Source of the DNA: a virus | Lineage: Duplodnaviria; Heunggongvirae; Uroviricota; Caudoviricetes | Virus record (IMG/VR): IMGVR_UViG_2545824717_000014 | DNA length: 15,997 nucleotides | Direction: 5' to 3' (one strand) | Shown: positions 1 to 15,997 of the stretch, piece after piece | Layout of the letters: the number at the start of each line of letters is the position of its first letter | How positions within the stretch are numbered: the stretch's first letter is position 1 | Program-made: the position numbers and the translations under genes | Notes under the pieces: model-generated | Seen by the model: the letters and a program-made list of their open reading frames with translations, nothing else | The model's database searches: none | Told to the model about the DNA's origin: nothing

Positions 1-1269
1 ATGCCAAAACTCACAGATATGCAGATCCGCGCATGGATAAAGGCGGGAGACAGATTTGATGGCAAGGCAGACGGCAACGGCCTTTATATTTGCTACCCCA
101 AAAACTACACAGTCCCGTTCTGGCGATTCCGATATAAGCTCGCAGGAAAACAGCGGGCTATGGTTATCGGCTCTTACTCCGAACTGTCACTATCAAAAGC
201 CAGAGAAACAGCAAAAGAGCTGTCAGCCAGAGTTGCTCTTGGCTATGACGTAGCAGCAGAAAAACAGGAACGAAAAGCTGAAGCACTGGCAAAAATGGAG
301 GCTGAGAAAAACGCCATGCGCGTTTCAGATCTGGCCGCCGAATACTTCGAGCGACAGATACTTCCGAGATGGAAACATCCCGATATCCTTCGCCGGAGAA
401 TTGATAAGGATATTAACCCCTGCATTGGGCATATGAAGGTAGAGGACGTTAAGCCACGTCACATTGACGACATGTTAAAAGGTATCGTTGACCGAGGAGC
501 ACCAACGATAGCAACAGATGTATTACGCTGGACACGCCGTATCTTTGACTATGGGATAAAACGCCACGCTCTGGAGATAAACCCTTGTTCAGCGTTTGAA
601 GTATCTGATGCTGGTGGTAAAGAGGTTTCCCGCGACCGTTGGCTAACTCGCGATGAGCTTATCAGGCTATTCGAGGCTATGCGCACCGCAAAAGGATTCA
701 GCCGCCAGAACGAACTGACATTTAAGCTATTGCTGGCACTATGCGTTCGTAAGATGGAGTTATGCGCCGCACGATGGGAAGAGTTTGATTTAGATGGTGC
801 GGTATGGCATTTGCCGGAAGAACGCAGCAAAAACGGAGACCCTATTGATATACCTCTACCTTCCCCAGCCGTTGAATGGTTGAGAGAGCTACACACCTTT
901 TCATGTAATAGCGCATGGGTGCTTCCGGCCAGGAAGATGCAAAACAGAATGATCCCACATATTCAGGAAAGCACTTTACCCGTAGCACTGGCTAAGGTTC
1001 GCGCCGAAATGCCGGATGTGCCTAATTTCACGATTCACGACTTCCGACGCACCGCACGTACTCATTTAGCAGCATTGGGTGTTGATCCTGTCGTGGCGGA
1101 ACGATGCCTCAATCATCGCATTAAGGGCGTAGAGGGGATTTATAACCGTCATCAGTATTTTGATGAGCGTAAAGCAGCACTGGCACAGTGGGCAGATCTG
1201 CTGGTGGCACTGGAAAGCGGGAAAGACTACAACGTAACGCCATTCGATAAAGCCCGGAGGCAAATGTGA
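1..1269 (+). CDS. int: Tyrosine site-specific integrase, P4/CP4-57 (IntA) family, 422 aa
   Basis: Full-length ORF from the first base of the window. N-terminal arm-binding-like region and C-terminal catalytic region with the HDFRRTA (H-x-x-R) box and a Tyr in the GIYNRHQY segment, typical of phage-type tyrosine recombinases. Stop TGA at 1267-1269. Confidence 0.93.
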   Translation: MPKLTDMQIRAWIKAGDRFDGKADGNGLYICYPKNYTVPFWRFRYKLAGKQRAMVIGSYSELSLSKARETAKELSARVALGYDVAAEKQERKAEALAKMEAEKNAMRVSDLAAEYFERQILPRWKHPDILRRRIDKDINPCIGHMKVEDVKPRHIDDMLKGIVDRGAPTIATDVLRWTRRIFDYGIKRHALEINPCSAFEVSDAGGKEVSRDRWLTRDELIRLFEAMRTAKGFSRQNELTFKLLLALCVRKMELCAARWEEFDLDGAVWHLPEERSKNGDPIDIPLPSPAVEWLRELHTFSCNSAWVLPARKMQNRMIPHIQESTLPVALAKVRAEMPDVPNFTIHDFRRTARTHLAALGVDPVVAERCLNHRIKGVEGIYNRHQYFDERKAALAQWADLLVALESGKDYNVTPFDKARRQM

Positions 1270-1916
1270 ACAACATCTTGAGAAAATCGCCAATCGAACG
1301 GCTTTGTTCATCTGTATCGATTACCCCTCATGAAATGGCTGTGGCCTTGGCTGGCCTAAACCCATCTATGCGCATTAGCGATGTGCCTGAGGAAAATTTC
1401 GAATATGTCGATTTTGTCAGAACTCATCTTGCCAGAGCTATCAAGGTGTACAGAGGTGAAAAAACTAGTAAAGATGAGCCTTGCCATGCCCTTGATATTT
1501 TCTTAGCTTCTTACCCATTTATTGACACAAATACACCAGAAATAATTGTTCAGAAAATATCAGAAGCGATTGATGATTTGCGTGGCACCAAGGGCTGGGA
1601 AGAAAAAGCCCGAAACCTTGGAGGACTCCAGTTAGTAAACTACATCAAAGAAACCAACCGCAGCGGACGTGGGCAGCATAGAAAGCAGGATGAGGAAAAC
1701 GGGACAATGAAAATGATGGGGTTGATAGTACATCTGCTGATAAAAAAATCAGGCTCATCTTCCTACATCCAAAATGGGAAACCTAATCGCACAGCTATAT
1801 ACCGTGACATAGAAACCTTAATCAAGGATGAAGGGATATCCCATAAAGGAATAGCAAAAGCCACATTCCTAGAAAAAATCTCACGGGCTTTATTAGCTGT
1901 CCACGATCTCGACTAA
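1266..1916 (+). CDS. Hypothetical protein, 216 aa, GTG start overlapping the integrase stop (alternative ATG at 1335)
   Basis: Long ORF in a different frame immediately after int; GTG at 1266 overlaps the int TGA (ATGTGA). No recognisable motif. Start codon uncertain. Confidence 0.5.
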   Translation: MNNILRKSPIERLCSSVSITPHEMAVALAGLNPSMRISDVPEENFEYVDFVRTHLARAIKVYRGEKTSKDEPCHALDIFLASYPFIDTNTPEIIVQKISEAIDDLRGTKGWEEKARNLGGLQLVNYIKETNRSGRGQHRKQDEENGTMKMMGLIVHLLIKKSGSSSYIQNGKPNRTAIYRDIETLIKDEGISHKGIAKATFLEKISRALLAVHDLD

Positions 1917-2274
1917 TCACTTTTCACGCCCCTCCAAAGCAATGGCGGGGCATTACCTGTTTACCCATCTCCACCAGCATAGATAATTCTATGCCTAGCC
2001 ATTGCTATATCTGTTCGGCTTAGTTCATCTGTAATCACCCCATCTCTAAAAGATACGCCAGCTATCATTAGCCATTTTAAGCCATCATGAGCCATTATAA
2101 ACCGACTCAACCAATTGAATAATAAAAGATAAAAAGAAATGTAAAAACATGATGAATGACGATGAAAGATATAACTCTTTGATAAAACAATGATTTTTTA
2201 AACTGGTAACTAATTGAAAATAAAGAAAATAATTATCCCACCTGCATTTGCAATCTTTCAGTGGATCGGTATTT

Positions 2275-2308
2275 TTTCAATAGATTTATAATTTCTTTCA
2301 ATAGATTC
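2275..2308. promoter_or_regulatory. Direct repeat TTTCAATAGATT x2 (2275-2287 and 2296-2308, 21-bp phasing) in the AT-rich region upstream of the alpA-like operon
   Basis: Two near-identical 12-13-bp copies two helical turns apart inside the 470-bp AT-rich intergenic region 1917-2387; position fits an operator or activator site for the downstream operon. Confidence 0.35.
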
Positions 2309-2387
2309 TAGTCTTAATAGAAATACTGTATGGGCAACCACTAAACTTTAAGTAACTTCATGAGCTATCAGAGAGGTTACTAGAGAC

Positions 2388-2606
2388 ATGACAGTACACA
2401 AGCCAGCATCATCAGCTATCCCAACAACTGGATACATCCGTCGCTTTCGCATGCCGGAATTGCTAGGTGTTTCACTGCCTACTATTGATAGATGGGTTAA
2501 AAATGGCACTCTTCCACGCCCAGTGAAGCTAACAGATAACGTGACTGCGTTTGATGCGGTGGAAATTAATAACTGGCTGGCAGAACGCCGCGGGAAGGTG
2601 GCCTGA
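2388..2606 (+). CDS. alpA: AlpA-family helix-turn-helix regulator/excisionase-like protein, 72 aa
   Basis: Small protein with the AlpA-type pattern (RMPELLGVSLPTIDRWVKNGTLPRPVKL ... EINNWL). It is the first gene after the AT-rich region and is directly followed by a coupled operon, as in P4-like and Gram-negative PICI elements. Confidence 0.8.
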   Translation: MTVHKPASSAIPTTGYIRRFRMPELLGVSLPTIDRWVKNGTLPRPVKLTDNVTAFDAVEINNWLAERRGKVA

Positions 2607-3037
2607 TGGAAAAGAAAAACCGCCCATTACAGGCGGCTAATTCAGATATTCGCGTATCTGATATTACGCCCCTTACAAAATCCCTTCAAGCACCAAAGCG
2701 CACACCGAAAAAGCATCGTGCCCGAGTCTATATGCTGCGTACTGGTATAGAGGGATGGACAGAAAATGACATTCTTCGCTACTGCCGTCTGTCTTCTGGT
2801 CGTAACTATGCAACAGAGTTAGAACGCCAGCTTGGAATCACTCTGGAGCGTATCGACGAAAAGAATCCTGATGGTATCGGAACACACCTTCGCTACCGTT
2901 TCTCCTGCCGTGGTGATGTTCTGAAAGTGATCACTCATGTTAACCATCTTGCGAACATAAATGATCACAACGGACTTTCTCAGCAGGAAATTGCCGACAT
3001 TCTGAAACTCTACCCGGACGCGTTTAACGCCGCCTAA
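2606..3037 (+). CDS. Hypothetical protein, 143 aa
   Basis: ATG at 2606 overlaps the alpA-like stop (TGATG); basic N-terminus; no motif I can assign. Confidence 0.6.
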   Translation: MEKKNRPLQAANSDIRVSDITPLTKSLQAPKRTPKKHRARVYMLRTGIEGWTENDILRYCRLSSGRNYATELERQLGITLERIDEKNPDGIGTHLRYRFSCRGDVLKVITHVNHLANINDHNGLSQQEIADILKLYPDAFNAA

Positions 3038-3049
3038 CGGAGACTAAAA

Positions 3050-3496
3050 ATGAACATCGAAAAAAGCAGATTAATTTCTGAGGCCGCCCCTCATCTGAAC
3101 GCCTCTCTGGGCACAATTAACGGTAATGAATTTGCCGCAATTGTCCCGGTTATTTCTGGTCATATAGGCGGGCGGGAAACCAATATTGTTAGCGCAAAAG
3201 CGTTACACAAAGCGTTGGGCGTGGGAAAAGACTTCTCTACATGGATCACTGATCGCATCTCTGAATATGACTTCACCATTGGGCACGATTACTCAGTCCA
3301 TAAAACAATTTCCCCAAATTTGGGGAAAAGCCCGAATGACGCGGCTTACAGCAAGATTAAGCAGTCTGGCAGACCCGGCAAAGACTATCTGTTAAGTGTC
3401 GGAATGGCGAAAGAACTGGCAATGATCGAACGCAATGATCAGGGTCGCGCTAACGATGCCCGTGCAGAGCTGGTAATTCTTGGTGGTGAAAAATGA
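3050..3496 (+). CDS. Phage antirepressor-like protein (AntA/Rha-type N-terminal domain), 148 aa
   Basis: The segment SAKALHKALGVGKDFSTWITDRISEYDFTIGHDY resembles the N-terminal domain of AntA/Rha/Bro-type phage regulatory proteins. GGAG-like RBS precedes the ATG. Confidence 0.5.
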   Translation: MNIEKSRLISEAAPHLNASLGTINGNEFAAIVPVISGHIGGRETNIVSAKALHKALGVGKDFSTWITDRISEYDFTIGHDYSVHKTISPNLGKSPNDAAYSKIKQSGRPGKDYLLSVGMAKELAMIERNDQGRANDARAELVILGGEK

Positions 3497-3756
3497 ATAT
3501 CAACTTAATTTATCGTCATCCGTGTGAGCTGGAAATTGAATCATTGCTGGGGCGCGAAGAGCCATATCCAGACACATTCACTCCCGCAGATTGCGCGACT
3601 GAACGGCTTACCAGAGCGCGCACAGGTCTGGTTCATGTGATGAATGAGATTATTCCCTCGGTGGGAGGGGAACAGGCGACAGTAATCAATAGCTGGCTAC
3701 AAAAAGTTACCTCCCTGATAGATATCAGTTTAATCGATGTGGAGAGTGCGAAATGA
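3493..3756 (+). CDS. Hypothetical protein, 87 aa
   Basis: ATGA start/stop overlap with the upstream gene (translational coupling); no recognisable motif. Confidence 0.5.
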   Translation: MNINLIYRHPCELEIESLLGREEPYPDTFTPADCATERLTRARTGLVHVMNEIIPSVGGEQATVINSWLQKVTSLIDISLIDVESAK

Positions 3757-3974
3757 CCAACATCCAGCTCATTGAAGCGCAATGTCGCATCGAACAGGTT
3801 CAGACTGTTTTAGGGTTCTGGCTTGAAGGGGCCAGCCCAAGCAACAGAGACAAGTTAATGATTGGCGCGGTTATGTCACTGCTCAATGGCGTACCAGAAG
3901 CTATTCAGGAAGCGGACGAATTGTTGGGCAAATATGAGTTACAGAATCATTCAGGCGAGGCGAAACATGAATAA
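3753..3974 (+). CDS. Hypothetical protein, 73 aa
   Basis: ATGA overlap with the upstream gene; no recognisable motif. Confidence 0.5.
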   Translation: MTNIQLIEAQCRIEQVQTVLGFWLEGASPSNRDKLMIGAVMSLLNGVPEAIQEADELLGKYELQNHSGEAKHE

Positions 3975-4569
3975 TTTCTTAACTTTCCATGCAGAAGCAA
4001 CGCCTGGCGGCGTAAACATCATGTACCGCAGCAACGATGGCATGACAGAACGCGTTGAGGCCGTCTCATATATTGATGCCGTAAATCGTCTGGATGCCGG
4101 GGATTATGACGATAAACCAGATGAAGGTATGTCAATACATCTCGCTATTGCCGATGGCGGCAACCAGGGATATTTCGATTACACATCACAGCATAACGTC
4201 ATTATGTGGAGATGGCTGATCGCAACAGTATTCATGCTGGAAATGAGAGAGGAAAACGGCACCGTCAGCATTATTGATGACAATGGCAATCATTCCGTGG
4301 TTTCTGTTTATTCCAATGGCATCGTCGCCATGCCGCTGTATCCAGTAGCAGAGCGCCTCGCTATGGCAAACAACATTGAGGGCGCAATGATCGAGAAATA
4401 TGGTGTTGATGTCGGAACAAAGAATGCCATCATTTTTTACAGCAACATGTTCGATGTCGAACAGGGAACACTCACTTCGTTTGGGCGAGAAGTGCTTGCC
4501 GATCTTCACAACAGCTTTATTGCCGAACTAAACGAAAACGGCATCCCAGAAGCACCAGTGACGCACTAA
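3967..4569 (+). CDS. Hypothetical protein, 200 aa
   Basis: Start placed at ATG 3967 (MNNFLTF...), which overlaps the previous stop by 8 nt, rather than at the upstream in-frame ATG 3862 that runs through the preceding gene. No motif recognised. Confidence 0.55.
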   Translation: MNNFLTFHAEATPGGVNIMYRSNDGMTERVEAVSYIDAVNRLDAGDYDDKPDEGMSIHLAIADGGNQGYFDYTSQHNVIMWRWLIATVFMLEMREENGTVSIIDDNGNHSVVSVYSNGIVAMPLYPVAERLAMANNIEGAMIEKYGVDVGTKNAIIFYSNMFDVEQGTLTSFGREVLADLHNSFIAELNENGIPEAPVTH

Positions 4570-4581
4570 ACGGGGGCCAGA

Positions 4582-6933
4582 ATGCGAAACATTGATCTTA
4601 TCCGTCAGGTTATCAGTGCGTCTGAAAACAACTGGCCTCATGTGCTGGACTGCCTGAACATAAATGTCCCTGACTCTCCGCGCCGTCATGCTCCCTGCCC
4701 TGCATGTGGGGGCAAAGATCGATTCCGGTTCGATGACAACGGGCGCGGTAGCTTCATCTGTAATCAGTGCGGCGCTGGTGATGGGCTGGATTTAATTAAA
4801 CGCGTAAATAACTGCGACACAACAGAGGCGGCGCTTCTTGCCGCTGATGTTCTGGGTATTGATTACCGGACAACGGAAACACCAGAAGCCACCAGCCAGA
4901 AACGGGAACAACTGGAAACCGAGCGCCAGCGACGCGAACAGGAGCGCCTGAAAAGGGCAGAGAAGGACGAACAACAAAGACGGGATACGTTTTCCCGTCA
5001 GTTTGATGACATGCGCAGAAAGGCTGTAAACGGCAAATCTGATTATCTGGTTGCGAAAGGGGTAGGTGATTTTACATTCCCTGTGTTGCCCGATGGATCT
5101 CTGTTGCTGGCGCTGGTGGATAAATCCGGCGCAGTCACAGCAGCACAGACTATTACCTCACATGGTGAAAAAAGACTCCTGACAGGTTCAGCAAAGCGAG
5201 GGGCATATCACGCCATAAACGCACAGAAACGACCTCACAGCATCATAATTGCTGAGGGGGTGGCTACCGCCCTGTCGTGCCATTTAATTCGCCCTGACGC
5301 AATGACAGTGGCAGCAATCGACGCTGGCAACCTGTTGCCAGTAGCGGAAGTCATGCGCAGAACATATCCACAGGCACAAATCATCATTGCCGCAGATAAC
5401 GATCACCAGCAAGGAAACTCCGAAAGTGGAGGGATCAACACGGGGAAAGATGCCGCAGAGAGGGCCGCTATTTCCGTAGCTGGCTGGGTGTCTCTGCCAC
5501 CGACTGACTATAAAGCCGACTGGAACGACTATCACCAACAACACGGGCTGGCGGCAGCCACAGCAGCATTTAAAGATTCGATGTACCAGCCACGGGGGAA
5601 AGGGGCGCAGGTGAAAAATCACAAACAGTCAGTCGGGGCGCTGAATGAGATCAGTTCTGGCGAGGTGTTAAGCGATGATGAAATTGCTGTCCTCGAAGAA
5701 ATCAACCGGACGTTTACGCATGTCACCATCGGCGGGAAACACAAGGTGGTGTCGCTAAAGCCTTCTCAAACCGGCGGTGTATCGCACGTTTTCGAGGATT
5801 TATCACAATTTCAGCATTATTTTCATCATAAACCGAGAGTCGCCAGAAAGCTGGCGGGATCGGCGTGGCTGTCATGGAGTGGGAAGAACTACAAGCCAGG
5901 AGGCGTAGGATTTTATCCAGTACCAGACAAATGCCCTGACGATGTTTTTAATCTGTATGAGGGGCTGGCACTGGAACCAATTGAAGGAGATTGCACGGTA
6001 TACCTTAATCACCTGTTGCAGGTTGTCTGTGCCGGTAATGAAGAGGCATACCAATATCTTATCCAGTGGATGGCGCACATTATCCAAAAGCCTGATGAAA
6101 AACCGTCCGTGGCAATCGTGATGAAATCTGTCCCGGGCACAGGGAAAGGCACAACGGTTAAACCGCTGCTGCAAATACTGGGGCAGTACGCCGCCCACAT
6201 TAACGGGGCGGGACATATTTCAGGGCGCTTCAATTCAATACTTGCTAACAAGCTACTGGTATTTGCTGACGAAGTGACGATCCACAAGCCGTCTGAAGCT
6301 GACAGACTTAAAGCGATTATTAGCGAACCGACGTTTAACCTTGAGCGCAAGGGAATTGATGCTGAACCAATGCCGAATTTTGCCCGGTTGATATTTGCCA
6401 GTAACAGCACACAGGTATTACAGGCAGGGATAAGAGAGCGCCGCTATCTCGTGCTTGAGCCATCTCCTGAAAAAGCACAGAGCCGGGAGTATTTTGATCG
6501 GCTGTACAGTTGGCTTAATGATGGCGGTGCCGCAAAGTTGCTTTGGCATCTTAAAGGGGTGGATCTCTCAGGTTTTGACCCTCAACGAGCGCCACAGACC
6601 GATGCCTTACGTGAAGAAATCTTGCTGGGGCTGTCTGGCGTTGAATTGTTTCTTTATGGCGAGCTAATCAATGAACCTCCGTTTAATGGCGAAGTCCGTT
6701 TGTTTGCAAAGGATATGGTTAGTCGATTTGTAGCGTGGTCGCTTGAGCGTGGGGAAAAGCTTAAAGAACCAGCTGCCAGATCACTACTGGGTAAATCACT
6801 TGCACAAATGGGGCTGGTGAAGCATGGAAGACCAGACCGAGGGAATGGCGTGTTCTACGAACTACCAGAGGTCGGAGTTCTACAGGCTGCGTTTGCCCGT
6901 CTGATCGGTATGGGGGGTTATGATGTTTTTTAA
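4582..6933 (+). CDS. Primase-helicase, P4 alpha-like (zinc-ribbon + TOPRIM primase + P-loop NTPase), 783 aa
   Basis: N-terminal CPAC...CNQC zinc ribbon; TOPRIM motifs (IIIAEGVATA with the conserved Glu, IIIAADNDH DxD box); C-terminal P-loop-like VPGTGKGT and Walker B LLVFADEV. Size and architecture match satellite/plasmid primase-helicases (P4 alpha is of similar length). Confidence 0.9.
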   Translation: MRNIDLIRQVISASENNWPHVLDCLNINVPDSPRRHAPCPACGGKDRFRFDDNGRGSFICNQCGAGDGLDLIKRVNNCDTTEAALLAADVLGIDYRTTETPEATSQKREQLETERQRREQERLKRAEKDEQQRRDTFSRQFDDMRRKAVNGKSDYLVAKGVGDFTFPVLPDGSLLLALVDKSGAVTAAQTITSHGEKRLLTGSAKRGAYHAINAQKRPHSIIIAEGVATALSCHLIRPDAMTVAAIDAGNLLPVAEVMRRTYPQAQIIIAADNDHQQGNSESGGINTGKDAAERAAISVAGWVSLPPTDYKADWNDYHQQHGLAAATAAFKDSMYQPRGKGAQVKNHKQSVGALNEISSGEVLSDDEIAVLEEINRTFTHVTIGGKHKVVSLKPSQTGGVSHVFEDLSQFQHYFHHKPRVARKLAGSAWLSWSGKNYKPGGVGFYPVPDKCPDDVFNLYEGLALEPIEGDCTVYLNHLLQVVCAGNEEAYQYLIQWMAHIIQKPDEKPSVAIVMKSVPGTGKGTTVKPLLQILGQYAAHINGAGHISGRFNSILANKLLVFADEVTIHKPSEADRLKAIISEPTFNLERKGIDAEPMPNFARLIFASNSTQVLQAGIRERRYLVLEPSPEKAQSREYFDRLYSWLNDGGAAKLLWHLKGVDLSGFDPQRAPQTDALREEILLGLSGVELFLYGELINEPPFNGEVRLFAKDMVSRFVAWSLERGEKLKEPAARSLLGKSLAQMGLVKHGRPDRGNGVFYELPEVGVLQAAFARLIGMGGYDVF

Positions 6934-6963
6934 TATAGTCTTTTTACAAGAAGATCGTTTTTA

Positions 6964-7066
6964 CCTGTACCACCTATACCACTTTGCTAATTCAGCATTA
7001 AAAACAATGCGTTATAGTGGTACAGGTCAATATCTTACCTATACCAGACCTGTACCACCTATACCA
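6964..7066. repeat. Iteron cluster 1: CCTGTACCACCTATACCA direct copies at 6964-6981 and 7049-7066 plus an inverted partial copy (TGGTACAGG, 7018-7026)
   Basis: Read directly from the sequence immediately downstream of the primase-helicase gene; candidate replication origin. Confidence 0.7.
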
Positions 7067-7109
7067 TTAACAAACGCATTTCTTCTGGCTGGCTGAGAGG
7101 GAACAACCA

Positions 7110-7340
7110 ATGATGAGCACACCATTTTACAAAGTGCGCCAGTTAGCTTCTTCCTCTGGCTGGCAGCTACGGTTTGAGGGGCGTTCAGACTGGCTACCCA
7201 TTGCGGCATGGGCGAATGTTGAAATGTGTATTGACGGCGATACCGTTGAAATCATTATTCCCTGCGTGGCAAGTCGGGACGGCTGTATAGAGCCAACAGA
7301 TATGGCAGCAGAAATCAGAGAGGTAAAACATGAACAATAA
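7110..7340 (+). CDS. Hypothetical protein, 76 aa
   Basis: ORF with a GAGG-like RBS, located between the two iteron clusters. Confidence 0.45.
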   Translation: MMSTPFYKVRQLASSSGWQLRFEGRSDWLPIAAWANVEMCIDGDTVEIIIPCVASRDGCIEPTDMAAEIREVKHEQ

Positions 7341-8067
7341 CTATTGCATACTGCAGGGAATGACCAGAACGGAGCGCGAAGAATTAAAAAGTTTCGCTAC
7401 ACAGTGCGGGAATGCTGGCGACATCCAAAGTCTGGAACGCACTTTAATTATGATTGCGCACTGGATGCGCCAGGGGCAAAGAGTTTCATTTACTGAATAT
7501 GCCAGCCAGTGGACAGAGGCACAGCGCGAACGGAGCGACGGTAATCACTCAACACCCGAAATGGCGAAGCAATGGCCTTTCAGTGGTAAACGCTGTATCA
7601 GTCCCGGTGGTTCAGATTATTACCCTGCTGGTGTGGGAGATGAGCCATGTTGTGACGAGACTGAAATCCGCCACGCAGTGACAGTAATTACCGCTGAATA
7701 CCCACAATTTAACCTTGACGGACTGGCGCTCCACAACCGGAATGCGGACTGGGAAAACCCGCTTGATAACCCGTCATTTATCGTATCGGCGAAAAGCTGC
7801 CTGAGATGGATCAGAGACAACGGGATGAGTAATGCCCAGATTGAGAGCTTCCCGCAGGATAACCCCACATCTGACACGTTGAAGCATGAAGTGGAGCGAT
7901 ATAACCAGATAAACCACCAGCACAGTGATCACCCGCACTATATCCCCAACGGAGCATTTATTGCGGCGATGGTGGCAAGCGGCTACAAGGTTAAGCCAGC
8001 GGGAAGAATGAACGCATTTTTCAATATTTCAAAAAAGGGATTATGTGCTGCTATGGGTAAAAATTAA
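7330..8067 (+). CDS. Hypothetical protein, 245 aa
   Basis: GAGGT RBS 7-8 nt upstream of the ATG; 11-nt overlap with the upstream gene; no motif recognised. Confidence 0.6.
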   Translation: MNNNYCILQGMTRTEREELKSFATQCGNAGDIQSLERTLIMIAHWMRQGQRVSFTEYASQWTEAQRERSDGNHSTPEMAKQWPFSGKRCISPGGSDYYPAGVGDEPCCDETEIRHAVTVITAEYPQFNLDGLALHNRNADWENPLDNPSFIVSAKSCLRWIRDNGMSNAQIESFPQDNPTSDTLKHEVERYNQINHQHSDHPHYIPNGAFIAAMVASGYKVKPAGRMNAFFNISKKGLCAAMGKN

Positions 8068-8073
8068 ATAAAT

Positions 8074-8176
8074 GGTACAGGTCTGTACAGGTGGGGAGAG
8101 GTCATTTTTACCCACCTGTACCACCTGCAGGCCGCGCCACACAAGGGTTTGTGACATGGTGGTACAGGTGGTACAG
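8074..8176. repeat. Iteron cluster 2: GGTACAGG/CCTGTACC copies at 8074-8081, 8085-8092, 8115-8122 (inverted), 8161-8168 and 8170-8176
   Basis: Same core octamer as cluster 1, in both orientations, ~1.1 kb downstream of cluster 1; resembles the paired ori/crr arrangement of P4-type replicons. Confidence 0.7.
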
Positions 8177-8670
8177 CAAAAACAGCGATTTTCTTTATAA
8201 GGTATGTTTTGCTCATCTGGCAGACGGAGGTATTCGCTGCGGTTTGGCACATAGCCCAGAACAGCAAAGAGTTTTACGAGACTTTTGTAAAATCCAGTGT
8301 ACAAGGGCGTGACGTTTTTGAAGGTGAGCACTACGAAATTTTCGTAGTTCAAAAAATAGCCTCTGAGATGTTGTTATGCCTGTTCAGCAAACCATCCGCA
8401 TAGCTGATCGCGAATCAAATTACCAATGGAGCCAGAAGCAAGGGCAGAACTGGAAAGCGCCTGCCGTGAAGAGTAATGCGACTCCATAAATATAGTTTTT
8501 AGAGTCCATAAAAAAACTGTCAAAACCTGACATACAGAACGATGCCACCAGCTACTGAACGGTGGCATTTTTTTGTGCTATTTGTTTCATATTTTGCAAT
8601 CACAATGATGAATGTTGCGTTTTATGAAACTATAATGACTGTTGTTTTATACAGTTCTAAGGGGGGCGTT

Positions 8671-8844
8671 ATGGCTATTTCAGTAAAGCCAGTATTGATA
8701 AGTGAGAAGCAAATGGAAGCGATAAAGAAAATTCAGGAGGAGCAGCGTAAAAAATCAGAGGTAGGAGTTGCGCCAACGATCCACGAAATTGCTCGGGGAT
8801 TAATGGATAAGGCGCTGGCTTACACTTTAACTGGACGTGGGTAA
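8671..8844 (+). CDS. Small protein, 57 aa, possible ribbon-helix-helix DNA-binding protein; first gene of the cargo operon
   Basis: Start chosen at ATG 8671, preceded by the G-rich RBS AAGGGGGG; a -10-like TATAAT lies ~40 bp upstream. The pattern ISVKPVLISEKQMEAIKKI ... IHEIARGLMDKAL is compatible with an RHH fold (weak, by eye). Stop is directly adjacent to the next gene. Confidence 0.45.
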   Translation: MAISVKPVLISEKQMEAIKKIQEEQRKKSEVGVAPTIHEIARGLMDKALAYTLTGRG

Positions 8845-8848
8845 ATTT

Positions 8849-10192
8849 ATGGCTACGTGGCAACAGGGTATTAATTCTGGTGGTTTTCTGGCTGGCATCG
8901 GTGCGCAAAATGAGAATGCGCCAAAGGCAAGCGACATTAACGCAACGCTTGGTCTGATCCGCGAAAACAATGAACTGGCTCCCTCAGGTGCAAATAACGT
9001 TGCTCTGACAGGTCTTCGTGGTCTGGCTGGAGTTGCTGACATTTATAAGCAGCAGCAACAGCAGGAACGTAAAGCGGCATTCCAGAAAGGTTATGCAGAT
9101 GCTTATGCGTCCGGTGACAGGGAGCAGATGCGTAATCTTATTACAGCATTCCCAGAAGAGTTTGAGGAAGTCCGTAAAGGGATGAGTTATGTCGATGATG
9201 CTCAAAGGGATGATTATGGCAATCTGGCGCTCAAAGCACAGGTAGCCTCATCGCTTGGTCAGGGCGCATTTGGCAGGTTCATGATGGATAATGAGCAGGA
9301 GATGCGTCGTTTAGGTATCCCTCCAGAAACTATTGCTGAAATGCAGGTTAATGACCCGCAGGGCTTCCAGCATTTCGCAGGTAATCTGGCGCTGTTTTCT
9401 CTCGGTCATGAGAAGTATTTCGATATCAAAGATCAAATGGAAGGTCGTCGACTTGAGCAAGGGCGACTGGATGAAAGTATGCGTCAGGCTGACATGGAGA
9501 ACGCGAGAGGATGGGCAAATATCCAGAACGCTCAACTAGACAGGGCTCAGCGAGCACAAATTCACTCAGATGAGATGGGATTGAAGCTAATGGAGCTGGG
9601 GCAAAAAGGTAAGCCGTCAGCAGACTTAATTAAGGGATTAAATTCTGACATTACCAATTTTGGCAAAAATTATAACTCTGTCAGAGCGGCGGCAAACTCT
9701 CTGCAAGCCCTTAGCAAGGTAAATACTGGCGCTGCCCAACTTGGGATTATCTTCAACTACATGAAATCTCTTGACCCGCAGTCAGTCGTTCGTGAAGGCG
9801 AACAGGTTCAGGTAATGCGGTCTGATGGCATATGGGGACAAATCAAAGGATACATAGACCAGCTTAATGCTGGAAACGGCCTGTCGCAGGAGGCAAAGGA
9901 TAACATTGTTAACGCCGCAAAAATCAACGCCAATGCTATGGGGCAGCAGTTTAACCAGCAGGTTGACGAGTATCTCGATACATATGGAGAAACTATTCCT
10001 CAGGGGCTAAGAAAAAGCCTTGAAAGAAGGAAAGCGAAGCTATTTGACGATGTTTCCGGGCAGCCTACATCACAGGCTGGCACTGGACAGGCAAAAGCGG
10101 CAACCGGAGGAATATCAGAAGGCGCAACGGCAACCAACCCTAAAACTGGTCAGAAAATCATTTACAGGAACGGAAAATGGCAGCAAATGTAA
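8849..10192 (+). CDS. Hypothetical protein, 447 aa, Q/A/N/G-rich and predicted largely helical; no recognisable catalytic motif (alternative GTG start at 8837)
   Basis: Long ORF whose 3' end overlaps the next gene by 16 nt. Contains a short poly-Gln run (KQQQQQERK) and many amphipathic-looking segments. Confidence 0.7.
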   Translation: MATWQQGINSGGFLAGIGAQNENAPKASDINATLGLIRENNELAPSGANNVALTGLRGLAGVADIYKQQQQQERKAAFQKGYADAYASGDREQMRNLITAFPEEFEEVRKGMSYVDDAQRDDYGNLALKAQVASSLGQGAFGRFMMDNEQEMRRLGIPPETIAEMQVNDPQGFQHFAGNLALFSLGHEKYFDIKDQMEGRRLEQGRLDESMRQADMENARGWANIQNAQLDRAQRAQIHSDEMGLKLMELGQKGKPSADLIKGLNSDITNFGKNYNSVRAAANSLQALSKVNTGAAQLGIIFNYMKSLDPQSVVREGEQVQVMRSDGIWGQIKGYIDQLNAGNGLSQEAKDNIVNAAKINANAMGQQFNQQVDEYLDTYGETIPQGLRKSLERRKAKLFDDVSGQPTSQAGTGQAKAATGGISEGATATNPKTGQKIIYRNGKWQQM

Positions 10193-12294
10193 TCTTACCG
10201 GAAGGTTTTGTGCTCGATGAACAACCTGATAACTCACAGTTTCCTGATAGTTCACAGCTTCCTGATGGTTTTGTGCTTGATGCCCAACCAGAACAGCAGC
10301 AATCACCTTTGGTTTCACCAGAGGAAAATTCCAGACAGGAAAATGTTGTTAATAATGCTAACGGTTTCGACCGTTTTATGTATGGCGTTCTCAGTGGATT
10401 GATGGATGTTGGTAAAGGTGTTGGCCTGTTTCAGGATATGACACCAGAAGAGCAAGCCGCAATTCAGTCTCTACAGCAGAAGTTAGCGGCAAAACCATCA
10501 ACCGCACAAGATGTTGGTGAGTTCGTTGGACAAGCAGCGCCATTTGTTAGTGGTGGTGGGATTATTTCTCAGGTTCCCAAAGGGGCGGCAAGACTGGCTG
10601 CCGCCGCAGGGCTTGGTGCTGGAGAAGGGGCTATTGTAGCCAATGGAACAAATAGCGATGTTGCTTCCGGCGCTGCTATTGGCGCTGTGGCTGGCCCTGT
10701 AGCCGAACTTGCTGGCCCTGCAATTAATAAAATAGCTGGGAAATTAACCAAGAAGAATGTTTCTTCGATTCCAGATATTGAGGGGATTACTCCTGCCGAA
10801 GAGAAAATTCGTAAGTTATCTGCACAAGGCAACCCAAATCTTGCCTCTTCGCTTGAAGGGCTAGATCTAAAACCTCAGAAAGAAATTGTTGAGGCTGCAA
10901 ATAGGCTTCATGTTGATTCAGTTCTTCCTTCTCATTTATCAGGAAATGAGCAATACCAAGCTGTAGAGCAAGCCCTAAAGTCACGGACAGGATCAGCGTT
11001 AAAAGCTCAAGAAGATAAAGCAATAAGCGAATTAGCCTCTAGTGCTGGCAAGATAATCGATGATGTTGCTGGTGCGCCAGATGCGTTAGCTATGAGCGAA
11101 AAATATATTTATCAGATAAATAGTAGAATGGAAGCACTAAAAAACCGTAGTGATCAGTTATATAAACGTGTTGATTCCGCTCTATCACCAAGAACAAAAG
11201 TCGAAGCAAATAACACAAGCACTATGCTGGAAAAAATCGCTGATGATTTAGGAGGGTGGGATAATCTTGACCCAATAGAAAAGCGAGTTTTTACAGCAAT
11301 AAACCCCGGCCCAGATAGCATCCTAACGTATGCAAATTTAAACAGGCAAAGGCGTTTAGTTGGTGATGCCCTAAATAAAAAGCAGGGGCCATACAAAGAT
11401 GCTGATAAAGAAGCGCTATCAAGACTATATGGAGCTTTAGCTGAAGACCAAAAATCTGTCTTATCCAATACTGGATACTTGCGAGATTTCGAAGTCGCAC
11501 AACGCCTTGTAGCTATGAGAAAAAACTTAGAAAGGCAAATGGTAAATCTTCGCGGGAAAACACTTAATGGGGATATAGCGTATAAAGTAACGAATTCTCT
11601 TCAATCTATGGCAAAAGGTGATGCGAGAGGGTTTCGTGAGATTATGCAAAATACTCCATCAAGAACATTGCGAAGGGAGCTAGTAGGAACAGCATTAAGA
11701 GATATGCTTTCCTCTGGGAAGCGTGGGGCCGACTTTAATCCATCTGGCTTCGCAGATTGGTGGCAAAACTTGCAACACAGTGGACAGCTAAAGACTTTGG
11801 CTGAACATTTGCCAAAAGAAACAATGAGCGGACTATATGATGTATACAAAGTTGCCAGAGCAATAAAAAATGCTAAAGCGCATGAAATATCTACTGGTAA
11901 GCTGAATGAGTTTGTAAACAGATTTAATCGGGTAACAGCTCCATACGAACTAGCAGCAAAACACATTCAAAAAATAGGCACGATGGTAGGCGCTCATTTT
12001 GGATCGCTTGGAGCCATTGCTGGGGCTGATATTGGAGCAAGATTGGCGAGTAAAGCTCGATTAGCTGGTGGAGCAGGGGCGGCTGATGCTGCGGATAAAT
12101 TAATTGCCTCGCCAGCCTTCCAGAGCGCAGTAAAAAATCTACACGGAAAAGCGCCTGGGCACATTGTTGATTCACGTATCAGGCGCTCCCCTCAATGGAA
12201 GAGTTTTTTTAACTCTCTTCCTGAACAGGAAAAACGGACCATCGCCAGACTGGGCATCATTACTTGGCTATCTAATGATCCAGATAATGACTAG
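10177..12294 (+). CDS. Hypothetical protein, 705 aa, with N-terminal tandem repeat (PEGFVLDEQP / PDGFVLDAQP) and Gly/Ala-rich hydrophobic segments near both ends
   Basis: ATG with AGGA RBS ~9 nt upstream; start overlaps the stop of the 447-aa gene. G/A-rich stretches (AAAAGLGAGEGAIVANG...AIGAVAGPVAELAGPAI; IGTMVGAHFGSLGAIAGADIGARL...AGGAGAA). No P-loop, nuclease or protease motif identified by eye. Confidence 0.75.
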   Translation: MAANVILPEGFVLDEQPDNSQFPDSSQLPDGFVLDAQPEQQQSPLVSPEENSRQENVVNNANGFDRFMYGVLSGLMDVGKGVGLFQDMTPEEQAAIQSLQQKLAAKPSTAQDVGEFVGQAAPFVSGGGIISQVPKGAARLAAAAGLGAGEGAIVANGTNSDVASGAAIGAVAGPVAELAGPAINKIAGKLTKKNVSSIPDIEGITPAEEKIRKLSAQGNPNLASSLEGLDLKPQKEIVEAANRLHVDSVLPSHLSGNEQYQAVEQALKSRTGSALKAQEDKAISELASSAGKIIDDVAGAPDALAMSEKYIYQINSRMEALKNRSDQLYKRVDSALSPRTKVEANNTSTMLEKIADDLGGWDNLDPIEKRVFTAINPGPDSILTYANLNRQRRLVGDALNKKQGPYKDADKEALSRLYGALAEDQKSVLSNTGYLRDFEVAQRLVAMRKNLERQMVNLRGKTLNGDIAYKVTNSLQSMAKGDARGFREIMQNTPSRTLRRELVGTALRDMLSSGKRGADFNPSGFADWWQNLQHSGQLKTLAEHLPKETMSGLYDVYKVARAIKNAKAHEISTGKLNEFVNRFNRVTAPYELAAKHIQKIGTMVGAHFGSLGAIAGADIGARLASKARLAGGAGAADAADKLIASPAFQSAVKNLHGKAPGHIVDSRIRRSPQWKSFFNSLPEQEKRTIARLGIITWLSNDPDND

Positions 12295-12313
12295 TGAATG
12301 GCCACGGATGGCC

Positions 12314-12739
12314 TCAATCTTTATTCTTTGAAATAGAGTCATTGATCTTTTCGAAACACCAATGAAATCCACAAAAGAGAGCTACACCAATATAACAATA
12401 CAAAACTATCAACCACCTTTCAGTGTCCGAAGGGTAAAAAACATCAATTACATAAGCAACACCAATTGGTATTAATGCTAGTAATAACATCGACACAGGA
12501 CGTACAAACTTCTGAACTATATCAATTTTATAGAACCACAAGGCGGTATGTTTAATGATATAAGTAAAGATGGCTGCGCCAATAATGGCAAAAAACACCA
12601 TCGATAAAGTCGGGTATAACTTTGCGACAATTAAACCCAACAAAATAATTATAACTGCCTGCCCCCTCACACCAACCCTCCCTTTAGCTTTGTTTAGAAT
12701 GGCAATCATCATATATCCAAGACATGGCATTTGGTACAT
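12314..12739 (-). CDS. Small integral membrane protein, up to 141 aa, about 4 predicted TM helices; convergent on the 705-aa gene
   Basis: Four hydrophobic ~20-residue segments (AVIIILLGLIVAKLY, SMVFFAIIGAAIFTYII, SMLLLALIPIGVAYVIDVF, WLIVLYCYIGVALFCGF). Its stop lies 19 bp from the stop of the 705-aa gene on the other strand. Start codon uncertain (several in-frame ATGs, no strong RBS). Confidence 0.6.
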   Translation of the reverse strand: MYQMPCLGYMMIAILNKAKGRVGVRGQAVIIILLGLIVAKLYPTLSMVFFAIIGAAIFTYIIKHTALWFYKIDIVQKFVRPVSMLLLALIPIGVAYVIDVFYPSDTERWLIVLYCYIGVALFCGFHWCFEKINDSISKNKD

Positions 12740-12857
12740 AGCTTGGGTCGGGATTTCAAATCCGCTCCCCGTTGATGGGGCCGTTACAGTACGCGCATAT
12801 CCGCTTTATGTGAAACAGGAAGATTTTTCTGATATCACTGCCACAGCAAAACACCAA

Positions 12858-12936
12858 TTTCGTGACCAGTACGCGCGCGAGGTGTATCAGTTGCAAAATT
12901 TTTTGCAGCTGTGTCCGACCAGTACGCACGCGATGG
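12858..12936. repeat. Two copies of a ~25-bp motif with an alternating CG core (TTTCGTGACCAGTACGCGCGCGAGG at 12858-12882; degenerate copy GTGTCCGACCAGTACGCACGCGATGG at 12911-12936)
   Basis: Read directly from the sequence; located in a ~450-bp stretch without convincing ORFs. Confidence 0.6.
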
Positions 12937-13142
12937 CGGGGAGCACCATAAAACTGTTCTCTACATAAGACAGAGTGGTGGTGATGTGTTGATTATCGGC
13001 GTATATGCGCACAGGACGCGCTATGACGATGTTTTATGCGGGTACACCAATCACATGTATCTGGTGTGATAAATCGCGTTACATGACCTCTCATGTTGTG
13101 CTGGTGGTTATCACGACGTTCTGAATCTGGCCTTTGCCTGAT

Positions 13143-13169
13143 ATTTTGCGACAAGTACGCGCGCGTAGC
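13143..13169. repeat. Third copy of the motif (ATTTTGCGACAAGTACGCGCGCGTAGC), containing the perfect palindrome TACGCGCGCGTA
   Basis: Read directly from the sequence. Confidence 0.6.
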
Positions 13170-13193
13170 ATCGACAGCATACACATTGGATAT

Positions 13194-13394
13194 TCATTTT
13201 GTGACCAATGCGATAAGTAGCGGGATAAGAATTGATAAAATCAACAGGACGATGATCCACTTCTGATTCTCGTCCATCTTATCTGCTAGGCGACGCTCCA
13301 TTCCGTGCATATCACCGCGAATGGCAATCATCTCATTGCGAACATCCGAGAAGTGGTTGGCTTGATGTTCAATGTGTGGCGTTCTGCCTTTCAT
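13194..13394 (-). CDS. Small tail-anchored membrane protein, 66 aa (hydrophilic N-terminus, single C-terminal TM helix)
   Basis: GAGG RBS upstream of the ATG on the minus strand; C-terminal WIIVLLILSILIPLLIALV hydrophobic helix. Architecture recalls XhlA-type or holin-like small membrane proteins (by eye only). Confidence 0.55.
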   Translation of the reverse strand: MKGRTPHIEHQANHFSDVRNEMIAIRGDMHGMERRLADKMDENQKWIIVLLILSILIPLLIALVTK

Positions 13395-13473
13395 TCCTGA
13401 TCCTCACCTATCGTCACCACCTGCTGGTGTATAAAGGTATTGGCCCAAGCAGCTTTCTAATGGGCACTCATGT

Positions 13474-13929
13474 TTATACGCTGACCTTACAATCAATCAC
13501 CGCTTTTAACTTTTCAGCATTGCTTCCCTGACGCTTCCACGCGCTGTAAATATCTTTATCCCACGCTTTACCAGCTTTTGTTTGATAGCCTGCTTCATTG
13601 ATCCGTTCAGCTATCACACGCCCATTATCAAATCCCTGTCGGATGGTATCGGCAATGATCTTTATAACTGCCGTTTCGTTATATGGCTTTGGTGGGATGT
13701 TCGGCTTTCCGGCAATAAGCGACGCAGCGGCTTTTTCCATGCGCTCCACCAGCCCAAGCATTCGTGAATCAATAGACTTTTCCGGCTGTCCCAGCTTCAT
13801 GCGAATCGCATCAACAAGCCAGGAGGTTTTATCCCCTCCAGAAGCGAGAACAGACCGATTAAACTCATCCTGCAATTCAGATGGGATGCGGAACGCGACC
13901 AGATTAGATTTGCTCATTGCAAAGACCAT
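13474..13929 (-). CDS. Putative ribbon-helix-helix DNA-binding regulator, 151 aa (alternative start at 13917); no RBS, possibly leaderless
   Basis: N-terminal LVAFRIPSELQDEFNRSV...TSWLVDAIRMKL fits a beta-strand/helix/helix RHH (Arc/CopG-like) pattern. Divergent from the PerC-like gene across a palindrome/iteron-rich region. Confidence 0.55.
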   Translation of the reverse strand: MVFAMSKSNLVAFRIPSELQDEFNRSVLASGGDKTSWLVDAIRMKLGQPEKSIDSRMLGLVERMEKAAASLIAGKPNIPPKPYNETAVIKIIADTIRQGFDNGRVIAERINEAGYQTKAGKAWDKDIYSAWKRQGSNAEKLKAVIDCKVSV

Positions 13930-13946
13930 ATCAGTGAGTAATATCC

Positions 13947-13978
13947 ATACAGTATACCACTGTATAACACTGTTATAC
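13947..13978. promoter_or_regulatory. Overlapping palindromes ATACAGT-N5-ACTGTAT (13947-13965) and GTATAACA-C-TGTTATAC (13962-13978); operator-like
   Basis: Perfect inverted repeats read directly from the sequence, located just upstream (minus-strand sense) of the RHH-like gene start. Confidence 0.5.
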
Positions 13979-14030
13979 GCTCAAATATCAACCAGAAAAT
14001 AACGGACCAATCACAAAGCTATCGCTGTGT

Positions 14031-14152
14031 TGTTGGTTCAGAGCTGGACTGTGTTGGTTCAAAATGAGTTGATGTTGGTTCAATATTTCTGAAAAAACAC
14101 AATAAAAACAACGATCTTTACAAATTGAACCAACTGAACCAACTGAACCAAC
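14031..14152. repeat. Iteron array: TGTTGGTTCA x3 direct at 21-bp phasing (14031-14040, 14052-14061, 14073-14082), AT-rich spacer, then TGAACCAAC x3 in tight tandem on the opposite orientation (14126-14152)
   Basis: Read directly from the sequence; lies directly upstream of a -10-like TATATAAT (14168-14175) and the PerC-like gene. Confidence 0.75.
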
Positions 14153-14188
14153 ACCTTTTTGCTTATCTATATAATCTGAGAGGCAGAA

Positions 14189-14476
14189 ATGATAAGGGAC
14201 AGGAAAGCTGAAGAGCTGGAGTCAAAAGGGCTATACCGGAGAGCTGCCGCACGATGGGCAGAAGTCATGATGCTGGCAGATGGCGATAAAGAACGTGAAC
14301 ATGCAGCAAACAGACGCTCTGAATGTATCCGTAAGGCGGCACGCCAACCAGCAACTACAGACAGATTCGGAGATTTAAGACAGGCAGTTAAGCGGACTCA
14401 TTCGGCTCTTGGTATGGATGAGGAAGCGAGAGGGTACTTCAGGCGTTATCGCGATAAAGATTGCCAGAGACAGTAA
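14189..14476 (+). CDS. PerC-family transcriptional activator-like protein, 95 aa
   Basis: N-terminal KAEELESKGLYRRAAARWAEVM matches the conserved PerC/Pch-type signature as I recall it; GAGAGG RBS upstream. Confidence 0.65.
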   Translation: MIRDRKAEELESKGLYRRAAARWAEVMMLADGDKEREHAANRRSECIRKAARQPATTDRFGDLRQAVKRTHSALGMDEEARGYFRRYRDKDCQRQ

Positions 14477-14750
14477 TGCTCTCTCTGTTTTGGCAAATTA
14501 CCCCTCACTTTGAAGGGATCGGAGCTATAAAAATGGTGTTATCCGGCTTCCTCAAATTTAGGTTTTCGAAAGAATCAATGGGTTAGGTCATCGTGCAAAT
14601 TTGCACTCTGCCAGCCAACGCAATTTCTCGTTGGCGGAAATATCAGGTATTTACTGAACGAACGGTCTACCAGTCTGTTCAGTTACCAGTTGCACATGGC
14701 TGTTTCATGTGAGAACGGAGGTTTTTTCGGACATCGCTATTGGGTACAGC

Positions 14751-14778
14751 AATTTCACGAGCAATACGCGCGCGCAGG
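14751..14778. repeat. Fourth copy of the ~25-bp CG-core motif (AATTTCACGAGCAATACGCGCGCGCAGG)
   Basis: Read directly from the sequence; ~230 bp upstream of the intrinsic terminator that precedes dinD. Confidence 0.55.
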
Positions 14779-14987
14779 ACAACAAGCCTGAACATGGTTA
14801 CACACCTCGAGCCTGAGGGATGTAGGCAATGGCTTCTGACCAAAGCACCCGAAAAAACCGTGTACATAAGGGTGTACATAATCAAAAATCGCATTAGAAA
14901 GAAACCAGCCACAATGCGGCATTGAAGCCAACACTCTACAAACAGATTCAGACTCGTAACACTAATTCTTACTTTTCAGCCTTCACA

Positions 14988-15023
14988 AATGCCGCCCACT
15001 CAAACAGAGCGGCATTTTTCTTC
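14988..15023 (+). terminator. Rho-independent terminator (stem AAATGCCGC / GCGGCATTT, 13-nt loop, followed by a T-rich tail TTTTTCTT)
   Basis: Stem arms at 14990-14996 and 15010-15016 with flanking A/T extension and a T-tract at 15016-15023, all on the + strand. Confidence 0.6.
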
Positions 15024-15109
15024 CCCGCAACTTCAATTCTGTTTTGCGTGCCTGCTCCAGATTTTGCGATGTTTTTTTGCCCAGCACACTGAGAACGTGA
15101 GATACTCAC

Positions 15110-15129
15110 AACTGTATATAAATACAGTT
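15110..15129. promoter_or_regulatory. LexA (SOS) box AACTGTATATAAATACAGTT overlapping the dinD promoter
   Basis: Perfect CTGT-N8-ACAG palindrome with an AT-rich centre, ~45 bp upstream of the dinD start; matches the LexA consensus. Confidence 0.85.
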
Positions 15130-15172
15130 ACAGATTTACTTTCTTTGCAATCGATATCACATGGAGTGGGCA

Positions 15173-15997
15173 ATGAACGAACATCATCAACCTTTTGAAG
15201 AAATACGGCATTATGGCACTGAAGGGCAAGAATTTTGGTCAGCTAGAGAATTGGCACCGTTACTGGATTATCGGGACTGGCGCAATTTTCAAAAGGTACT
15301 GGCCCGCGCGACTCAAGCGTGCGAAGCCAGCAATCAAGCTGCATCTGACCATTTCGTTGAAACCACCAAAATGGTTGTATTAGGTTCAGGGGCTCAACGA
15401 GAACTTGAAGATGTTCATCTCTCCCGCTATGCCTGTTACCTGGTAGTACAAAACGGCGACCCTGCGAAACCGGTTATTGCGGCAGGGCAAACTTATTTTG
15501 CTATCCAGACCCGACGGCAGGAGCTGGCTGACGATGAAGCTTTCAGGCAACTTCGTGAAGACGAAAAGCGTCTTTTTCTGAGAAATGAATTGAAAGAACA
15601 TAACAAACAATTGGTTGAGGCAGCGCAGCAAGCTGGGGGAGCGACAGCTATCGATTTCGCCATATTTCAGAATCATGGTTACCGGGGGCTGTATGGTGGA
15701 TTAGATCAGAAAGCTATTCATCAGCGGAAGGGGCTGAAAAAGAATCAGAAGATCCTGGATCATATGGGTTCAACAGAACTGGCGGCTAATCTCTTTCGAG
15801 CTACCCAAACAGAAGAAAAACTCAAGCGGGATGGCGTGAATTCAAAACAGCAAGCAAACACCACACACTTTGACGTGGGTCGCAAGGTGAGGCAAACCAT
15901 TCAGGAACTTGGCGGAACCATGCCTGAGGAGTTGCCGACCCCGCAGGTCAGCATCAAGCAGTTGGAAAACAGTGTAAAAATTACAGAGAAGAAATAG
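15173..15997 (+). CDS. dinD: DNA-damage-inducible protein D (Bro-N-like domain protein), 274 aa
   Basis: Start at ATG 15173 (MNEHHQPFEEIRHYGTEGQEFW...) with a GGAG RBS; the upstream in-frame ATG 15161 lacks an RBS. Sequence and length match E. coli DinD as I recall it, and the upstream LexA box fits an SOS gene. Stop TAG at 15995-15997. Confidence 0.85.
   Translation: MNEHHQPFEEIRHYGTEGQEFWSARELAPLLDYRDWRNFQKVLARATQACEASNQAASDHFVETTKMVVLGSGAQRELEDVHLSRYACYLVVQNGDPAKPVIAAGQTYFAIQTRRQELADDEAFRQLREDEKRLFLRNELKEHNKQLVEAAQQAGGATAIDFAIFQNHGYRGLYGGLDQKAIHQRKGLKKNQKILDHMGSTELAANLFRATQTEEKLKRDGVNSKQQANTTHFDVGRKVRQTIQELGGTMPEELPTPQVSIKQLENSVKITEKK

Follow-up and report, generated by a model that had tools for sequence, protein, structure and literature searches.

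A putative AlpA-headed regulatory and replication operon, shortened by a deletion, in an EcCIMP1-like phage satellite of E. coli

The DNA analysed here (the window, 15,997 nucleotides) carries seven same-strand genes at 2388-6933, joined by junctions of -1, +12, -4, -4, -8 and +12 nt. The array and its surroundings comprise the following features.

1..1269, + strand: tyrosine integrase gene at the left island end, downstream of yicC (Pfam Arm-DNA-bind_3, Phage_int_M and Phage_integrase)
1266..1916, + strand: 216-aa ORF with a 4-nt overlap with int (phrog_30524, E 3e-34, unknown function)
1917..2387, + strand: AT-rich intergenic region (GC 0.34) upstream of alpA, the presumed site of the helper-inducible alpA promoter
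2388-2606, + strand: alpA, 72 aa, first gene of the array
2606-3037, + strand: o143, 143 aa, 1-nt TGATG overlap with alpA
3050-3496, + strand: o148, 148 aa, 12-nt gap after o143
3451..3454, no strand: deletion junction, break at 3452/3453, with a 2-nt TA microhomology at 3451-3452
3493-3756, + strand: o87, 87 aa, ATGA overlap with o148
3753-3974, + strand: o73, 73 aa, ATGA overlap with o87
3967-4569, + strand: o200, 200 aa, 8-nt ATGAATAA overlap with o73
4582-6933, + strand: primase-helicase gene, 783 aa, 12-nt gap after o200, last in the array
6959..7066, + strand: iteron cluster, ACCTGTACCACCTATACCA and related 9-10-mers, just 3' of the primase gene
8068..8176, + strand: second iteron cluster, flanking o76 and o245, whose units match those of the first and lie in both orientations, chiefly as the reverse complement GGTGGTACAGGT

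The ORFs and junctions match the seven-gene coupled array described in the initial annotation, and the tightly coupled, transcription-unit-like arrangement from the AlpA regulator to the primase of a phage satellite is confirmed. A purine-rich Shine-Dalgarno-like stretch lies ahead of each start codon in the array, and no terminator-like sites are predicted on the + strand of 2388-6933. The longest ORF of the sixth gene, o200, starts from TTG at 3862, the coupled ATG being at 3967. The same gene arrangement is found at 12 loci representing at least eight enterobacterial genera, so that the small genes are indeed conserved in related islands. This recurrence, together with the low dN/dS values (0.09-0.17 for o143, 0.11-0.24 for o200 and 0.2-0.43 for o73), indicates that these are genuine genes rather than ORFs that arose by chance.

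Judged by its sequence, the element is an EcCIMP1-like phage-inducible chromosomal island (PICI) of E. coli located between yicC and dinD, and 2388-6933 is the regulator-to-primase operon of a satellite closely related to EcCIMP1, a published island that resides in E. coli MP1 and has vB_EcoP_Kapi1 as its helper phage (Pick, Stadel and Raivio 2025, PMC11773190). The yicC-dinD interval of E. coli also harbours copies that are the same except for an extra 1.1-1.8 kb, and the product of 1..1269 is annotated as an integrase in identical RefSeq copies adjoining yicC. The cassette from o143 to the middle of the primase gene is 87-99% identical to EcCIMP1 at the DNA level (98.6% for 2596-3452, 93.4% for 3451-4567 and 87.5% for 4582-5603). 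In both islands, the same 1-nt TGATG overlap couples o143 to alpA immediately upstream, P22/Kapi1-like genes for DNA transfer are found downstream, and a PerC-family gene is located near the far end. EcCIMP1, however, is integrated in tRNA-Thr at proA, and the window lacks its o113 and o123 genes as well as the C-terminal half of AntA, DUF4222, isrK and C4 with the surrounding ash region, the icd-like gene and o64. The integrase shares 29% amino acid identity with that of EcCIMP1, and the same int allele is accompanied by the 216-aa ORF in two other loci (L012 and L014). Given that the alpA allele differs as well (34% amino acid identity to EcCIMP1 alpA), helper specificity and regulation may differ from those of EcCIMP1.

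The losses from AntA to o64 are accounted for by a deletion. A comparison with the full-length copies (blastn against L002 and L001, together with the junction sequences) reveals that 1,808 bp (L002 4953-6760) are missing from the window. The lost segment comprises the AntA C-terminal half, DUF4222, the isrK and C4 RNAs together with an Ash/Eta-like ORF, an Icd/Kil-like gene and the greater part of a 64-aa gene. On this evidence, o148 is a deletion chimera in which residues 1-134 of an AntA/AntB antirepressor run in frame into the 14 final codons of the 64-aa gene: residues 1-134 share 97% identity with the 277-aa AntA of EcCIMP1, and residues 135-148 match the end of the 64-aa ORF of that island at 100%. 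Accordingly, the Ant-like N-terminal domain reported for one of the small genes is present and complete (Pfam AntA, E 4e-22, residues 47-129), but the gene that carries it is an in-frame product of the deletion and not a native one. Likewise, the seven genes are coupled, but they do not make up a native seven-gene operon, being instead the deletion derivative of an operon with ten or more genes in this interval in full-length relatives. The satellite is thus a damaged copy of an already described island family and not a new system. The exact chimeric protein is encoded on at least 24 contigs, which indicates that the deletion allele is real.

The deleted isrK and C4 RNAs are relatives of the P4 seqA and CI RNAs. 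Both occur in P4 itself, in L002 and in nine further loci, EcCIMP1 among them, and neither is detected in the window even at E <= 1. In full-length relatives, the module consists of, in this order, the isrK (seqA-like) RNA, a consensus extended -10 promoter, the C4 (CI-like) RNA, an icd/kil-like gene and further small genes; the Icd-like ORF and TGGTGTATAAT are directly readable in L002. The P4 immunity module causes premature transcription termination ahead of the replication genes. Because the 1.8-kb deletion removed this module, the RNA checkpoint and its internal promoter no longer stand between alpA and the replication genes of the window.

It may be that the deletion did no more than inactivate the island; the mechanism proposed below would then apply to the ancestor and not to the copy in the window. 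We consider it rather unlikely, albeit a serious alternative, that this copy is a decaying, non-mobilisable remnant from which essential regulatory parts were lost, the array being a leftover inherited vertically in one E. coli lineage. Such decay would fit the presence of the deleted elements in all 10 other loci scanned, the absence of the junction in one piece from 5,426 complete E. coli genomes, and the separate deletions in the same zone of L001, L003 and EcCIMP1 (where ash is a pseudogene); the 24 contigs examined that encode the chimeric protein share mostly the same neighbour genes, as would be expected from clonal spread. Nevertheless, all remaining ORFs in the window are intact, int, alpA, the primase gene and late-zone genes included, as are the iterons, and the o148 fusion is in frame with its ATGA coupling kept. 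Moreover, EcCIMP1 is mobilisable despite its ash pseudogene, and AlpA alone suffices to trigger excision and replication in Gram-negative PICIs (PMC6092414).

The organization of the operon invites comparison with P4, whose left operon reads vis, eta/kil with the seqA and CI RNAs, eps, orf151, cnr and alpha. Full-length relatives of the window show a parallel layout, with AlpA/Vis, the immunity RNAs inside an Ash/Eta ORF, a Kil/Icd-like gene, small genes, a Cnr-like gene and the primase gene 12-14 nt further on; homology is detectable for vis, the eta region (ash), kil (icd), cnr and the N-terminal half of alpha, and 8-nt overlaps join small genes in both. The integrase is also P4-type (25% identical to P4 Int, E 9e-20). 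Still, it is highly improbable that the element is a strict P4-like satellite and the array its left (PLE/PLL) operon. Homologues of Psu, Sid, Delta and epsilon were undetected in any window protein scanned, orf151 is missing as well, alpA is separated from the Ash region by o143, AntA and DUF4222, relative to Cnr o200 carries an additional N-terminal domain of ~72 aa and a 22-aa insertion, and in the window the entire immunity module is deleted. Furthermore, the late zone carries P22-type ejection-protein genes, not P2-directed capsid-size genes, with 90% DNA identity to the DNA-transfer genes of Kapi1, and EcCIMP1, the closest characterised relative, is mobilised by this P22-like podovirus in a process in which alpA is required for excision and transfer (PMC11773190).

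Assignment to the PICIs agrees with the four zones of the Gram-negative islands (Fillol-Salom et al. 2018, PMC6092414; Mageeney et al. 2023, PMC10111431), an architecture already published in general form, immunity RNAs included (PMC10111431). These are integration (int, alpA), the dynamic 'Bro' zone (AntA and related genes, to which relatives add immunity RNAs), replication (primase and ori repeats) and a late zone made up of late genes captured from helpers. The island differs in that terS, rpp and capsid-redirecting genes are not recognisable in it, and the Bro zone of the window is cut down to o143 and the AntA stump, with no immunity RNA left. A further parallel is phage P1 immI (c4 antisense RNA, icd, ant): the operon of the relatives has a C4-family RNA, an Icd-like ORF directly downstream and an AntA/AntB antirepressor, although AntA here precedes C4 and icd, the downstream cargo is a replication module, and neither C4 nor icd survives in the window.

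The initial annotation held that none of the small genes could be assigned. This is correct for o87 and o73 but not for o200, which combines an N-terminal extension (~residues 1-72) with a domain homologous to P4 Cnr (DUF5375), an ordinary replication-accessory function, and is encoded directly upstream of the primase as in P4. The protein is 89% identical to its EcCIMP1 counterpart and belongs to phrog_1515 (E 2e-47); phrog_5991, the P4 Cnr family, is matched in the same register at E 0.027. Pfam DUF5375 is not reached by o200 itself, and the link comes from profile-profile comparison (hhalign between A4, a diverse alignment, and the Cnr alignment A3, probability 93.7%, E 1.8e-7, o200 73-186 aligned with Cnr 6-101), with an intermediate sequence, P0502, matching both proteins. 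The presence of this domain suggests a role of o200 in primase copy-number control. The primase-helicase contains a Zn ribbon, Toprim and a DUF5906 P-loop domain (Pfam). Over its N-terminal half it shares 85% identity with the EcCIMP1 primase and 33% with P4 alpha (E 2e-40), whereas the C-terminal half is another module, DUF5906 versus DUF927 in EcCIMP1. By analogy with the positions of the ori/crr repeats of P4 and with the PICI rep-ori (PMC6092414), the iterons at 6959..7066 are a candidate replication origin.

Among the small proteins, o143 is the most conserved (99% identical to the EcCIMP1 protein) and is encoded directly after alpA in 12 of the 12 loci; its homologues fall into 611 clusters, and the 120 matches listed are 73-99% identical and bear Enterobacterales names. 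The N-terminus of the protein is basic and disordered, its core may be a winged helix and its C-terminal part forms two helices; the AF2 model (pLDDT 71.7) displays the H-H-H-E-E order of secondary structure elements typical of a winged helix. Foldseek places winged-helix proteins at the top, none significant, and Pfam HTH_91 is matched below the family cut-off (E 0.018). Based on this model of moderate confidence, o143 may be a winged-helix DNA-binding protein, and it appears to travel with the cassette rather than with the alpA allele or the origin module.

The two remaining genes, o87 and o73, encode conserved, fast-evolving small proteins. The o87 product is 92% identical to the EcCIMP1 protein and 26-54% identical to those of other genera, and has no match in Pfam, PHROG, NCBIfam or PADLOC; o73 is a small helical protein, 100% identical to that of EcCIMP1 and 41-46% to those of other genera (phrog_20558, E 2.9e-9, unknown function). 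In comparisons with distant loci, dN amounts to 0.38-0.41 in o87 and 0.52-0.55 in o73; the corresponding values are ~0.18 in the N-terminal half of the primase and ~0.10 in o143. It had been suggested that the small genes may mediate helper sensing, derepression or interference, and o87 and o73 in particular could be positional analogues of P4 epsilon. They sit where P4 has eps and orf151, with the CI/kil region on one side and cnr-alpha on the other, and evolution much faster than that of the neighbours would be expected of proteins tracking variable phage partners; EcCIMP1 also strengthens superinfection immunity to Kapi1, with no known defence system found in it (PMC11773190). We nevertheless regard this role as doubtful, and as a possibility confined to o87 and o73: small non-essential accessory proteins typically evolve fast too, o87 and o73 have no detectable similarity to P4 epsilon (Pfam PF25738) or orf151, no homology to interference or defence families was found for them, with matches in PADLOC, Pfam and NCBIfam absent, and for o200 and o143 the better explanation is a replication accessory protein and a possible DNA-binding protein, respectively.

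The alpA product is an AlpA/Vis-family HTH regulator (Pfam Phage_AlpA, 26.4 bits, cut-off 21) that matches P4 Vis (E 8e-6). No sigma-70-like promoter is predicted directly upstream of alpA, promoter-like hits not exceeding the shuffled controls. Region 1917-2387 contains three 13-nt direct repeats, TCTTTCAATAGAT, at 2254-2306 with a spacing of 19-21 nt, which are kept in L012 and occur in degenerate form in L014. Experiments have established that EcCIMP1 is helper-induced and that its alpA promoter is both helper-induced and autoactivated (PMC11773190), and the same AlpA-based logic has been demonstrated for EcCICFT073 (PMC6092414). By analogy with the reporter data for these two islands (PMC11773190, PMC6092414), the helper-inducible alpA promoter is presumed to lie in 1917-2387.

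Taken together, we consider it likely that the array serves an EcCIMP1-like PICI as its AlpA-headed operon for regulation and replication. It would act through the following steps, which are inferred here, experimental demonstration of the relevant ones being confined to relatives. A lytic helper, probably a P22/Kapi1-like podovirus, would turn on the alpA promoter in 1917-2387, and AlpA would boost its own expression. Transcription and coupled translation would then proceed through o143, the AntA remnant, o87, o73 and o200 to the primase-helicase, which would replicate the excised island from the iterons just downstream, with o200 as a Cnr-like partner that modulates the primase and thereby controls copy number.

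The seven genes from alpA to the primase gene, in which the five small genes are named by their length in amino acids, are arranged as follows:

2388-2606, same strand as the whole array: alpA, 72 aa, AlpA-family regulator (Pfam AlpA, 26.4 bits vs a cut-off of 21)
2606-3037, same strand: o143, junction to alpA of -1 nt (TGATG)
3050-3496, same strand: o148, +12 nt after o143, with a Pfam AntA domain (E 4e-22)
3493-3756, same strand: o87, junction to o148 of -4 nt (ATGA)
3753-3974, same strand: o73, junction to o87 of -4 nt (ATGA)
3967-4569, same strand: o200, junction to o73 of -8 nt (ATGAATAA)
4582-6933, same strand: primase-helicase, 783 aa, +12 nt after o200, with Pfam Zn-ribbon, Toprim and DUF5906

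The ORFs, the overlaps and the Pfam AlpA, AntA and primase domains all agree with the genes and junctions described in the initial annotation. For o200, the coupled ATG at 3967 is taken as the start; the longest ORF begins at TTG 3862. Each start codon in 2388-6933 is preceded by an SD-like purine-rich stretch, and the + strand of the array has no predicted terminator-like site. Promoter and terminator matches are no commoner than in shuffled sequence controls; the scan is thus uninformative on promoters, and none was placed.

At 99.7-100% identity, the window matches E. coli chromosomes in which the island occupies the interval between yicC and dinD, with a tyrosine integrase at its left and a right end near a PerC-family gene; ARAGORN found no tRNA genes in the window. 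Structural features by which Gram-negative PICIs are recognized are present, namely int (1-1269) with alpA downstream and transcribed toward the replication genes, both with Pfam scores above the cut-offs; its own primase-helicase with adjacent repeat clusters, for which an origin role is presumed; and a size of ~15 kb (about 10-20 kb is typical of PICIs) at a specific chromosomal site without a complete complement of structural and lysis genes of a phage, the only structural genes in the late zone being those for P22-type ejection proteins. The array is most likely the AlpA-to-primase operon of a PICI related to EcCIMP1 of E. coli MP1, a family that, together with its architecture, has already been published (PMC11773190, PMC10111431). 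The copy of the island in NZ_CP013190, otherwise near-identical, contains a group II intron (ltrA) insertion.

A further hallmark of Gram-negative PICIs is induction, packaging and high-frequency transfer that depend on a helper phage. For EcCIMP1 it has been shown that excision and transduction occur only with Kapi1, a P22-like helper phage, and at low frequency, that alpA and int are required, and that the alpA promoter is helper-induced and autoactivated (PMC11773190). Comparison of the proteins of the window with those of the MP1 locus shows high identity for o143 (99%), AntA residues 1-134 (97%), o87 (92%), o73 (100%), o200 (89%) and the N-terminal half of the primase (85%), and much lower identity for AlpA (34%) and the integrase (29%); the C-terminal module of the primase differs as well, being DUF5906 in the window and DUF927 in EcCIMP1. 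At the DNA level, the shared cassette spans 2596-5603; it begins 10 bases short of the stop codon of alpA and ends in the middle of the primase gene. The late zone contains P22 gp20-type (Pfam Inj_translocase, E 4e-72) and gp16-position genes, the gp20-type gene being followed by one for a 705-aa protein, and window 8837-12294 (and 8542-8844) is 90% identical in DNA to the DNA-transfer (ejection) genes of Kapi1. This likeness points to a Kapi1/P22-like phage as the putative helper of the island. The satellite's own ejection proteins might be relevant to the reported superinfection immunity of EcCIMP1.

The small ORFs are conserved in related islands; their absence there would have counted against the initial annotation. 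The same gene order, alpA, o143, AntA, (DUF4222), Ash/icd, (o64), o87, (o73), o200, (o113), primase, is found in 12 loci from Escherichia, Kluyvera, Enterobacter, Scandinavium, Shimwellia, Lonsdalea, Klebsiella and Atlantibacter, with o143 directly following alpA for both of the two alpA alleles. The dN/dS values are 0.09-0.17 for o143, 0.11-0.24 for o200, 0.2-0.43 for o73 and 0.14-0.24 for the N-terminal half of the primase, and dN to distant loci increases from o143 (~0.10) through the primase (~0.18), o200 (~0.31) and o87 (~0.40) to o73 (~0.53). The small genes are genuine; o143 is the most constrained of them, and o87 and o73 are the fastest evolving. The cassette is common and is present across Enterobacterales; its right half (o87, o73, o200) matches ~640 of 5,426 complete E. 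coli genomes. One of the compared loci, L012 (CACSKA010000004.1), is a contig labelled Chryseobacterium sp. that carries this enterobacterial island, its alleles of int, o216 and alpA being those of the window (82-90% aa identity); the label probably reflects a mislabelled or contaminated assembly.

All close E. coli matches to the window align in at least two pieces. Compared with NZ_CP024232 (L002), the full-length reference copy, window 1-3452 and 3451-15997 are split by 1,808 extra bases (L002 4953-6760), and the operon of L002 reads alpA, o143, AntA/AntB (277 aa), DUF4222 (60 aa), an 'ash family' ORF (355 aa), a 64-aa gene, o87, o73, o200 and primase. In o148, AntA residues 1-134 continue in frame into the final 14 codons of the 64-aa gene, and its ATGA overlap with o87 is due to this fusion. 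The initial annotation had credited one small gene with an Ant/Rha-like N-terminal domain; the AntA domain is indeed intact (residues 47-129, E 4e-22), but the gene is a deletion chimera rather than a native one. It is not a complete two-domain AntA/AntB protein of ~277 aa (PF08346 plus a C-terminal domain), given that residues 135-277 are gone and 14 residues of the 64-aa gene stand in their place.

The microhomology at the deletion junction is only 2 nt (TA, window 3451-3452), and the junction occurs in one piece in none of the 5,426 complete E. coli genomes. An assembly error could be suspected; the exact chimeric protein is, however, encoded on at least 24 contigs of public assemblies, mostly in the same gene context, and the deletion allele is therefore real. 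Deletions affect the same zone in other copies: NZ_CP068155 (L001) lacks the segment corresponding to L002 6057-6760, and with it C4 and icd, but keeps isrK and the -10 element, NZ_CM173935 (L003) lacks an AntA-to-Ash segment, and the ash ORF of EcCIMP1 is truncated. The 1,808-bp deletion in the window and the 704-bp deletion in L001 have a common right end, TA|ACGATGCC, within GTTAAC (window 3451-3452, L001 12553|12554, L002 6760|6761), and different left ends; a second, nested deletion or a site prone to breakage could explain the common end. In the L001 allele, a -10-like element, TGGTGTATAA, now lies directly upstream of o87. More generally, small ORFs beside deletions can be chimeras, which is a lesson for annotation.

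The segment absent from the window carries an RNA immunity module. In L002, Rfam matches to isrK (5933-6010) and to the C4 antisense RNA (6073-6160) lie inside the 'ash' ORF, and EcCIMP1, eight further loci and P4 itself (isrK, 8615-8692; C4, 8420-8507) also have both RNAs. According to Mageeney et al., what the two models recognize are RNAs related to the CI immunity RNA of P4 and to seqA, its target, and Gram-negative PICIs have such RNAs in their 'Bro zone' (PMC10111431). In the window, neither RNA is matched at the gathering score, nor at E <= 1 over 1200-8900. Between isrK and C4, L002 has a consensus extended -10 element (TGGTGTATAAT, end 6056), and downstream of C4 follow an Icd-like ORF (ATG 6215, preceded by an SD), a 71-aa ORF, o64 and o87, coupled by ATGA or ATGAATAA overlaps. 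Relative to the EcCIMP1-like cassette o143-AntA-(DUF4222)-Ash-...-o87-o73-o200-primase, the window is thus without the C-terminal half of AntA, DUF4222, Ash with isrK/C4, icd and o64. To the published architecture we add that the window carries a deletion allele without the RNA immunity module and that its 'Ant-like' gene is a chimera.

The layout of the full-length relatives parallels that of P4, as follows from the similarity of alpA to vis (E 8e-6), of the ash ORF to the eta/cI region (E 1.6e-15), of the icd-like ORF to the Kil part of 'ORF137' (E 7e-9) and of the N-terminal half of the primase to alpha (E 2e-40). In P4, the CI RNA brings transcription to a premature end before the replication genes are reached (PMC10111431). 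By analogy, termination of the CI type may operate in EcCIMP1-like islands. The deletion in the window takes out the isrK/C4 module together with the predicted internal promoter and leaves the replication-side genes directly after alpA, o143 and the AntA stump. A bolder proposal, which we consider rather unlikely, is that the deletion is a natural 'immunity-less' rewiring: with the isrK/C4/icd checkpoint and its internal promoter gone, o87, o73, the Cnr-like o200 and the primase, as replication genes, would be placed directly and solely under the helper-induced AlpA promoter. As a separate point, o87 and o73 would represent a new class of helper-interaction proteins that do for P22-like helpers what epsilon does in P4. 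Should the rewiring be true, the timing and strength of satellite replication would be altered. The deletion alleles of the window and L001 are natural mutants in which the function of the RNA immunity module in a PICI can be tested.

A P4-like satellite in the strict sense was also considered and is rejected, since none of psu, sid, delta and epsilon had a Pfam or PHROG match among the window proteins scanned; by hallmark comparison, P4 and the window have in common only int, alpA and the alpha-like primase.

The Pfam Phage_ASH domain covers residues 124-232 of the ash protein, i.e., L002 5921-6248, coinciding with isrK and C4, and the same holds for P4 (8329-8521). This coincidence of 'Ash family protein' annotations with the isrK and C4 RNAs is a new observation. 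The Phage_ASH and NCBI 'ash family protein' signal may in part come from the translation of conserved RNA sequence; for annotation, 'Ash family protein' calls in EcCIMP1-like islands cover two RNA genes. The antirepressor, Ash and the primase are listed as the most conserved genes in the EcCIMP1 study (PMC11773190). Ash has been equated with P4 epsilon in one paper (PMC8628076); epsilon has its own Pfam family (PF25738) and a position in P4 different from that of Ash.

None of the small genes could be assigned in the initial annotation; for o200, profile-profile comparison now supports homology to P4 Cnr. The o200 protein matches phrog_1515, annotated as of unknown function (E 2e-47), and weakly phrog_5991, the P4 Cnr family (E 0.027); hmmscan detected no DUF5375 (PF17345) in o200 and 26 relatives. 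A low-diversity o200 alignment compared with Cnr by hhalign gave a probability of only 5%. An exhaustive HMM search yielded 144 representatives at E <= 1e-3, and a diverse alignment of 42 sequences built from them matched the Cnr alignment with a probability of 93.7% (E 1.8e-7), pairing o200 73-186 with Cnr 6-101 around a 22-residue insertion, which is predicted to be a low-confidence hairpin in the AF2 model. An intermediate sequence (P0502) matches both the o200 profile and Pfam DUF5375. On these profile matches, o200 appears to belong to a family (phrog_1515) that is larger than and distinct from Cnr but shares a homologous domain with it. P4 Cnr is known to bind the primase/initiator and to limit copy number. 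Both o200 and P4 cnr lie 12-14 nt upstream of the primase gene. Taken together with the control of P4 plasmid copy number by cnr (PMC8628076), the profile match, the intermediate sequence and the gene position lead us to read o200 as a putative regulator of the primase that is Cnr-like and has an additional domain at its N-terminus. This link, which is new, is the first functional lead for one 'hypothetical' protein. EcCIMP1-type PICIs are thereby tied to P4 logic, with an AlpA/Vis head regulator, seqA/CI-like RNAs inside an Ash/Eta ORF and a Cnr-like protein adjoining the primase; none of these results overturns current views of satellites.

Directly after the primase stop codon, ACCTGTACCACCTATACCA-type repeats form a first iteron cluster (window 6959-7066), and a second (8068-8176) contains copies in both orientations, mostly reverse complement. 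The units are 9-10 nt long (ACCTGTACCA / ACCTATACCA), and the two clusters flank the small genes o76 and o245. They resemble the split ori/crr repeats of P4, and the arrangement also resembles the PICI rep-ori (PMC6092414). By analogy with P4 ori and crr, the two clusters are likely to be a split replication origin.

Upstream of alpA, by 80-130 nt, there are three direct repeats, TCTTTCAATAGAT (window 2254-2306, spacing 19-21 nt), kept in L012 and in degenerate form in the compared locus L014, and further upstream two AGC(C/T)ATCAT(T/G)AGCCAT repeats (2060-2099); both sets are candidate operator or activator sites. The Rfam int-alpA RNA (RF02996) lies between int and alpA in L005 (2471-2538), L006 (2630-2698), L011 (2335-2403) and L016 (3550-3615); the window gave no match to it and has the o216 gene after int in its place.

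For the remaining small proteins the evidence is sparser. The o143 protein has 611 homologous clusters, of which the 120 listed show 73-99% identity and come from Enterobacterales wherever a source is named. Its AF2 model (pLDDT 71.7) predicts a basic disordered N-terminus, an H-H-H-E-E core and then two helices; the match to Pfam HTH_91 is sub-threshold, and a scan of the NCBIfam library gave no o143 match. A close homologue in NZ_CM173935 (L003 3214-3645) is named 'PM1773 family protein' in RefSeq. The possibility that o143 mimics the head-binding domain of the P22 tailspike was raised by weak single-sequence matches (PDB, E 0.45; Pfam Head_binding, E 0.094); these disappear with the family profile and were therefore rejected as chance.

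NCBIfam and PADLOC gave no match for any small gene, PDB sequence searches with o87, o73 and o200 returned nothing usable, and o87 and o73 had no domain, PDB or defence match; a match of o87 to the designed protein 7ong contained no significant stretch. Neither o87 nor o73 resembles P4 epsilon or orf151 by hhalign or contains the Pfam epsilon family (Derepression, PF25738); o73 matches phrog_20558, annotated as of unknown function. The position and fast evolution of o87 and o73 are compatible with a role in helper interaction.

Window 14952-15997, in the dinD region, is matched at 97.6% by two 174-kb 'Campylobacter phage' GenBank records (MG065686, MG065691), probably through contamination or mis-assembly of those records. 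The PerC-family regulator gene (window 14189-14476, E 1.3e-32) encodes a protein 53% identical to the PerC-like protein of EcCIMP1, which represses LEE in Citrobacter rodentium (PMC11773190). The host of the island matches ETEC O6:H16 genomes.

Follow-up and report, generated by a model that had tools for sequence, protein, structure and literature searches.

Repeat clusters behind the primase-helicase gene

Are the two clusters of short repeats that follow the primase-helicase gene of this island the sites at which its own enzyme starts replication, and what kind of origin would they form? A reading made from the letters alone had proposed that they are ori/crr-like cis sites of the island primase-helicase. 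Comparison with related loci supports this, as the iteron type tracks the helicase/C-terminal half of the enzyme, and we conclude that the clusters are very probably the two halves of a PICI/P4-like island origin recognised by the island's own primase-helicase. The window is in the following the whole stretch of DNA that was analysed (15,997 nt). The elements concerned are:

4582..6933, + strand: primase-helicase gene (rep), 783 aa, with Zn-ribbon and Toprim, DUF5906 helicase and predicted C-terminal winged-helix-like domain
6963..7065, no strand: set A, six exact 9-nt iterons in the layout 2 tandem / spacer / 1 inverted / 3
6963-6971 (-), 6972-6980 (-), 7019-7027 (+), 7037-7045 (-), 7048-7056 (-), 7057-7065 (-): set A iterons, strand given for the GGTAYAGGT sense
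6981-7018: set A spacer, 38 nt, AT-rich, between the tandem pair and the inverted copy
7110..7340, + strand: p76, 76 aa, between the putative origin halves
7330..8067, + strand: p245, 245 aa, between the putative origin halves
8074..8178, no strand: set B, five iterons, overall orientation inverted relative to set A
8074-8082 (+), 8114-8122 (-), 8161-8169 (+): exact set B iterons
8084-8092 (+) and 8170-8178 (+): degenerate set B iterons TGTACAGGT (1 mismatch) and GGTACAGCA (2 mismatches)

The iteron unit is the 9-mer GGTAYAGGT, with nine exact copies in the window, or eleven including the two degenerate ones, all confined to 6963-7065 (set A, n = 6) or 8074-8178 (set B, n = 5). The core octamer GGTACAGG is present in six exact copies, all within 6964-7056 or 8074-8168, against a chance expectation of 0.20 copies per window; six copies were reached in 0 of 200 shuffles. 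The repeats are far above chance. Set A begins 30 nt past the rep stop at 6933 and has start-to-start spacings of 9-47-18-11-9, and GC content is lowest at its spacer (35-37%). Set B follows at a distance of 1.0 kb, with p76 and p245 in between.

Some details of the sequence-only reading have to be corrected. The 18-mer CCTGTACCACCTATACCA is present in two exact direct copies (6964 and 7049) as stated, but its sole inverted copy, with two mismatches, lies at 8160-8177 within set B, and the inverted copy within set A is one single 9-mer. The copy list for the first cluster overlooked the iteron at 7037-7045, and the at least five copies claimed for the second cluster are reached if the two degenerate ones are included, but not by exact copies (n = 3).

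It had also been considered that the repeats might be part of a conserved protein-coding sequence. This is not so: no RefSeq gene is annotated across either cluster, alignments with relatives contain 1-nt indels at the repeats, and the repeats are non-coding. In set A, iteron columns are conserved at 90% compared to 49% in other intergenic columns; in set B the values are 77% and 40% for the remainder (Raoultella, Buttiauxella, Xenorhabdus). The layout of set A is kept in Raoultella, Pantoea and Buttiauxella. Searches for RNA genes in or near the clusters (Rfam at E <= 1; tRNA scans) returned none. As scans gave neither a promoter in either cluster nor a terminator between rep and p76, p76 and p245 are probably co-transcribed with rep. 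DnaA boxes are absent within 800 nt of either cluster, and their total in the window equals chance.

Domain architecture of Rep

Two parts of the protein have to be distinguished:

aa 1-340: primase part, N-terminal Zn-ribbon and Toprim primase domain
about aa 685-762 (nt 6634-6867, + strand): predicted winged-helix-like domain, from AF2 topology

Pfam matches on Rep are Zn_Ribbon_Prim, Toprim_3 and DUF5906. Residues 7-337 show 33% identity over 335 aa to P4 alpha (E = 9e-41), with the Zn-ribbon and the EG(Y/V)ATA Toprim motif conserved between the two proteins, and past aa 337 no similarity to P4 alpha was found by BLASTP. TIGR01613, the model of the P4-family primase C-terminal part, gives 20.4 bits on Rep with a cutoff of 108.7. 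A P4-like origin-binding domain in Rep is ruled out by the BLASTP result and this score. The likeness to P4 alpha holds for the homologous N-terminal primase but not for the helicase/DNA-binding half, a member of the DUF5906/NrS-1-like family.

The AF2 model of aa 441-783 (pLDDT 88) shows the C-terminal topology H1-S1-H2-H3-wing. Foldseek matched the fragment to the NrS-1 helicase, SaPI5 PriRep and SaPI1 PriRep1-dsDNA, with E about 1e-7 for the SaPI Rep structures at a sequence identity of 13-15%. Based on the model topology and these whole-fragment alignments, a winged-helix-like domain is predicted at the end of the C-terminal part, placed on an SF3 helicase. Across the Rep family alignment, the Walker A, Walker B and arginine residues do not vary. 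The most conserved C-terminal parts in the Rep class of the window are the recognition helix (ARSxxGK) and the wing (GRSDRGxGxxYE), which fits the invariant iteron of this class. Representatives of the DUF5906 Rep family with a predicted winged-helix-like C-terminus are found in Enterobacterales, Vibrio-type plasmids and methanotrophs.

Iteron type follows the helicase/C-terminal half

Iterons are located directly 3' of rep in 25 related loci. Nine loci that share the helicase/C-terminal half (E. coli, Buttiauxella, Pantoea, Raoultella, Xenorhabdus, Salmonella, Yersinia, Kluyvera and Methylomonas; 54-79% aa identity where measured) carry the same iteron directly past the rep stop. Sixteen relatives share only the N-terminal primase domain and have other iterons, namely TTGGTTCA, ACGGGTTA, GTTGTCTC, ATCCCTACC and CGGTCACA, at the same position and in the same layout of 9-nt tandem copies, spacer and inverted copy. 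This was the outcome of the iteron comparison across related islands that the sequence-only reading had suggested. In the DUF927 class, one short basic segment of the C-terminal domain (variants QRKSPRI and QGRVRE) varies in perfect agreement with the iteron type, while the remainder of the protein is equally similar in same- and different-iteron pairs. Judged from these alignments, iteron specificity tracks the helicase/C-terminal half and not the primase half. On the 7.6-kb Vibrio plasmid pMP1, a DUF5906 homologue is the sole replication-like gene and is followed by iterons with a 9-nt period, an indirect indication that such a rep and its origin may drive autonomous replication.

The distance between the two sets varies among the same-iteron loci. 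The sets adjoin each other in Yersinia, Kluyvera and Methylomonas; here, in Buttiauxella and in Raoultella they are separated by p76 and p245; and in Xenorhabdus by p76 alone, with p245 downstream of set B. Two loci have no set B: Salmonella L034, where set A and p76 are retained, and Pantoea L003, which is decayed. Set B may thus be dispensable. In L033 and L035, the spacer of set A is not rich in A+T.

An exchangeable cassette and an orphan iteron set

Two further features became apparent from sibling islands:

5604..8267, + strand: putative exchangeable replication cassette with the helicase/C-terminal half, set A, p76, p245 and set B
14033..14151, no strand: orphan iteron set of other specificity, just 5' of a PerC-family gene

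The sibling island L027 (E. coli strain 51008369SK1, DUF927-type) shares the backbone and the N-terminal primase domain, and its sequence agrees with that of the window at 93-99% identity up to position 5603 and again from 8268. Between these limits it differs in having a DUF927-type helicase/C-terminal half with TTGGTTCA iterons and neither p76 nor p245. As in the window, an origin set lies right past the stop and a second, inverted set at a distance, which in L027 is 6.1 kb off next to perC. The alignment limits show that both clusters are exchanged together, as parts of one cassette.

In the orphan set, three TTGGTTCA copies at 21-nt spacing are followed, past an AT-rich spacer, by three GAACCAAC copies in tandem with a 9-nt period. 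Iterons of this type occur seven times in the window compared to 0.73 expected, and six of the seven make up the 14033-14151 set. Matching iterons accompany the DUF927-type Rep in sibling islands, which have one set 3' of rep and the counterpart of the orphan set 6.1 kb away.

From int through HTH, DUF4222 and rep to perC, the island genes follow one another on a single strand in the same order as in EcCICFT073 and EcCIRM13514. The window yielded no identifiable capsid, terS or cos function. In H10407, one gene for an ejection protein is a pseudogene, and the island may be defective.

Genes and boxes within the putative origin

Of the two genes between the clusters, described before as uncharacterised, p76 has no match in Pfam, PHROG, NCBIfam or PADLOC, and the structure search with p245 (AF2 model pLDDT 81) gave no significant match. 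The p76 family comprises 12 clusters and the p245 family, which has many invariant residues, 29; all named sources of both are Enterobacterales. A p76 homologue is located 3' of set A in L001, L002, L003, L029, L032 and L034. A p245 homologue (67% identity) follows an unrelated RepA-type rep with different iterons in L030/L031. As p245 homologues adjoin unrelated iterons, p245 was ruled out as the iteron binder.

Two short boxes accompany the iterons:

7085..7093, + strand: CTGGCTGGC box, just 3' of set A and 5' of the p76 ribosome-binding site
8131..8139, + strand: GC box GCCGCGCCA in the set B spacer

Among 19 loci with a fused P4-like Toprim domain, 15 have the CTGGCTGGC box (<=1 mismatch) at +150 to +171 past the rep stop; the box is absent from all six loci without this domain. 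Its 19 copies in the whole window, compared to 3.9 expected, were set aside as a signal, as this excess probably reflects codon usage (Leu-Ala-Gly) and only the positionally conserved non-coding copy past set A matters. The GCCGCGCCA box and its context cAGnCCGCGCCAnnnnCTGGnTTT occupy the equivalent place in origins with five iteron types, including EcCICFT073. Both boxes, the one tracking the fused Toprim domain and the other located in the set B spacer, are conserved across Rep specificities. A GC-box hairpin can be formed in some loci but was discarded as inconsistent across loci (judged by eye).

Comparison with known origins

The closest parallel is the PICI origin of EcCICFT073, for which a pri-ori plasmid replicates and a delta-ori plasmid does not (PMC6092414). 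It is likewise located directly 3' of rep in a unidirectional int-alpA-...-rep-ori-...-perC island (PMC6092414). Its first set shares with set A the order of two tandem copies, an AT-rich spacer of ~36 nt, one inverted and three tandem copies, and its second set shares with set B the 2-1-2 layout, the opposite orientation and the GCCGCGCCA box in the spacer. Two features of PICI origins are present in the window, the position immediately 3' of the pri-rep gene and opposed iteron sets flanking an AT-rich region, with set B equivalent in layout. In contrast, the iteron is CTGTCTACC in EcCICFT073 and ACCTRTACC here, its Rep has no BLASTP similarity to the Toprim-DUF5906 fusion of the window, and its sets are ~30 nt apart instead of 1.0 kb with two genes; replication was assayed there, whereas the origin of the window is predicted from sequence. 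The Rep/iteron allele of the window is absent among the published PICIs CFT073, ATCC 25922, 042 and RM13514 (Fillol-Salom 2018).

The geometry of the first cluster is analogous to P4, as proposed: P4 ori also consists of two copies, an AT spacer, one inverted and three copies, with spacings of 10-43-22-11-10 compared to 9-47-18-11-9 here. P4 also has two iteron regions at a distance, a homologous N-terminal primase domain and, in alpha, one multifunctional protein that is primase, helicase and origin binder, with binding predicted for the Rep of the window. The proposed distinct specificity is supported, as the P4 iteron is TGTTCACC and that of the window GGTAYAGGT/ACCTRTACC, and the helicase/origin-binding halves are not detectably similar. 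Moreover, in P4 it is crr, a duplicated 120-bp unit, that lies directly 3' of alpha, whereas ori is about 4.7 kb away (start to start), 5' of the operon. P4 crr is annotated in GenBank as a cis-required replication region, and alpha reportedly binds both ori and crr, in work attributed to Ziegelin et al. in 1993 and 1995. Our literature search found no citable open-access account of P4 crr function. The strict wording of ori plus crr fits the locus less well than a single PICI-type bipartite origin into which 1.0 kb has been inserted, since relatives keep both halves contiguous.

In SaPIs, the C-terminal winged-helix domain of Rep binds iterons just 3' of rep, and the proteins are self-loading helicases (PMC9371898). 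SaPI Rep/PriRep share with the Rep of the window the SF3-like hexameric helicase and the C-terminal winged helix, both predicted here, and the SaPI origin shares iterons just 3' of rep that flank an AT-rich region in opposite directions (PMC9371898). SaPI5 also has the primase fused to the helicase. Differences are the iterons of 5-6 nt, the Gram-positive hosts and the other primase type.

Iteron plasmids of the RepA/pi/TrfA type have an initiator without helicase activity, DnaA boxes and host DnaB loading. An origin of this type was ruled out, as Rep carries an SF3 helicase and a primase and no DnaA box lies within 800 nt. Most likely, the locus is a known kind of origin with a repeat sequence of its own and the two small genes between the halves.

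Proposed mechanism and alternative explanations

The origin reading is based on the repeats, their conservation, their co-occurrence with the helicase half, the predicted fold and the architecture of tested origins; from these we infer that Rep binds, where the DNA melts, that the helicase loads itself and what set B does. Activation of the rightward operon would lead to production of the 783-aa primase-helicase, whose C-terminal winged-helix domain would recognise the 9-bp iteron ACCTRTACC. Rep protomers would assemble on set A, 30 nt past their own stop, around the 38-bp AT-rich spacer, which would then melt. The SF3-type helicase could self-load without DnaA or DnaC, and the N-terminal Zn-ribbon/Toprim domain would prime for extension by a host polymerase. 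The inverted set B, 1.0 kb off, may bind further Rep as second origin half or crr-like partner, probably via looping. The two cargo genes would have come to separate halves that are adjacent in relatives.

Set A alone might be the origin, with set B being a dispensable relic or a locus for copy-number control or incompatibility by Rep titration or handcuffing of origins, as known for extra iteron clusters in iteron plasmids. The Salmonella locus that lacks set B but keeps set A and p76, the degeneration of two of the five set B copies and several DUF927-class relatives that show set A only, within the sequence available, are in line with this. However, the set B iterons and GC box are conserved across genera while their flanks diverged, a pair of sets is found again in EcCICFT073 and in most of the complete relatives, a second set of its own came with the cassette that took the place of the old module, and the annotated cis requirement for P4 crr also speaks for a function in replication. 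We give this explanation a modest chance of being right.

It is very unlikely that the repeats are operators at which p76 or p245 acts as a transcription factor on its own expression or on downstream genes, as the same iterons and layout occur in Yersinia, Kluyvera and Methylomonas without p76 or p245, the p245 homologue behind the RepA-type gene adjoins unrelated iterons, fold matches of p245 are not significant and the iteron tracks the C-terminal half of Rep. The inverted arrangement around a 1.0-kb two-gene segment, together with related origins that lack this segment, could also suggest that the clusters are recombination ends of a small mobile or invertible p76-p245 cassette and not an origin. 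Yet the segment encodes no transposase or invertase, Xenorhabdus has p76 alone between the sets, and there are no target-site duplications apart from the iterons; the unsplit relatives already carry both inverted sets, so that the repeats predate the insertion. Such an identity is extremely improbable.

Wider implications

Taking the split origin as the preferred reading, a broader model can be drawn up, which we consider rather doubtful: the origin would be modular and bipartite, with halves that tolerate any spacing (30 nt to 6 kb), cooperate by looping and accumulate cargo between them; CTGGCTGGC and GCCGCGCCA would be the primase start and/or a host-factor site, and the orphan TTGGTTCA set a borrowed second origin. 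If true, the orphan 14033-14151 set would let the DUF927-type Rep of a co-resident sibling replicate the island in trans.

The origin reading would assign a concrete cis element and a specificity (ACCTRTACC) to the widespread and little-studied DUF5906 Rep family. It would also place P4 ori/crr and the origins of PICIs in a single architectural kind, which is in line with the TGTTCACC iteron being common to P4 and EcCIRM13514. The comparison also shows an exchange of replication modules as helicase-plus-origin cassettes at the primase/helicase junction, with orphan iterons left over. As their putative origin halves are separated by 30 nt, 1 kb or 6 kb, the loci form a natural series that is usable for studying cooperation, and in satellite annotation iterons directly past a primase-helicase stop could serve as an origin marker. 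The exact module is present in 129 of 5426 complete E. coli genomes (about 2%).

Repeat clusters and their genetic context

Sequence comparison supports the view that the two repeat clusters, designated set A and set B, form a PICI/P4-type iteron origin with a specificity of its own, which is split by two genes encoding proteins of 76 and 245 aa (p76 and p245). Origins of this type are already known; new here are the specificity and the split. Additional leads come from the split and its variable spacing, an orphan iteron set and two conserved non-iteron boxes.

The window is a chromosomal island. Across 6600-8500 its sequence agrees to 98-100% with ETEC H10407 and some 130 further complete E. 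coli genomes. The island comprises, in this order, int, an HTH regulator, AntA, several small ORFs, the primase-helicase (Rep) gene, p76, p245, P22-type ejection-protein genes and a PerC-family gene. The P22-type injectosome genes are an unusual cargo for a PICI-like island. One of them, Inj_translocase/gp20-like, is interrupted here by a stop near 8844 and carries a pseudogene annotation in H10407; the other encodes a 705-aa 'DNA transfer protein' homologue.

Features of the window discussed here
4582-6933, primase-helicase (Rep), 783 aa
6963-7065, set A, six exact GGTAYAGGT copies
7085-7093, CTGGCTGGC box, at the equivalent position in 14 other loci
7110-7340, p76
7330-8067, p245
8074-8178, set B, three exact and two degenerate GGTAYAGGT copies
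8131-8150, GC box
8542-12294, P22-type injectosome genes
14033-14151, orphan iteron set just upstream of the PerC-family ORF: three TTGGTTCA spaced 21 nt, an AT-rich spacer and three tandem GAACCAAC
14189-14476, PerC-family ORF

The motif GGTACAGG occurs six times in the window, compared to 0.2 expected copies, and is confined to 6964-7056 and 8074-8168; the true repeat is a 9-mer, GGTAYAGGT. Beginning 30 nt downstream of the rep stop codon, set A consists of two tandem copies with a 9-nt period, a 38-nt AT-rich spacer representing the regional GC minimum, one inverted copy and three further copies. In set B, two copies and an inverted one are followed by a 38-nt spacer and a final pair of copies. 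As a whole it runs opposite to set A, and the outer arms of the two sets therefore form a 24-nt inverted repeat. The description of the two clusters in the sequence-only reading was correct except in small details: the copy at 7037 had been overlooked in the first cluster, and the inverted 18-mer copy assigned to it lies in the second.

Iteron type and the helicase half of Rep

A genome scan with the Rep protein gathered 24 loci. Similarity to the C-terminal half is limited to Buttiauxella (L002) and Pantoea (L003), and these are also the only two with GGTAYAGG copies directly after the stop. The other full-length relatives resemble Rep in aa 1-340 only and contain, at the same place and in the same layout, other iterons (TTGGTTCA, ACGGGTTA, GTTGTCTC, ATCCCTACC or CGGTCACA). 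Using the helicase/C-terminal half as query, we obtained 163 homologues, including Salmonella (79%), Yersinia (59%), Kluyvera (55%) and Methylomonas (54%), in which ACCTGTACC-type iterons directly follow the stop irrespective of the N-terminal domain. Iterons identical in type to those of the window were also present in the Raoultella and Xenorhabdus loci, which were reached via p245. In alignments, iteron columns were 90% identical in set A and 77% in set B, compared to 49% and 40% for the other intergenic columns. Across these relatives, iteron type goes with the helicase/C-terminal half of Rep.

Within the DUF927 class, the similarity between two proteins is the same whether or not they share an iteron, except in a single short basic stretch of the C-terminal domain, which segregates perfectly with iteron type. 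In the class of the window's Rep, the most conserved C-terminal residues are located in the predicted recognition helix and wing, which fits an iteron that is unchanged from E. coli to Methylomonas. For aa 441-783, AF2 modelling (pLDDT 88) predicts an SF3 helicase and, behind it, an H1-S1-H2-H3-wing module, with the NrS-1 helicase, SaPI5 PriRep and DNA-bound SaPI1 PriRep1 as top structural matches. SaPI Reps are self-loading helicases, the C-terminal winged-helix domain of which binds iterons that flank an AT-rich centre immediately 3' of rep (PMC9371898).

A called 108-aa gene of Methylomonas sp. LL1 (L037, 4009-4335), which sits wholly over the iteron origin, is probably a spurious ORF.

Comparison with P4 and PICI origins

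In EcCICFT073, a pri-ori plasmid replicates whereas a delta-ori plasmid does not (PMC6092414). We read its origin layout directly from the sequence. Its set A consists of two tandem CTGTCTACC, a 36-nt AT spacer, one inverted and three tandem copies; set B follows after about 30 nt with two inverted copies, one direct copy, a spacer with GCCGCGCCA and two inverted copies. Both layouts, including the GCCGCGCCA box (8131-8139), are reproduced by the window's clusters. Pri-Rep of EcCICFT073 has nothing detectable in common with the window's Rep. P4 ori likewise shows the order of set A (two copies, AT spacer, one inverted, three copies) with very similar spacings. P4 alpha shares only the primase domain with Rep; P4 crr is located directly after alpha. 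The origin of the published E. coli PICI EcCIRM13514 (L039, 8054-8340) contains the P4 type I iteron TGTTCACC in the PICI layout of sets A and B. Together with the P4 ori match, this indicates that P4 and PICI origins are a single architectural kind. The left end of the window is similar to int and the neighbouring 216-aa ORF of EcCIRM13514.

The proposal that the repeats are cis-acting replication sites of the island's primase-helicase is supported by the iteron's association with the helicase/C-terminal half, the layout shared with P4 ori and EcCICFT073, and the predicted winged-helix-like end of the SF3 helicase. The suggested difference in specificity from P4 was supported as well (GGTAYAGGT versus TGTTCACC). 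In the 7.6-kb V. vulnificus plasmid pMP1, a DUF5906 primase-helicase homologous to Rep is the sole replication-like gene and is followed by TTCCACGTT iterons in both orientations with a 9-nt period (L041, 2181-2480). This lends indirect support to the autonomy of such modules.

Split of the probable origin and proposed mechanism

Set B is contiguous with set A in Yersinia, Kluyvera and Methylomonas; the two are separated by p76 and p245 in E. coli, Buttiauxella and Raoultella, and by p76 alone in Xenorhabdus; the Salmonella locus has set A and p76 and lacks set B. As contiguous sets occur in Kluyvera, Yersinia, the distant Methylomonas and the unrelated EcCICFT073, this state is likely ancestral and the gene-containing arrangement derived. 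Family and structure searches revealed no recognisable family and no significant structural neighbour for p76 or p245. Among the homologue loci, p76 is tied to the window's Rep/iteron type, whereas p245 homologues also follow a RepA-type gene with unrelated iterons. We also considered that the repeats could be operators of p76 or p245, or the ends of a mobile cassette, but both explanations are contradicted by loci that possess the iterons without p76/p245.

As part of an origin, the iterons would be bound by the C-terminal winged helix of Rep, which would melt the AT-rich spacer of set A and then load itself as SF3 helicase, while its Toprim domain would prime. A sequence search detected no DnaA boxes near the clusters. 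Set B would serve as second half or crr-like partner; its role is the least certain part of this mechanism, and copy control or a relic was considered as well.

Conserved non-iteron boxes

The GC box cAGnCCGCGCCAnnnnCTGGnTTT in the set B spacer is kept in origins with five iteron types and three helicase families (L028, 7189-7210; L010, L011, L014, L035 and L037), and is absent from P4 and EcCIRM13514 among the origins compared. Among 19 loci with a Rep that contains a fused P4-like Toprim domain, 15 have the second box, CTGGCTGGC (at most one mismatch), at +150 to +171 from the rep stop; all six loci whose Rep lacks this domain are devoid of the box. It is possibly a priming or regulatory site, but its co-occurrence with the Toprim domain may also reflect shared descent.

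Cassette exchange and orphan iteron set

Up to position 5603, which corresponds to aa 340 of Rep, and from 8268 onwards, the E. coli sibling island L027 and the window share 93-99% identity. Between these flanks the sibling encodes a helicase half of the DUF927 type with six TTGGTTCA iterons behind it, and six inverted TTGGTTCA iterons adjoin perC 6.1 kb downstream. The window's orphan set is exactly this distal set and fits the sibling island's Rep, not the window's own. Retention of the sibling-type set despite the different Rep specificity indicates that the replication cassette 5604-8267 moved as one unit with both its own iteron sets, which argues that both belong to the replicon. Through the orphan set, a sibling island residing in the same cell might be able to replicate the window's island in trans. 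Several genomes contain the shared flank at two places.

The N-terminal primase domain shows 45-86% identity with proteins carrying the DUF927 helicase half, and the DUF5906 half elsewhere has other N-termini, none, or a separate Toprim gene. Position 5603/5604 is a domain-shuffling junction. At the right-hand junction of the cassette, about 230 nt without annotated feature (8268-8500) recur at 95-97% identity in some 380 other E. coli genomes; in sibling islands, this stretch lies upstream of the ejection-gene module.

Follow-up and report, generated by a model that had tools for sequence, protein, structure and literature searches.

A P22-type ejection-protein cassette in an EcCIMP1-like phage-inducible chromosomal island

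The region from 8671 to 12739 of a 15,997-nucleotide stretch of DNA (IMG/VR record IMGVR_UViG_2545824717_000014; the whole stretch is called the window here) forms the 'ejection-protein cassette' of a phage-inducible chromosomal island (PICI) that resembles EcCIMP1 and lies between yicC and dinD in ETEC E. coli. Judged by sequence, each of its two large genes encodes an intact, full-length protein, one belonging to the P22-type gp20 family and the other to the gp16 family. The P22 versions travel inside the capsid, are expelled at adsorption, and build a trans-envelope DNA conduit. An earlier note on this DNA had considered both proteins motif-less and unassignable; in fact, Pfam and PHROG give very strong matches to gp20 and gp16. 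The genes are as follows:

8671..8844, + strand: small57, a PICI-specific leader gene of 57 aa
8849..10192, + strand: homologue of P22 gp20 (ejection protein, 'injectosome translocase'), 447 aa; PF16928, phrog_917
10177..12294, + strand: homologue of the P22 gene-16-type DNA-transfer (ejection) protein, 705 aa; phrog_6704, phrog_770
12314..12739, − strand: small inner-membrane protein with four predicted transmembrane (TM) helices, 141 aa (131 aa from the RefSeq start at 12709)

Chance reading frames are excluded for these four: they are annotated in RefSeq, and at least 1000 public contigs carry the exact 705-aa sequence and at least 1000 the exact 131-aa sequence. The first three form a tight plus-strand operon, as the note had described: the 447-aa gene starts 4 nt past the small57 stop, and the 705-aa gene overlaps it by 16 nt, an overlap identical in the Kapi1 gene pair.

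The 447-aa protein, named 'phage DNA ejection protein' in RefSeq, matches PF16928 (E 3.8e-72; 243 bits against a cutoff of 29.7) and phrog_917 (E 4e-131). It is 74% identical to Kapi1_057, and its first 212 aa are 96% identical to the W170 island protein; by these comparisons it is a mosaic whose C-terminal half is of the Kapi1 type and whose N-terminal domain is of another. The H10407 copy carries a nonsense codon, Q331*. The 705-aa protein matches phrog_6704 over its full length (E 1.4e-174) and phrog_770, 'DNA transfer protein' (E 1.2e-50), with 41% full-length identity to Kapi1_058 and 63% to the Sf101 protein at the gene-16 position; it does not match the Pfam P22_gp16 model. The Q/A/G-rich, hydrophobic composition reported earlier is real (A+G+Q make up 32% of the 447-aa protein, and hydropathy places Gly/Ala-rich hydrophobic stretches at residues 137-180 of the 705-aa protein), and homology to gp20 and gp16 bears out the structural or membrane-interacting roles proposed from it.

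The setting is that of a satellite. Integrase, AlpA, AntA, and primase are all encoded on the island, most backbone proteins are 85-100% identical to those of EcCIMP1, and no capsid, portal, terminase, tail, or lysis genes accompany the module. The satellite-type assignment holds. The island may no longer be fully mobile, because antA is truncated and ash and icd are absent. The module was also said to lie directly downstream of the replication genes, but several features intervene after the primase gene:

7110-8067: two small ORFs, between the primase gene and the module
8073..8176, no strand assigned: iteron cluster of direct and inverted GGTACAGGTGG-type repeats (repeat families D3, D4, I1, I2, I5, I7)
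8541..8575, + strand: intrinsic terminator from a terminator scan (G+C-rich 9-bp stem, 8541-8569, with a U-run ending near 8575)
8584..8630, no strand assigned: palindromic putative operator GTTTCATA-TTGCAAT ... ATTGCG-TTTATGAAAC (inverted repeat I14)
8631..8636, + strand: −10 hexamer TATAAT of the module promoter, invariant in 10 of 10 aligned islands
8639..8654, no strand assigned: LexA (SOS) box CTGT-N8-ACAG, overlapping the predicted transcription start

The iteron cluster, upstream of the module, is probably the island's replication origin, given its position just after the primase region. The terminator (RNA fold −13.8 kcal/mol, z = −2.96) is predicted to isolate the module from upstream transcription, and related islands from other genera also have an equivalent hairpin and T-run. 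No good −35 element was found at the module promoter; the palindrome occupies the expected position. In an alignment of 10 islands from 6 genera, its elements TTTCAT, TGCAAT, ATTGCA, and ATGAAAC show little or no variation. The window contains only two LexA-box matches, against a chance expectation of 0.13, and the second (15112-15127) is the known SOS box of dinD. The module box scores 17.4 by position weight matrix, within the 13.1-26.5 of genuine E. coli boxes. Islands of E. coli, Leclercia, Serratia, and Erwinia keep its CTG-N10-CAG spacing; those of Raoultella, Klebsiella, and S. silvae do not. The promoter is probably induced by DNA damage through LexA. This deeply conserved promoter, with its palindrome and LexA box ahead of the 57-aa gene, is described here as new.

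New as well is the standing of small57 as a PICI-specific marker absent from phages. The gene occurs in 501 of 5426 complete E. coli genomes and has homologues in at least seven enterobacterial genera, but none among 50,697 phage records. An AF2 model (pLDDT 76) has an extended N-terminus and two helices; searches of Pfam, PDB, and Foldseek returned no match. The protein may be a small regulator that binds DNA. A swappable cassette has its left junction in the final codons of the gene, and a third new point is that the slot beyond them is dedicated to virion genome-delivery genes: such genes follow small57 in 58 of 59 informative related loci in IMG/VR. Across genera the contents are P22-type gp14/7/20/16, other podophage internal virion proteins, or siphophage tape-measure/Dit/hub proteins. 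In P22-type cassettes (3 of 14 in IMG/VR with split genes), gp20 and gp16 always occur together, whereas gp14 and gp7 are optional. This fits the situation in P22, where gp16 and gp20 must be cognate and gp7 is exchangeable; moreover, foreign matched gp16/gp20 pairs assemble into P22 virions and function there (PMC10883804). In EcCIMP1, gp20 and gp16 share only 26% and 24% identity with the proteins of its own helper, compared with 83% for gp14. A literature search found no paper on satellites borrowing genome-delivery proteins.

The order 20, 16, convergent envelope gene recurs in the complete P22-like phages Kapi1, Sf101, and P22 and in prophage HS1. By the earlier note's own standard, the claim of an undescribed system without virion homology falls: complete P22-like phages share both genes with the same neighbours. 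The convergent gene was rightly seen as a meaningful neighbour, for it sits in the slot of P22 sieA; 19 bp, containing a weak hairpin, separate it from the 705-aa gene, compared with 22 bp between P22 16 and sieA, and the order in HS1 also matches. Hydropathy supports the four hydrophobic helices, as does an AF2 model of four helices (pLDDT 59.5). The protein shows no similarity to the SieA proteins of P22 and HS1, lacks the FxRYPxEAxxFNK motif, has no phage match, and reaches Bax1-I in Pfam only below threshold. It is an E. coli-restricted near-orphan, with only 7 relatives among 1.84 billion representative proteins. The first ~14 codons of its gene (MIAILNKAKGRVGV) are conserved island backbone, and the remainder is variable. 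In islands and phages alike, the post-gene-16 slot holds diverse envelope proteins (4-TM, secreted, lipoprotein).

Among known systems the closest is EcCIMP1 from E. coli MP1 (Pick, Stadel, Raivio, ISME J 2025, PMC11773190), a PICI that the P22-like phage Kapi1 induces and transduces. Its authors reported structural genes to be absent and viewed the cassette ORFs as possible packaging factors (PMC11773190). Shared are orf143 (99% identity), AntA (97%), orf73 (100%), orf200 (89%), the N-terminal half of the primase (85%), small57 (92%), and the PerC-like protein (53%), together with the LexA-box promoter and the filling of the slot after small57 by P22-type ejection genes. The islands differ in integrase and attachment site (yicC/dinD here, tRNA-Thr in EcCIMP1) and in the primase C-terminal domain (DUF5906 here, DUF927 there). 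The EcCIMP1 cassette encodes gp14, gp7, gp20, gp16 with a transglycosylase domain, and a lipoprotein; the one here encodes only gp20 and gp16, of another allele type (gp20 25% identical), plus the convergent 4-TM gene.

P22 and other Lederbergvirus phages (Leavitt et al., mBio 2024, PMC10883804) share with the island the homologous gp20 and gp16 genes, arranged and overlapping in the same way; a small inner-membrane gene follows about 20 bp past gene 16 in convergent orientation. Here, however, the operon lies in a satellite under its own LexA-box promoter rather than in a phage late operon, gp7 and gp14 are missing, and the membrane protein is unrelated to SieA in sequence. With SaPIbov5 Ccm and the capsid-forming PICIs, satellite copies of helper virion genes rebuild hijacked particles for the satellite's own advantage. 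Those islands likewise carry homologues of helper structural proteins, but remodel capsids or supply heads, whereas genome-delivery proteins are borrowed here. Tai (tail assembly inhibition, PMC11364771) occupies the same general position, in the PICI accessory region that follows the primase gene pri, and it too has to do with tail or entry components of the helper virion. It is a small defence protein and not a virion-protein homologue; PADLOC detects no known defence system here, which tells against the anti-phage role suggested earlier.

We give about an even chance to the following proposal: an SOS-induced satellite operon would load its own matched gp20/gp16 pair into hijacked capsids. 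DNA damage would remove LexA and simultaneously induce a P22-like helper prophage. The satellite's pair, made early, would enter helper procapsids, so that particles with island DNA would inject through the satellite's conduit and not the helper's; gp7 and gp14, interchangeable between phages, would be left to the helper. The gain might be entry into cells with SieA-type injection blocks or other inner-membrane requirements. The convergent 4-TM protein would most simply be a constitutively expressed envelope 'moron', possibly an injection-exclusion factor, swapped with the cassette. The benefit of island ejection proteins is conjectural, because the helper already supplies its own. EcCIMP1 transduction reaches only ~5e3 per ml, and a Kapi1-like prophage is present in only 2 of 21 EcCIMP1 strains (PMC11773190). 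Also counted against the proposal are the decaying cassette copies, the misspaced LexA box in some genera, the possible loss of full mobility by this island, the missed P22_gp16 model, and a 4-TM protein unlike every SieA type.

Alternatively, the cassette could poison helper virions: non-cognate proteins would co-assemble, mixed conduits would fail, and non-infectious progeny would leave the bacterial population protected. P22 virions with non-cognate gp16/gp20 do take up the foreign protein but are non-functional (PMC10883804), PICIs often interfere with helper assembly and are known to have an immunity hotspot by pri (Tai, PMC11364771), and helper and island alleles are very divergent. Yet EcCIMP1 neither lowers Kapi1 titres after induction nor affects infection of non-lysogens (PMC11773190), and the island's own particles would be disabled too. 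The proteins are intact and full length, and many islands have all four genes, which suggests working parts and not decoys. We regard this explanation as unlikely, though the module may still interfere with a helper phage in some way, as the earlier note suggested.

A little more doubtful is a superinfection-exclusion unit, in which the envelope protein would stop P22-like injection as SieA does, the ejection genes having been co-transferred from a phage 20-16-sieA segment and perhaps also supplying a conduit insensitive to the block. The order and spacing match P22 16-sieA and HS1, gp16 and gp20 are the targets of SieA (PMC10883804), and diverse envelope proteins fill the slot in islands and phages. 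[quoted passage not shown] The 4-TM protein, moreover, has no sequence or motif likeness to SieA types A or B and is a near-orphan, and the tape-measure, hub, and internal-virion-protein cassettes elsewhere would be left unexplained.

Non-functional hitch-hiking DNA, gained in fragments by helper-phage recombination and drifting to loss, is improbable. Junctions are mosaic, part of the module is ~90% identical to Kapi1 in nucleotide sequence, some strains carry pseudogenes, and variation within the allele is too small to reveal purifying selection. However, at least five unrelated phage types have contributed by independent acquisition to one slot, always with genome-delivery or tail-tip genes (58 of 59 loci), a promoter conserved across genera precedes the cassettes, and most copies are full length. 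Very improbable is an SOS-induced toxin with a membrane immunity protein: pore-forming colicin operons do have a convergent small multi-TM gene downstream, the LexA box lies directly past the −10 element, and gp16-type proteins associate with membranes, but Pfam and PHROG searches found no colicin, receptor-binding, translocation, or lysis domains and no other toxin or immunity signatures, the large proteins are orthologous to virion components, and sister islands lack the membrane gene or encode secreted proteins instead.

An interaction with the helper phage remains likely. Together, these results suggest a parasite that would bring its own DNA-delivery parts.

Four open reading frames make up the module; all are real, and all are placed as the earlier note stated.

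Open reading frames of the module (window coordinates)
8671-8844, + strand: small57, 57 aa, the first gene of the module
8849-10192, + strand: 447-aa ORF, gp20 homologue
10177-12294, + strand: 705-aa ORF, gp16-type homologue, overlapping the 447-aa ORF by 16 nt
12314-12739, - strand: convergent 4-TM ORF, 141 aa (131 aa from the RefSeq start at 12709)

The 705-aa ORF and the convergent ORF lie tail to tail, 19 bp apart. Composition and hydropathy agree with the Q/A/G-rich, Gly/Ala-rich hydrophobic character noticed in the large proteins: A, G, and Q are abundant in both, and Gly/Ala-rich hydrophobic stretches fall at residues 137-180 of the 705-aa protein. Hydropathy likewise indicates four TM helices in the small convergent protein. 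The module had been placed directly after the replication genes, a position that needs correction: two small ORFs, iteron-like repeats (8073-8176), a terminator, and a promoter separate it from the primase gene. The repeats consist of five to six copies of GGTACAGGTGG, direct and inverted, between the primase region and the module, and resemble iterons belonging to the island's origin of replication.

The two large proteins had been called unassignable. For the 447-aa protein, the Pfam hit is PF16928 (Inj_translocase, P22 gp20), scoring 243 bits (cutoff 29.7; E 3.8e-72) across profile positions 1-208 of 218, and the PHROG hit is phrog_917 (E 4e-131); in RefSeq its gene is already named 'phage DNA ejection protein'. 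PHROG hits for the 705-aa protein are phrog_6704, covering its full length with E 1.4e-174, and, with E 1.2e-50, phrog_770 ('DNA transfer protein'). The protein shares 41-44% end-to-end identity with the gene-16-position proteins of the P22-like phages Kapi1, E212, and EC.P3, and its C-terminal 71% is 63% identical to the corresponding protein of Sf101. The gp20 homologue lies directly 5' of the gene-16 homologue and is translationally coupled to it, with the same 16-nt overlap as Kapi1 genes 057 and 058, to which part of the module has about 90% nucleotide identity. Membership of the 705-aa protein in the gp16 family rests on PHROG and synteny, because it matched neither the Pfam Phage_P22_gp16 model (at E<=0.1) nor, in a direct BLASTP comparison, P22 gp16 itself. 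NCBIfam and Rfam scans of the module returned nothing relevant. PADLOC-DB gave no family for the 447-aa, 705-aa, and 4-TM proteins, and for the 57-aa protein only a chance-level Cas11a match (E 0.017, 13.5 bits).

By homology and gene order, then, the two genes are predicted to encode P22-type ejection proteins that would be present in virions. The earlier proposal of an undescribed system lacking homology is refuted, on the note's own terms, by virion ejection-protein homology and P22-like phage synteny, and the search for defence families found no known anti-phage system in the large or membrane proteins. When large proteins of low complexity and no motif adjoin a small membrane gene, they can be nothing more than standard virion ejection proteins.

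The window is 100% identical to ETEC chromosomes including TW10598, B2C, and O6:H16, in which it fills the yicC-dinD intergenic region. The island between these two genes, about 15 kb long, encodes a tyrosine integrase, AlpA (26.4 bits against 21), a truncated AntA, a Toprim/DUF5906 primase, and a PerC-like protein. Profile searches found the domains of the terminal integrase and no capsid, terminase, or lysis genes; by Pfam and PHROG, the two ejection genes are its only virion-type genes. Six backbone proteins share 85-100% identity with those of EcCIMP1, the published phage-inducible chromosomal island (PICI) of E. coli MP1. Gene content and backbone mark it as an EcCIMP1-like Gram-negative PICI. 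Experimentally, EcCIMP1 excises on induction of the P22-like phage Kapi1, is transduced by Kapi1, and is controlled by AlpA; it also contributes to superinfection immunity (PMC11773190). Its authors reported no phage-like structural genes in the island (PMC11773190), but EcCIMP1 actually carries a complete gp14-gp7-gp20-gp16 set.

Several other features of the island deserve mention. Its AntA gene (3050-3496) is cut to 148 aa, compared with about 277 aa, and the last 14 codons align just upstream of orf87 of sister islands; it follows that this copy is missing about 1.8 kb, with DUF4222, ash, and icd-like genes among the losses, and the island may be impaired in mobilisation. The primase (4582-6933) is a mosaic: its first ~351 aa are 85% identical to the EcCIMP1 primase, and the C-terminal half consists of a DUF5906 module, the place of which is taken by DUF927 in most sister islands. 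A PerC-family protein (14189-14476) has 53% identity to EcCIMP1_025, which was reported as a repressor, not an activator, of the pathogenicity island LEE (PMC11773190), a point of possible relevance given that the host is of ETEC lineage. A 151-aa protein (13474-13929, - strand), whose N-terminus NLVAFRIPSELQDEFNR...KTSWLVDAIRMKL reads like a ribbon-helix-helix motif, occupies the position of P22 mnt; it is kept in sister islands and missing from EcCIMP1. Finally, a 12-bp direct repeat, GGTGTACATAAT, flanks the island (window 14871-14882, and 5932-5943 of comparison locus L001), its left copy lying just outside the window among several TGTACA motifs. This repeat is a candidate att core, and would put the island's right end near 14882.

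Of 5426 complete E. coli genomes, 501 carry small57 together with its upstream region. Homologues are also known from Serratia, Leclercia, Klebsiella, Raoultella, Erwinia, and Salmonella; none was found in 50,697 phage records. Wherever its context was examined, the gene comes after the integrase, AlpA, AntA, Ash, and primase genes of a PICI backbone. Its AF2 model (pLDDT 76) has an extended N-terminus and then two helices, a predicted pattern compatible with a ribbon-helix-helix monomer. The earlier label 'RHH-like' draws no further support: 14 homologues gave no Pfam match, and neither PDB sequences nor Foldseek yielded one.

The cargo that follows small57 varies by locus but almost always consists of virion genes for genome delivery or the tail tip. 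E. coli, Leclercia, and Serratia islands have P22-type sets, either gp20+gp16 or gp14+gp7+gp20+gp16; one Leclercia locus (L007) has four internal virion proteins from an Ab31-like podophage lineage. Klebsiella, Raoultella, and Erwinia islands carry tape-measure proteins of full length, accompanied by Dit-like and baseplate-hub proteins. Of 60 IMG/VR loci taken into a census, 59 were informative, and 58 of these show the same pattern: 14 P22-type, 11 internal-virion-protein, 24 tape-measure, 8 hub (a class confirmed with PHROG on representatives only), and 1 Dit-like. The left junction of the cassette falls in the last codons of small57, and the right junction inside the convergent gene, past its initial ~14 codons (MIAILNKAKGRVGV). 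This leader is conserved; the remainder of the gene varies, encoding the 4-TM protein, a different 4-TM protein, or a secreted phrog_2651 protein.

In Klebsiella/Raoultella-type islands, a protein of ~170-200 aa often follows the delivery cassette (L016, 12142-12648, and many IMG/VR loci, such as L042, L045, and L058). It has a weak terminase-small-subunit/HTH N-terminus (phrog_57, E 4.5e-9) and could be the island's packaging specificity factor; the window contains no counterpart. The window's own cassette recurs at the tRNA-Thr/pao site of ETEC H10407 (L012, 11290-12633), where the gp20 homologue has a premature stop, Q331*; the same truncation is present in IMG/VR locus L027. Near-identical island alleles differ at too few synonymous and non-synonymous positions to infer selection.

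The upstream region contains the elements of a promoter.

Elements of the module's upstream region
8541-8569 plus U-run: terminator, -13.8 kcal/mol, preceding the region conserved across six genera
within the conserved region: large palindrome GTTTCATA-TTGCAAT...ATTGCG-TTTATGAAAC
invariant -10 element TATAAT, with no -35 element
CTGT-N8-ACAG, LexA (SOS) box pattern, overlapping the start site/core promoter

Only two sites in the window fit the LexA pattern, against a chance expectation of 0.13, and the second is the SOS box of dinD itself, a built-in positive control. With a rough weight matrix built from SOS boxes known from the literature, the module site scores 17.4; the training boxes range over 13.1-26.5, and dinD scores 26.0. 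Box spacing is correct in the E. coli, Leclercia (L006), Serratia (L018), and Erwinia islands, and wrong in those of Raoultella, Klebsiella, and S. silvae. LexA binding at the module promoter is predicted from these sites. An origin of the region as a phage late promoter or Q-antiterminator element was rejected, small57 being carried by none of the 50,697 phage records; for this reason the promoter appears PICI-specific.

Elsewhere, the canonical dinD SOS box (AACTGTATATAAATACAGTT, 15110-15129) lies just to the right of the island, and DinD matches the PADLOC candidate system PDC-S13. The third-best matrix site (TACTGTATGGGCAACCACTA, 2324-2343) scores 12.8, just under the weakest training box, and sits ~45 bp 5' of the gene for the PICI master regulator, alpA.

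The convergent 4-TM gene occupies exactly the place that sieA holds in P22 and prophage HS1. Like SieA, its product is a small predicted inner-membrane protein with four predicted TM helices, encoded convergently after gene 16; the gap is 19 bp here and 22 bp in P22. Homology to SieA was nonetheless rejected: BLASTP found no similarity to the P22 and HS1 proteins, which match each other at 1e-24, and the SieA motif FxRYPxEAxxFNK is missing. A Bax1-I/'FtsH-binding' label was likewise discarded as probably compositional (23.8 bits against a cutoff of 34.1). An exhaustive HMMER search of 1.84 billion representative proteins found only seven relatives, and no phage homologue was found; the AF2 model is of low confidence (pLDDT 59.5). 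Position suggests that the protein may be an envelope 'moron' with an exclusion role.

We favour the explanation that an SOS-induced satellite operon provides the island with its own matched gp20/gp16 conduit; expression, incorporation, and benefit are all parts that we infer. Upon SOS induction, the operon would make the matched pair; the pair would be built into helper procapsids; and particles carrying the island would then inject through the satellite's own conduit. In P22, gp16 and gp20 must be cognate and gp7 is interchangeable, and foreign matched gp16/gp20 pairs assemble and work in P22 virions (PMC10883804). This requirement would account for the composition of P22-type cassettes, in which gp20 and gp16 always travel together and gp14 and gp7 are optional. 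In the single MP1/Kapi1 case, EcCIMP1 and its helper share 26% identity in gp20, 24% in gp16, and 83% in gp14. Across loci, slot cargo tracks very different helper types.

Other explanations fare less well. Island gp20/gp16 might instead poison the helper's virions, an idea weakened because EcCIMP1 does not lower Kapi1 titres (PMC11773190). The module could be a pure exclusion unit, to which the sieA-like position of the 4-TM gene would be suited, but this leaves the cassettes of other genera unexplained. That the cassettes are passive, hitch-hiking DNA might be argued from the pseudogenes that do occur among them; it is contradicted by repeated, independent, function-specific acquisitions under a conserved promoter. 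A colicin-like toxin/immunity pair is contradicted by the lack of toxin or immunity domains of that kind.

The favoured conduit explanation has a broader form, which we offer tentatively, as possible but short of likely: an Enterobacterales PICI lineage would carry a conserved swap-slot that always holds the genome-delivery device of its current helper type. Such islands would hijack capsids and tails and fit their own envelope-penetration parts, thereby setting entry specificity and evading prophage injection blocks. Equally tentative is the architecture that this reading assigns to the slot: LexA control in most genera, small57 as the left flank, and, in the E. coli islands compared, the conserved leader as the right flank.

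A published PICI family already has this feature, of which the module is a new allelic variant. The literature searched, with subscription journals mostly outside it, contained no description of satellite-encoded ejection or tape-measure cassettes or of such a piracy strategy; nor were the logic of the cassette slot, the promoter with its LexA box, and the wide range of cargo found there.

Satellites steal capsids, resize capsids, or make their own heads and steal tails. If the explanation is true, a satellite that supplies the DNA-injection conduit would be a new layer of phage-satellite conflict. It would also provide a concrete candidate explanation for EcCIMP1 phenotypes that are so far unaccounted for, and would introduce a third player tied to the rapid diversification of P22-type ejection proteins and to SieA-type exclusion. 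About 9% of complete E. coli genomes carry the island, the reference ETEC strains H10407 and TW10598 among them, which makes it both common and experimentally tractable.

What the first reader, a model, noticed from the sequence alone, without database searches (positions are those of the whole stretch)
10177..10400. Tandem nucleotide and peptide repeats at the 5' end of the 705-aa gene
The first ~100 nt encode LPEGFVLDEQP...LPDGFVLDAQP from two ~29-bp near-identical direct repeats (CCGGAAGGTTTTGTGCTCGATGAACAACC / CCTGATGGTTTTGTGCTTGATGCCCAACC), with nested CCTGATA(A/G)(C/T)TCACAG repeats between them. Such repeats can drive copy-number variation by slipped-strand or recombination events, or form a repeated binding or targeting motif. 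The gene also appears to shift from GC-rich Gly/Ala codons at its 5' end to a more AT-rich body, hinting at a mosaic origin.
Basis: seen in the sequence. Interest (0 to 1): 0.45.

Follow-up and report, generated by a model that had tools for sequence, protein, structure and literature searches.

The report
Twin docking motif on phage ejection protein
The repeats are real, but they are the DNA shadow of an ancient, twice-repeated peptide (LPxGFVLD) at the start of a phage DNA-ejection protein, which always travels with a matching tail on the neighbouring ejection protein and probably joins the two in the DNA-injection channel.

Summary
The repeats exist as described: 26 of 32 nt match, and 0 of 300 codon shuffles reach that. 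The 705-aa gene is the positional and profile equivalent of phage P22 gene 16, an ejection protein. It sits beside a gp20-type gene in an E. coli integrase/AlpA/primase island.

Selection acts on the peptide, not the DNA. Across 51 versions the motif residues are 87% identical, but third codon positions only 43%. Of 102 protein families at most 50% identical that start with this motif, 91 have exactly two copies.

Only the nested 18-nt unit varies. It has one or two copies, as two fixed alleles.

The GC bump comes from Gly/Ala codons, because GC3 is flat along the gene. The gene is still mosaic by homology, with a junction near 10700-10790.

The main result is a coupling. The upstream gp20-type protein ends in ..EGxTATNPxTGQKIIFRNGQWQPM wherever this N-terminal motif occurs, even in very divergent phages. 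Four such tail and N-terminus pairs swap as units, with 0 mismatches in 76 loci and breakpoints just outside them.

The likely role, which I infer rather than show, is the gp20-gp16 joint of the trans-envelope channel.

The parts
10177..12294 (+). 705-aa gene: the P22 gene-16-type ejection ('DNA transfer') protein
   Evidence: It matches phrog_6704 over its full length (E 1e-174) and phrog_770 'DNA transfer protein' (E 1e-50). It occupies the gene-16 position after gp7 and gp20 in complete P22-like modules.
10177..10290 (+). N-terminal 'cap' module (residues 1-38): M-A-x-x-V-x, LPEGFVLD, linker, LPDGFVLD, xQP
   Evidence: This is a discrete swappable module. P0053 and P0059 are over 90% identical except in the first 30-40 residues. 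Within it, L7 P8 G10 F11 L13 D14 L28 P29 G31 F32 D35 are invariant columns of the family alignment.
10195..10218 (+). Motif copy 1, LPEGFVLD (residues 7-14)
   Evidence: Consensus from 104 representatives: L97 P100 E66 G100 F100 V79 L94 D96 (percent).
10258..10281 (+). Motif copy 2, LPDGFVLD (residues 28-35)
10225..10260 (+). Nested 18-nt tandem duplication in the linker (PDNSQF / PDSSQL). It lengthens the spacing between motifs to 21 residues.
   Evidence: There is one unit in all Kapi1-like loci and in 43 E. coli genomes, and two units in 95 E. coli genomes and in P0002. The family spacing is 10-23 residues with a median of 15.5.
10118..10192 (+). C-terminal tail of the upstream gp20-type protein, EGATATNPKTGQKIIYRNGKWQQM plus stop codon: the partner of the cap
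   Evidence: The tail is conserved upstream of the cap in 11 of 12 divergent non-enterobacterial loci that have an upstream gene, counting L071, where the motif is internal. It is absent from loci with other caps. A reciprocal scan starting from the tail finds the cap in 24 of 25 loci.
10177..10192 (+). 16-nt overlap of the gp20 stop region (KWQQM*) with the gp16 start (MAANV)
   Evidence: Read directly from the sequence. The overlap ties the last 5 codons of gp20 to the first 5 codons of gp16.
8849..10192 (+). gp20-type ejection protein gene (ORF listing gives an upstream GTG at 8837)
   Evidence: PF16928 Inj_translocase, E 4e-72. RefSeq names it 'phage DNA ejection protein'.
10504..10746 (+). 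Gly/Ala-rich segment (residues 110-190), the cause of the GC bump. It is predicted to be disordered.
   Evidence: GC1 is 0.74 and GC2 0.58, but GC3 is 0.28. pLDDT is below 50 for residues 105-227.
10700..10790 (+). Mosaic junction inside the gene (about residues 175-204)
   Evidence: Nucleotide similarity to Kapi1 ends at 10697, or at 10649 by megablast. Protein identity falls after about residue 183. Similarity to the P0045 lineage starts at residue 204.
10858..12276 (+). Confidently predicted all-alpha body (residues 228-700)
   Evidence: AlphaFold2 pLDDT is mostly about 80-96, with low-confidence dips near residues 514-517 and 589-613. There is no significant PDB fold or sequence match.

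Best explanation
The two near-identical 29-32-nt stretches encode two copies of a short linear peptide motif, L-P-[E/D]-G-F-V-L-D. Together they form the N-terminal 'cap' of a P22 gene-16-type ejection protein. The DNA similarity is a by-product of selection on the peptide. The cap is half of a two-gene junction module. The other half is the C-terminal tail of the upstream, overlapping gp20-type ejection protein (..EGxTATNPxTGQKIIFRNGQWQPM). Tail and cap are inherited and exchanged between phages as one cassette of about 180 nt, while the bodies of both proteins recombine freely around it.

Shown: the motif, its conservation, its two-copy rule, the tail-cap coupling, and the breakpoints flanking the module.

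Inferred: after ejection, the flexible cap of gp16 docks onto the tail at the distal end of the gp20 tube and joins the periplasmic tube to the inner-membrane component. This would play the part that the 'molecular tape' of T7 gp16 plays on gp15. Two motifs per gp16 may hold two gp20 tails.

The extra 18-nt unit in this allele is a linker duplication. It keeps the spacing inside the range the family tolerates.
For: Peptide-level selection:
- Across 51 distinct nucleotide versions, the 16 motif codons are 87% identical in amino acid but only 43% identical at third positions.
- Copy 1 against copy 2 within a gene gives 87% and 42%.

Distribution:
- A profile of the cap finds 243 representatives (clusters at 50% identity) among 1.84 billion proteins.
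- 102 of the top 149 carry the motif at the extreme N-terminus. Two copies occur in 91 of them.

Coupling:
- In 76 P22-like loci found through the conserved gp20 N-terminus, tail type and cap type agree with no exception: a-a 37, b-b 21, c-c 10, f-f 7, other 1.
- In divergent environmental phages the tail is present upstream of the cap in 10 of 11 ORFs, against 1 of 150 background ORFs (p about 5e-14). It is also present internally in the eleventh.
- A reverse scan starting from the tail finds the twin cap in 24 of 25 loci.

Breakpoints hug the module:
- gp20 of L093 and L106 are 100% identical over residues about 210-420, then 10% in the last 30. L117 and L129 are 83-97% identical, then 0-20%.
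- gp16 proteins P0053 and P0059 are over 90% identical after the cap.
- No breakpoint falls at the gene boundary itself.

Structure: residues 1-88 are predicted to be disordered, as expected for a motif that folds on binding.

Literature:
- P22 carries the b pair and Sf6 the c pair. P22 with only Sf6 gene 16 or only Sf6 gene 20 is non-infectious, both together work, and Sf6 gp16 is still packaged (PMC10461980).
- gp7*, gp20 and gp16 assemble in sequence into the channel, and gp16 can be added from outside the cytoplasm (PMC13622523 abstract).
- The T7 gp16 tape lies just after its SLT domain and cements gp15 (PMC8954989). P0256 and P0227 have SLT followed by the twin cap in that same position.
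- A virion holds about 30 gp20 and about 12 gp16 (PMC8402733).
Against: - No direct evidence of binding.
- Tail and cap lie about 20 nt apart and partly overlap. Simple physical linkage would therefore also keep them together in closely related phages.
- The loci are not phylogenetically independent, and the tail regex was written after seeing the data.
- Exceptions exist. The polyvalent protein P0209 carries four caps but has no upstream same-strand gene. L192 has the tail but no cap downstream.
- The P22/Sf6 incompatibility could map anywhere in the two proteins.
- In this island the gene may no longer serve any phage at all.
Confidence: 0.6

Rival explanations
1. The cap has a function unrelated to gp20. 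It might bind a host envelope component, peptidoglycan or membrane, or set the order of exit from the virion. On this view it stays with the gp20 tail only because the two are adjacent, overlapping and translationally coupled.
For: Tail and cap are separated by about 5 codons and share a 16-nt overlap, so recombinants between them would be rare anyway. The cap also occurs on a polyvalent protein with no gp20-type neighbour (P0209). Caps sit next to SLT domains in some relatives.
Against: A gene boundary is normally the easiest place for a viable mosaic junction. Here the junctions fall 30-40 codons inside each gene instead. Both halves survive together in lineages where everything else has diverged beyond recognition. 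Genetics shows that gp16 and gp20 must be cognate (PMC10461980).
Confidence: 0.2
2. The cap is a procapsid-incorporation signal, like the capsid-targeting sequence of T4 internal proteins. It would bind scaffold or coat so that the protein is packaged.
For: It lies at the extreme N-terminus. It is found on proteins expected to be packaged and injected, including polyvalent proteins of 1.5-3.2 thousand residues. N-terminal parts of gp7 and gp20 suffice for incorporation (PMC8402733).
Against: Sf6 gp16 (cap c) is incorporated into P22 particles, whose own gp16 has cap b (PMC10461980). The 171-residue N-terminal amber fragment of P22 gp16 was not seen in particles. Each ejection protein assembles independently of the others (PMC8402733). 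This reading also does not explain the strict pairing with the gp20 tail.
Confidence: 0.12
3. The repeats work at the DNA level, as substrates for slipped-strand mispairing or recombination that generate copy-number or phase variation.
For: The nested 18-nt unit is present once or twice in different lineages. Rare families have 3, 4 or 7 motif copies.
Against: There are only two imperfect, in-frame units. All 94 E. coli genomes that match at 99% identity or more have the same length. Third positions of the two main copies are near saturation at 42% identity, so there is no gene conversion. Two copies are the rule across about 100 families.
Confidence: 0.03

Closest known systems
Phage P22 gp16 / Sf6 gp13-type ejection (E-) proteins and their known intragenic mosaicism (Casjens & Thuman-Commike 2011, as cited in PMC10461980)
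   Same: The gene sits in the same position after gp7 and gp20. It matches the phrog_770 'DNA transfer protein' profile and shows extreme mosaic diversity. P22 and Sf6 carry their own tail-cap pairs, types b and c.
   Different: There is no pairwise similarity to P22 gp16 and no Pfam hit, PF26808 included. The LPxGFVLD twin cap and its partner tail are not mentioned in any paper of the searchable library. Here the gene lies in an island without the other virion genes.
Phage T7 gp16 N-terminal region: SLT domain plus a 'molecular tape' (residues 157-228) that cements the gp15 periplasmic tube (PMC8954989)
   Same: In both, an N-terminal flexible segment of the inner-membrane ejection protein is proposed to bind the end of the tube protein. 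Relatives P0256 and P0227 place the twin cap directly after an SLT domain.
   Different: There is no sequence similarity. This protein has no SLT domain. Binding has been seen by cryo-EM for T7 and is only inferred here.
T4 capsid-targeting sequence of the internal proteins IpI-III
   Same: It is a short N-terminal peptide on proteins that are packaged and injected.
   Different: The T4 signal directs packaging. Published P22 genetics argues against that role for the gp16 N-terminus. It offers no counterpart to the paired tail.
Cna-B / SpaA-type surface-protein repeats with A-P-x-G-Y-x-L-D strands
   Same: They share a similar eight-residue beta-strand-like motif, which is why giant adhesins appear among the profile hits.
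   Different: Those strands are internal parts of folded Ig-like domains in unrelated cell-surface proteins. The resemblance is convergent or accidental.

Membership tests
P22 gene-16-type ejection / DNA transfer proteins | Encoded immediately downstream of, and overlapping, a gp20-type (Inj_translocase) gene | tested here: met
   gp20-type gene at 8849-10192 (PF16928, E 4e-72) overlaps the 705-aa gene by 16 nt. Close relatives lie in gp10-gp26-gp14-gp7-gp20-gp16 modules.
P22 gene-16-type ejection / DNA transfer proteins | Profile similarity to the family | tested here: met
   phrog_770 'DNA transfer protein', E 1.2e-50, residues 113-654; phrog_6704 over the full length.
P22 gene-16-type ejection / DNA transfer proteins | Match to Pfam PF26808 (Phage_P22_gp16) or pairwise similarity to P22 gp16 | tested here: not met
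   No Pfam family at E up to 0.01. BLASTP against P22 gp16 gives E 0.49. Many relatives sharing the C-terminal body have PF26808 on record; one fetched locus (L152) names it Phage_P22_gp16.
P22 gene-16-type ejection / DNA transfer proteins | Present in virions, released on infection, required for DNA entry | not testable with these tools
   Needs virion proteomics and genetics.
T7 gp16-like 'molecular tape' joint | N-terminal lytic transglycosylase domain preceding the tape | tested here: not met
   No SLT domain in this protein. SLT is present in relatives (P0009, P0256).
T7 gp16-like 'molecular tape' joint | The extended N-terminal segment binds the C-terminal end of the tube protein | not testable with these tools
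   Only indirect evidence: disorder of residues 1-88 and tail-cap co-inheritance.
Contingency / slipped-strand repeat loci | Several near-perfect tandem units whose number varies among close relatives | tested here: not met
   Two imperfect 18-nt units. Length is identical in all 94 genomes that match at 99% identity or more. The main copies are 63 nt apart and diverged at silent sites.
T4-type capsid-targeting sequence | The N-terminal peptide is sufficient for incorporation into procapsids | not tested
   Published P22 data argue against it: an amber fragment of 171 residues was not seen in particles, and heterologous Sf6 gp16 is incorporated.
PICI / P4-like phage satellites (for the surrounding island) | Integrase, AlpA-type regulator and primase in one orientation at a chromosomal att site | tested here: met
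   Integrase at 1-1269, AlpA at 2388-2606, Toprim/DUF5906 primase at 4582-6933, located between yicC and dinD.
PICI / P4-like phage satellites (for the surrounding island) | Helper-exploitation genes (capsid-size redirection, packaging) and helper-dependent mobilisation | tested here: inconclusive
   No such genes were recognised with PHROGs, Pfam, NCBIfam or PADLOC. Mobilisation cannot be tested here.

The most novel reading that the evidence does not exclude
The LPxGFVLD cap and the ..TATNPxTGQKIIFRNGQWQ tail are one of several interchangeable 'connector codes' that decide which inner-membrane or cargo protein can plug into which gp20-type tube. Any protein with the cap would be recruited to the channel. 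That includes gp16-type proteins, SLT fusions, and polyvalent injected proteins of 1.5-3.2 thousand residues carrying 2-7 caps. Mismatched codes would make co-infecting phages or satellites incompatible. The E. coli integrase/AlpA/primase island in this window carries a cleanly captured, separately transcribed, matched gp20-gp16 pair. It may use that pair either to equip helper capsids with its own ejection proteins or to poison the progeny of P22-like phages.
Probability: 0.25. Interest if true: 0.75.

Novelty: new variant of a known kind. Interest (0 to 1): 0.55.

Why it matters
How the three P22-type ejection proteins find each other and build a 50-nm channel is being worked out now. It is also unclear why gp16 and gp20 must come from the same phage.

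This analysis gives a sequence-level candidate for the gp20-gp16 joint. The candidate is a tail-cap pair found in well over a hundred divergent phage lineages, with at least four alternative pairs that swap as cassettes. That makes the question directly testable through tail-only, cap-only and double swaps.

The cap is also a simple marker for finding gp16-position and other injected proteins in uncultivated podoviruses whose sequences match no known family. It may help predict compatibility of ejection proteins in engineered phages.

For the original finding taken alone, the message is more ordinary: the repeats are not a hypervariable locus.

Tried and rejected
- A word-indexed protein search with the 48-residue cap returned only four short fragments.
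- tblastn of the N-terminus against isolated phages found only seven P22-like phages.
- A GTDB genome scan with the gp20 alignment gave 48 pattern hits, none confirmed.
- The PDB copy holds no sequence match for gp20 or for the gp16 family.
- Foldseek of the AlphaFold2 model against the PDB gave nothing significant (best E 0.49).
- No natural tail-cap fusion protein was found among the profile hits.
- The 100-aa ORF upstream of gp20 is not a gp7 relative.
- The downstream 141-aa membrane protein is not similar to P22 SieA.
- No PADLOC defence model matches any island gene. The only match is to the flanking dinD.
- The promoter and terminator scan of 6900-12800 was no richer than shuffles.
- No canonical -1 slippery heptamer is visible at the gp20/gp16 overlap, so I do not propose a frameshift fusion.
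- Casjens & Thuman-Commike 2011 and Casjens & Grose 2016 are not held, and only the abstract of the 2026 in-situ P22 preprint is readable. I therefore cannot exclude that the b-type tail-cap contact has already been seen.
- Giant repetitive surface proteins among the profile hits were set aside as unrelated.
Full report
**1. The observation.** Two 32-nt stretches (10198-10229 and 10261-10292) are 81% identical and 63 nt apart. Between them lies an 18-nt tandem pair (10225-10242 and 10243-10260, 83% identical). The 705-aa ORF 10177-12294 begins MAANVILPEGFVLDEQPDNSQFPDSSQLPDGFVLDAQPEQ. The best 32-nt repeat scores 26/32. In 300 codon shuffles of 10177-10400 the mean is 18 and the maximum 21.

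**2. The gene and its setting.** The protein matches phrog_6704 end to end and phrog_770 'DNA transfer protein' (E 1e-50). The overlapping upstream ORF carries PF16928, the P22 injectosome translocase domain of gp20. In the Lederbergvirus phages Kapi1 and SEN22, and in metagenomic contigs, close relatives sit in the order gp10, gp26, gp14, gp7, gp20, then this gene. It is therefore the gene-16-position ejection protein. BLASTP against P22 gp16 itself finds nothing and Pfam gives no hit.

The window is E. coli chromosome. The genes lie in an island of about 15 kb between yicC and dinD that also holds an integrase, AlpA, AntA, a Toprim/DUF5906 primase and PerC.

**3. A peptide repeat, not a DNA repeat.** In the window the two copies differ at 7 of 12 codons, 4 of them silently. 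Across 51 distinct nucleotide versions from 190 loci, the 16 motif codons are 87% identical in amino acid. Third positions at conserved residues are only 43% identical. Copy 1 against copy 2 within a gene gives the same figures, 87% and 42%. The copies are therefore old and are held by selection on the peptide. They are not being homogenised.

In an alignment of relatives down to 25% overall identity, L7 P8 G10 F11 L13 D14 L28 P29 G31 F32 D35 are among the invariant columns.

The nested 18-nt unit is different. All Kapi1-like loci have one unit (PDNSQL). The window type and P0002 have two. Among 5,426 complete E. coli genomes, 138 carry the region. Of these, 95 match at 95% identity or more with the full length, and 43 match at 80-90% and are 18 nt shorter. 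These are two fixed alleles with no heterogeneity.

**4. Composition and mosaicism.** GC rises to 0.53-0.58 around residues 110-190 and again at 601-660. GC3 is flat, at 0.31 for residues 1-190 and 0.305 for 191-705. The rise is in GC1 and GC2 and tracks Gly/Ala content. Composition therefore says nothing about origin.

Homology does. Residues 1 to about 185 are about 95% identical to the Kapi1 protein and the rest about 30%. Residues 204-705 are 63% identical to the P0045 lineage, which has a different N-terminus. Nucleotide similarity to Kapi1 stops at 10649-10697. The junction lies in a region that AlphaFold2 predicts to be disordered. pLDDT is below 50 for residues 1-88 and 105-227, whereas residues 228-700 form a confident all-alpha body.

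**5. The cap is a widespread, portable module.** Homologues of the body carry at least six alternative N-termini:
- the LPxGFVLD twin (type a here);
- MKVTANGKTF.FPDGTS..IDEYF (type b, P22);
- MAKAWKDVIASPQYQ.. (type c, Sf6);
- MAGPWEKYQ..GPW..Y followed by SLT;
- MDVLLPNGRTI.GVPDGTS followed by SLT;
- M.Y.REQLMTALRNADAAGDTEGA (type f).

Swaps are clean. P0053 (type a) and P0059 (type c-like) are over 90% identical except in the first 30-40 residues. P0104 (a), P0114 (c) and P0116 (f) are 92-100% identical just after the cap.

A pattern scan of IMG/VR found the twin motif at the start of the gene-16-position gene in 67 loci. Eight of these are very divergent environmental contigs whose proteins match no PHROG family, or only phrog_5880. 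In one of them the neighbours are recognisable gp10, gp7 and gp20 homologues.

A profile of the cap searched against 1.84 billion representative proteins gave 243 hits at E up to 1e-3. Of the top 149, 102 have the motif at the extreme N-terminus. Copy number is 2 in 91 of them, 3 in 9, 4 in 1 and 7 in 1. The consensus is L97 P100 [E66] G100 F100 V79 L94 D96 (percent). Spacing is 10-23 residues with a median of 15.5, and the window's 21 is at the upper end.

Carriers include giant proteins. One has ddrB-ParB and LPD1 'polyvalent protein' domains. Two have an SLT domain directly before the cap. The remaining hits are unrelated repetitive adhesins with a similar strand motif. No paper in the searchable library contains the motif string.

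**6. The main result: a paired tail.** In every cap-a locus the upstream gp20-type protein ends with ..EGxTATNPxTGQK[IL]I[FY]R[NG]G[QK]WQ[PQ]M. This holds even where the rest of that protein is unrecognisable. P22 gp20 ends differently.

I sampled loci independently of the cap, through the conserved gp20 N-terminus. This gave 76 informative loci in which tail type and cap type agree perfectly: a-a 37, b-b 21, c-c 10, f-f 7, and one other pair.

The tail is independent of the gp20 body:
- L093 (tail a) and L106 (tail b) are 100% identical over residues about 210-420 and 10% identical in the last 30.
- L117 (b) and L129 (c) are 83-97% identical and then 0-20%.
- Loci that share a tail can have bodies only 10-40% identical.

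Four more divergent loci, fetched through their cap proteins, also have the tail. In the divergent set, 10 of 11 upstream ORFs match a tail pattern, against 1 of 150 other ORFs (p about 5e-14, with a pattern written post hoc). The eleventh has the motif internally. The reverse scan, starting from the tail, finds the twin cap on the overlapping downstream gene in 24 of 25 distinct loci.

The exceptions are the polyvalent P0209, which has no upstream partner, and L192.

The last five gp20 codons and the first five gp16 codons overlap (10177-10192). This explains why MA[TA][ND]V and KWQ[PQ]M* are conserved together. The core motifs lie outside the overlap.

**7. How it probably works (inferred).** Mosaic junctions usually fall at gene boundaries. 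Here they fall 30-40 codons inside each gene and never at the boundary. This is what one expects if the end of gp20 and the start of gp16 must match.

Published work fits:
- P22 has pair b and Sf6 has pair c. P22 carrying only Sf6 gene 16 or only Sf6 gene 20 is dead, both together work, and Sf6 gp16 is still packaged (PMC10461980).
- The channel is built in the order gp7*, gp20, gp16, and gp16 can be supplied from outside the cytoplasm by another virion (PMC13622523 abstract).
- In T7 the segment after the SLT domain of gp16 tapes the gp15 tube together (PMC8954989).

I therefore propose that the disordered twin cap docks on gp20 tails at the inner-membrane end of the tube, perhaps by adding strands to a tail hairpin. 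Two motifs per gp16, against about 30 gp20 and about 12 gp16 per virion (PMC8402733), would suit a 2:1 joint. None of this binding is shown.

**8. Rivals.**
- Linkage by adjacency alone, with the cap doing something else, remains possible (0.2).
- A packaging signal is disfavoured by the P22 data above and by the absence of the 171-residue amber fragment from particles.
- A slippage locus is rejected.

**9. The island.** Similarity to a complete P22-like virion module (L151, 84% nt identity) spans window 8849-12226 only. It begins at the gp20 start codon and ends about 70 nt before the gp16 stop codon. Upstream there is a terminator-like hairpin with a T-run (8551-8575) and a 57-aa ORF (8671-8844).

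The pair thus looks like a cleanly captured, separately transcribed cassette in a PICI-like element. At least 84 genomes carry it intact. Some genomes instead show deletion fusions (P0003, P0004, P0043) or IS1 insertions. Whether the cassette serves the island or is decaying is open. The satellite papers I found do not mention ejection proteins.

**10. Verdict.** It is partly wrong about slippage and about composition. The gene belongs to a known kind of protein. The twin cap, its paired tail and their behaviour as a cassette appear to be undescribed, and they give a testable model for the gp20-gp16 joint.

Noticed in passing
window 1-14500 (island); cassette 8849-12226: An integrase/AlpA/AntA/primase/PerC island between yicC and dinD carries only two virion genes, gp20 and gp16. 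Similarity to a complete P22-like module starts at the gp20 start codon and ends about 70 nt before the gp16 stop codon. The arrangement is PICI-like, but no capsid or packaging genes were recognised.
   Followed up: partly
window 8551-8575 and 8671-8844: A terminator-like hairpin with a T-run is followed by a 57-aa ORF (MAISVKPVLISEKQMEAIKK...) with a good ribosome-binding site, directly upstream of gp20. It has no family match. It suggests that the gp20-gp16 pair forms its own transcription unit.
   Followed up: partly
window 12314-12739 (- strand): A 141-aa multi-pass membrane protein lies immediately downstream of gp16 on the opposite strand, which is the position sieA holds in P22. It is not similar to P22 SieA. 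It shows weak nucleotide similarity (68%) to the gene at the same position in the P22-like contig L150.
   Followed up: partly
window 6963-6982 and 7037-7066; also 8073-8176: Short repeats (ACCTATACC) lie just after the primase gene. A cluster of direct and inverted GGTACAGG / CCACCTGTACC copies follows. These are candidate origin iterons or operator sites of the island.
   Followed up: no
window 3452 versus L001 9143-10952: Strain 2014EL-1346-6 has 1.8 kb more here than the window (a longer antA/antB gene, a DUF4222 gene and an ash-family gene). The early region of the island is therefore polymorphic.
   Followed up: no
P0003, P0004, P0043; H21, H30-H32: Some E. coli genomes encode fusions: the integrase N-terminus joined to the gp16-type C-terminus, or the gp20 N-terminus joined to the gp16 C-terminus. 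Others have an IS1 inside the region. The cassette is decaying in some lineages.
   Followed up: no
gp20 tails and gp16 caps of P22, Sf6 and loci L106-L148: At least three other tail-cap pairs exist: ..SYTSKSGI[KQ]FTVE with MKVTANGKTF.FPDGTS; ..NFSSLWGD with MAKAWKDVIASPQYQ; and ..LINKYLGGQ with M.Y.REQLMTALRNADAAGDTEGA. The a-type tail (NPKTGQKIIYRNG) resembles the b- and e-type caps (ANGKTFTFPDG, PNGRTIQGVPDG), as if a hairpin had moved across the gene boundary.
   Followed up: partly
L153 (P0131), L154 (P0209), L155 (P0159): Proteins of 1,900-2,200 residues start with 2, 4 or 7 LPxGFxLD copies. One has ddrB-ParB and LPD1 polyvalent-protein domains. In L153 and L155 the upstream gene still ends in the a-type tail.
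   Followed up: partly
window 10177-12294 versus neighbouring genes: GC3 of the gp16-type gene (0.30) is well below that of gp20 (0.445), the integrase (0.47) and the primase (0.49). This holds even for the 5' part that is 89% identical to Kapi1.
   Followed up: no
window 15161-15997: The flanking host gene dinD matches the PADLOC candidate defence models PDC-S13 (E 5e-124).
   Followed up: no

Follow-up and report, generated by a model that had tools for sequence, protein, structure and literature searches.

A CG-rich repeat in a yicC-dinD phage satellite is a piece of the Sf6-type small terminase gene and a candidate packaging element

The genomic island found between yicC and dinD carries four copies of a short, CG-rich motif, which raises the question of what these repeats are. 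In the window, i.e. the whole stretch of 15,997 nucleotides analysed here (IMG/VR record IMGVR_UViG_2545824717_000014, Caudoviricetes), a first-pass annotation had described them as sharing one orientation, as lying outside convincing open reading frames (ORFs), and as possible att scars or module boundaries. The repeat itself is borne out. A pattern scan of the whole window with TTTYRYGASMARTACGCGCGCG yielded exact matches at 12858-12879 (copy 1, TTTCGTGACCAGTACGCGCGCG), 13144-13165 (copy 3, TTTTGCGACAAGTACGCGCGCG) and 14753-14774 (copy 4, TTTCACGAGCAATACGCGCGCG), all on the + strand, while none of 200 shuffled sequences matched. A degenerate match, GACCAGTACGCACGCGA, at 12917-12933 is in register with copy 2 (12911-12932, + strand, GTGTCCGACCAGTACGCACGCG), which lacks the TTT. 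There are thus three full copies and one decayed copy on the + strand, and the positions first given for copies 3 and 4, 13143 and 14751, were off by 1 and 2 bases. Scanning the window with up to three mismatches revealed no additional copy beyond those four, and TACGCGCGCG with at most one mismatch occurs six times in the window, against 0.59 expected. Every copy is oriented in the direction of island gene flow, and RefSeq annotates no CDS over any of them. The perfect 12-bp palindrome reported in copy 3 is also present (TACGCGCGCGTA, 13156-13167). A Chi site is found at 13100, just 5' of the same copy.

Each full copy can be read in one frame, as FRDQYAR for copy 1, FCDKYAR for copy 3 and FHEQYAR for copy 4. 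The encoded peptide, F-x-D/E-Q/K-Y-A-R(-A), is a hallmark of the Sf6-type small terminases (TerS), and copies 1, 3 and 4 all have the codons F-x-D/E-Q/K-Y-A-R/K of the corresponding genes. The (CG)4 core is just the codons TAC GCG CGC GCG, and the Z-DNA propensity of the CG tract is a by-product of the Y-A-R-A codons. More than 80 viral contigs have the same motif DNA, in frame, within a terS ORF. These ORFs are 155-175 aa long, are of the type GRPS.Y..ELA..IC......SLR.IC....MP...TVFRWL....F.DQYARARE.QAD...RLRVDARKW...KYGDK, and bear the annotation 'terminase small subunit' in Sf6, Sf101, mEp021 and others. Sf6 gene 1 contains ATTTTCGCGACAAGTACGCG, a sequence shared with Kapi1 terS, to which copy 3 is identical at 19 of 20 positions with one gap. 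Copy 1 matches nt 165-183 of Sf6 gene 1 at 16 of 18 positions, a score that none of 300 shuffles reached, and its upstream codons 'AKHQ' resemble 'AKHED' of Sf6 gp1. Both matches fall within nt 163-183 of that gene, where Sf6 reads Y-A-K and the island copies read Y-A-R. As for copy 4, its 25-mer is identical in the terS gene of a viral contig (L182). That type of terS is rare in E. coli (four genomes, 76% identity), and given this rarity the notion that each copy matches the allele of a resident helper is unproven. The terS origin of the motif is established by these matches.

Whereas Sf6 and Kapi1 have an intact terS gene, the island has the short element only. An intact terS ORF (~140-175 aa, with an N-terminal HTH, F.DQYA[RK]A and the RLRVDARKW..KYGDK core) is absent at the copies, where only the motif codons are found. 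Because the sequences behind the TerS profile had been chosen by the motif, which makes any match there circular, the profile was rerun with the motif columns removed. In the six-frame translation of the window, no terS similarity was then detected upstream of any copy, which means that the flanks have decayed or were never terS. The top match of this motif-less profile in the six frames was a weak relic of the TerS C-terminal core at 12941-13027 (+ strand, EHHKTVLYIRQSGGDVLIIGVYAHRTRYD, to be compared with RLRVDARKW..KYGDK), which shares the reading frame of copy 2 and is marginal (5.6 bits; iE 0.005, calculated with the six translated frames as search space). Pfam and NCBIfam searches gave no match for ORFs over the copies, and searching the phage collection by blastn and tblastn gave none for the region or the flanks. 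The idea of a DUF4222 relic, which came from the chimeric protein P0034, was dropped after the terS match and has no Pfam support, and the ORF after copy 2, considered as a RelE/ParE toxin, has no family match.

Within terS genes, the motif is constrained at the DNA level. We independently sampled 65 unique terS genes through degenerate peptide patterns and compared the codon counts at the motif with those in the rest of the same ORFs. The Tyr codon is TAC in 64 cases and TAT in one (94/86 elsewhere, p 7e-14), Asp is encoded by GAC 38 times and never by GAT (388/436 elsewhere, p 1e-12), Ala by GCG 50 times and by other codons seven times (293/868 elsewhere, p 7e-22), and Phe by TTT 53 times and by TTC ten times (67/121 elsewhere, p 1e-11). 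The codons flanking the motif have near maximal synonymous entropy. The constraint persists in 57 terS genes that can be found only through the other peptide pattern. Synonymous sites are frozen while the flanks are free, so that the stretch acts in cis as a DNA element within terS. The constraint demonstrates some cis element, not specifically a pac site; a pac site is nevertheless what this element most plausibly is. The island copies follow the same rule. Among island variants, copies 1, 3 and 4 have substitutions only where terS genes also vary: copy 1 changes only at codon 2 and at the C/A of CAG/AAG, and the first 18 nt of copy 3 are invariant across 19 loci chosen by their flanks only. 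Copy 2 is more decayed in other genomes (TAT, CAC).

Its gene content makes the yicC-dinD island a phage satellite of the PICI/P4-like kind, without its own terminase. Its backbone (1-6933, + strand), delineated by Pfam matches, comprises a P4-type tyrosine integrase gene (1-1269; Phage_integrase and arm-binding domain), AlpA (2388-2606; Phage_AlpA), an AntA domain (3050-3496) and a primase-helicase (4582-6933; Zn_Ribbon_Prim/Toprim/DUF5906), all on the + strand. Pfam and profile searches of the window found no terminase or capsid genes, and it is the combination of integrase, AlpA, primase-replicase and iterons without capsid or terminase matches that places the island among such satellites. 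Its cargo includes P22-like ejection (DNA transfer) genes, gp20-like and gp16-like (8837-12294, + strand; Pfam Inj_translocase), whose products have 74.5% aa identity to those of phage Kapi1, with 84-89% nt identity to Kapi1 over 8848-10697. They point to a P22-like helper phage. Copies 1 and 2 lie, as originally described, past this cargo operon, after a membrane-protein gene on the - strand (12314-12739). Copies 3 and 4 do bracket the small-protein/iteron/PerC module (13194-14476), which consists of 66-aa and 151-aa genes, the iterons and a gene for a PerC-family regulator (14189-14476, + strand; PF06069, E 1e-32). The iterons (14031-14152), three TGTTGGTTCA followed by an AT-rich spacer and three inverted TGAACCAAC, are the probable replication origin of the island. 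A fragment of a phage antirepressor gene (14528-14587, + strand) is 92% identical to Kapi1 13227-13286, and the region therefore holds plain gene debris too.

Of 5426 E. coli genomes, 558 carry the motif, at 1-5 places per genome and never on plasmids. It is not a dispersed genomic repeat of the REP/ERIC kind, a possibility that the first-pass annotation had named as refuting its reading. Outside E. coli, stand-alone copies are found in Serratia, where the motif is followed by the same iterons as in the island and then by dinD (L056), and in Leclercia, where it is located 3' of gp7/gp20/gp16-like genes. The motif is identical at 22 of 22 positions in these three genera, and its flanks are unrelated. 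Satellites of the Neisseria and Pasteurellaceae type have the order integrase, motif, primase, helicase, motif, iterons, and integrase/primase islands from many bacterial phyla carry stand-alone copies with unrelated flanks. About 100 non-terS motif loci were collected, 16 of which have a P4-type integrase or primase gene within 8 kb.

It is tempting to propose that the copies are stand-alone pac-type elements that let island DNA enter helper-phage capsids, a reading to which we assign a probability of roughly 45%. The motif probably has a protein-binding role, which the first-pass annotation gave as its alternative, with a phage small terminase as the predicted binder; TerS recognition and actual packaging of the island are inferred. 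The element would span ~21-25 bp, (GAG) TTT NNN GAS MAR TAC GCG (CGCG), its normal home being the part of terS that encodes F-x-D/E-Q/K-Y-A-R/K-A. A helper phage would induce the island, leading to its excision and replication, the helper TerS/TerL complex would bind one of the co-oriented copies, and the terminase would cut nearby, after which headful filling of the capsid would proceed rightwards across the att junction. Copy 2 would be a decayed duplicate. Kapi1 suggests itself as the link to a helper because it shares ejection genes with the island and its TerS is identical to Sf6 gp1. Its 39.4-kb genome contains a sole match at up to three mismatches, inside terS at 18881; such a single occurrence is expected of a pac site. 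The case for helper induction and packaging of the island is circumstantial, and comes from the Kapi1-like ejection genes. A packaging function would also explain why the copies are found at the edges of variable modules, since the sites must stay while their surroundings swap or vanish.

Some observations fit this proposal less well. Four copies in 2 kb are more than a pac function needs, and the presence of ordinary gene debris nearby, the antirepressor fragment, counts against it. Two satellites (L172, L205) carry a stand-alone copy despite having their own, unrelated Terminase_2-type TerS and hence no obvious need for such a site, and a pac function leaves unexplained why copies flank the replication module or origin in satellites of that type. 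In published in vitro work TerS bound pac DNA weakly and without specificity, and the flanks of the copies match nothing in the phage collection.

The pac site of P22 offers the closest precedent. It is 22 bp long, is located inside gene 3, the small-terminase gene, and rests mainly on genetic evidence. Like the motif, it is a short, asymmetric DNA signal inside a terS coding sequence, and the ejection genes of the island belong to the P22-like (Lederbergvirus) group. However, the two sequences differ, P22 gp3 has no detectable homology to Sf6-type TerS, and the P22 site is within terS whereas the island motif lies outside any terS, in four copies, and is a candidate pac site. A by-eye alignment that placed P22 pac at homologous codons was unsupported by hhalign (probability 0.2%).

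As for Sf6, Leavitt and colleagues reportedly placed its pac site in gene 1, within the stretch coding for the DNA-binding domain. Mimicry of packaging signals is known among satellites: P4 has the cos site of P2, SaPIbov5 and the E. coli PICI EcCICFT073 are of the cos type, and SaPI pac sites are found within SaPI terS genes. The resemblance lies in a satellite with integrase, AlpA and primase that carries a packaging signal for the helper terminase, as proposed for the island. The known cases are nevertheless cos sites or involve a satellite TerS, whereas the island would have a bare pac element from a helper terS, in several alleles and apparently across many phyla.

By extension, the Sf6-type TerS family, which occurs in phages of many bacterial phyla, might have GAG TTT NNN GAC CAR TAC GCG (codons E-F-x-D-Q-Y-A) as a near-universal, self-encoded packaging signal that satellites across Proteobacteria and beyond have copied as a 22-30-bp non-coding cassette, often in several alleles per element, and that any helper with such a terminase would serve. 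We consider this generalisation doubtful. The yicC-dinD island would then exemplify a general pac mimicry that spares satellites a terminase of their own, its three copies being live and its P22-like ejection proteins borrowed. The packaging reading, if right, would provide a concrete, testable pac sequence for a very large family of terminases, in which DNA recognition has so far resisted biochemistry, and a simple sequence marker for terminase-less satellites and for helper prediction in many phyla. It would also account for the spread of a PICI-like island with P22-type ejection genes, and it would predict where phage-mediated (lateral) transfer of chromosomal neighbours such as dinD starts. 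Even the conservative part by itself accounts for the observation: the 'CG repeat' derives from a phage terminase gene and is no integration scar, and both the true ends of the island and its empty site have been defined.

Alternatively, though in our view this is unlikely, the copies might be non-functional debris of the 5' part of terS that doubles as recombination microhomology and has no role in packaging. Recombination with P22-like or lambdoid phages, through RecA or RecT/Red-type crossovers in the longest near-identical run of divergent terS genes, would have left them behind. One argument for it comes from the module boundaries, since the breakpoints of island homology do fall at the copies. 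The homology shared with ~500 other genomes breaks off at 13174, shortly past copy 3. Another break is at 14774, the final base of copy 4, directly after which a variable cargo slot opens, and a third is at 14750, 3 nt before that copy. Two loci (L004, L127) have an inserted Doc-toxin module between 14774 and 14844, and a third (L125) has a different left neighbour, which stops at 14750, and carries a module with a 254-aa gene. The first proposal of module boundaries thus holds in a descriptive sense, unlike that of att scars. Breaks exactly at or in the motif would suit microhomology, and they are also expected if the copies are retained functional sites. Boundary or linker sequences at lambdoid mosaic junctions, as in the Susskind-Botstein model and as described for HK620/P22-type genomes, are similar in being short and conserved exactly where homology breaks. 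They are usually gene-end sequences of one phage group, however, whereas the motif comes from within a conserved gene, is constrained as DNA and is shared across phyla.

Other observations in favour of debris are the fusion of copies 1 and 2 into one in L126, with loss of the intervening 53 bp, as expected from repeat recombination, the visible decay of copy 2, the faint terS-like relics beside it and a frameshifted 'IYRWW...FLEQYARE' in L205, the other gene debris close by, the RecT recombinase encoded by Kapi1, and the Chi site next to copy 3. Yet the motif is intact where the motif-less profile finds no terS similarity upstream, it has remained 22/22 identical in E. coli, Serratia and Leclercia amid unrelated flanks, and its substitutions avoid the positions constrained in terS. 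Isolated copies in integrase/primase islands across phyla, always with the same cut point, are also unlike neutral debris.

More improbable still is an interaction site without a packaging role, whether a TerS decoy against the helper, an infection sensor, an origin-associated site or an RNA element, with the constraint in terS reflecting that function. The constraint indeed reveals a cis function without specifying which, copies adjoin iterons or the replication module in several satellites, and those with their own Terminase_2-type TerS still carry one. In addition, the motif lies next to its own inverted copy in L041, L108 and L123, forming a long palindrome. On the other hand, Rfam covariance models found nothing at the copies, with only sub-threshold miRNA noise over the iterons, and no TerS-type fold or domain was found among the island proteins. 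Moreover, a pac site is the only established cis element inside the terS genes of P22-like phages.

There remains the original suggestion of integration scars, which the island ends contradict. The left junction is the yicC stop codon, and the right junction (14943-14952, + strand) is CAGATTCAGA, a 10-bp direct repeat of the yicC 3' end, with K-12 homology resuming at 14953. CAGATTCAGA is found at both junctions, at 1683 in L001 and at 14943 in the window. The left junction lacks the motif, which lies at least 170 bp inside the right one (~170 bp for copy 4), all four copies being internal to the island. The first-pass annotation had envisaged a native target copy in the uninterrupted locus and had named its absence there as refuting; the empty yicC-dinD spacer of K-12 MG1655 (220 bp) has no CGCGCG. 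The sequence GTGTACATA-N3-GTGTACATA (14860-14882, + strand) also occurs as a pair just 5' of int at the left island end, and as the island integrase has an arm DNA-binding domain according to Pfam, these pairs are probable arm-type sites. The repeats CGTGTACATA..GGTGTACATAAT, tried as an att core, were rejected because the K-12 empty site moves the junction to 14943-14952, and they now appear to be probable arm sites. The motif is not an att site. Duplicated att cores from successive site-specific integrations, with everything right of ~12800 a remnant of separate elements, are therefore a most improbable explanation, even though co-oriented repeats bracket the PerC/iteron module as in accretion of the CIME/ICE type around a recombinase-less module, that module lies in L002 and L003 between copy 3 and a closely similar 55-nt copy, and copies 1 and 2 occur both with and without the 53 bp that separate them, as occupied and empty states: the window has a single integrase gene and no second recombinase gene, the Doc module and the 254-aa gene module are each next to one copy only, the PerC module alone being bracketed, and an att core would have no reason to be a conserved coding segment of terS in unrelated phages.

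A conserved block 5' of copy 1 (12818-12839, + strand, GGAAGATTTTTCTGATATCACT) matches the P22 pac core consensus AAGATTTATCTG at 11 of 12 positions, which is statistically weak alone, and this P22-pac-like 12-mer at 12820 was for that reason set aside as evidence for pac. The block has paralogues in Leclercia (L073) and, 14 nt 5' of copy 4, at 14717-14738 (+ strand, GGAGGTTTTTTCGGACATCGCT); in the flank alignment of copies 1 and 4, the likeness reaches ~55 nt 5' of the motif.

The degenerate 22-mer proposed in the first-pass annotation matches the window exactly at 12858-12879 (copy 1), 13144-13165 (copy 3) and 14753-14774 (copy 4), all on the + strand, and 0/200 shuffles contained any match. 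With the degenerate copy 2, GACCAGTACGCACGCGA (12917-12933, by pattern search), the four-copy repeat in one orientation is borne out, although two of the starts first reported were off by 1-2 bases. No extra copy was found in the window with up to 3 mismatches allowed, and the RefSeq annotation has no CDS over any of copies 1-4. Copy 3 contains the palindrome TACGCGCGCGTA (13156-13167), and the likeness between copies 1 and 4 extends 5' of the motif by about 55 nt.

In one reading frame, the copies give FRDQYAR, (S)DQYAR, FCDKYAR and FHEQYAR, and they differ at third codon positions; the (CG)4 tract is merely the codons TAC GCG CGC GCG (Y-A-R-A). The motif occurs at 120 or more IMG/VR loci, in most of which (GC 37-68%) it lies in frame within 155-175-aa ORFs of the pattern GRPS.Y..ELA..IC......SLR.IC....MP...TVFRWL....F.DQYARARE.QAD...RLRVDARKW...KYGDK. 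By tblastn, this family is the annotated terminase small subunit (TerS) of Sf6, Sf101, mEp021 and Pseudomonas, Ralstonia and Flavobacterium phages. The Sf6 gp1 segment ...STVFRWLAKHEDFRDKYAKATEARAD... is encoded by ATTTTCGCGACAAGTACGCG, to which copy 3 is identical at 19/20 positions and copy 1 at 16/18, scores attained by no shuffle. There is no terminase gene in the island, and a TerS profile stripped of the motif columns had no match upstream of any copy; it detected a single marginal relic at 12941-13027, in the same frame as copy 2. A setting of a third kind, neither terS gene nor non-coding DNA, is seen in a viral contig (IMGVR_UViG_2843675664_000001, L154), where the motif at 2057-2078 lies in frame in a 930-aa P4-alpha-like primase ORF (...VAKHFRDQYARATLIIAADND...).

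As a guard against ascertainment bias, terS genes were sampled via degenerate peptide patterns, which yielded 65 unique sequences, 57 of them obtainable only via another region of the protein. The motif codons are nearly invariant, whereas the same residues are coded freely elsewhere in those ORFs, as seen for Tyr (TAC 64, TAT 1 at the motif; 94 and 86 in the rest; Fisher p 7e-14), Asp (GAC 38, GAT 0; 388 and 436; p 1e-12), Ala (GCG 50, other 7; 293 and 868; p 7e-22) and Phe (TTT 53, TTC 10; 67 and 121; p 1e-11), all p-values being inflated by phylogenetic relatedness. Such relatedness cannot account for the freezing of only the motif codons. The restricted set (n=57) behaves likewise (TAC 56:1, GAC 35:0, GCG 43:5, TTT 46:9), and synonymous entropy per column is near its maximum on either side of the motif. 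Near-fixed codons between free flanks show that (GAG) TTT NNN GAC CAR TAC GCG is selected as nucleic acid.

As for copies outside the window, 19 of the 124 motif instances in a scan of bacterial genomes lie in terS-like ORFs, and in a few the motif is coded by chance in sigma-54 activators. Many of the others are isolated copies among unrelated flanks in Acidobacteria, Alpha-, Beta- and Gammaproteobacteria, Planctomycetes and others, with a P4-type integrase or primase no more than 8 kb away at 16 such loci. Their 3' end consistently falls just past the Y-A-R(-A/E) codons. Some are tandem-doubled or paired with an inverted copy (among loci L005-L124, e.g. L041, L108, L123, L033, L066 and L088), and a motif followed by its own inverted copy forms 35-40-bp palindromes such as TTTCGGACAAATACGCGCGCGCGCGTACTTGTGCCGAAA. 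Satellites of Neisseria and Pasteurellaceae type have the order int, motif, primase, helicase, motif, iterons. In Serratia, the iterons of the window come directly after TTTTGCGACAAGTACGCGCGCG, with dinD next; in Leclercia, gp7/gp20/gp16-like genes precede an opposite-strand ORF, the GGAAGGTTTTTCGGTGATCACT block and the exact 22-mer of copy 1. When copy 3 of E. coli islands was sampled by its flanks alone, the first 18 nt did not vary across 19 loci. Copies 1, 3 and 4 have substitutions solely at positions that are free in terS (codon 2, the C/A of CAG/AAG, GCG to GCA, and the CG run), and copy 2 has lost TTT and can show TAT. Taken at the level of sequence, these comparisons show that the motif derives from a cis element of Sf6-type terS genes and mirrors the constraint on that element.

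Same-island versions (L004, L125, L126, L127) and related islands near ykgL/pao (L002, L003) were compared. In about 500 genomes, the block with copies 1-3 stops at 13174, 9 nt past copy 3. In 41EC2 and strain 042, homology stops at 14774, the final base of copy 4, and restarts at 14844, with a 1.75-kb Doc-toxin module in between. Copy 4 of AHM8C212RI has a 254-aa gene as its left neighbour instead, and homology is back at 14750. In 18SZHZ655Rt, a single copy stands for copies 1 and 2, with the intervening 53 bp missing, and in the ykgL/pao islands a regulator/iteron/PerC module lies between copy 3 and a similar extra copy directly after PerC. Since homology breaks at the copies, the earlier description of them as module boundaries holds; the alignments show that the motif marks edges of variable segments. 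However, inserted modules usually adjoin one copy rather than being bracketed by two.

The slot from copy 4 to the arm sites (14775-14843) is a variable cargo site, nearly empty in the window and holding a Doc-family toxin and a 337-aa gene in 41EC2 and 042. In 18SZHZ655Rt, the gene after copy 3 belongs to the Abi family and stands in for the 66-aa one. Where copies 1 and 2 are one (as at L126 1600-1900, against 12570-13069 in the window), an unbroken ORF crosses the copy (...VTVRAYPLYVKQEDFSDITATAKHQFRDKYAHDGGEYHKTVLYISQSGGDVLIIGVYAHRTRYDNVLCGYTNHMYLV); the 42 relatives of this ORF in the database are hypothetical proteins of E. coli or Salmonella that lack domains, one of them a chimera with a DUF4222 N-terminus.

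The island has links to P22-like phages. Its gp20-like protein is 74.5% identical to the counterpart in Lederbergvirus Kapi1, and window 8848-10697 shares 84-89% DNA identity with that phage, whose TerS is identical to Sf6 gp1 and which has the motif once only, in terS. A 60-bp fragment at 14528-14587, between PerC and copy 4, is 92% identical to the Kapi1 antirepressor gene (nin region), which is evidence of earlier recombination with P22-like or lambdoid phages.

For P22-like phages, pac is the established cis element within terS; in P22 it is a 22-bp sequence in gene 3. Leavitt et al. reportedly placed the Sf6 pac, in 2013, in the DNA-binding-domain portion of gene 1. The motif resembles P22 pac in being a cis element within terS; a placement of P22 pac by eye at homologous codons was dropped, as profile comparison gives it no support. 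A second conserved block, GGARGDTTTTTCKGWBATCRCT, is present at 12818-12839 and 14717-14738 and in Leclercia, 14-18 nt 5' of copies 1, 4 and the Leclercia copy. Its core AAGATTTTTCTG has 11/12 identity to the P22 pac consensus, a match statistically weak alone, and agrees with the published pseudo-pac expression save at one position.

The most economical mechanism is pac mimicry, to which we give a probability of about 0.45: a terminase-less satellite of P22-like phages would retain the packaging signal of its helper, and the segments between essential sites (pac copies, origin, att) would be free for exchange, which would generate the boundary pattern at the copies. Pac mimicry does not account for the presence of several copies, for their association with the origin, or for the motif copy in some satellites with their own Terminase_2-type TerS. 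Satellites with helper packaging signals are known, namely P4 with its cos and cos-type SaPIs and PICIs; theirs are cos sites, whereas the candidate here is a bare pac-type element. Our literature search found no description of such an element from inside the helper's terS, in several alleles, being reused by satellites; this reuse apparently extends across phyla.

The main rival, to which we give a somewhat lower probability, is that the copies are terS debris, persisting and recurring as the best microhomology for recombination with phages. The merging of copies 1 and 2, the antirepressor fragment close by and a Chi site (GCTGGTGG, 13100-13107, 37 nt 5' of copy 3) would fit such debris, but the motif is intact among unrelated flanks across genera and its substitution pattern is terS-like. 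Some other binding or decoy role for the copies appears less probable still. The initial proposal of att scars is very improbable, as the data show that the motif is not an att site.

The window represents a chromosomal island that lies between yicC and dinD in E. coli (12300-15200 is 100% identical to NZ_CP024232). The yicC-dinD spacer of K-12 MG1655, the uninterrupted locus, is 220 bp long and lacks CGCGCG; K-12 homology restarts at 14953, and the 10-mer CAGATTCAGA of the yicC 3' end recurs at 14943-14952. With these ends, all four copies are internal and the motif is unrelated to the island att sequence. Among 5426 complete E. coli genomes, 558 contain a 40-mer around copy 3, with 1-5 sites per genome and none on plasmids. 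The motif is neither a native integration target nor a dispersed repeat. Pairs of GTGTACATA-N3-GTGTACATA just within both island ends (window 14860-14882; 1812-1832 in L001, the left end) are probably integrase arm-type binding sites.

Island genes specify a P4-type tyrosine integrase that has an arm-binding domain (Arm-DNA-bind_3), AlpA, a protein with an AntA domain, a primase-helicase of Zn-ribbon/Toprim/DUF5906 type, homologues of gp20 and gp16, the ejection proteins of P22, and a PerC-family regulator. The island is PICI/P4-like (int, AlpA, primase), and at 8542-12294 it has P22-type ejection (DNA transfer) protein genes, an unusual satellite cargo; the gp20-like and gp16-like genes share 84-89% nt identity with Kapi1. 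These proteins might change the DNA-delivery conduit of the helper virion or escape exclusion of the SieA type, whose targets are gp16/gp20. Immediately 5' of the PerC gene, 14031-14152 is origin-like, with three TGTTGGTTCA iterons in 21-bp phase, an AT-rich spacer and three inverted TGAACCAAC. Finally, a LexA box, CTGTATATAAATACAG, is found at 15112-15127 in the dinD promoter.

Follow-up and report, generated by a model that had tools for sequence, protein, structure and literature searches.

Replication origins of phage satellites

P4-type bipartite origins consist of two iteron clusters, both of which are required in cis and are looped by the initiator, an alpha-type primase-helicase with a C-terminal origin-binding domain. 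Iteron plasmids possess auxiliary arrays (e.g. P1 incA), i.e. extra origin iterons located outside the main origin; arrays of the P1 incA type contain neither the full origin layout nor the AT-rich spacer, and their initiators are RepA-type proteins rather than primase-helicases. According to the P4 record (X51522), ten type-1 iterons (crr) are located immediately 3' of the alpha gene, six further ones (ori) occupy the region between the divergent ORF88 and sid at a distance of 4.7 kb, and both crr and ori are bound by the alpha primase-helicase. For phage-inducible chromosomal islands (PICIs), current descriptions give one origin only, just downstream of pri-rep: in PICIs and SaPIs the origin comprises two iteron sets flanking an AT-rich region, immediately 3' of this gene (Fillol-Salom et al. 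2018, PMC6092414), and for Gram-negative PICIs this location was established by experiment in EcCICFT073 (PMC6092414). Another PICI, EcCIMP1, depends for its mobilisation on a helper phage with the Podoviridae-style name vB_EcoP_Kapi1 (Pick et al. 2025, PMC11773190). Origins and iterons are absent from its description, which reports that the PerC-family gene of EcCIMP1 represses the LEE1 promoter in a Citrobacter rodentium reporter (PMC11773190). In the literature that we searched (on EcCIMP1 and on PICI iterons), neither a second, distal array in a PICI nor the orphaning of such an array by cassette exchange was described.

An EcCIMP1-like island between yicC and dinD

The DNA analysed here is a stretch of 15,997 nucleotides (hereafter "the window"). 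It is a PICI of E. coli, located between yicC and dinD, and a relative of EcCIMP1. We call it a PICI, and specifically an EcCIMP1-like one, because of its gene content: an integrase, an AlpA-like regulator, pri-rep, P22-type DNA-ejection genes, three small leftward genes and, in the last position, perC. The integrase, AlpA, an antirepressor, ash, the primase, P22-type DNA-transfer genes and a terminal PerC-family gene are common to the window and EcCIMP1, which belong to the same island family, whereas the position at yicC-dinD and the DUF5906-type Rep cassette distinguish the window's island from EcCIMP1. The island of strain ABU 83972 (L003) is EcCIMP1-like by synteny (proA/tRNA-Thr side, then MarR-vat, then yagU).

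Based on comparisons of sequences, we regard it as probable that the region upstream of perC is composed of two unrelated modules, namely a palindromic operator and a leftover of a DUF927-type origin that is not cognate to the resident initiator.

The iteron array upstream of perC

The perC side of this region contains the following elements:

14031 to 14082, plus strand: three TGTTGGTTCA iterons, starting at 14031, 14052 and 14073, phased at 21 bp
14083 to 14125, no strand assigned: AT-rich spacer, putative unwinding region, 43 bp, 79% AT versus 54% for the window
14126 to 14153, minus strand: three 9-bp tandem iterons, read as TGAACCAAC on the plus strand, starting at 14126, 14135 and 14144
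14154 to 14176, plus strand: conserved T-rich block CCTTTTTGCTTATCTATATAAT with a -10-like TATAAT at 14170-14175
14189 to 14476, plus strand: perC-family gene, 95 aa, PF06069 (E 1.3e-32), with the Shine-Dalgarno sequence GAGG at 14180-14183

An earlier note, made from the sequence alone, had described three direct repeats at 21-bp phasing, an AT-rich spacer and three tandem inverted copies, and all three descriptions hold: the spacing of TGTTGGTTCA is exact, the spacer measures 43 bp with 79% AT, and TGAACCAAC recurs in a 9-bp tandem, the last copy of which (from 14144) extends to TGAACCAACA and ends at 14153. The label "PerC-like" was likewise well chosen, as PF06069 matches over its full length (residues 1-89 of the protein covered) at 112.3 bits versus a cut-off of 22.6. 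With at most one mismatch allowed, the TGTTGGTTCA 10-mer has nine matches in the window versus 1.27 expected, a number that none of 200 shuffles reached; six of the nine fall in the 123-bp stretch 14031-14153, and at this threshold no second cluster is found elsewhere in the window. In the source-type genome only one place matches the array, and a full-text search of the literature with the iteron string returned unrelated papers only.

The three phased and three tandem inverted iterons around the 43-bp spacer reproduce the layout of a PICI/SaPI origin, i.e. two opposed iteron sets around an AT-rich segment. The position is different: the array starts (14031) 7.1 kb past the end of pri-rep (6933) rather than immediately 3' of it, and forms a second copy towards the opposite end of the island, in the promoter region between divergent genes. 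Nor does the window encode the initiator expected for this array on the same element, its resident Rep being of another specificity class (see below).

A second copy of a DUF927-type origin

The L003 pri-rep product is similar to that of the window over its first 350 residues and then continues with a DUF927 helicase half. An array of GTTGGTTCA iterons begins 24 bp past the stop codon of this gene, three copies in tandem being followed by an AT-rich spacer and then by three more in inverse orientation, and GTTGGTTCA arrays are found 20-40 bp 3' of the DUF927 pri-rep in L003, L021 and L033 alike. The perC-side arrays of both L003 and the window align to the Rep-proximal L003 origin as an inverted, nearly identical copy, and thus we identify the repeats beside perC as a second copy of the origin of a DUF927-type replicon; in the sister islands, the Rep-proximal paralogue occupies the canonical position. 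The earlier note had offered an iteron-type replication origin as one of two readings. It was right about the kind of element, which is an origin paralogue by comparison with L003, but the array is not the origin of the window's own initiator, which adjoins ACCTRTACCA iterons at 6963-7066.

To see which gene the iterons accompany, we compared 17 perC loci from species representatives across Enterobacterales together with several E. coli loci. In all sampled loci that have a pri-rep ORF, an iteron cluster starts 20-40 bp past it. All nine loci (9/9) with GTTGGTTCA beside rep encode full-length DUF927 Reps, 72-100% identical to that of L003, while ACCTRTACCA is found in both DUF5906 loci compared (2/2; the window and L022), and other Rep tails accompany GAGACAACA, ATCCCTAC, CTTGTCCC or ACTGTCTAC. 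As judged by this co-occurrence, iteron type follows Rep type, and not PerC, the integrase or the divergently transcribed gene. The assignment of iterons to Reps is correlative (9/9 and 2/2 loci), and it points to the C-terminal part of the DUF927 Rep, a SaPI-Rep-like helicase, as the presumed cognate binder of the GTTGGTTCA array. The DUF927 half matches PDB 8tch, the solved structure of a "Pathogenicity island protein" helicase (2.5e-11), and in this sequence relationship of its presumed Rep class the array again resembles PICI/SaPI origins.

A separate observation concerns DUF927 Reps that are about 80% identical to one another and use either GTTGGTTCA (L003, L011 and L013) or GAGACAACA (L009, L010 and L012). 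Their extreme C-terminal tails differ, ending in RKSPRIQGRQINVY and GRVREDGRQIRVY, respectively, which makes the extreme C-terminus of Rep a candidate determinant of iteron specificity.

Exchange of the replicon cassette

The resident replicon of the window is made up of the following parts:

4582 to 6933, plus strand: pri-rep primase-helicase, with a P4-alpha-like primase N-terminus and a DUF5906-type C-terminal half
6963 to 7066, no strand assigned: six ACCTRTACCA iterons around an AT-rich stretch, the resident Rep-proximal origin, adjoining the 3' end of pri-rep
8073 to 8169, no strand assigned: three ACCTGTACCA iterons, the second ACCTRTACCA cluster of the resident replicon
5417 to 8419, no strand assigned: exchanged replicon cassette, about 3 kb, delimited by homology to L033, which breaks at about 5416 and resumes at about 8420

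Pri-rep contains a Zn-ribbon primase, a Toprim domain and DUF5906. The primase domains of both PICI Reps (that of the window and the DUF927-type one) are 33% identical to P4 alpha, and the remainder is not alignable. The Reps of the window and L003 are 86% identical over aa 1-350 and unrelated beyond this point according to BLAST, and a tblastn search of the whole window for a DUF927 C-terminal part found none (best E 1.3). ACCTRTACCA has 10 matches in the window versus 0.9 expected.

L033 (strain PKF4) is an island that occupies the same yicC-dinD site and encodes an identical 147-aa leftward protein, but possesses a DUF927 Rep and both GTTGGTTCA arrays. Because homology between the window and L033 is interrupted between about 5416 and about 8420, we conclude that a cassette of about 3 kb was exchanged; the counterpart of window positions 5417-8419 is L033 1731-4273. 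On the left, the exchanged segment begins within pri-rep, past the part for the primase domain (at about residue 280-350), and the window version of the cassette includes the C-terminal half of Rep, both ACCTRTACCA clusters, orf76 and orf245. Since the cassette replaced the C-terminal half of Rep together with the proximal origin, the perC-proximal array has been deprived of a cognate initiator and is therefore most likely a leftover. The DUF5906 cassette is found in 118-129 of 5,426 complete E. coli genomes, nearly always at ≥99% identity and including ETEC such as H10407, and the DUF927 form in 363 of the same 5,426. The two ACCTRTACCA clusters (six copies directly 3' of pri-rep and three at 1.1 kb further) flank orf76 and orf245, and themselves look like a two-part origin.

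Paired arrays and their conservation

Two arrangements of iterons are found among the sampled islands. In L006-L013 they form one contiguous block of 10-12 copies. In other islands they are split into two units of about six iterons separated by kilobases: the GTTGGTTCA units are 6.4-8.4 kb apart in L003, L021 and L033, 8.8 kb in L014, 5.9 kb in L015 and 9 kb in L017, and split units with other iterons are found in L005 (CTTGTCCC, 2.3 kb) and in the window itself (ACCTRTACCA, 6+3, 1.1 kb). The distal unit has a fixed layout, common to Escherichia, Chimaeribacter, Lonsdalea and Pantoea: three iterons phased at 21-22 bp come first, followed by the AT-rich spacer, the three tandem iterons and finally a TTTTTGCTTATnTATA block. 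In Chimaeribacter (L014) the distal unit precedes a gene for a 201-aa protein rather than perC. Alignment A5 of four genera has 26 of 30 invariant columns in the phased iterons and 24 of 27 in the tandem iterons, versus 2 of 22 in the inter-iteron spacer and 0 of 20 upstream. Since the iterons are nearly invariant, the spacers variable, and the array is kept before a gene other than perC, we attribute this pattern to selection for the binding sites of a protein and for the phasing of these sites.

P4 likewise has two clusters of a single iteron at a distance of kilobases, one of them immediately 3' of the gene for the primase-helicase and the second in a regulatory region between divergent genes, and the primase domain is homologous (33% identity). 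A pair of this kind, with one cluster beside the initiator gene, is found in L003, L021, L033, L014, L015, L017 and L005; in the window, only the ACCTRTACCA set (6+3) forms one. The differences from P4 are that the P4 iteron is TGTTCACC, that the helicase and origin-binding halves are not alpha-like in the Reps of the window or of the EcCIMP1 type, and that the window's island has no sid, delta or psu. By eye, the P4-like C-terminal tail motif YLYH.YLA.M could be recognised only in L004, L006 and L008. Judging from layout and sequence, we classify the distal array as a variant of the PICI/SaPI origin and P4 bipartite origin kinds. By analogy with P1 incA-type arrays, the copy in the window could also titrate or handcuff an initiator.

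The fate of the distal array under a non-cognate Rep was followed by comparing Rep type with array integrity in the sampled loci. The array is intact (6/6 iterons) in the window and L024 despite their non-cognate Rep, and also in L023 and L025, islands without any Rep. The DUF5906-type island L032 (10209-10226) has two tandem copies, not three, and twelve sister records (H4-H15), which match 1,192 rather than 1,201 bases, show the same 9-bp shortfall and are probably L032-like. L022 (12115-12165), also of the DUF5906 type, retains two phased iterons, which are joined directly to AATCTGAGAGG before perC; the third one has been lost together with the spacer and the entire tandem set. The loss of iterons in DUF5906 islands fits relaxed constraint, within a small sample of non-cognate islands. 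Intactness in mismatched or Rep-less islands could reflect either the recency of the exchange or a Rep-independent function, and the comparison has low power because the sequences are ≥97% identical.

These data bear on whether the array is a working origin, or a required cis-acting replication site, of the resident DUF5906-type Rep through cross-recognition. The cores of the two iterons (CTGAACCAA and CTGTACCAC) are identical in 7 of 9 positions, which makes a weak recognition by the resident Rep conceivable; both sets have a 9-bp tandem periodicity, and the array retains the full origin architecture with its AT-rich spacer, unimpaired in the window and L024. However, the resident Rep has two ACCTRTACCA clusters of its own inside the exchanged cassette, the C-terminal tails of the Reps are unrelated by BLAST, and among DUF5906 islands L032 manages without one tandem copy and L022 without most of the array. 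On balance we consider a working origin or required site of this kind unlikely.

Returning to the array as a non-cognate leftover, we propose the following scheme. In EcCIMP1-type islands, the perC-side array is the distal member of a pair, whose inverted partner is located directly 3' of pri-rep, 6-9 kb away. In analogy to SaPI and P4 biology, Rep of a cognate island would occupy both arrays, open up the AT-rich spacer, load itself there as the helicase and prime synthesis, and the two arrays might cooperate like P4 ori and crr or regulate copy number. In the lineage of the window, a DUF5906-type unit with its own ACCTRTACCA iterons displaced the C-terminal half of Rep and the proximal origin, and the distal GTTGGTTCA array stayed behind. 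The array in the window would then be replication-inert for the resident Rep and its main role would be that of upstream and promoter DNA for perC (-10 element at 14170); a co-resident PICI of the DUF927 type could bind it in trans.

More tentatively, we suggest as a possibility that a split origin, with the distal unit doubling as the perC promoter and with orphan arrays arising after exchange, is a feature of EcCIMP1-type and other PerC-linked enterobacterial PICIs. About twelve Rep iterons would then be distributed over two origin-like units, which adjoin each other or, like P4 ori and crr, lie apart, with as much as 9 kb of cargo between them. The distal unit would be a Rep-occupied promoter of the terminal accessory gene (perC in E. 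coli), tying its expression to replication of the satellite, and orphan arrays left by cassette exchange could lead to cross-talk between satellites by firing in trans, by titration of the initiator or by incompatibility. A conserved second origin-like array, if true, would revise the view of PICI replication, and would bear on copy-number control and on the coexistence of two satellites. The location of the probable promoter of a PerC-family gene inside a putative Rep-binding array, together with the repression of LEE1 by the PerC-family gene of EcCIMP1, suggests a possible link between satellite induction and virulence regulation. In the window, the mismatch between array and Rep clearly records that satellites swap replicon cassettes as modules. 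In practical terms the benefit is modest: origins and "orphan" iteron arrays of enterobacterial islands could be annotated more accurately.

The leftward gene and its probable operator

The other module is associated with the gene transcribed away from perC:

13474 to 13917, minus strand: gene for a 147-aa protein; start at MSKSNLVAFR by homologue alignment A4, in agreement with the RefSeq annotation
13946 to 13964, no strand assigned: inverted repeat ATACAGT-N5-ACTGTAT, from sequence reading and palindrome scan, kept upstream of the homologous gene in L027
13962 to 13978, no strand assigned: 17-bp palindrome GTATAACA-C-TGTTATAC, from palindrome scan, probable operator of the 147-aa gene

The earlier note had taken the product to be a 151-aa protein, which corresponds to a start at 13929; the ATG at 13917 is the most likely start, as all homologues begin with MSKSNLVAFR. 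The two overlapping palindromes that it reported are indeed present and share 3 nt.

The 147-aa protein belongs to a family widespread at the ends of enterobacterial prophages and islands, and one of its homologues is named "Arc-like" in one source. The label "RHH-like" (ribbon-helix-helix) of the earlier note is a tentative one: Pfam searches gave no match above threshold, and no RHH match to the N-terminal ~45 aa even at E≤10; a match of the C-terminal part to Recombinase/HTH_62 is below threshold (E~0.08), and the sole PHROG match is weak and to a family without an assigned function. Neither a sequence search of the PDB nor a Foldseek search of the PDB with the AF2 model identified a relative (in the latter case, nothing at E<1). 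The AF2 model (mean pLDDT 71) has a low-confidence N-terminus and, after an extended stretch, helices at residues 13-25 and 30-41. An N-terminal strand-helix-helix pattern and a weakly supported recombinase-like HTH at the C-terminus make a DNA-binding function of the predicted protein possible.

The 17-bp palindrome is found 45-60 bp upstream of 147-aa homologues in the Klebsiella-type prophage L027 (with one central base changed) and in the Serratia prophages L029 and L030, with the consensus GTATAACAsTGTTATAC followed by GGTGGTAT(A/T)CT in L027 and Serratia. Its flanks in these Klebsiella-type and Serratia prophages are unrelated and contain no iterons. A 64%-identical homologue from Erwinia has another direct repeat in place of the palindrome. 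A conserved -10-like TATACT is located on the minus strand at 13950-13955, inside the 13946-13964 repeat, and would imply a leader of about 25 nt for the 147-aa gene. No Shine-Dalgarno sequence is visible before this gene, which the earlier note had considered to be possibly leaderless. Since the palindromes travel with the gene into unrelated prophage contexts, comparison of these loci indicates that 13946-13978 is most likely the gene's own promoter-operator, to which the 147-aa protein presumably binds to regulate its own expression.

The other reading in the earlier note was a genetic switch between a repressor and an activator, in which palindromes and iterons together would be operators for mutual control by the 147-aa regulator and PerC. 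The divergent arrangement of the genes, the density of repeats and the operator-like behaviour of the gene-linked palindromes agree with such a switch, and its palindrome part stands, as an operator for the leftward gene. For the iterons it does not: the array has unrelated divergent neighbours in L003 (a 318-aa gene) and L002 (an AlpA-like gene), it tracks Rep type, it is duplicated beside pri-rep, and in L014 it precedes the 201-aa gene, while the 147-aa homologues of Klebsiella-type and Serratia prophages retain the palindrome without any iterons. We would thus give a combined switch little credence.

The perC gene and its probable promoter

The -10-like TATAAT at 14170-14175 is contained in TATATAAT at 14168. 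The earlier note had placed such an element directly against the repeats; it is present, but starts 15-17 bp past the last repeat, i.e. near the array without strictly abutting it. A standard sigma-70 promoter scan of 13400-14700 found no full site, and in a relaxed scan this TATAAT could be paired only with the poor -35 hexamer CCAACA. The block 14154-14176 is the probable core of the perC promoter, without a good -35 element. The same T-rich block is also kept after the distal array of Chimaeribacter L014, ahead of a different gene.

As a further observation, perC-family genes are located 40-1000 bp downstream of the Rep-proximal iteron origin in most of the sampled PICIs (L004-L017, 14 Enterobacterales species), which suggests that transcription of perC usually starts in the origin region or passes through it.

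This proximity, seen in at least 14 of the 17 cross-species loci, is also what would be expected if the iterons were autoregulatory binding sites of PerC. The sequences of PerC argue against it. The PerC proteins of L008 and L012 are 99% identical and are accompanied by ATCCCTAC and GAGACAACA, respectively; those of L006, L009 and L011 are 91-93% identical and have three different iteron types; conversely, the window and L014-L017 have GTTGGTTCA in common with PerC proteins only 42-44% identical. Moreover, no perC follows the Rep-proximal copy in E. coli or the distal copy in L014. PerC autoregulation was rejected on the grounds that PerC identity does not track iteron type, and we regard it as highly improbable. 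Least credible of all are arm-type integrase binding sites on the attR side, suggested by the position of the array near the right end of the island and by the arm repeats in P4 attP, and rejected after comparison of the integrases: identical iterons occur in islands with 29%-identical integrases and different att sites (yicC-dinD and tRNA-Thr) as well as mid-island beside rep, and the array is >320 bp from the end of perC, with the island end further still.

Other features of the island

Compared with the island of strain FDAARGOS_1077 (L001), the window lacks 1,101 bp at 3451/3452, a loss that takes the C-terminal part of an antA/AntB antirepressor, a DUF4222 gene and an ash pseudogene. Positions 8837-12294 are occupied by two P22-type DNA-ejection/injectosome genes, encoding an Inj_translocase (PF16928) and a DNA transfer protein (phrog_770); it is unusual for a satellite to carry virion proteins of this type. 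The minus-strand segment 12314-13394, downstream of the 147-aa gene, contains two small genes, one for a protein of 66 aa (phrog_6324) and one for a membrane protein of 141 aa that matches Bax1-I below threshold. In sister islands this slot contains genes for an Abi family protein (L021) or an ImmA/IrrE peptidase (L024), and it looks like a variable accessory or defence hotspot.

A megablast search of the region against a phage collection gave no match to the repeats and only one match of 52 bp, downstream of perC. This segment (14528-14579) is 96% identical to part of the roi/antirepressor genes of many lambdoid and Stx phages (HK620, H-19B, CUS-3), and may be a recombination scar or an att-related sequence.
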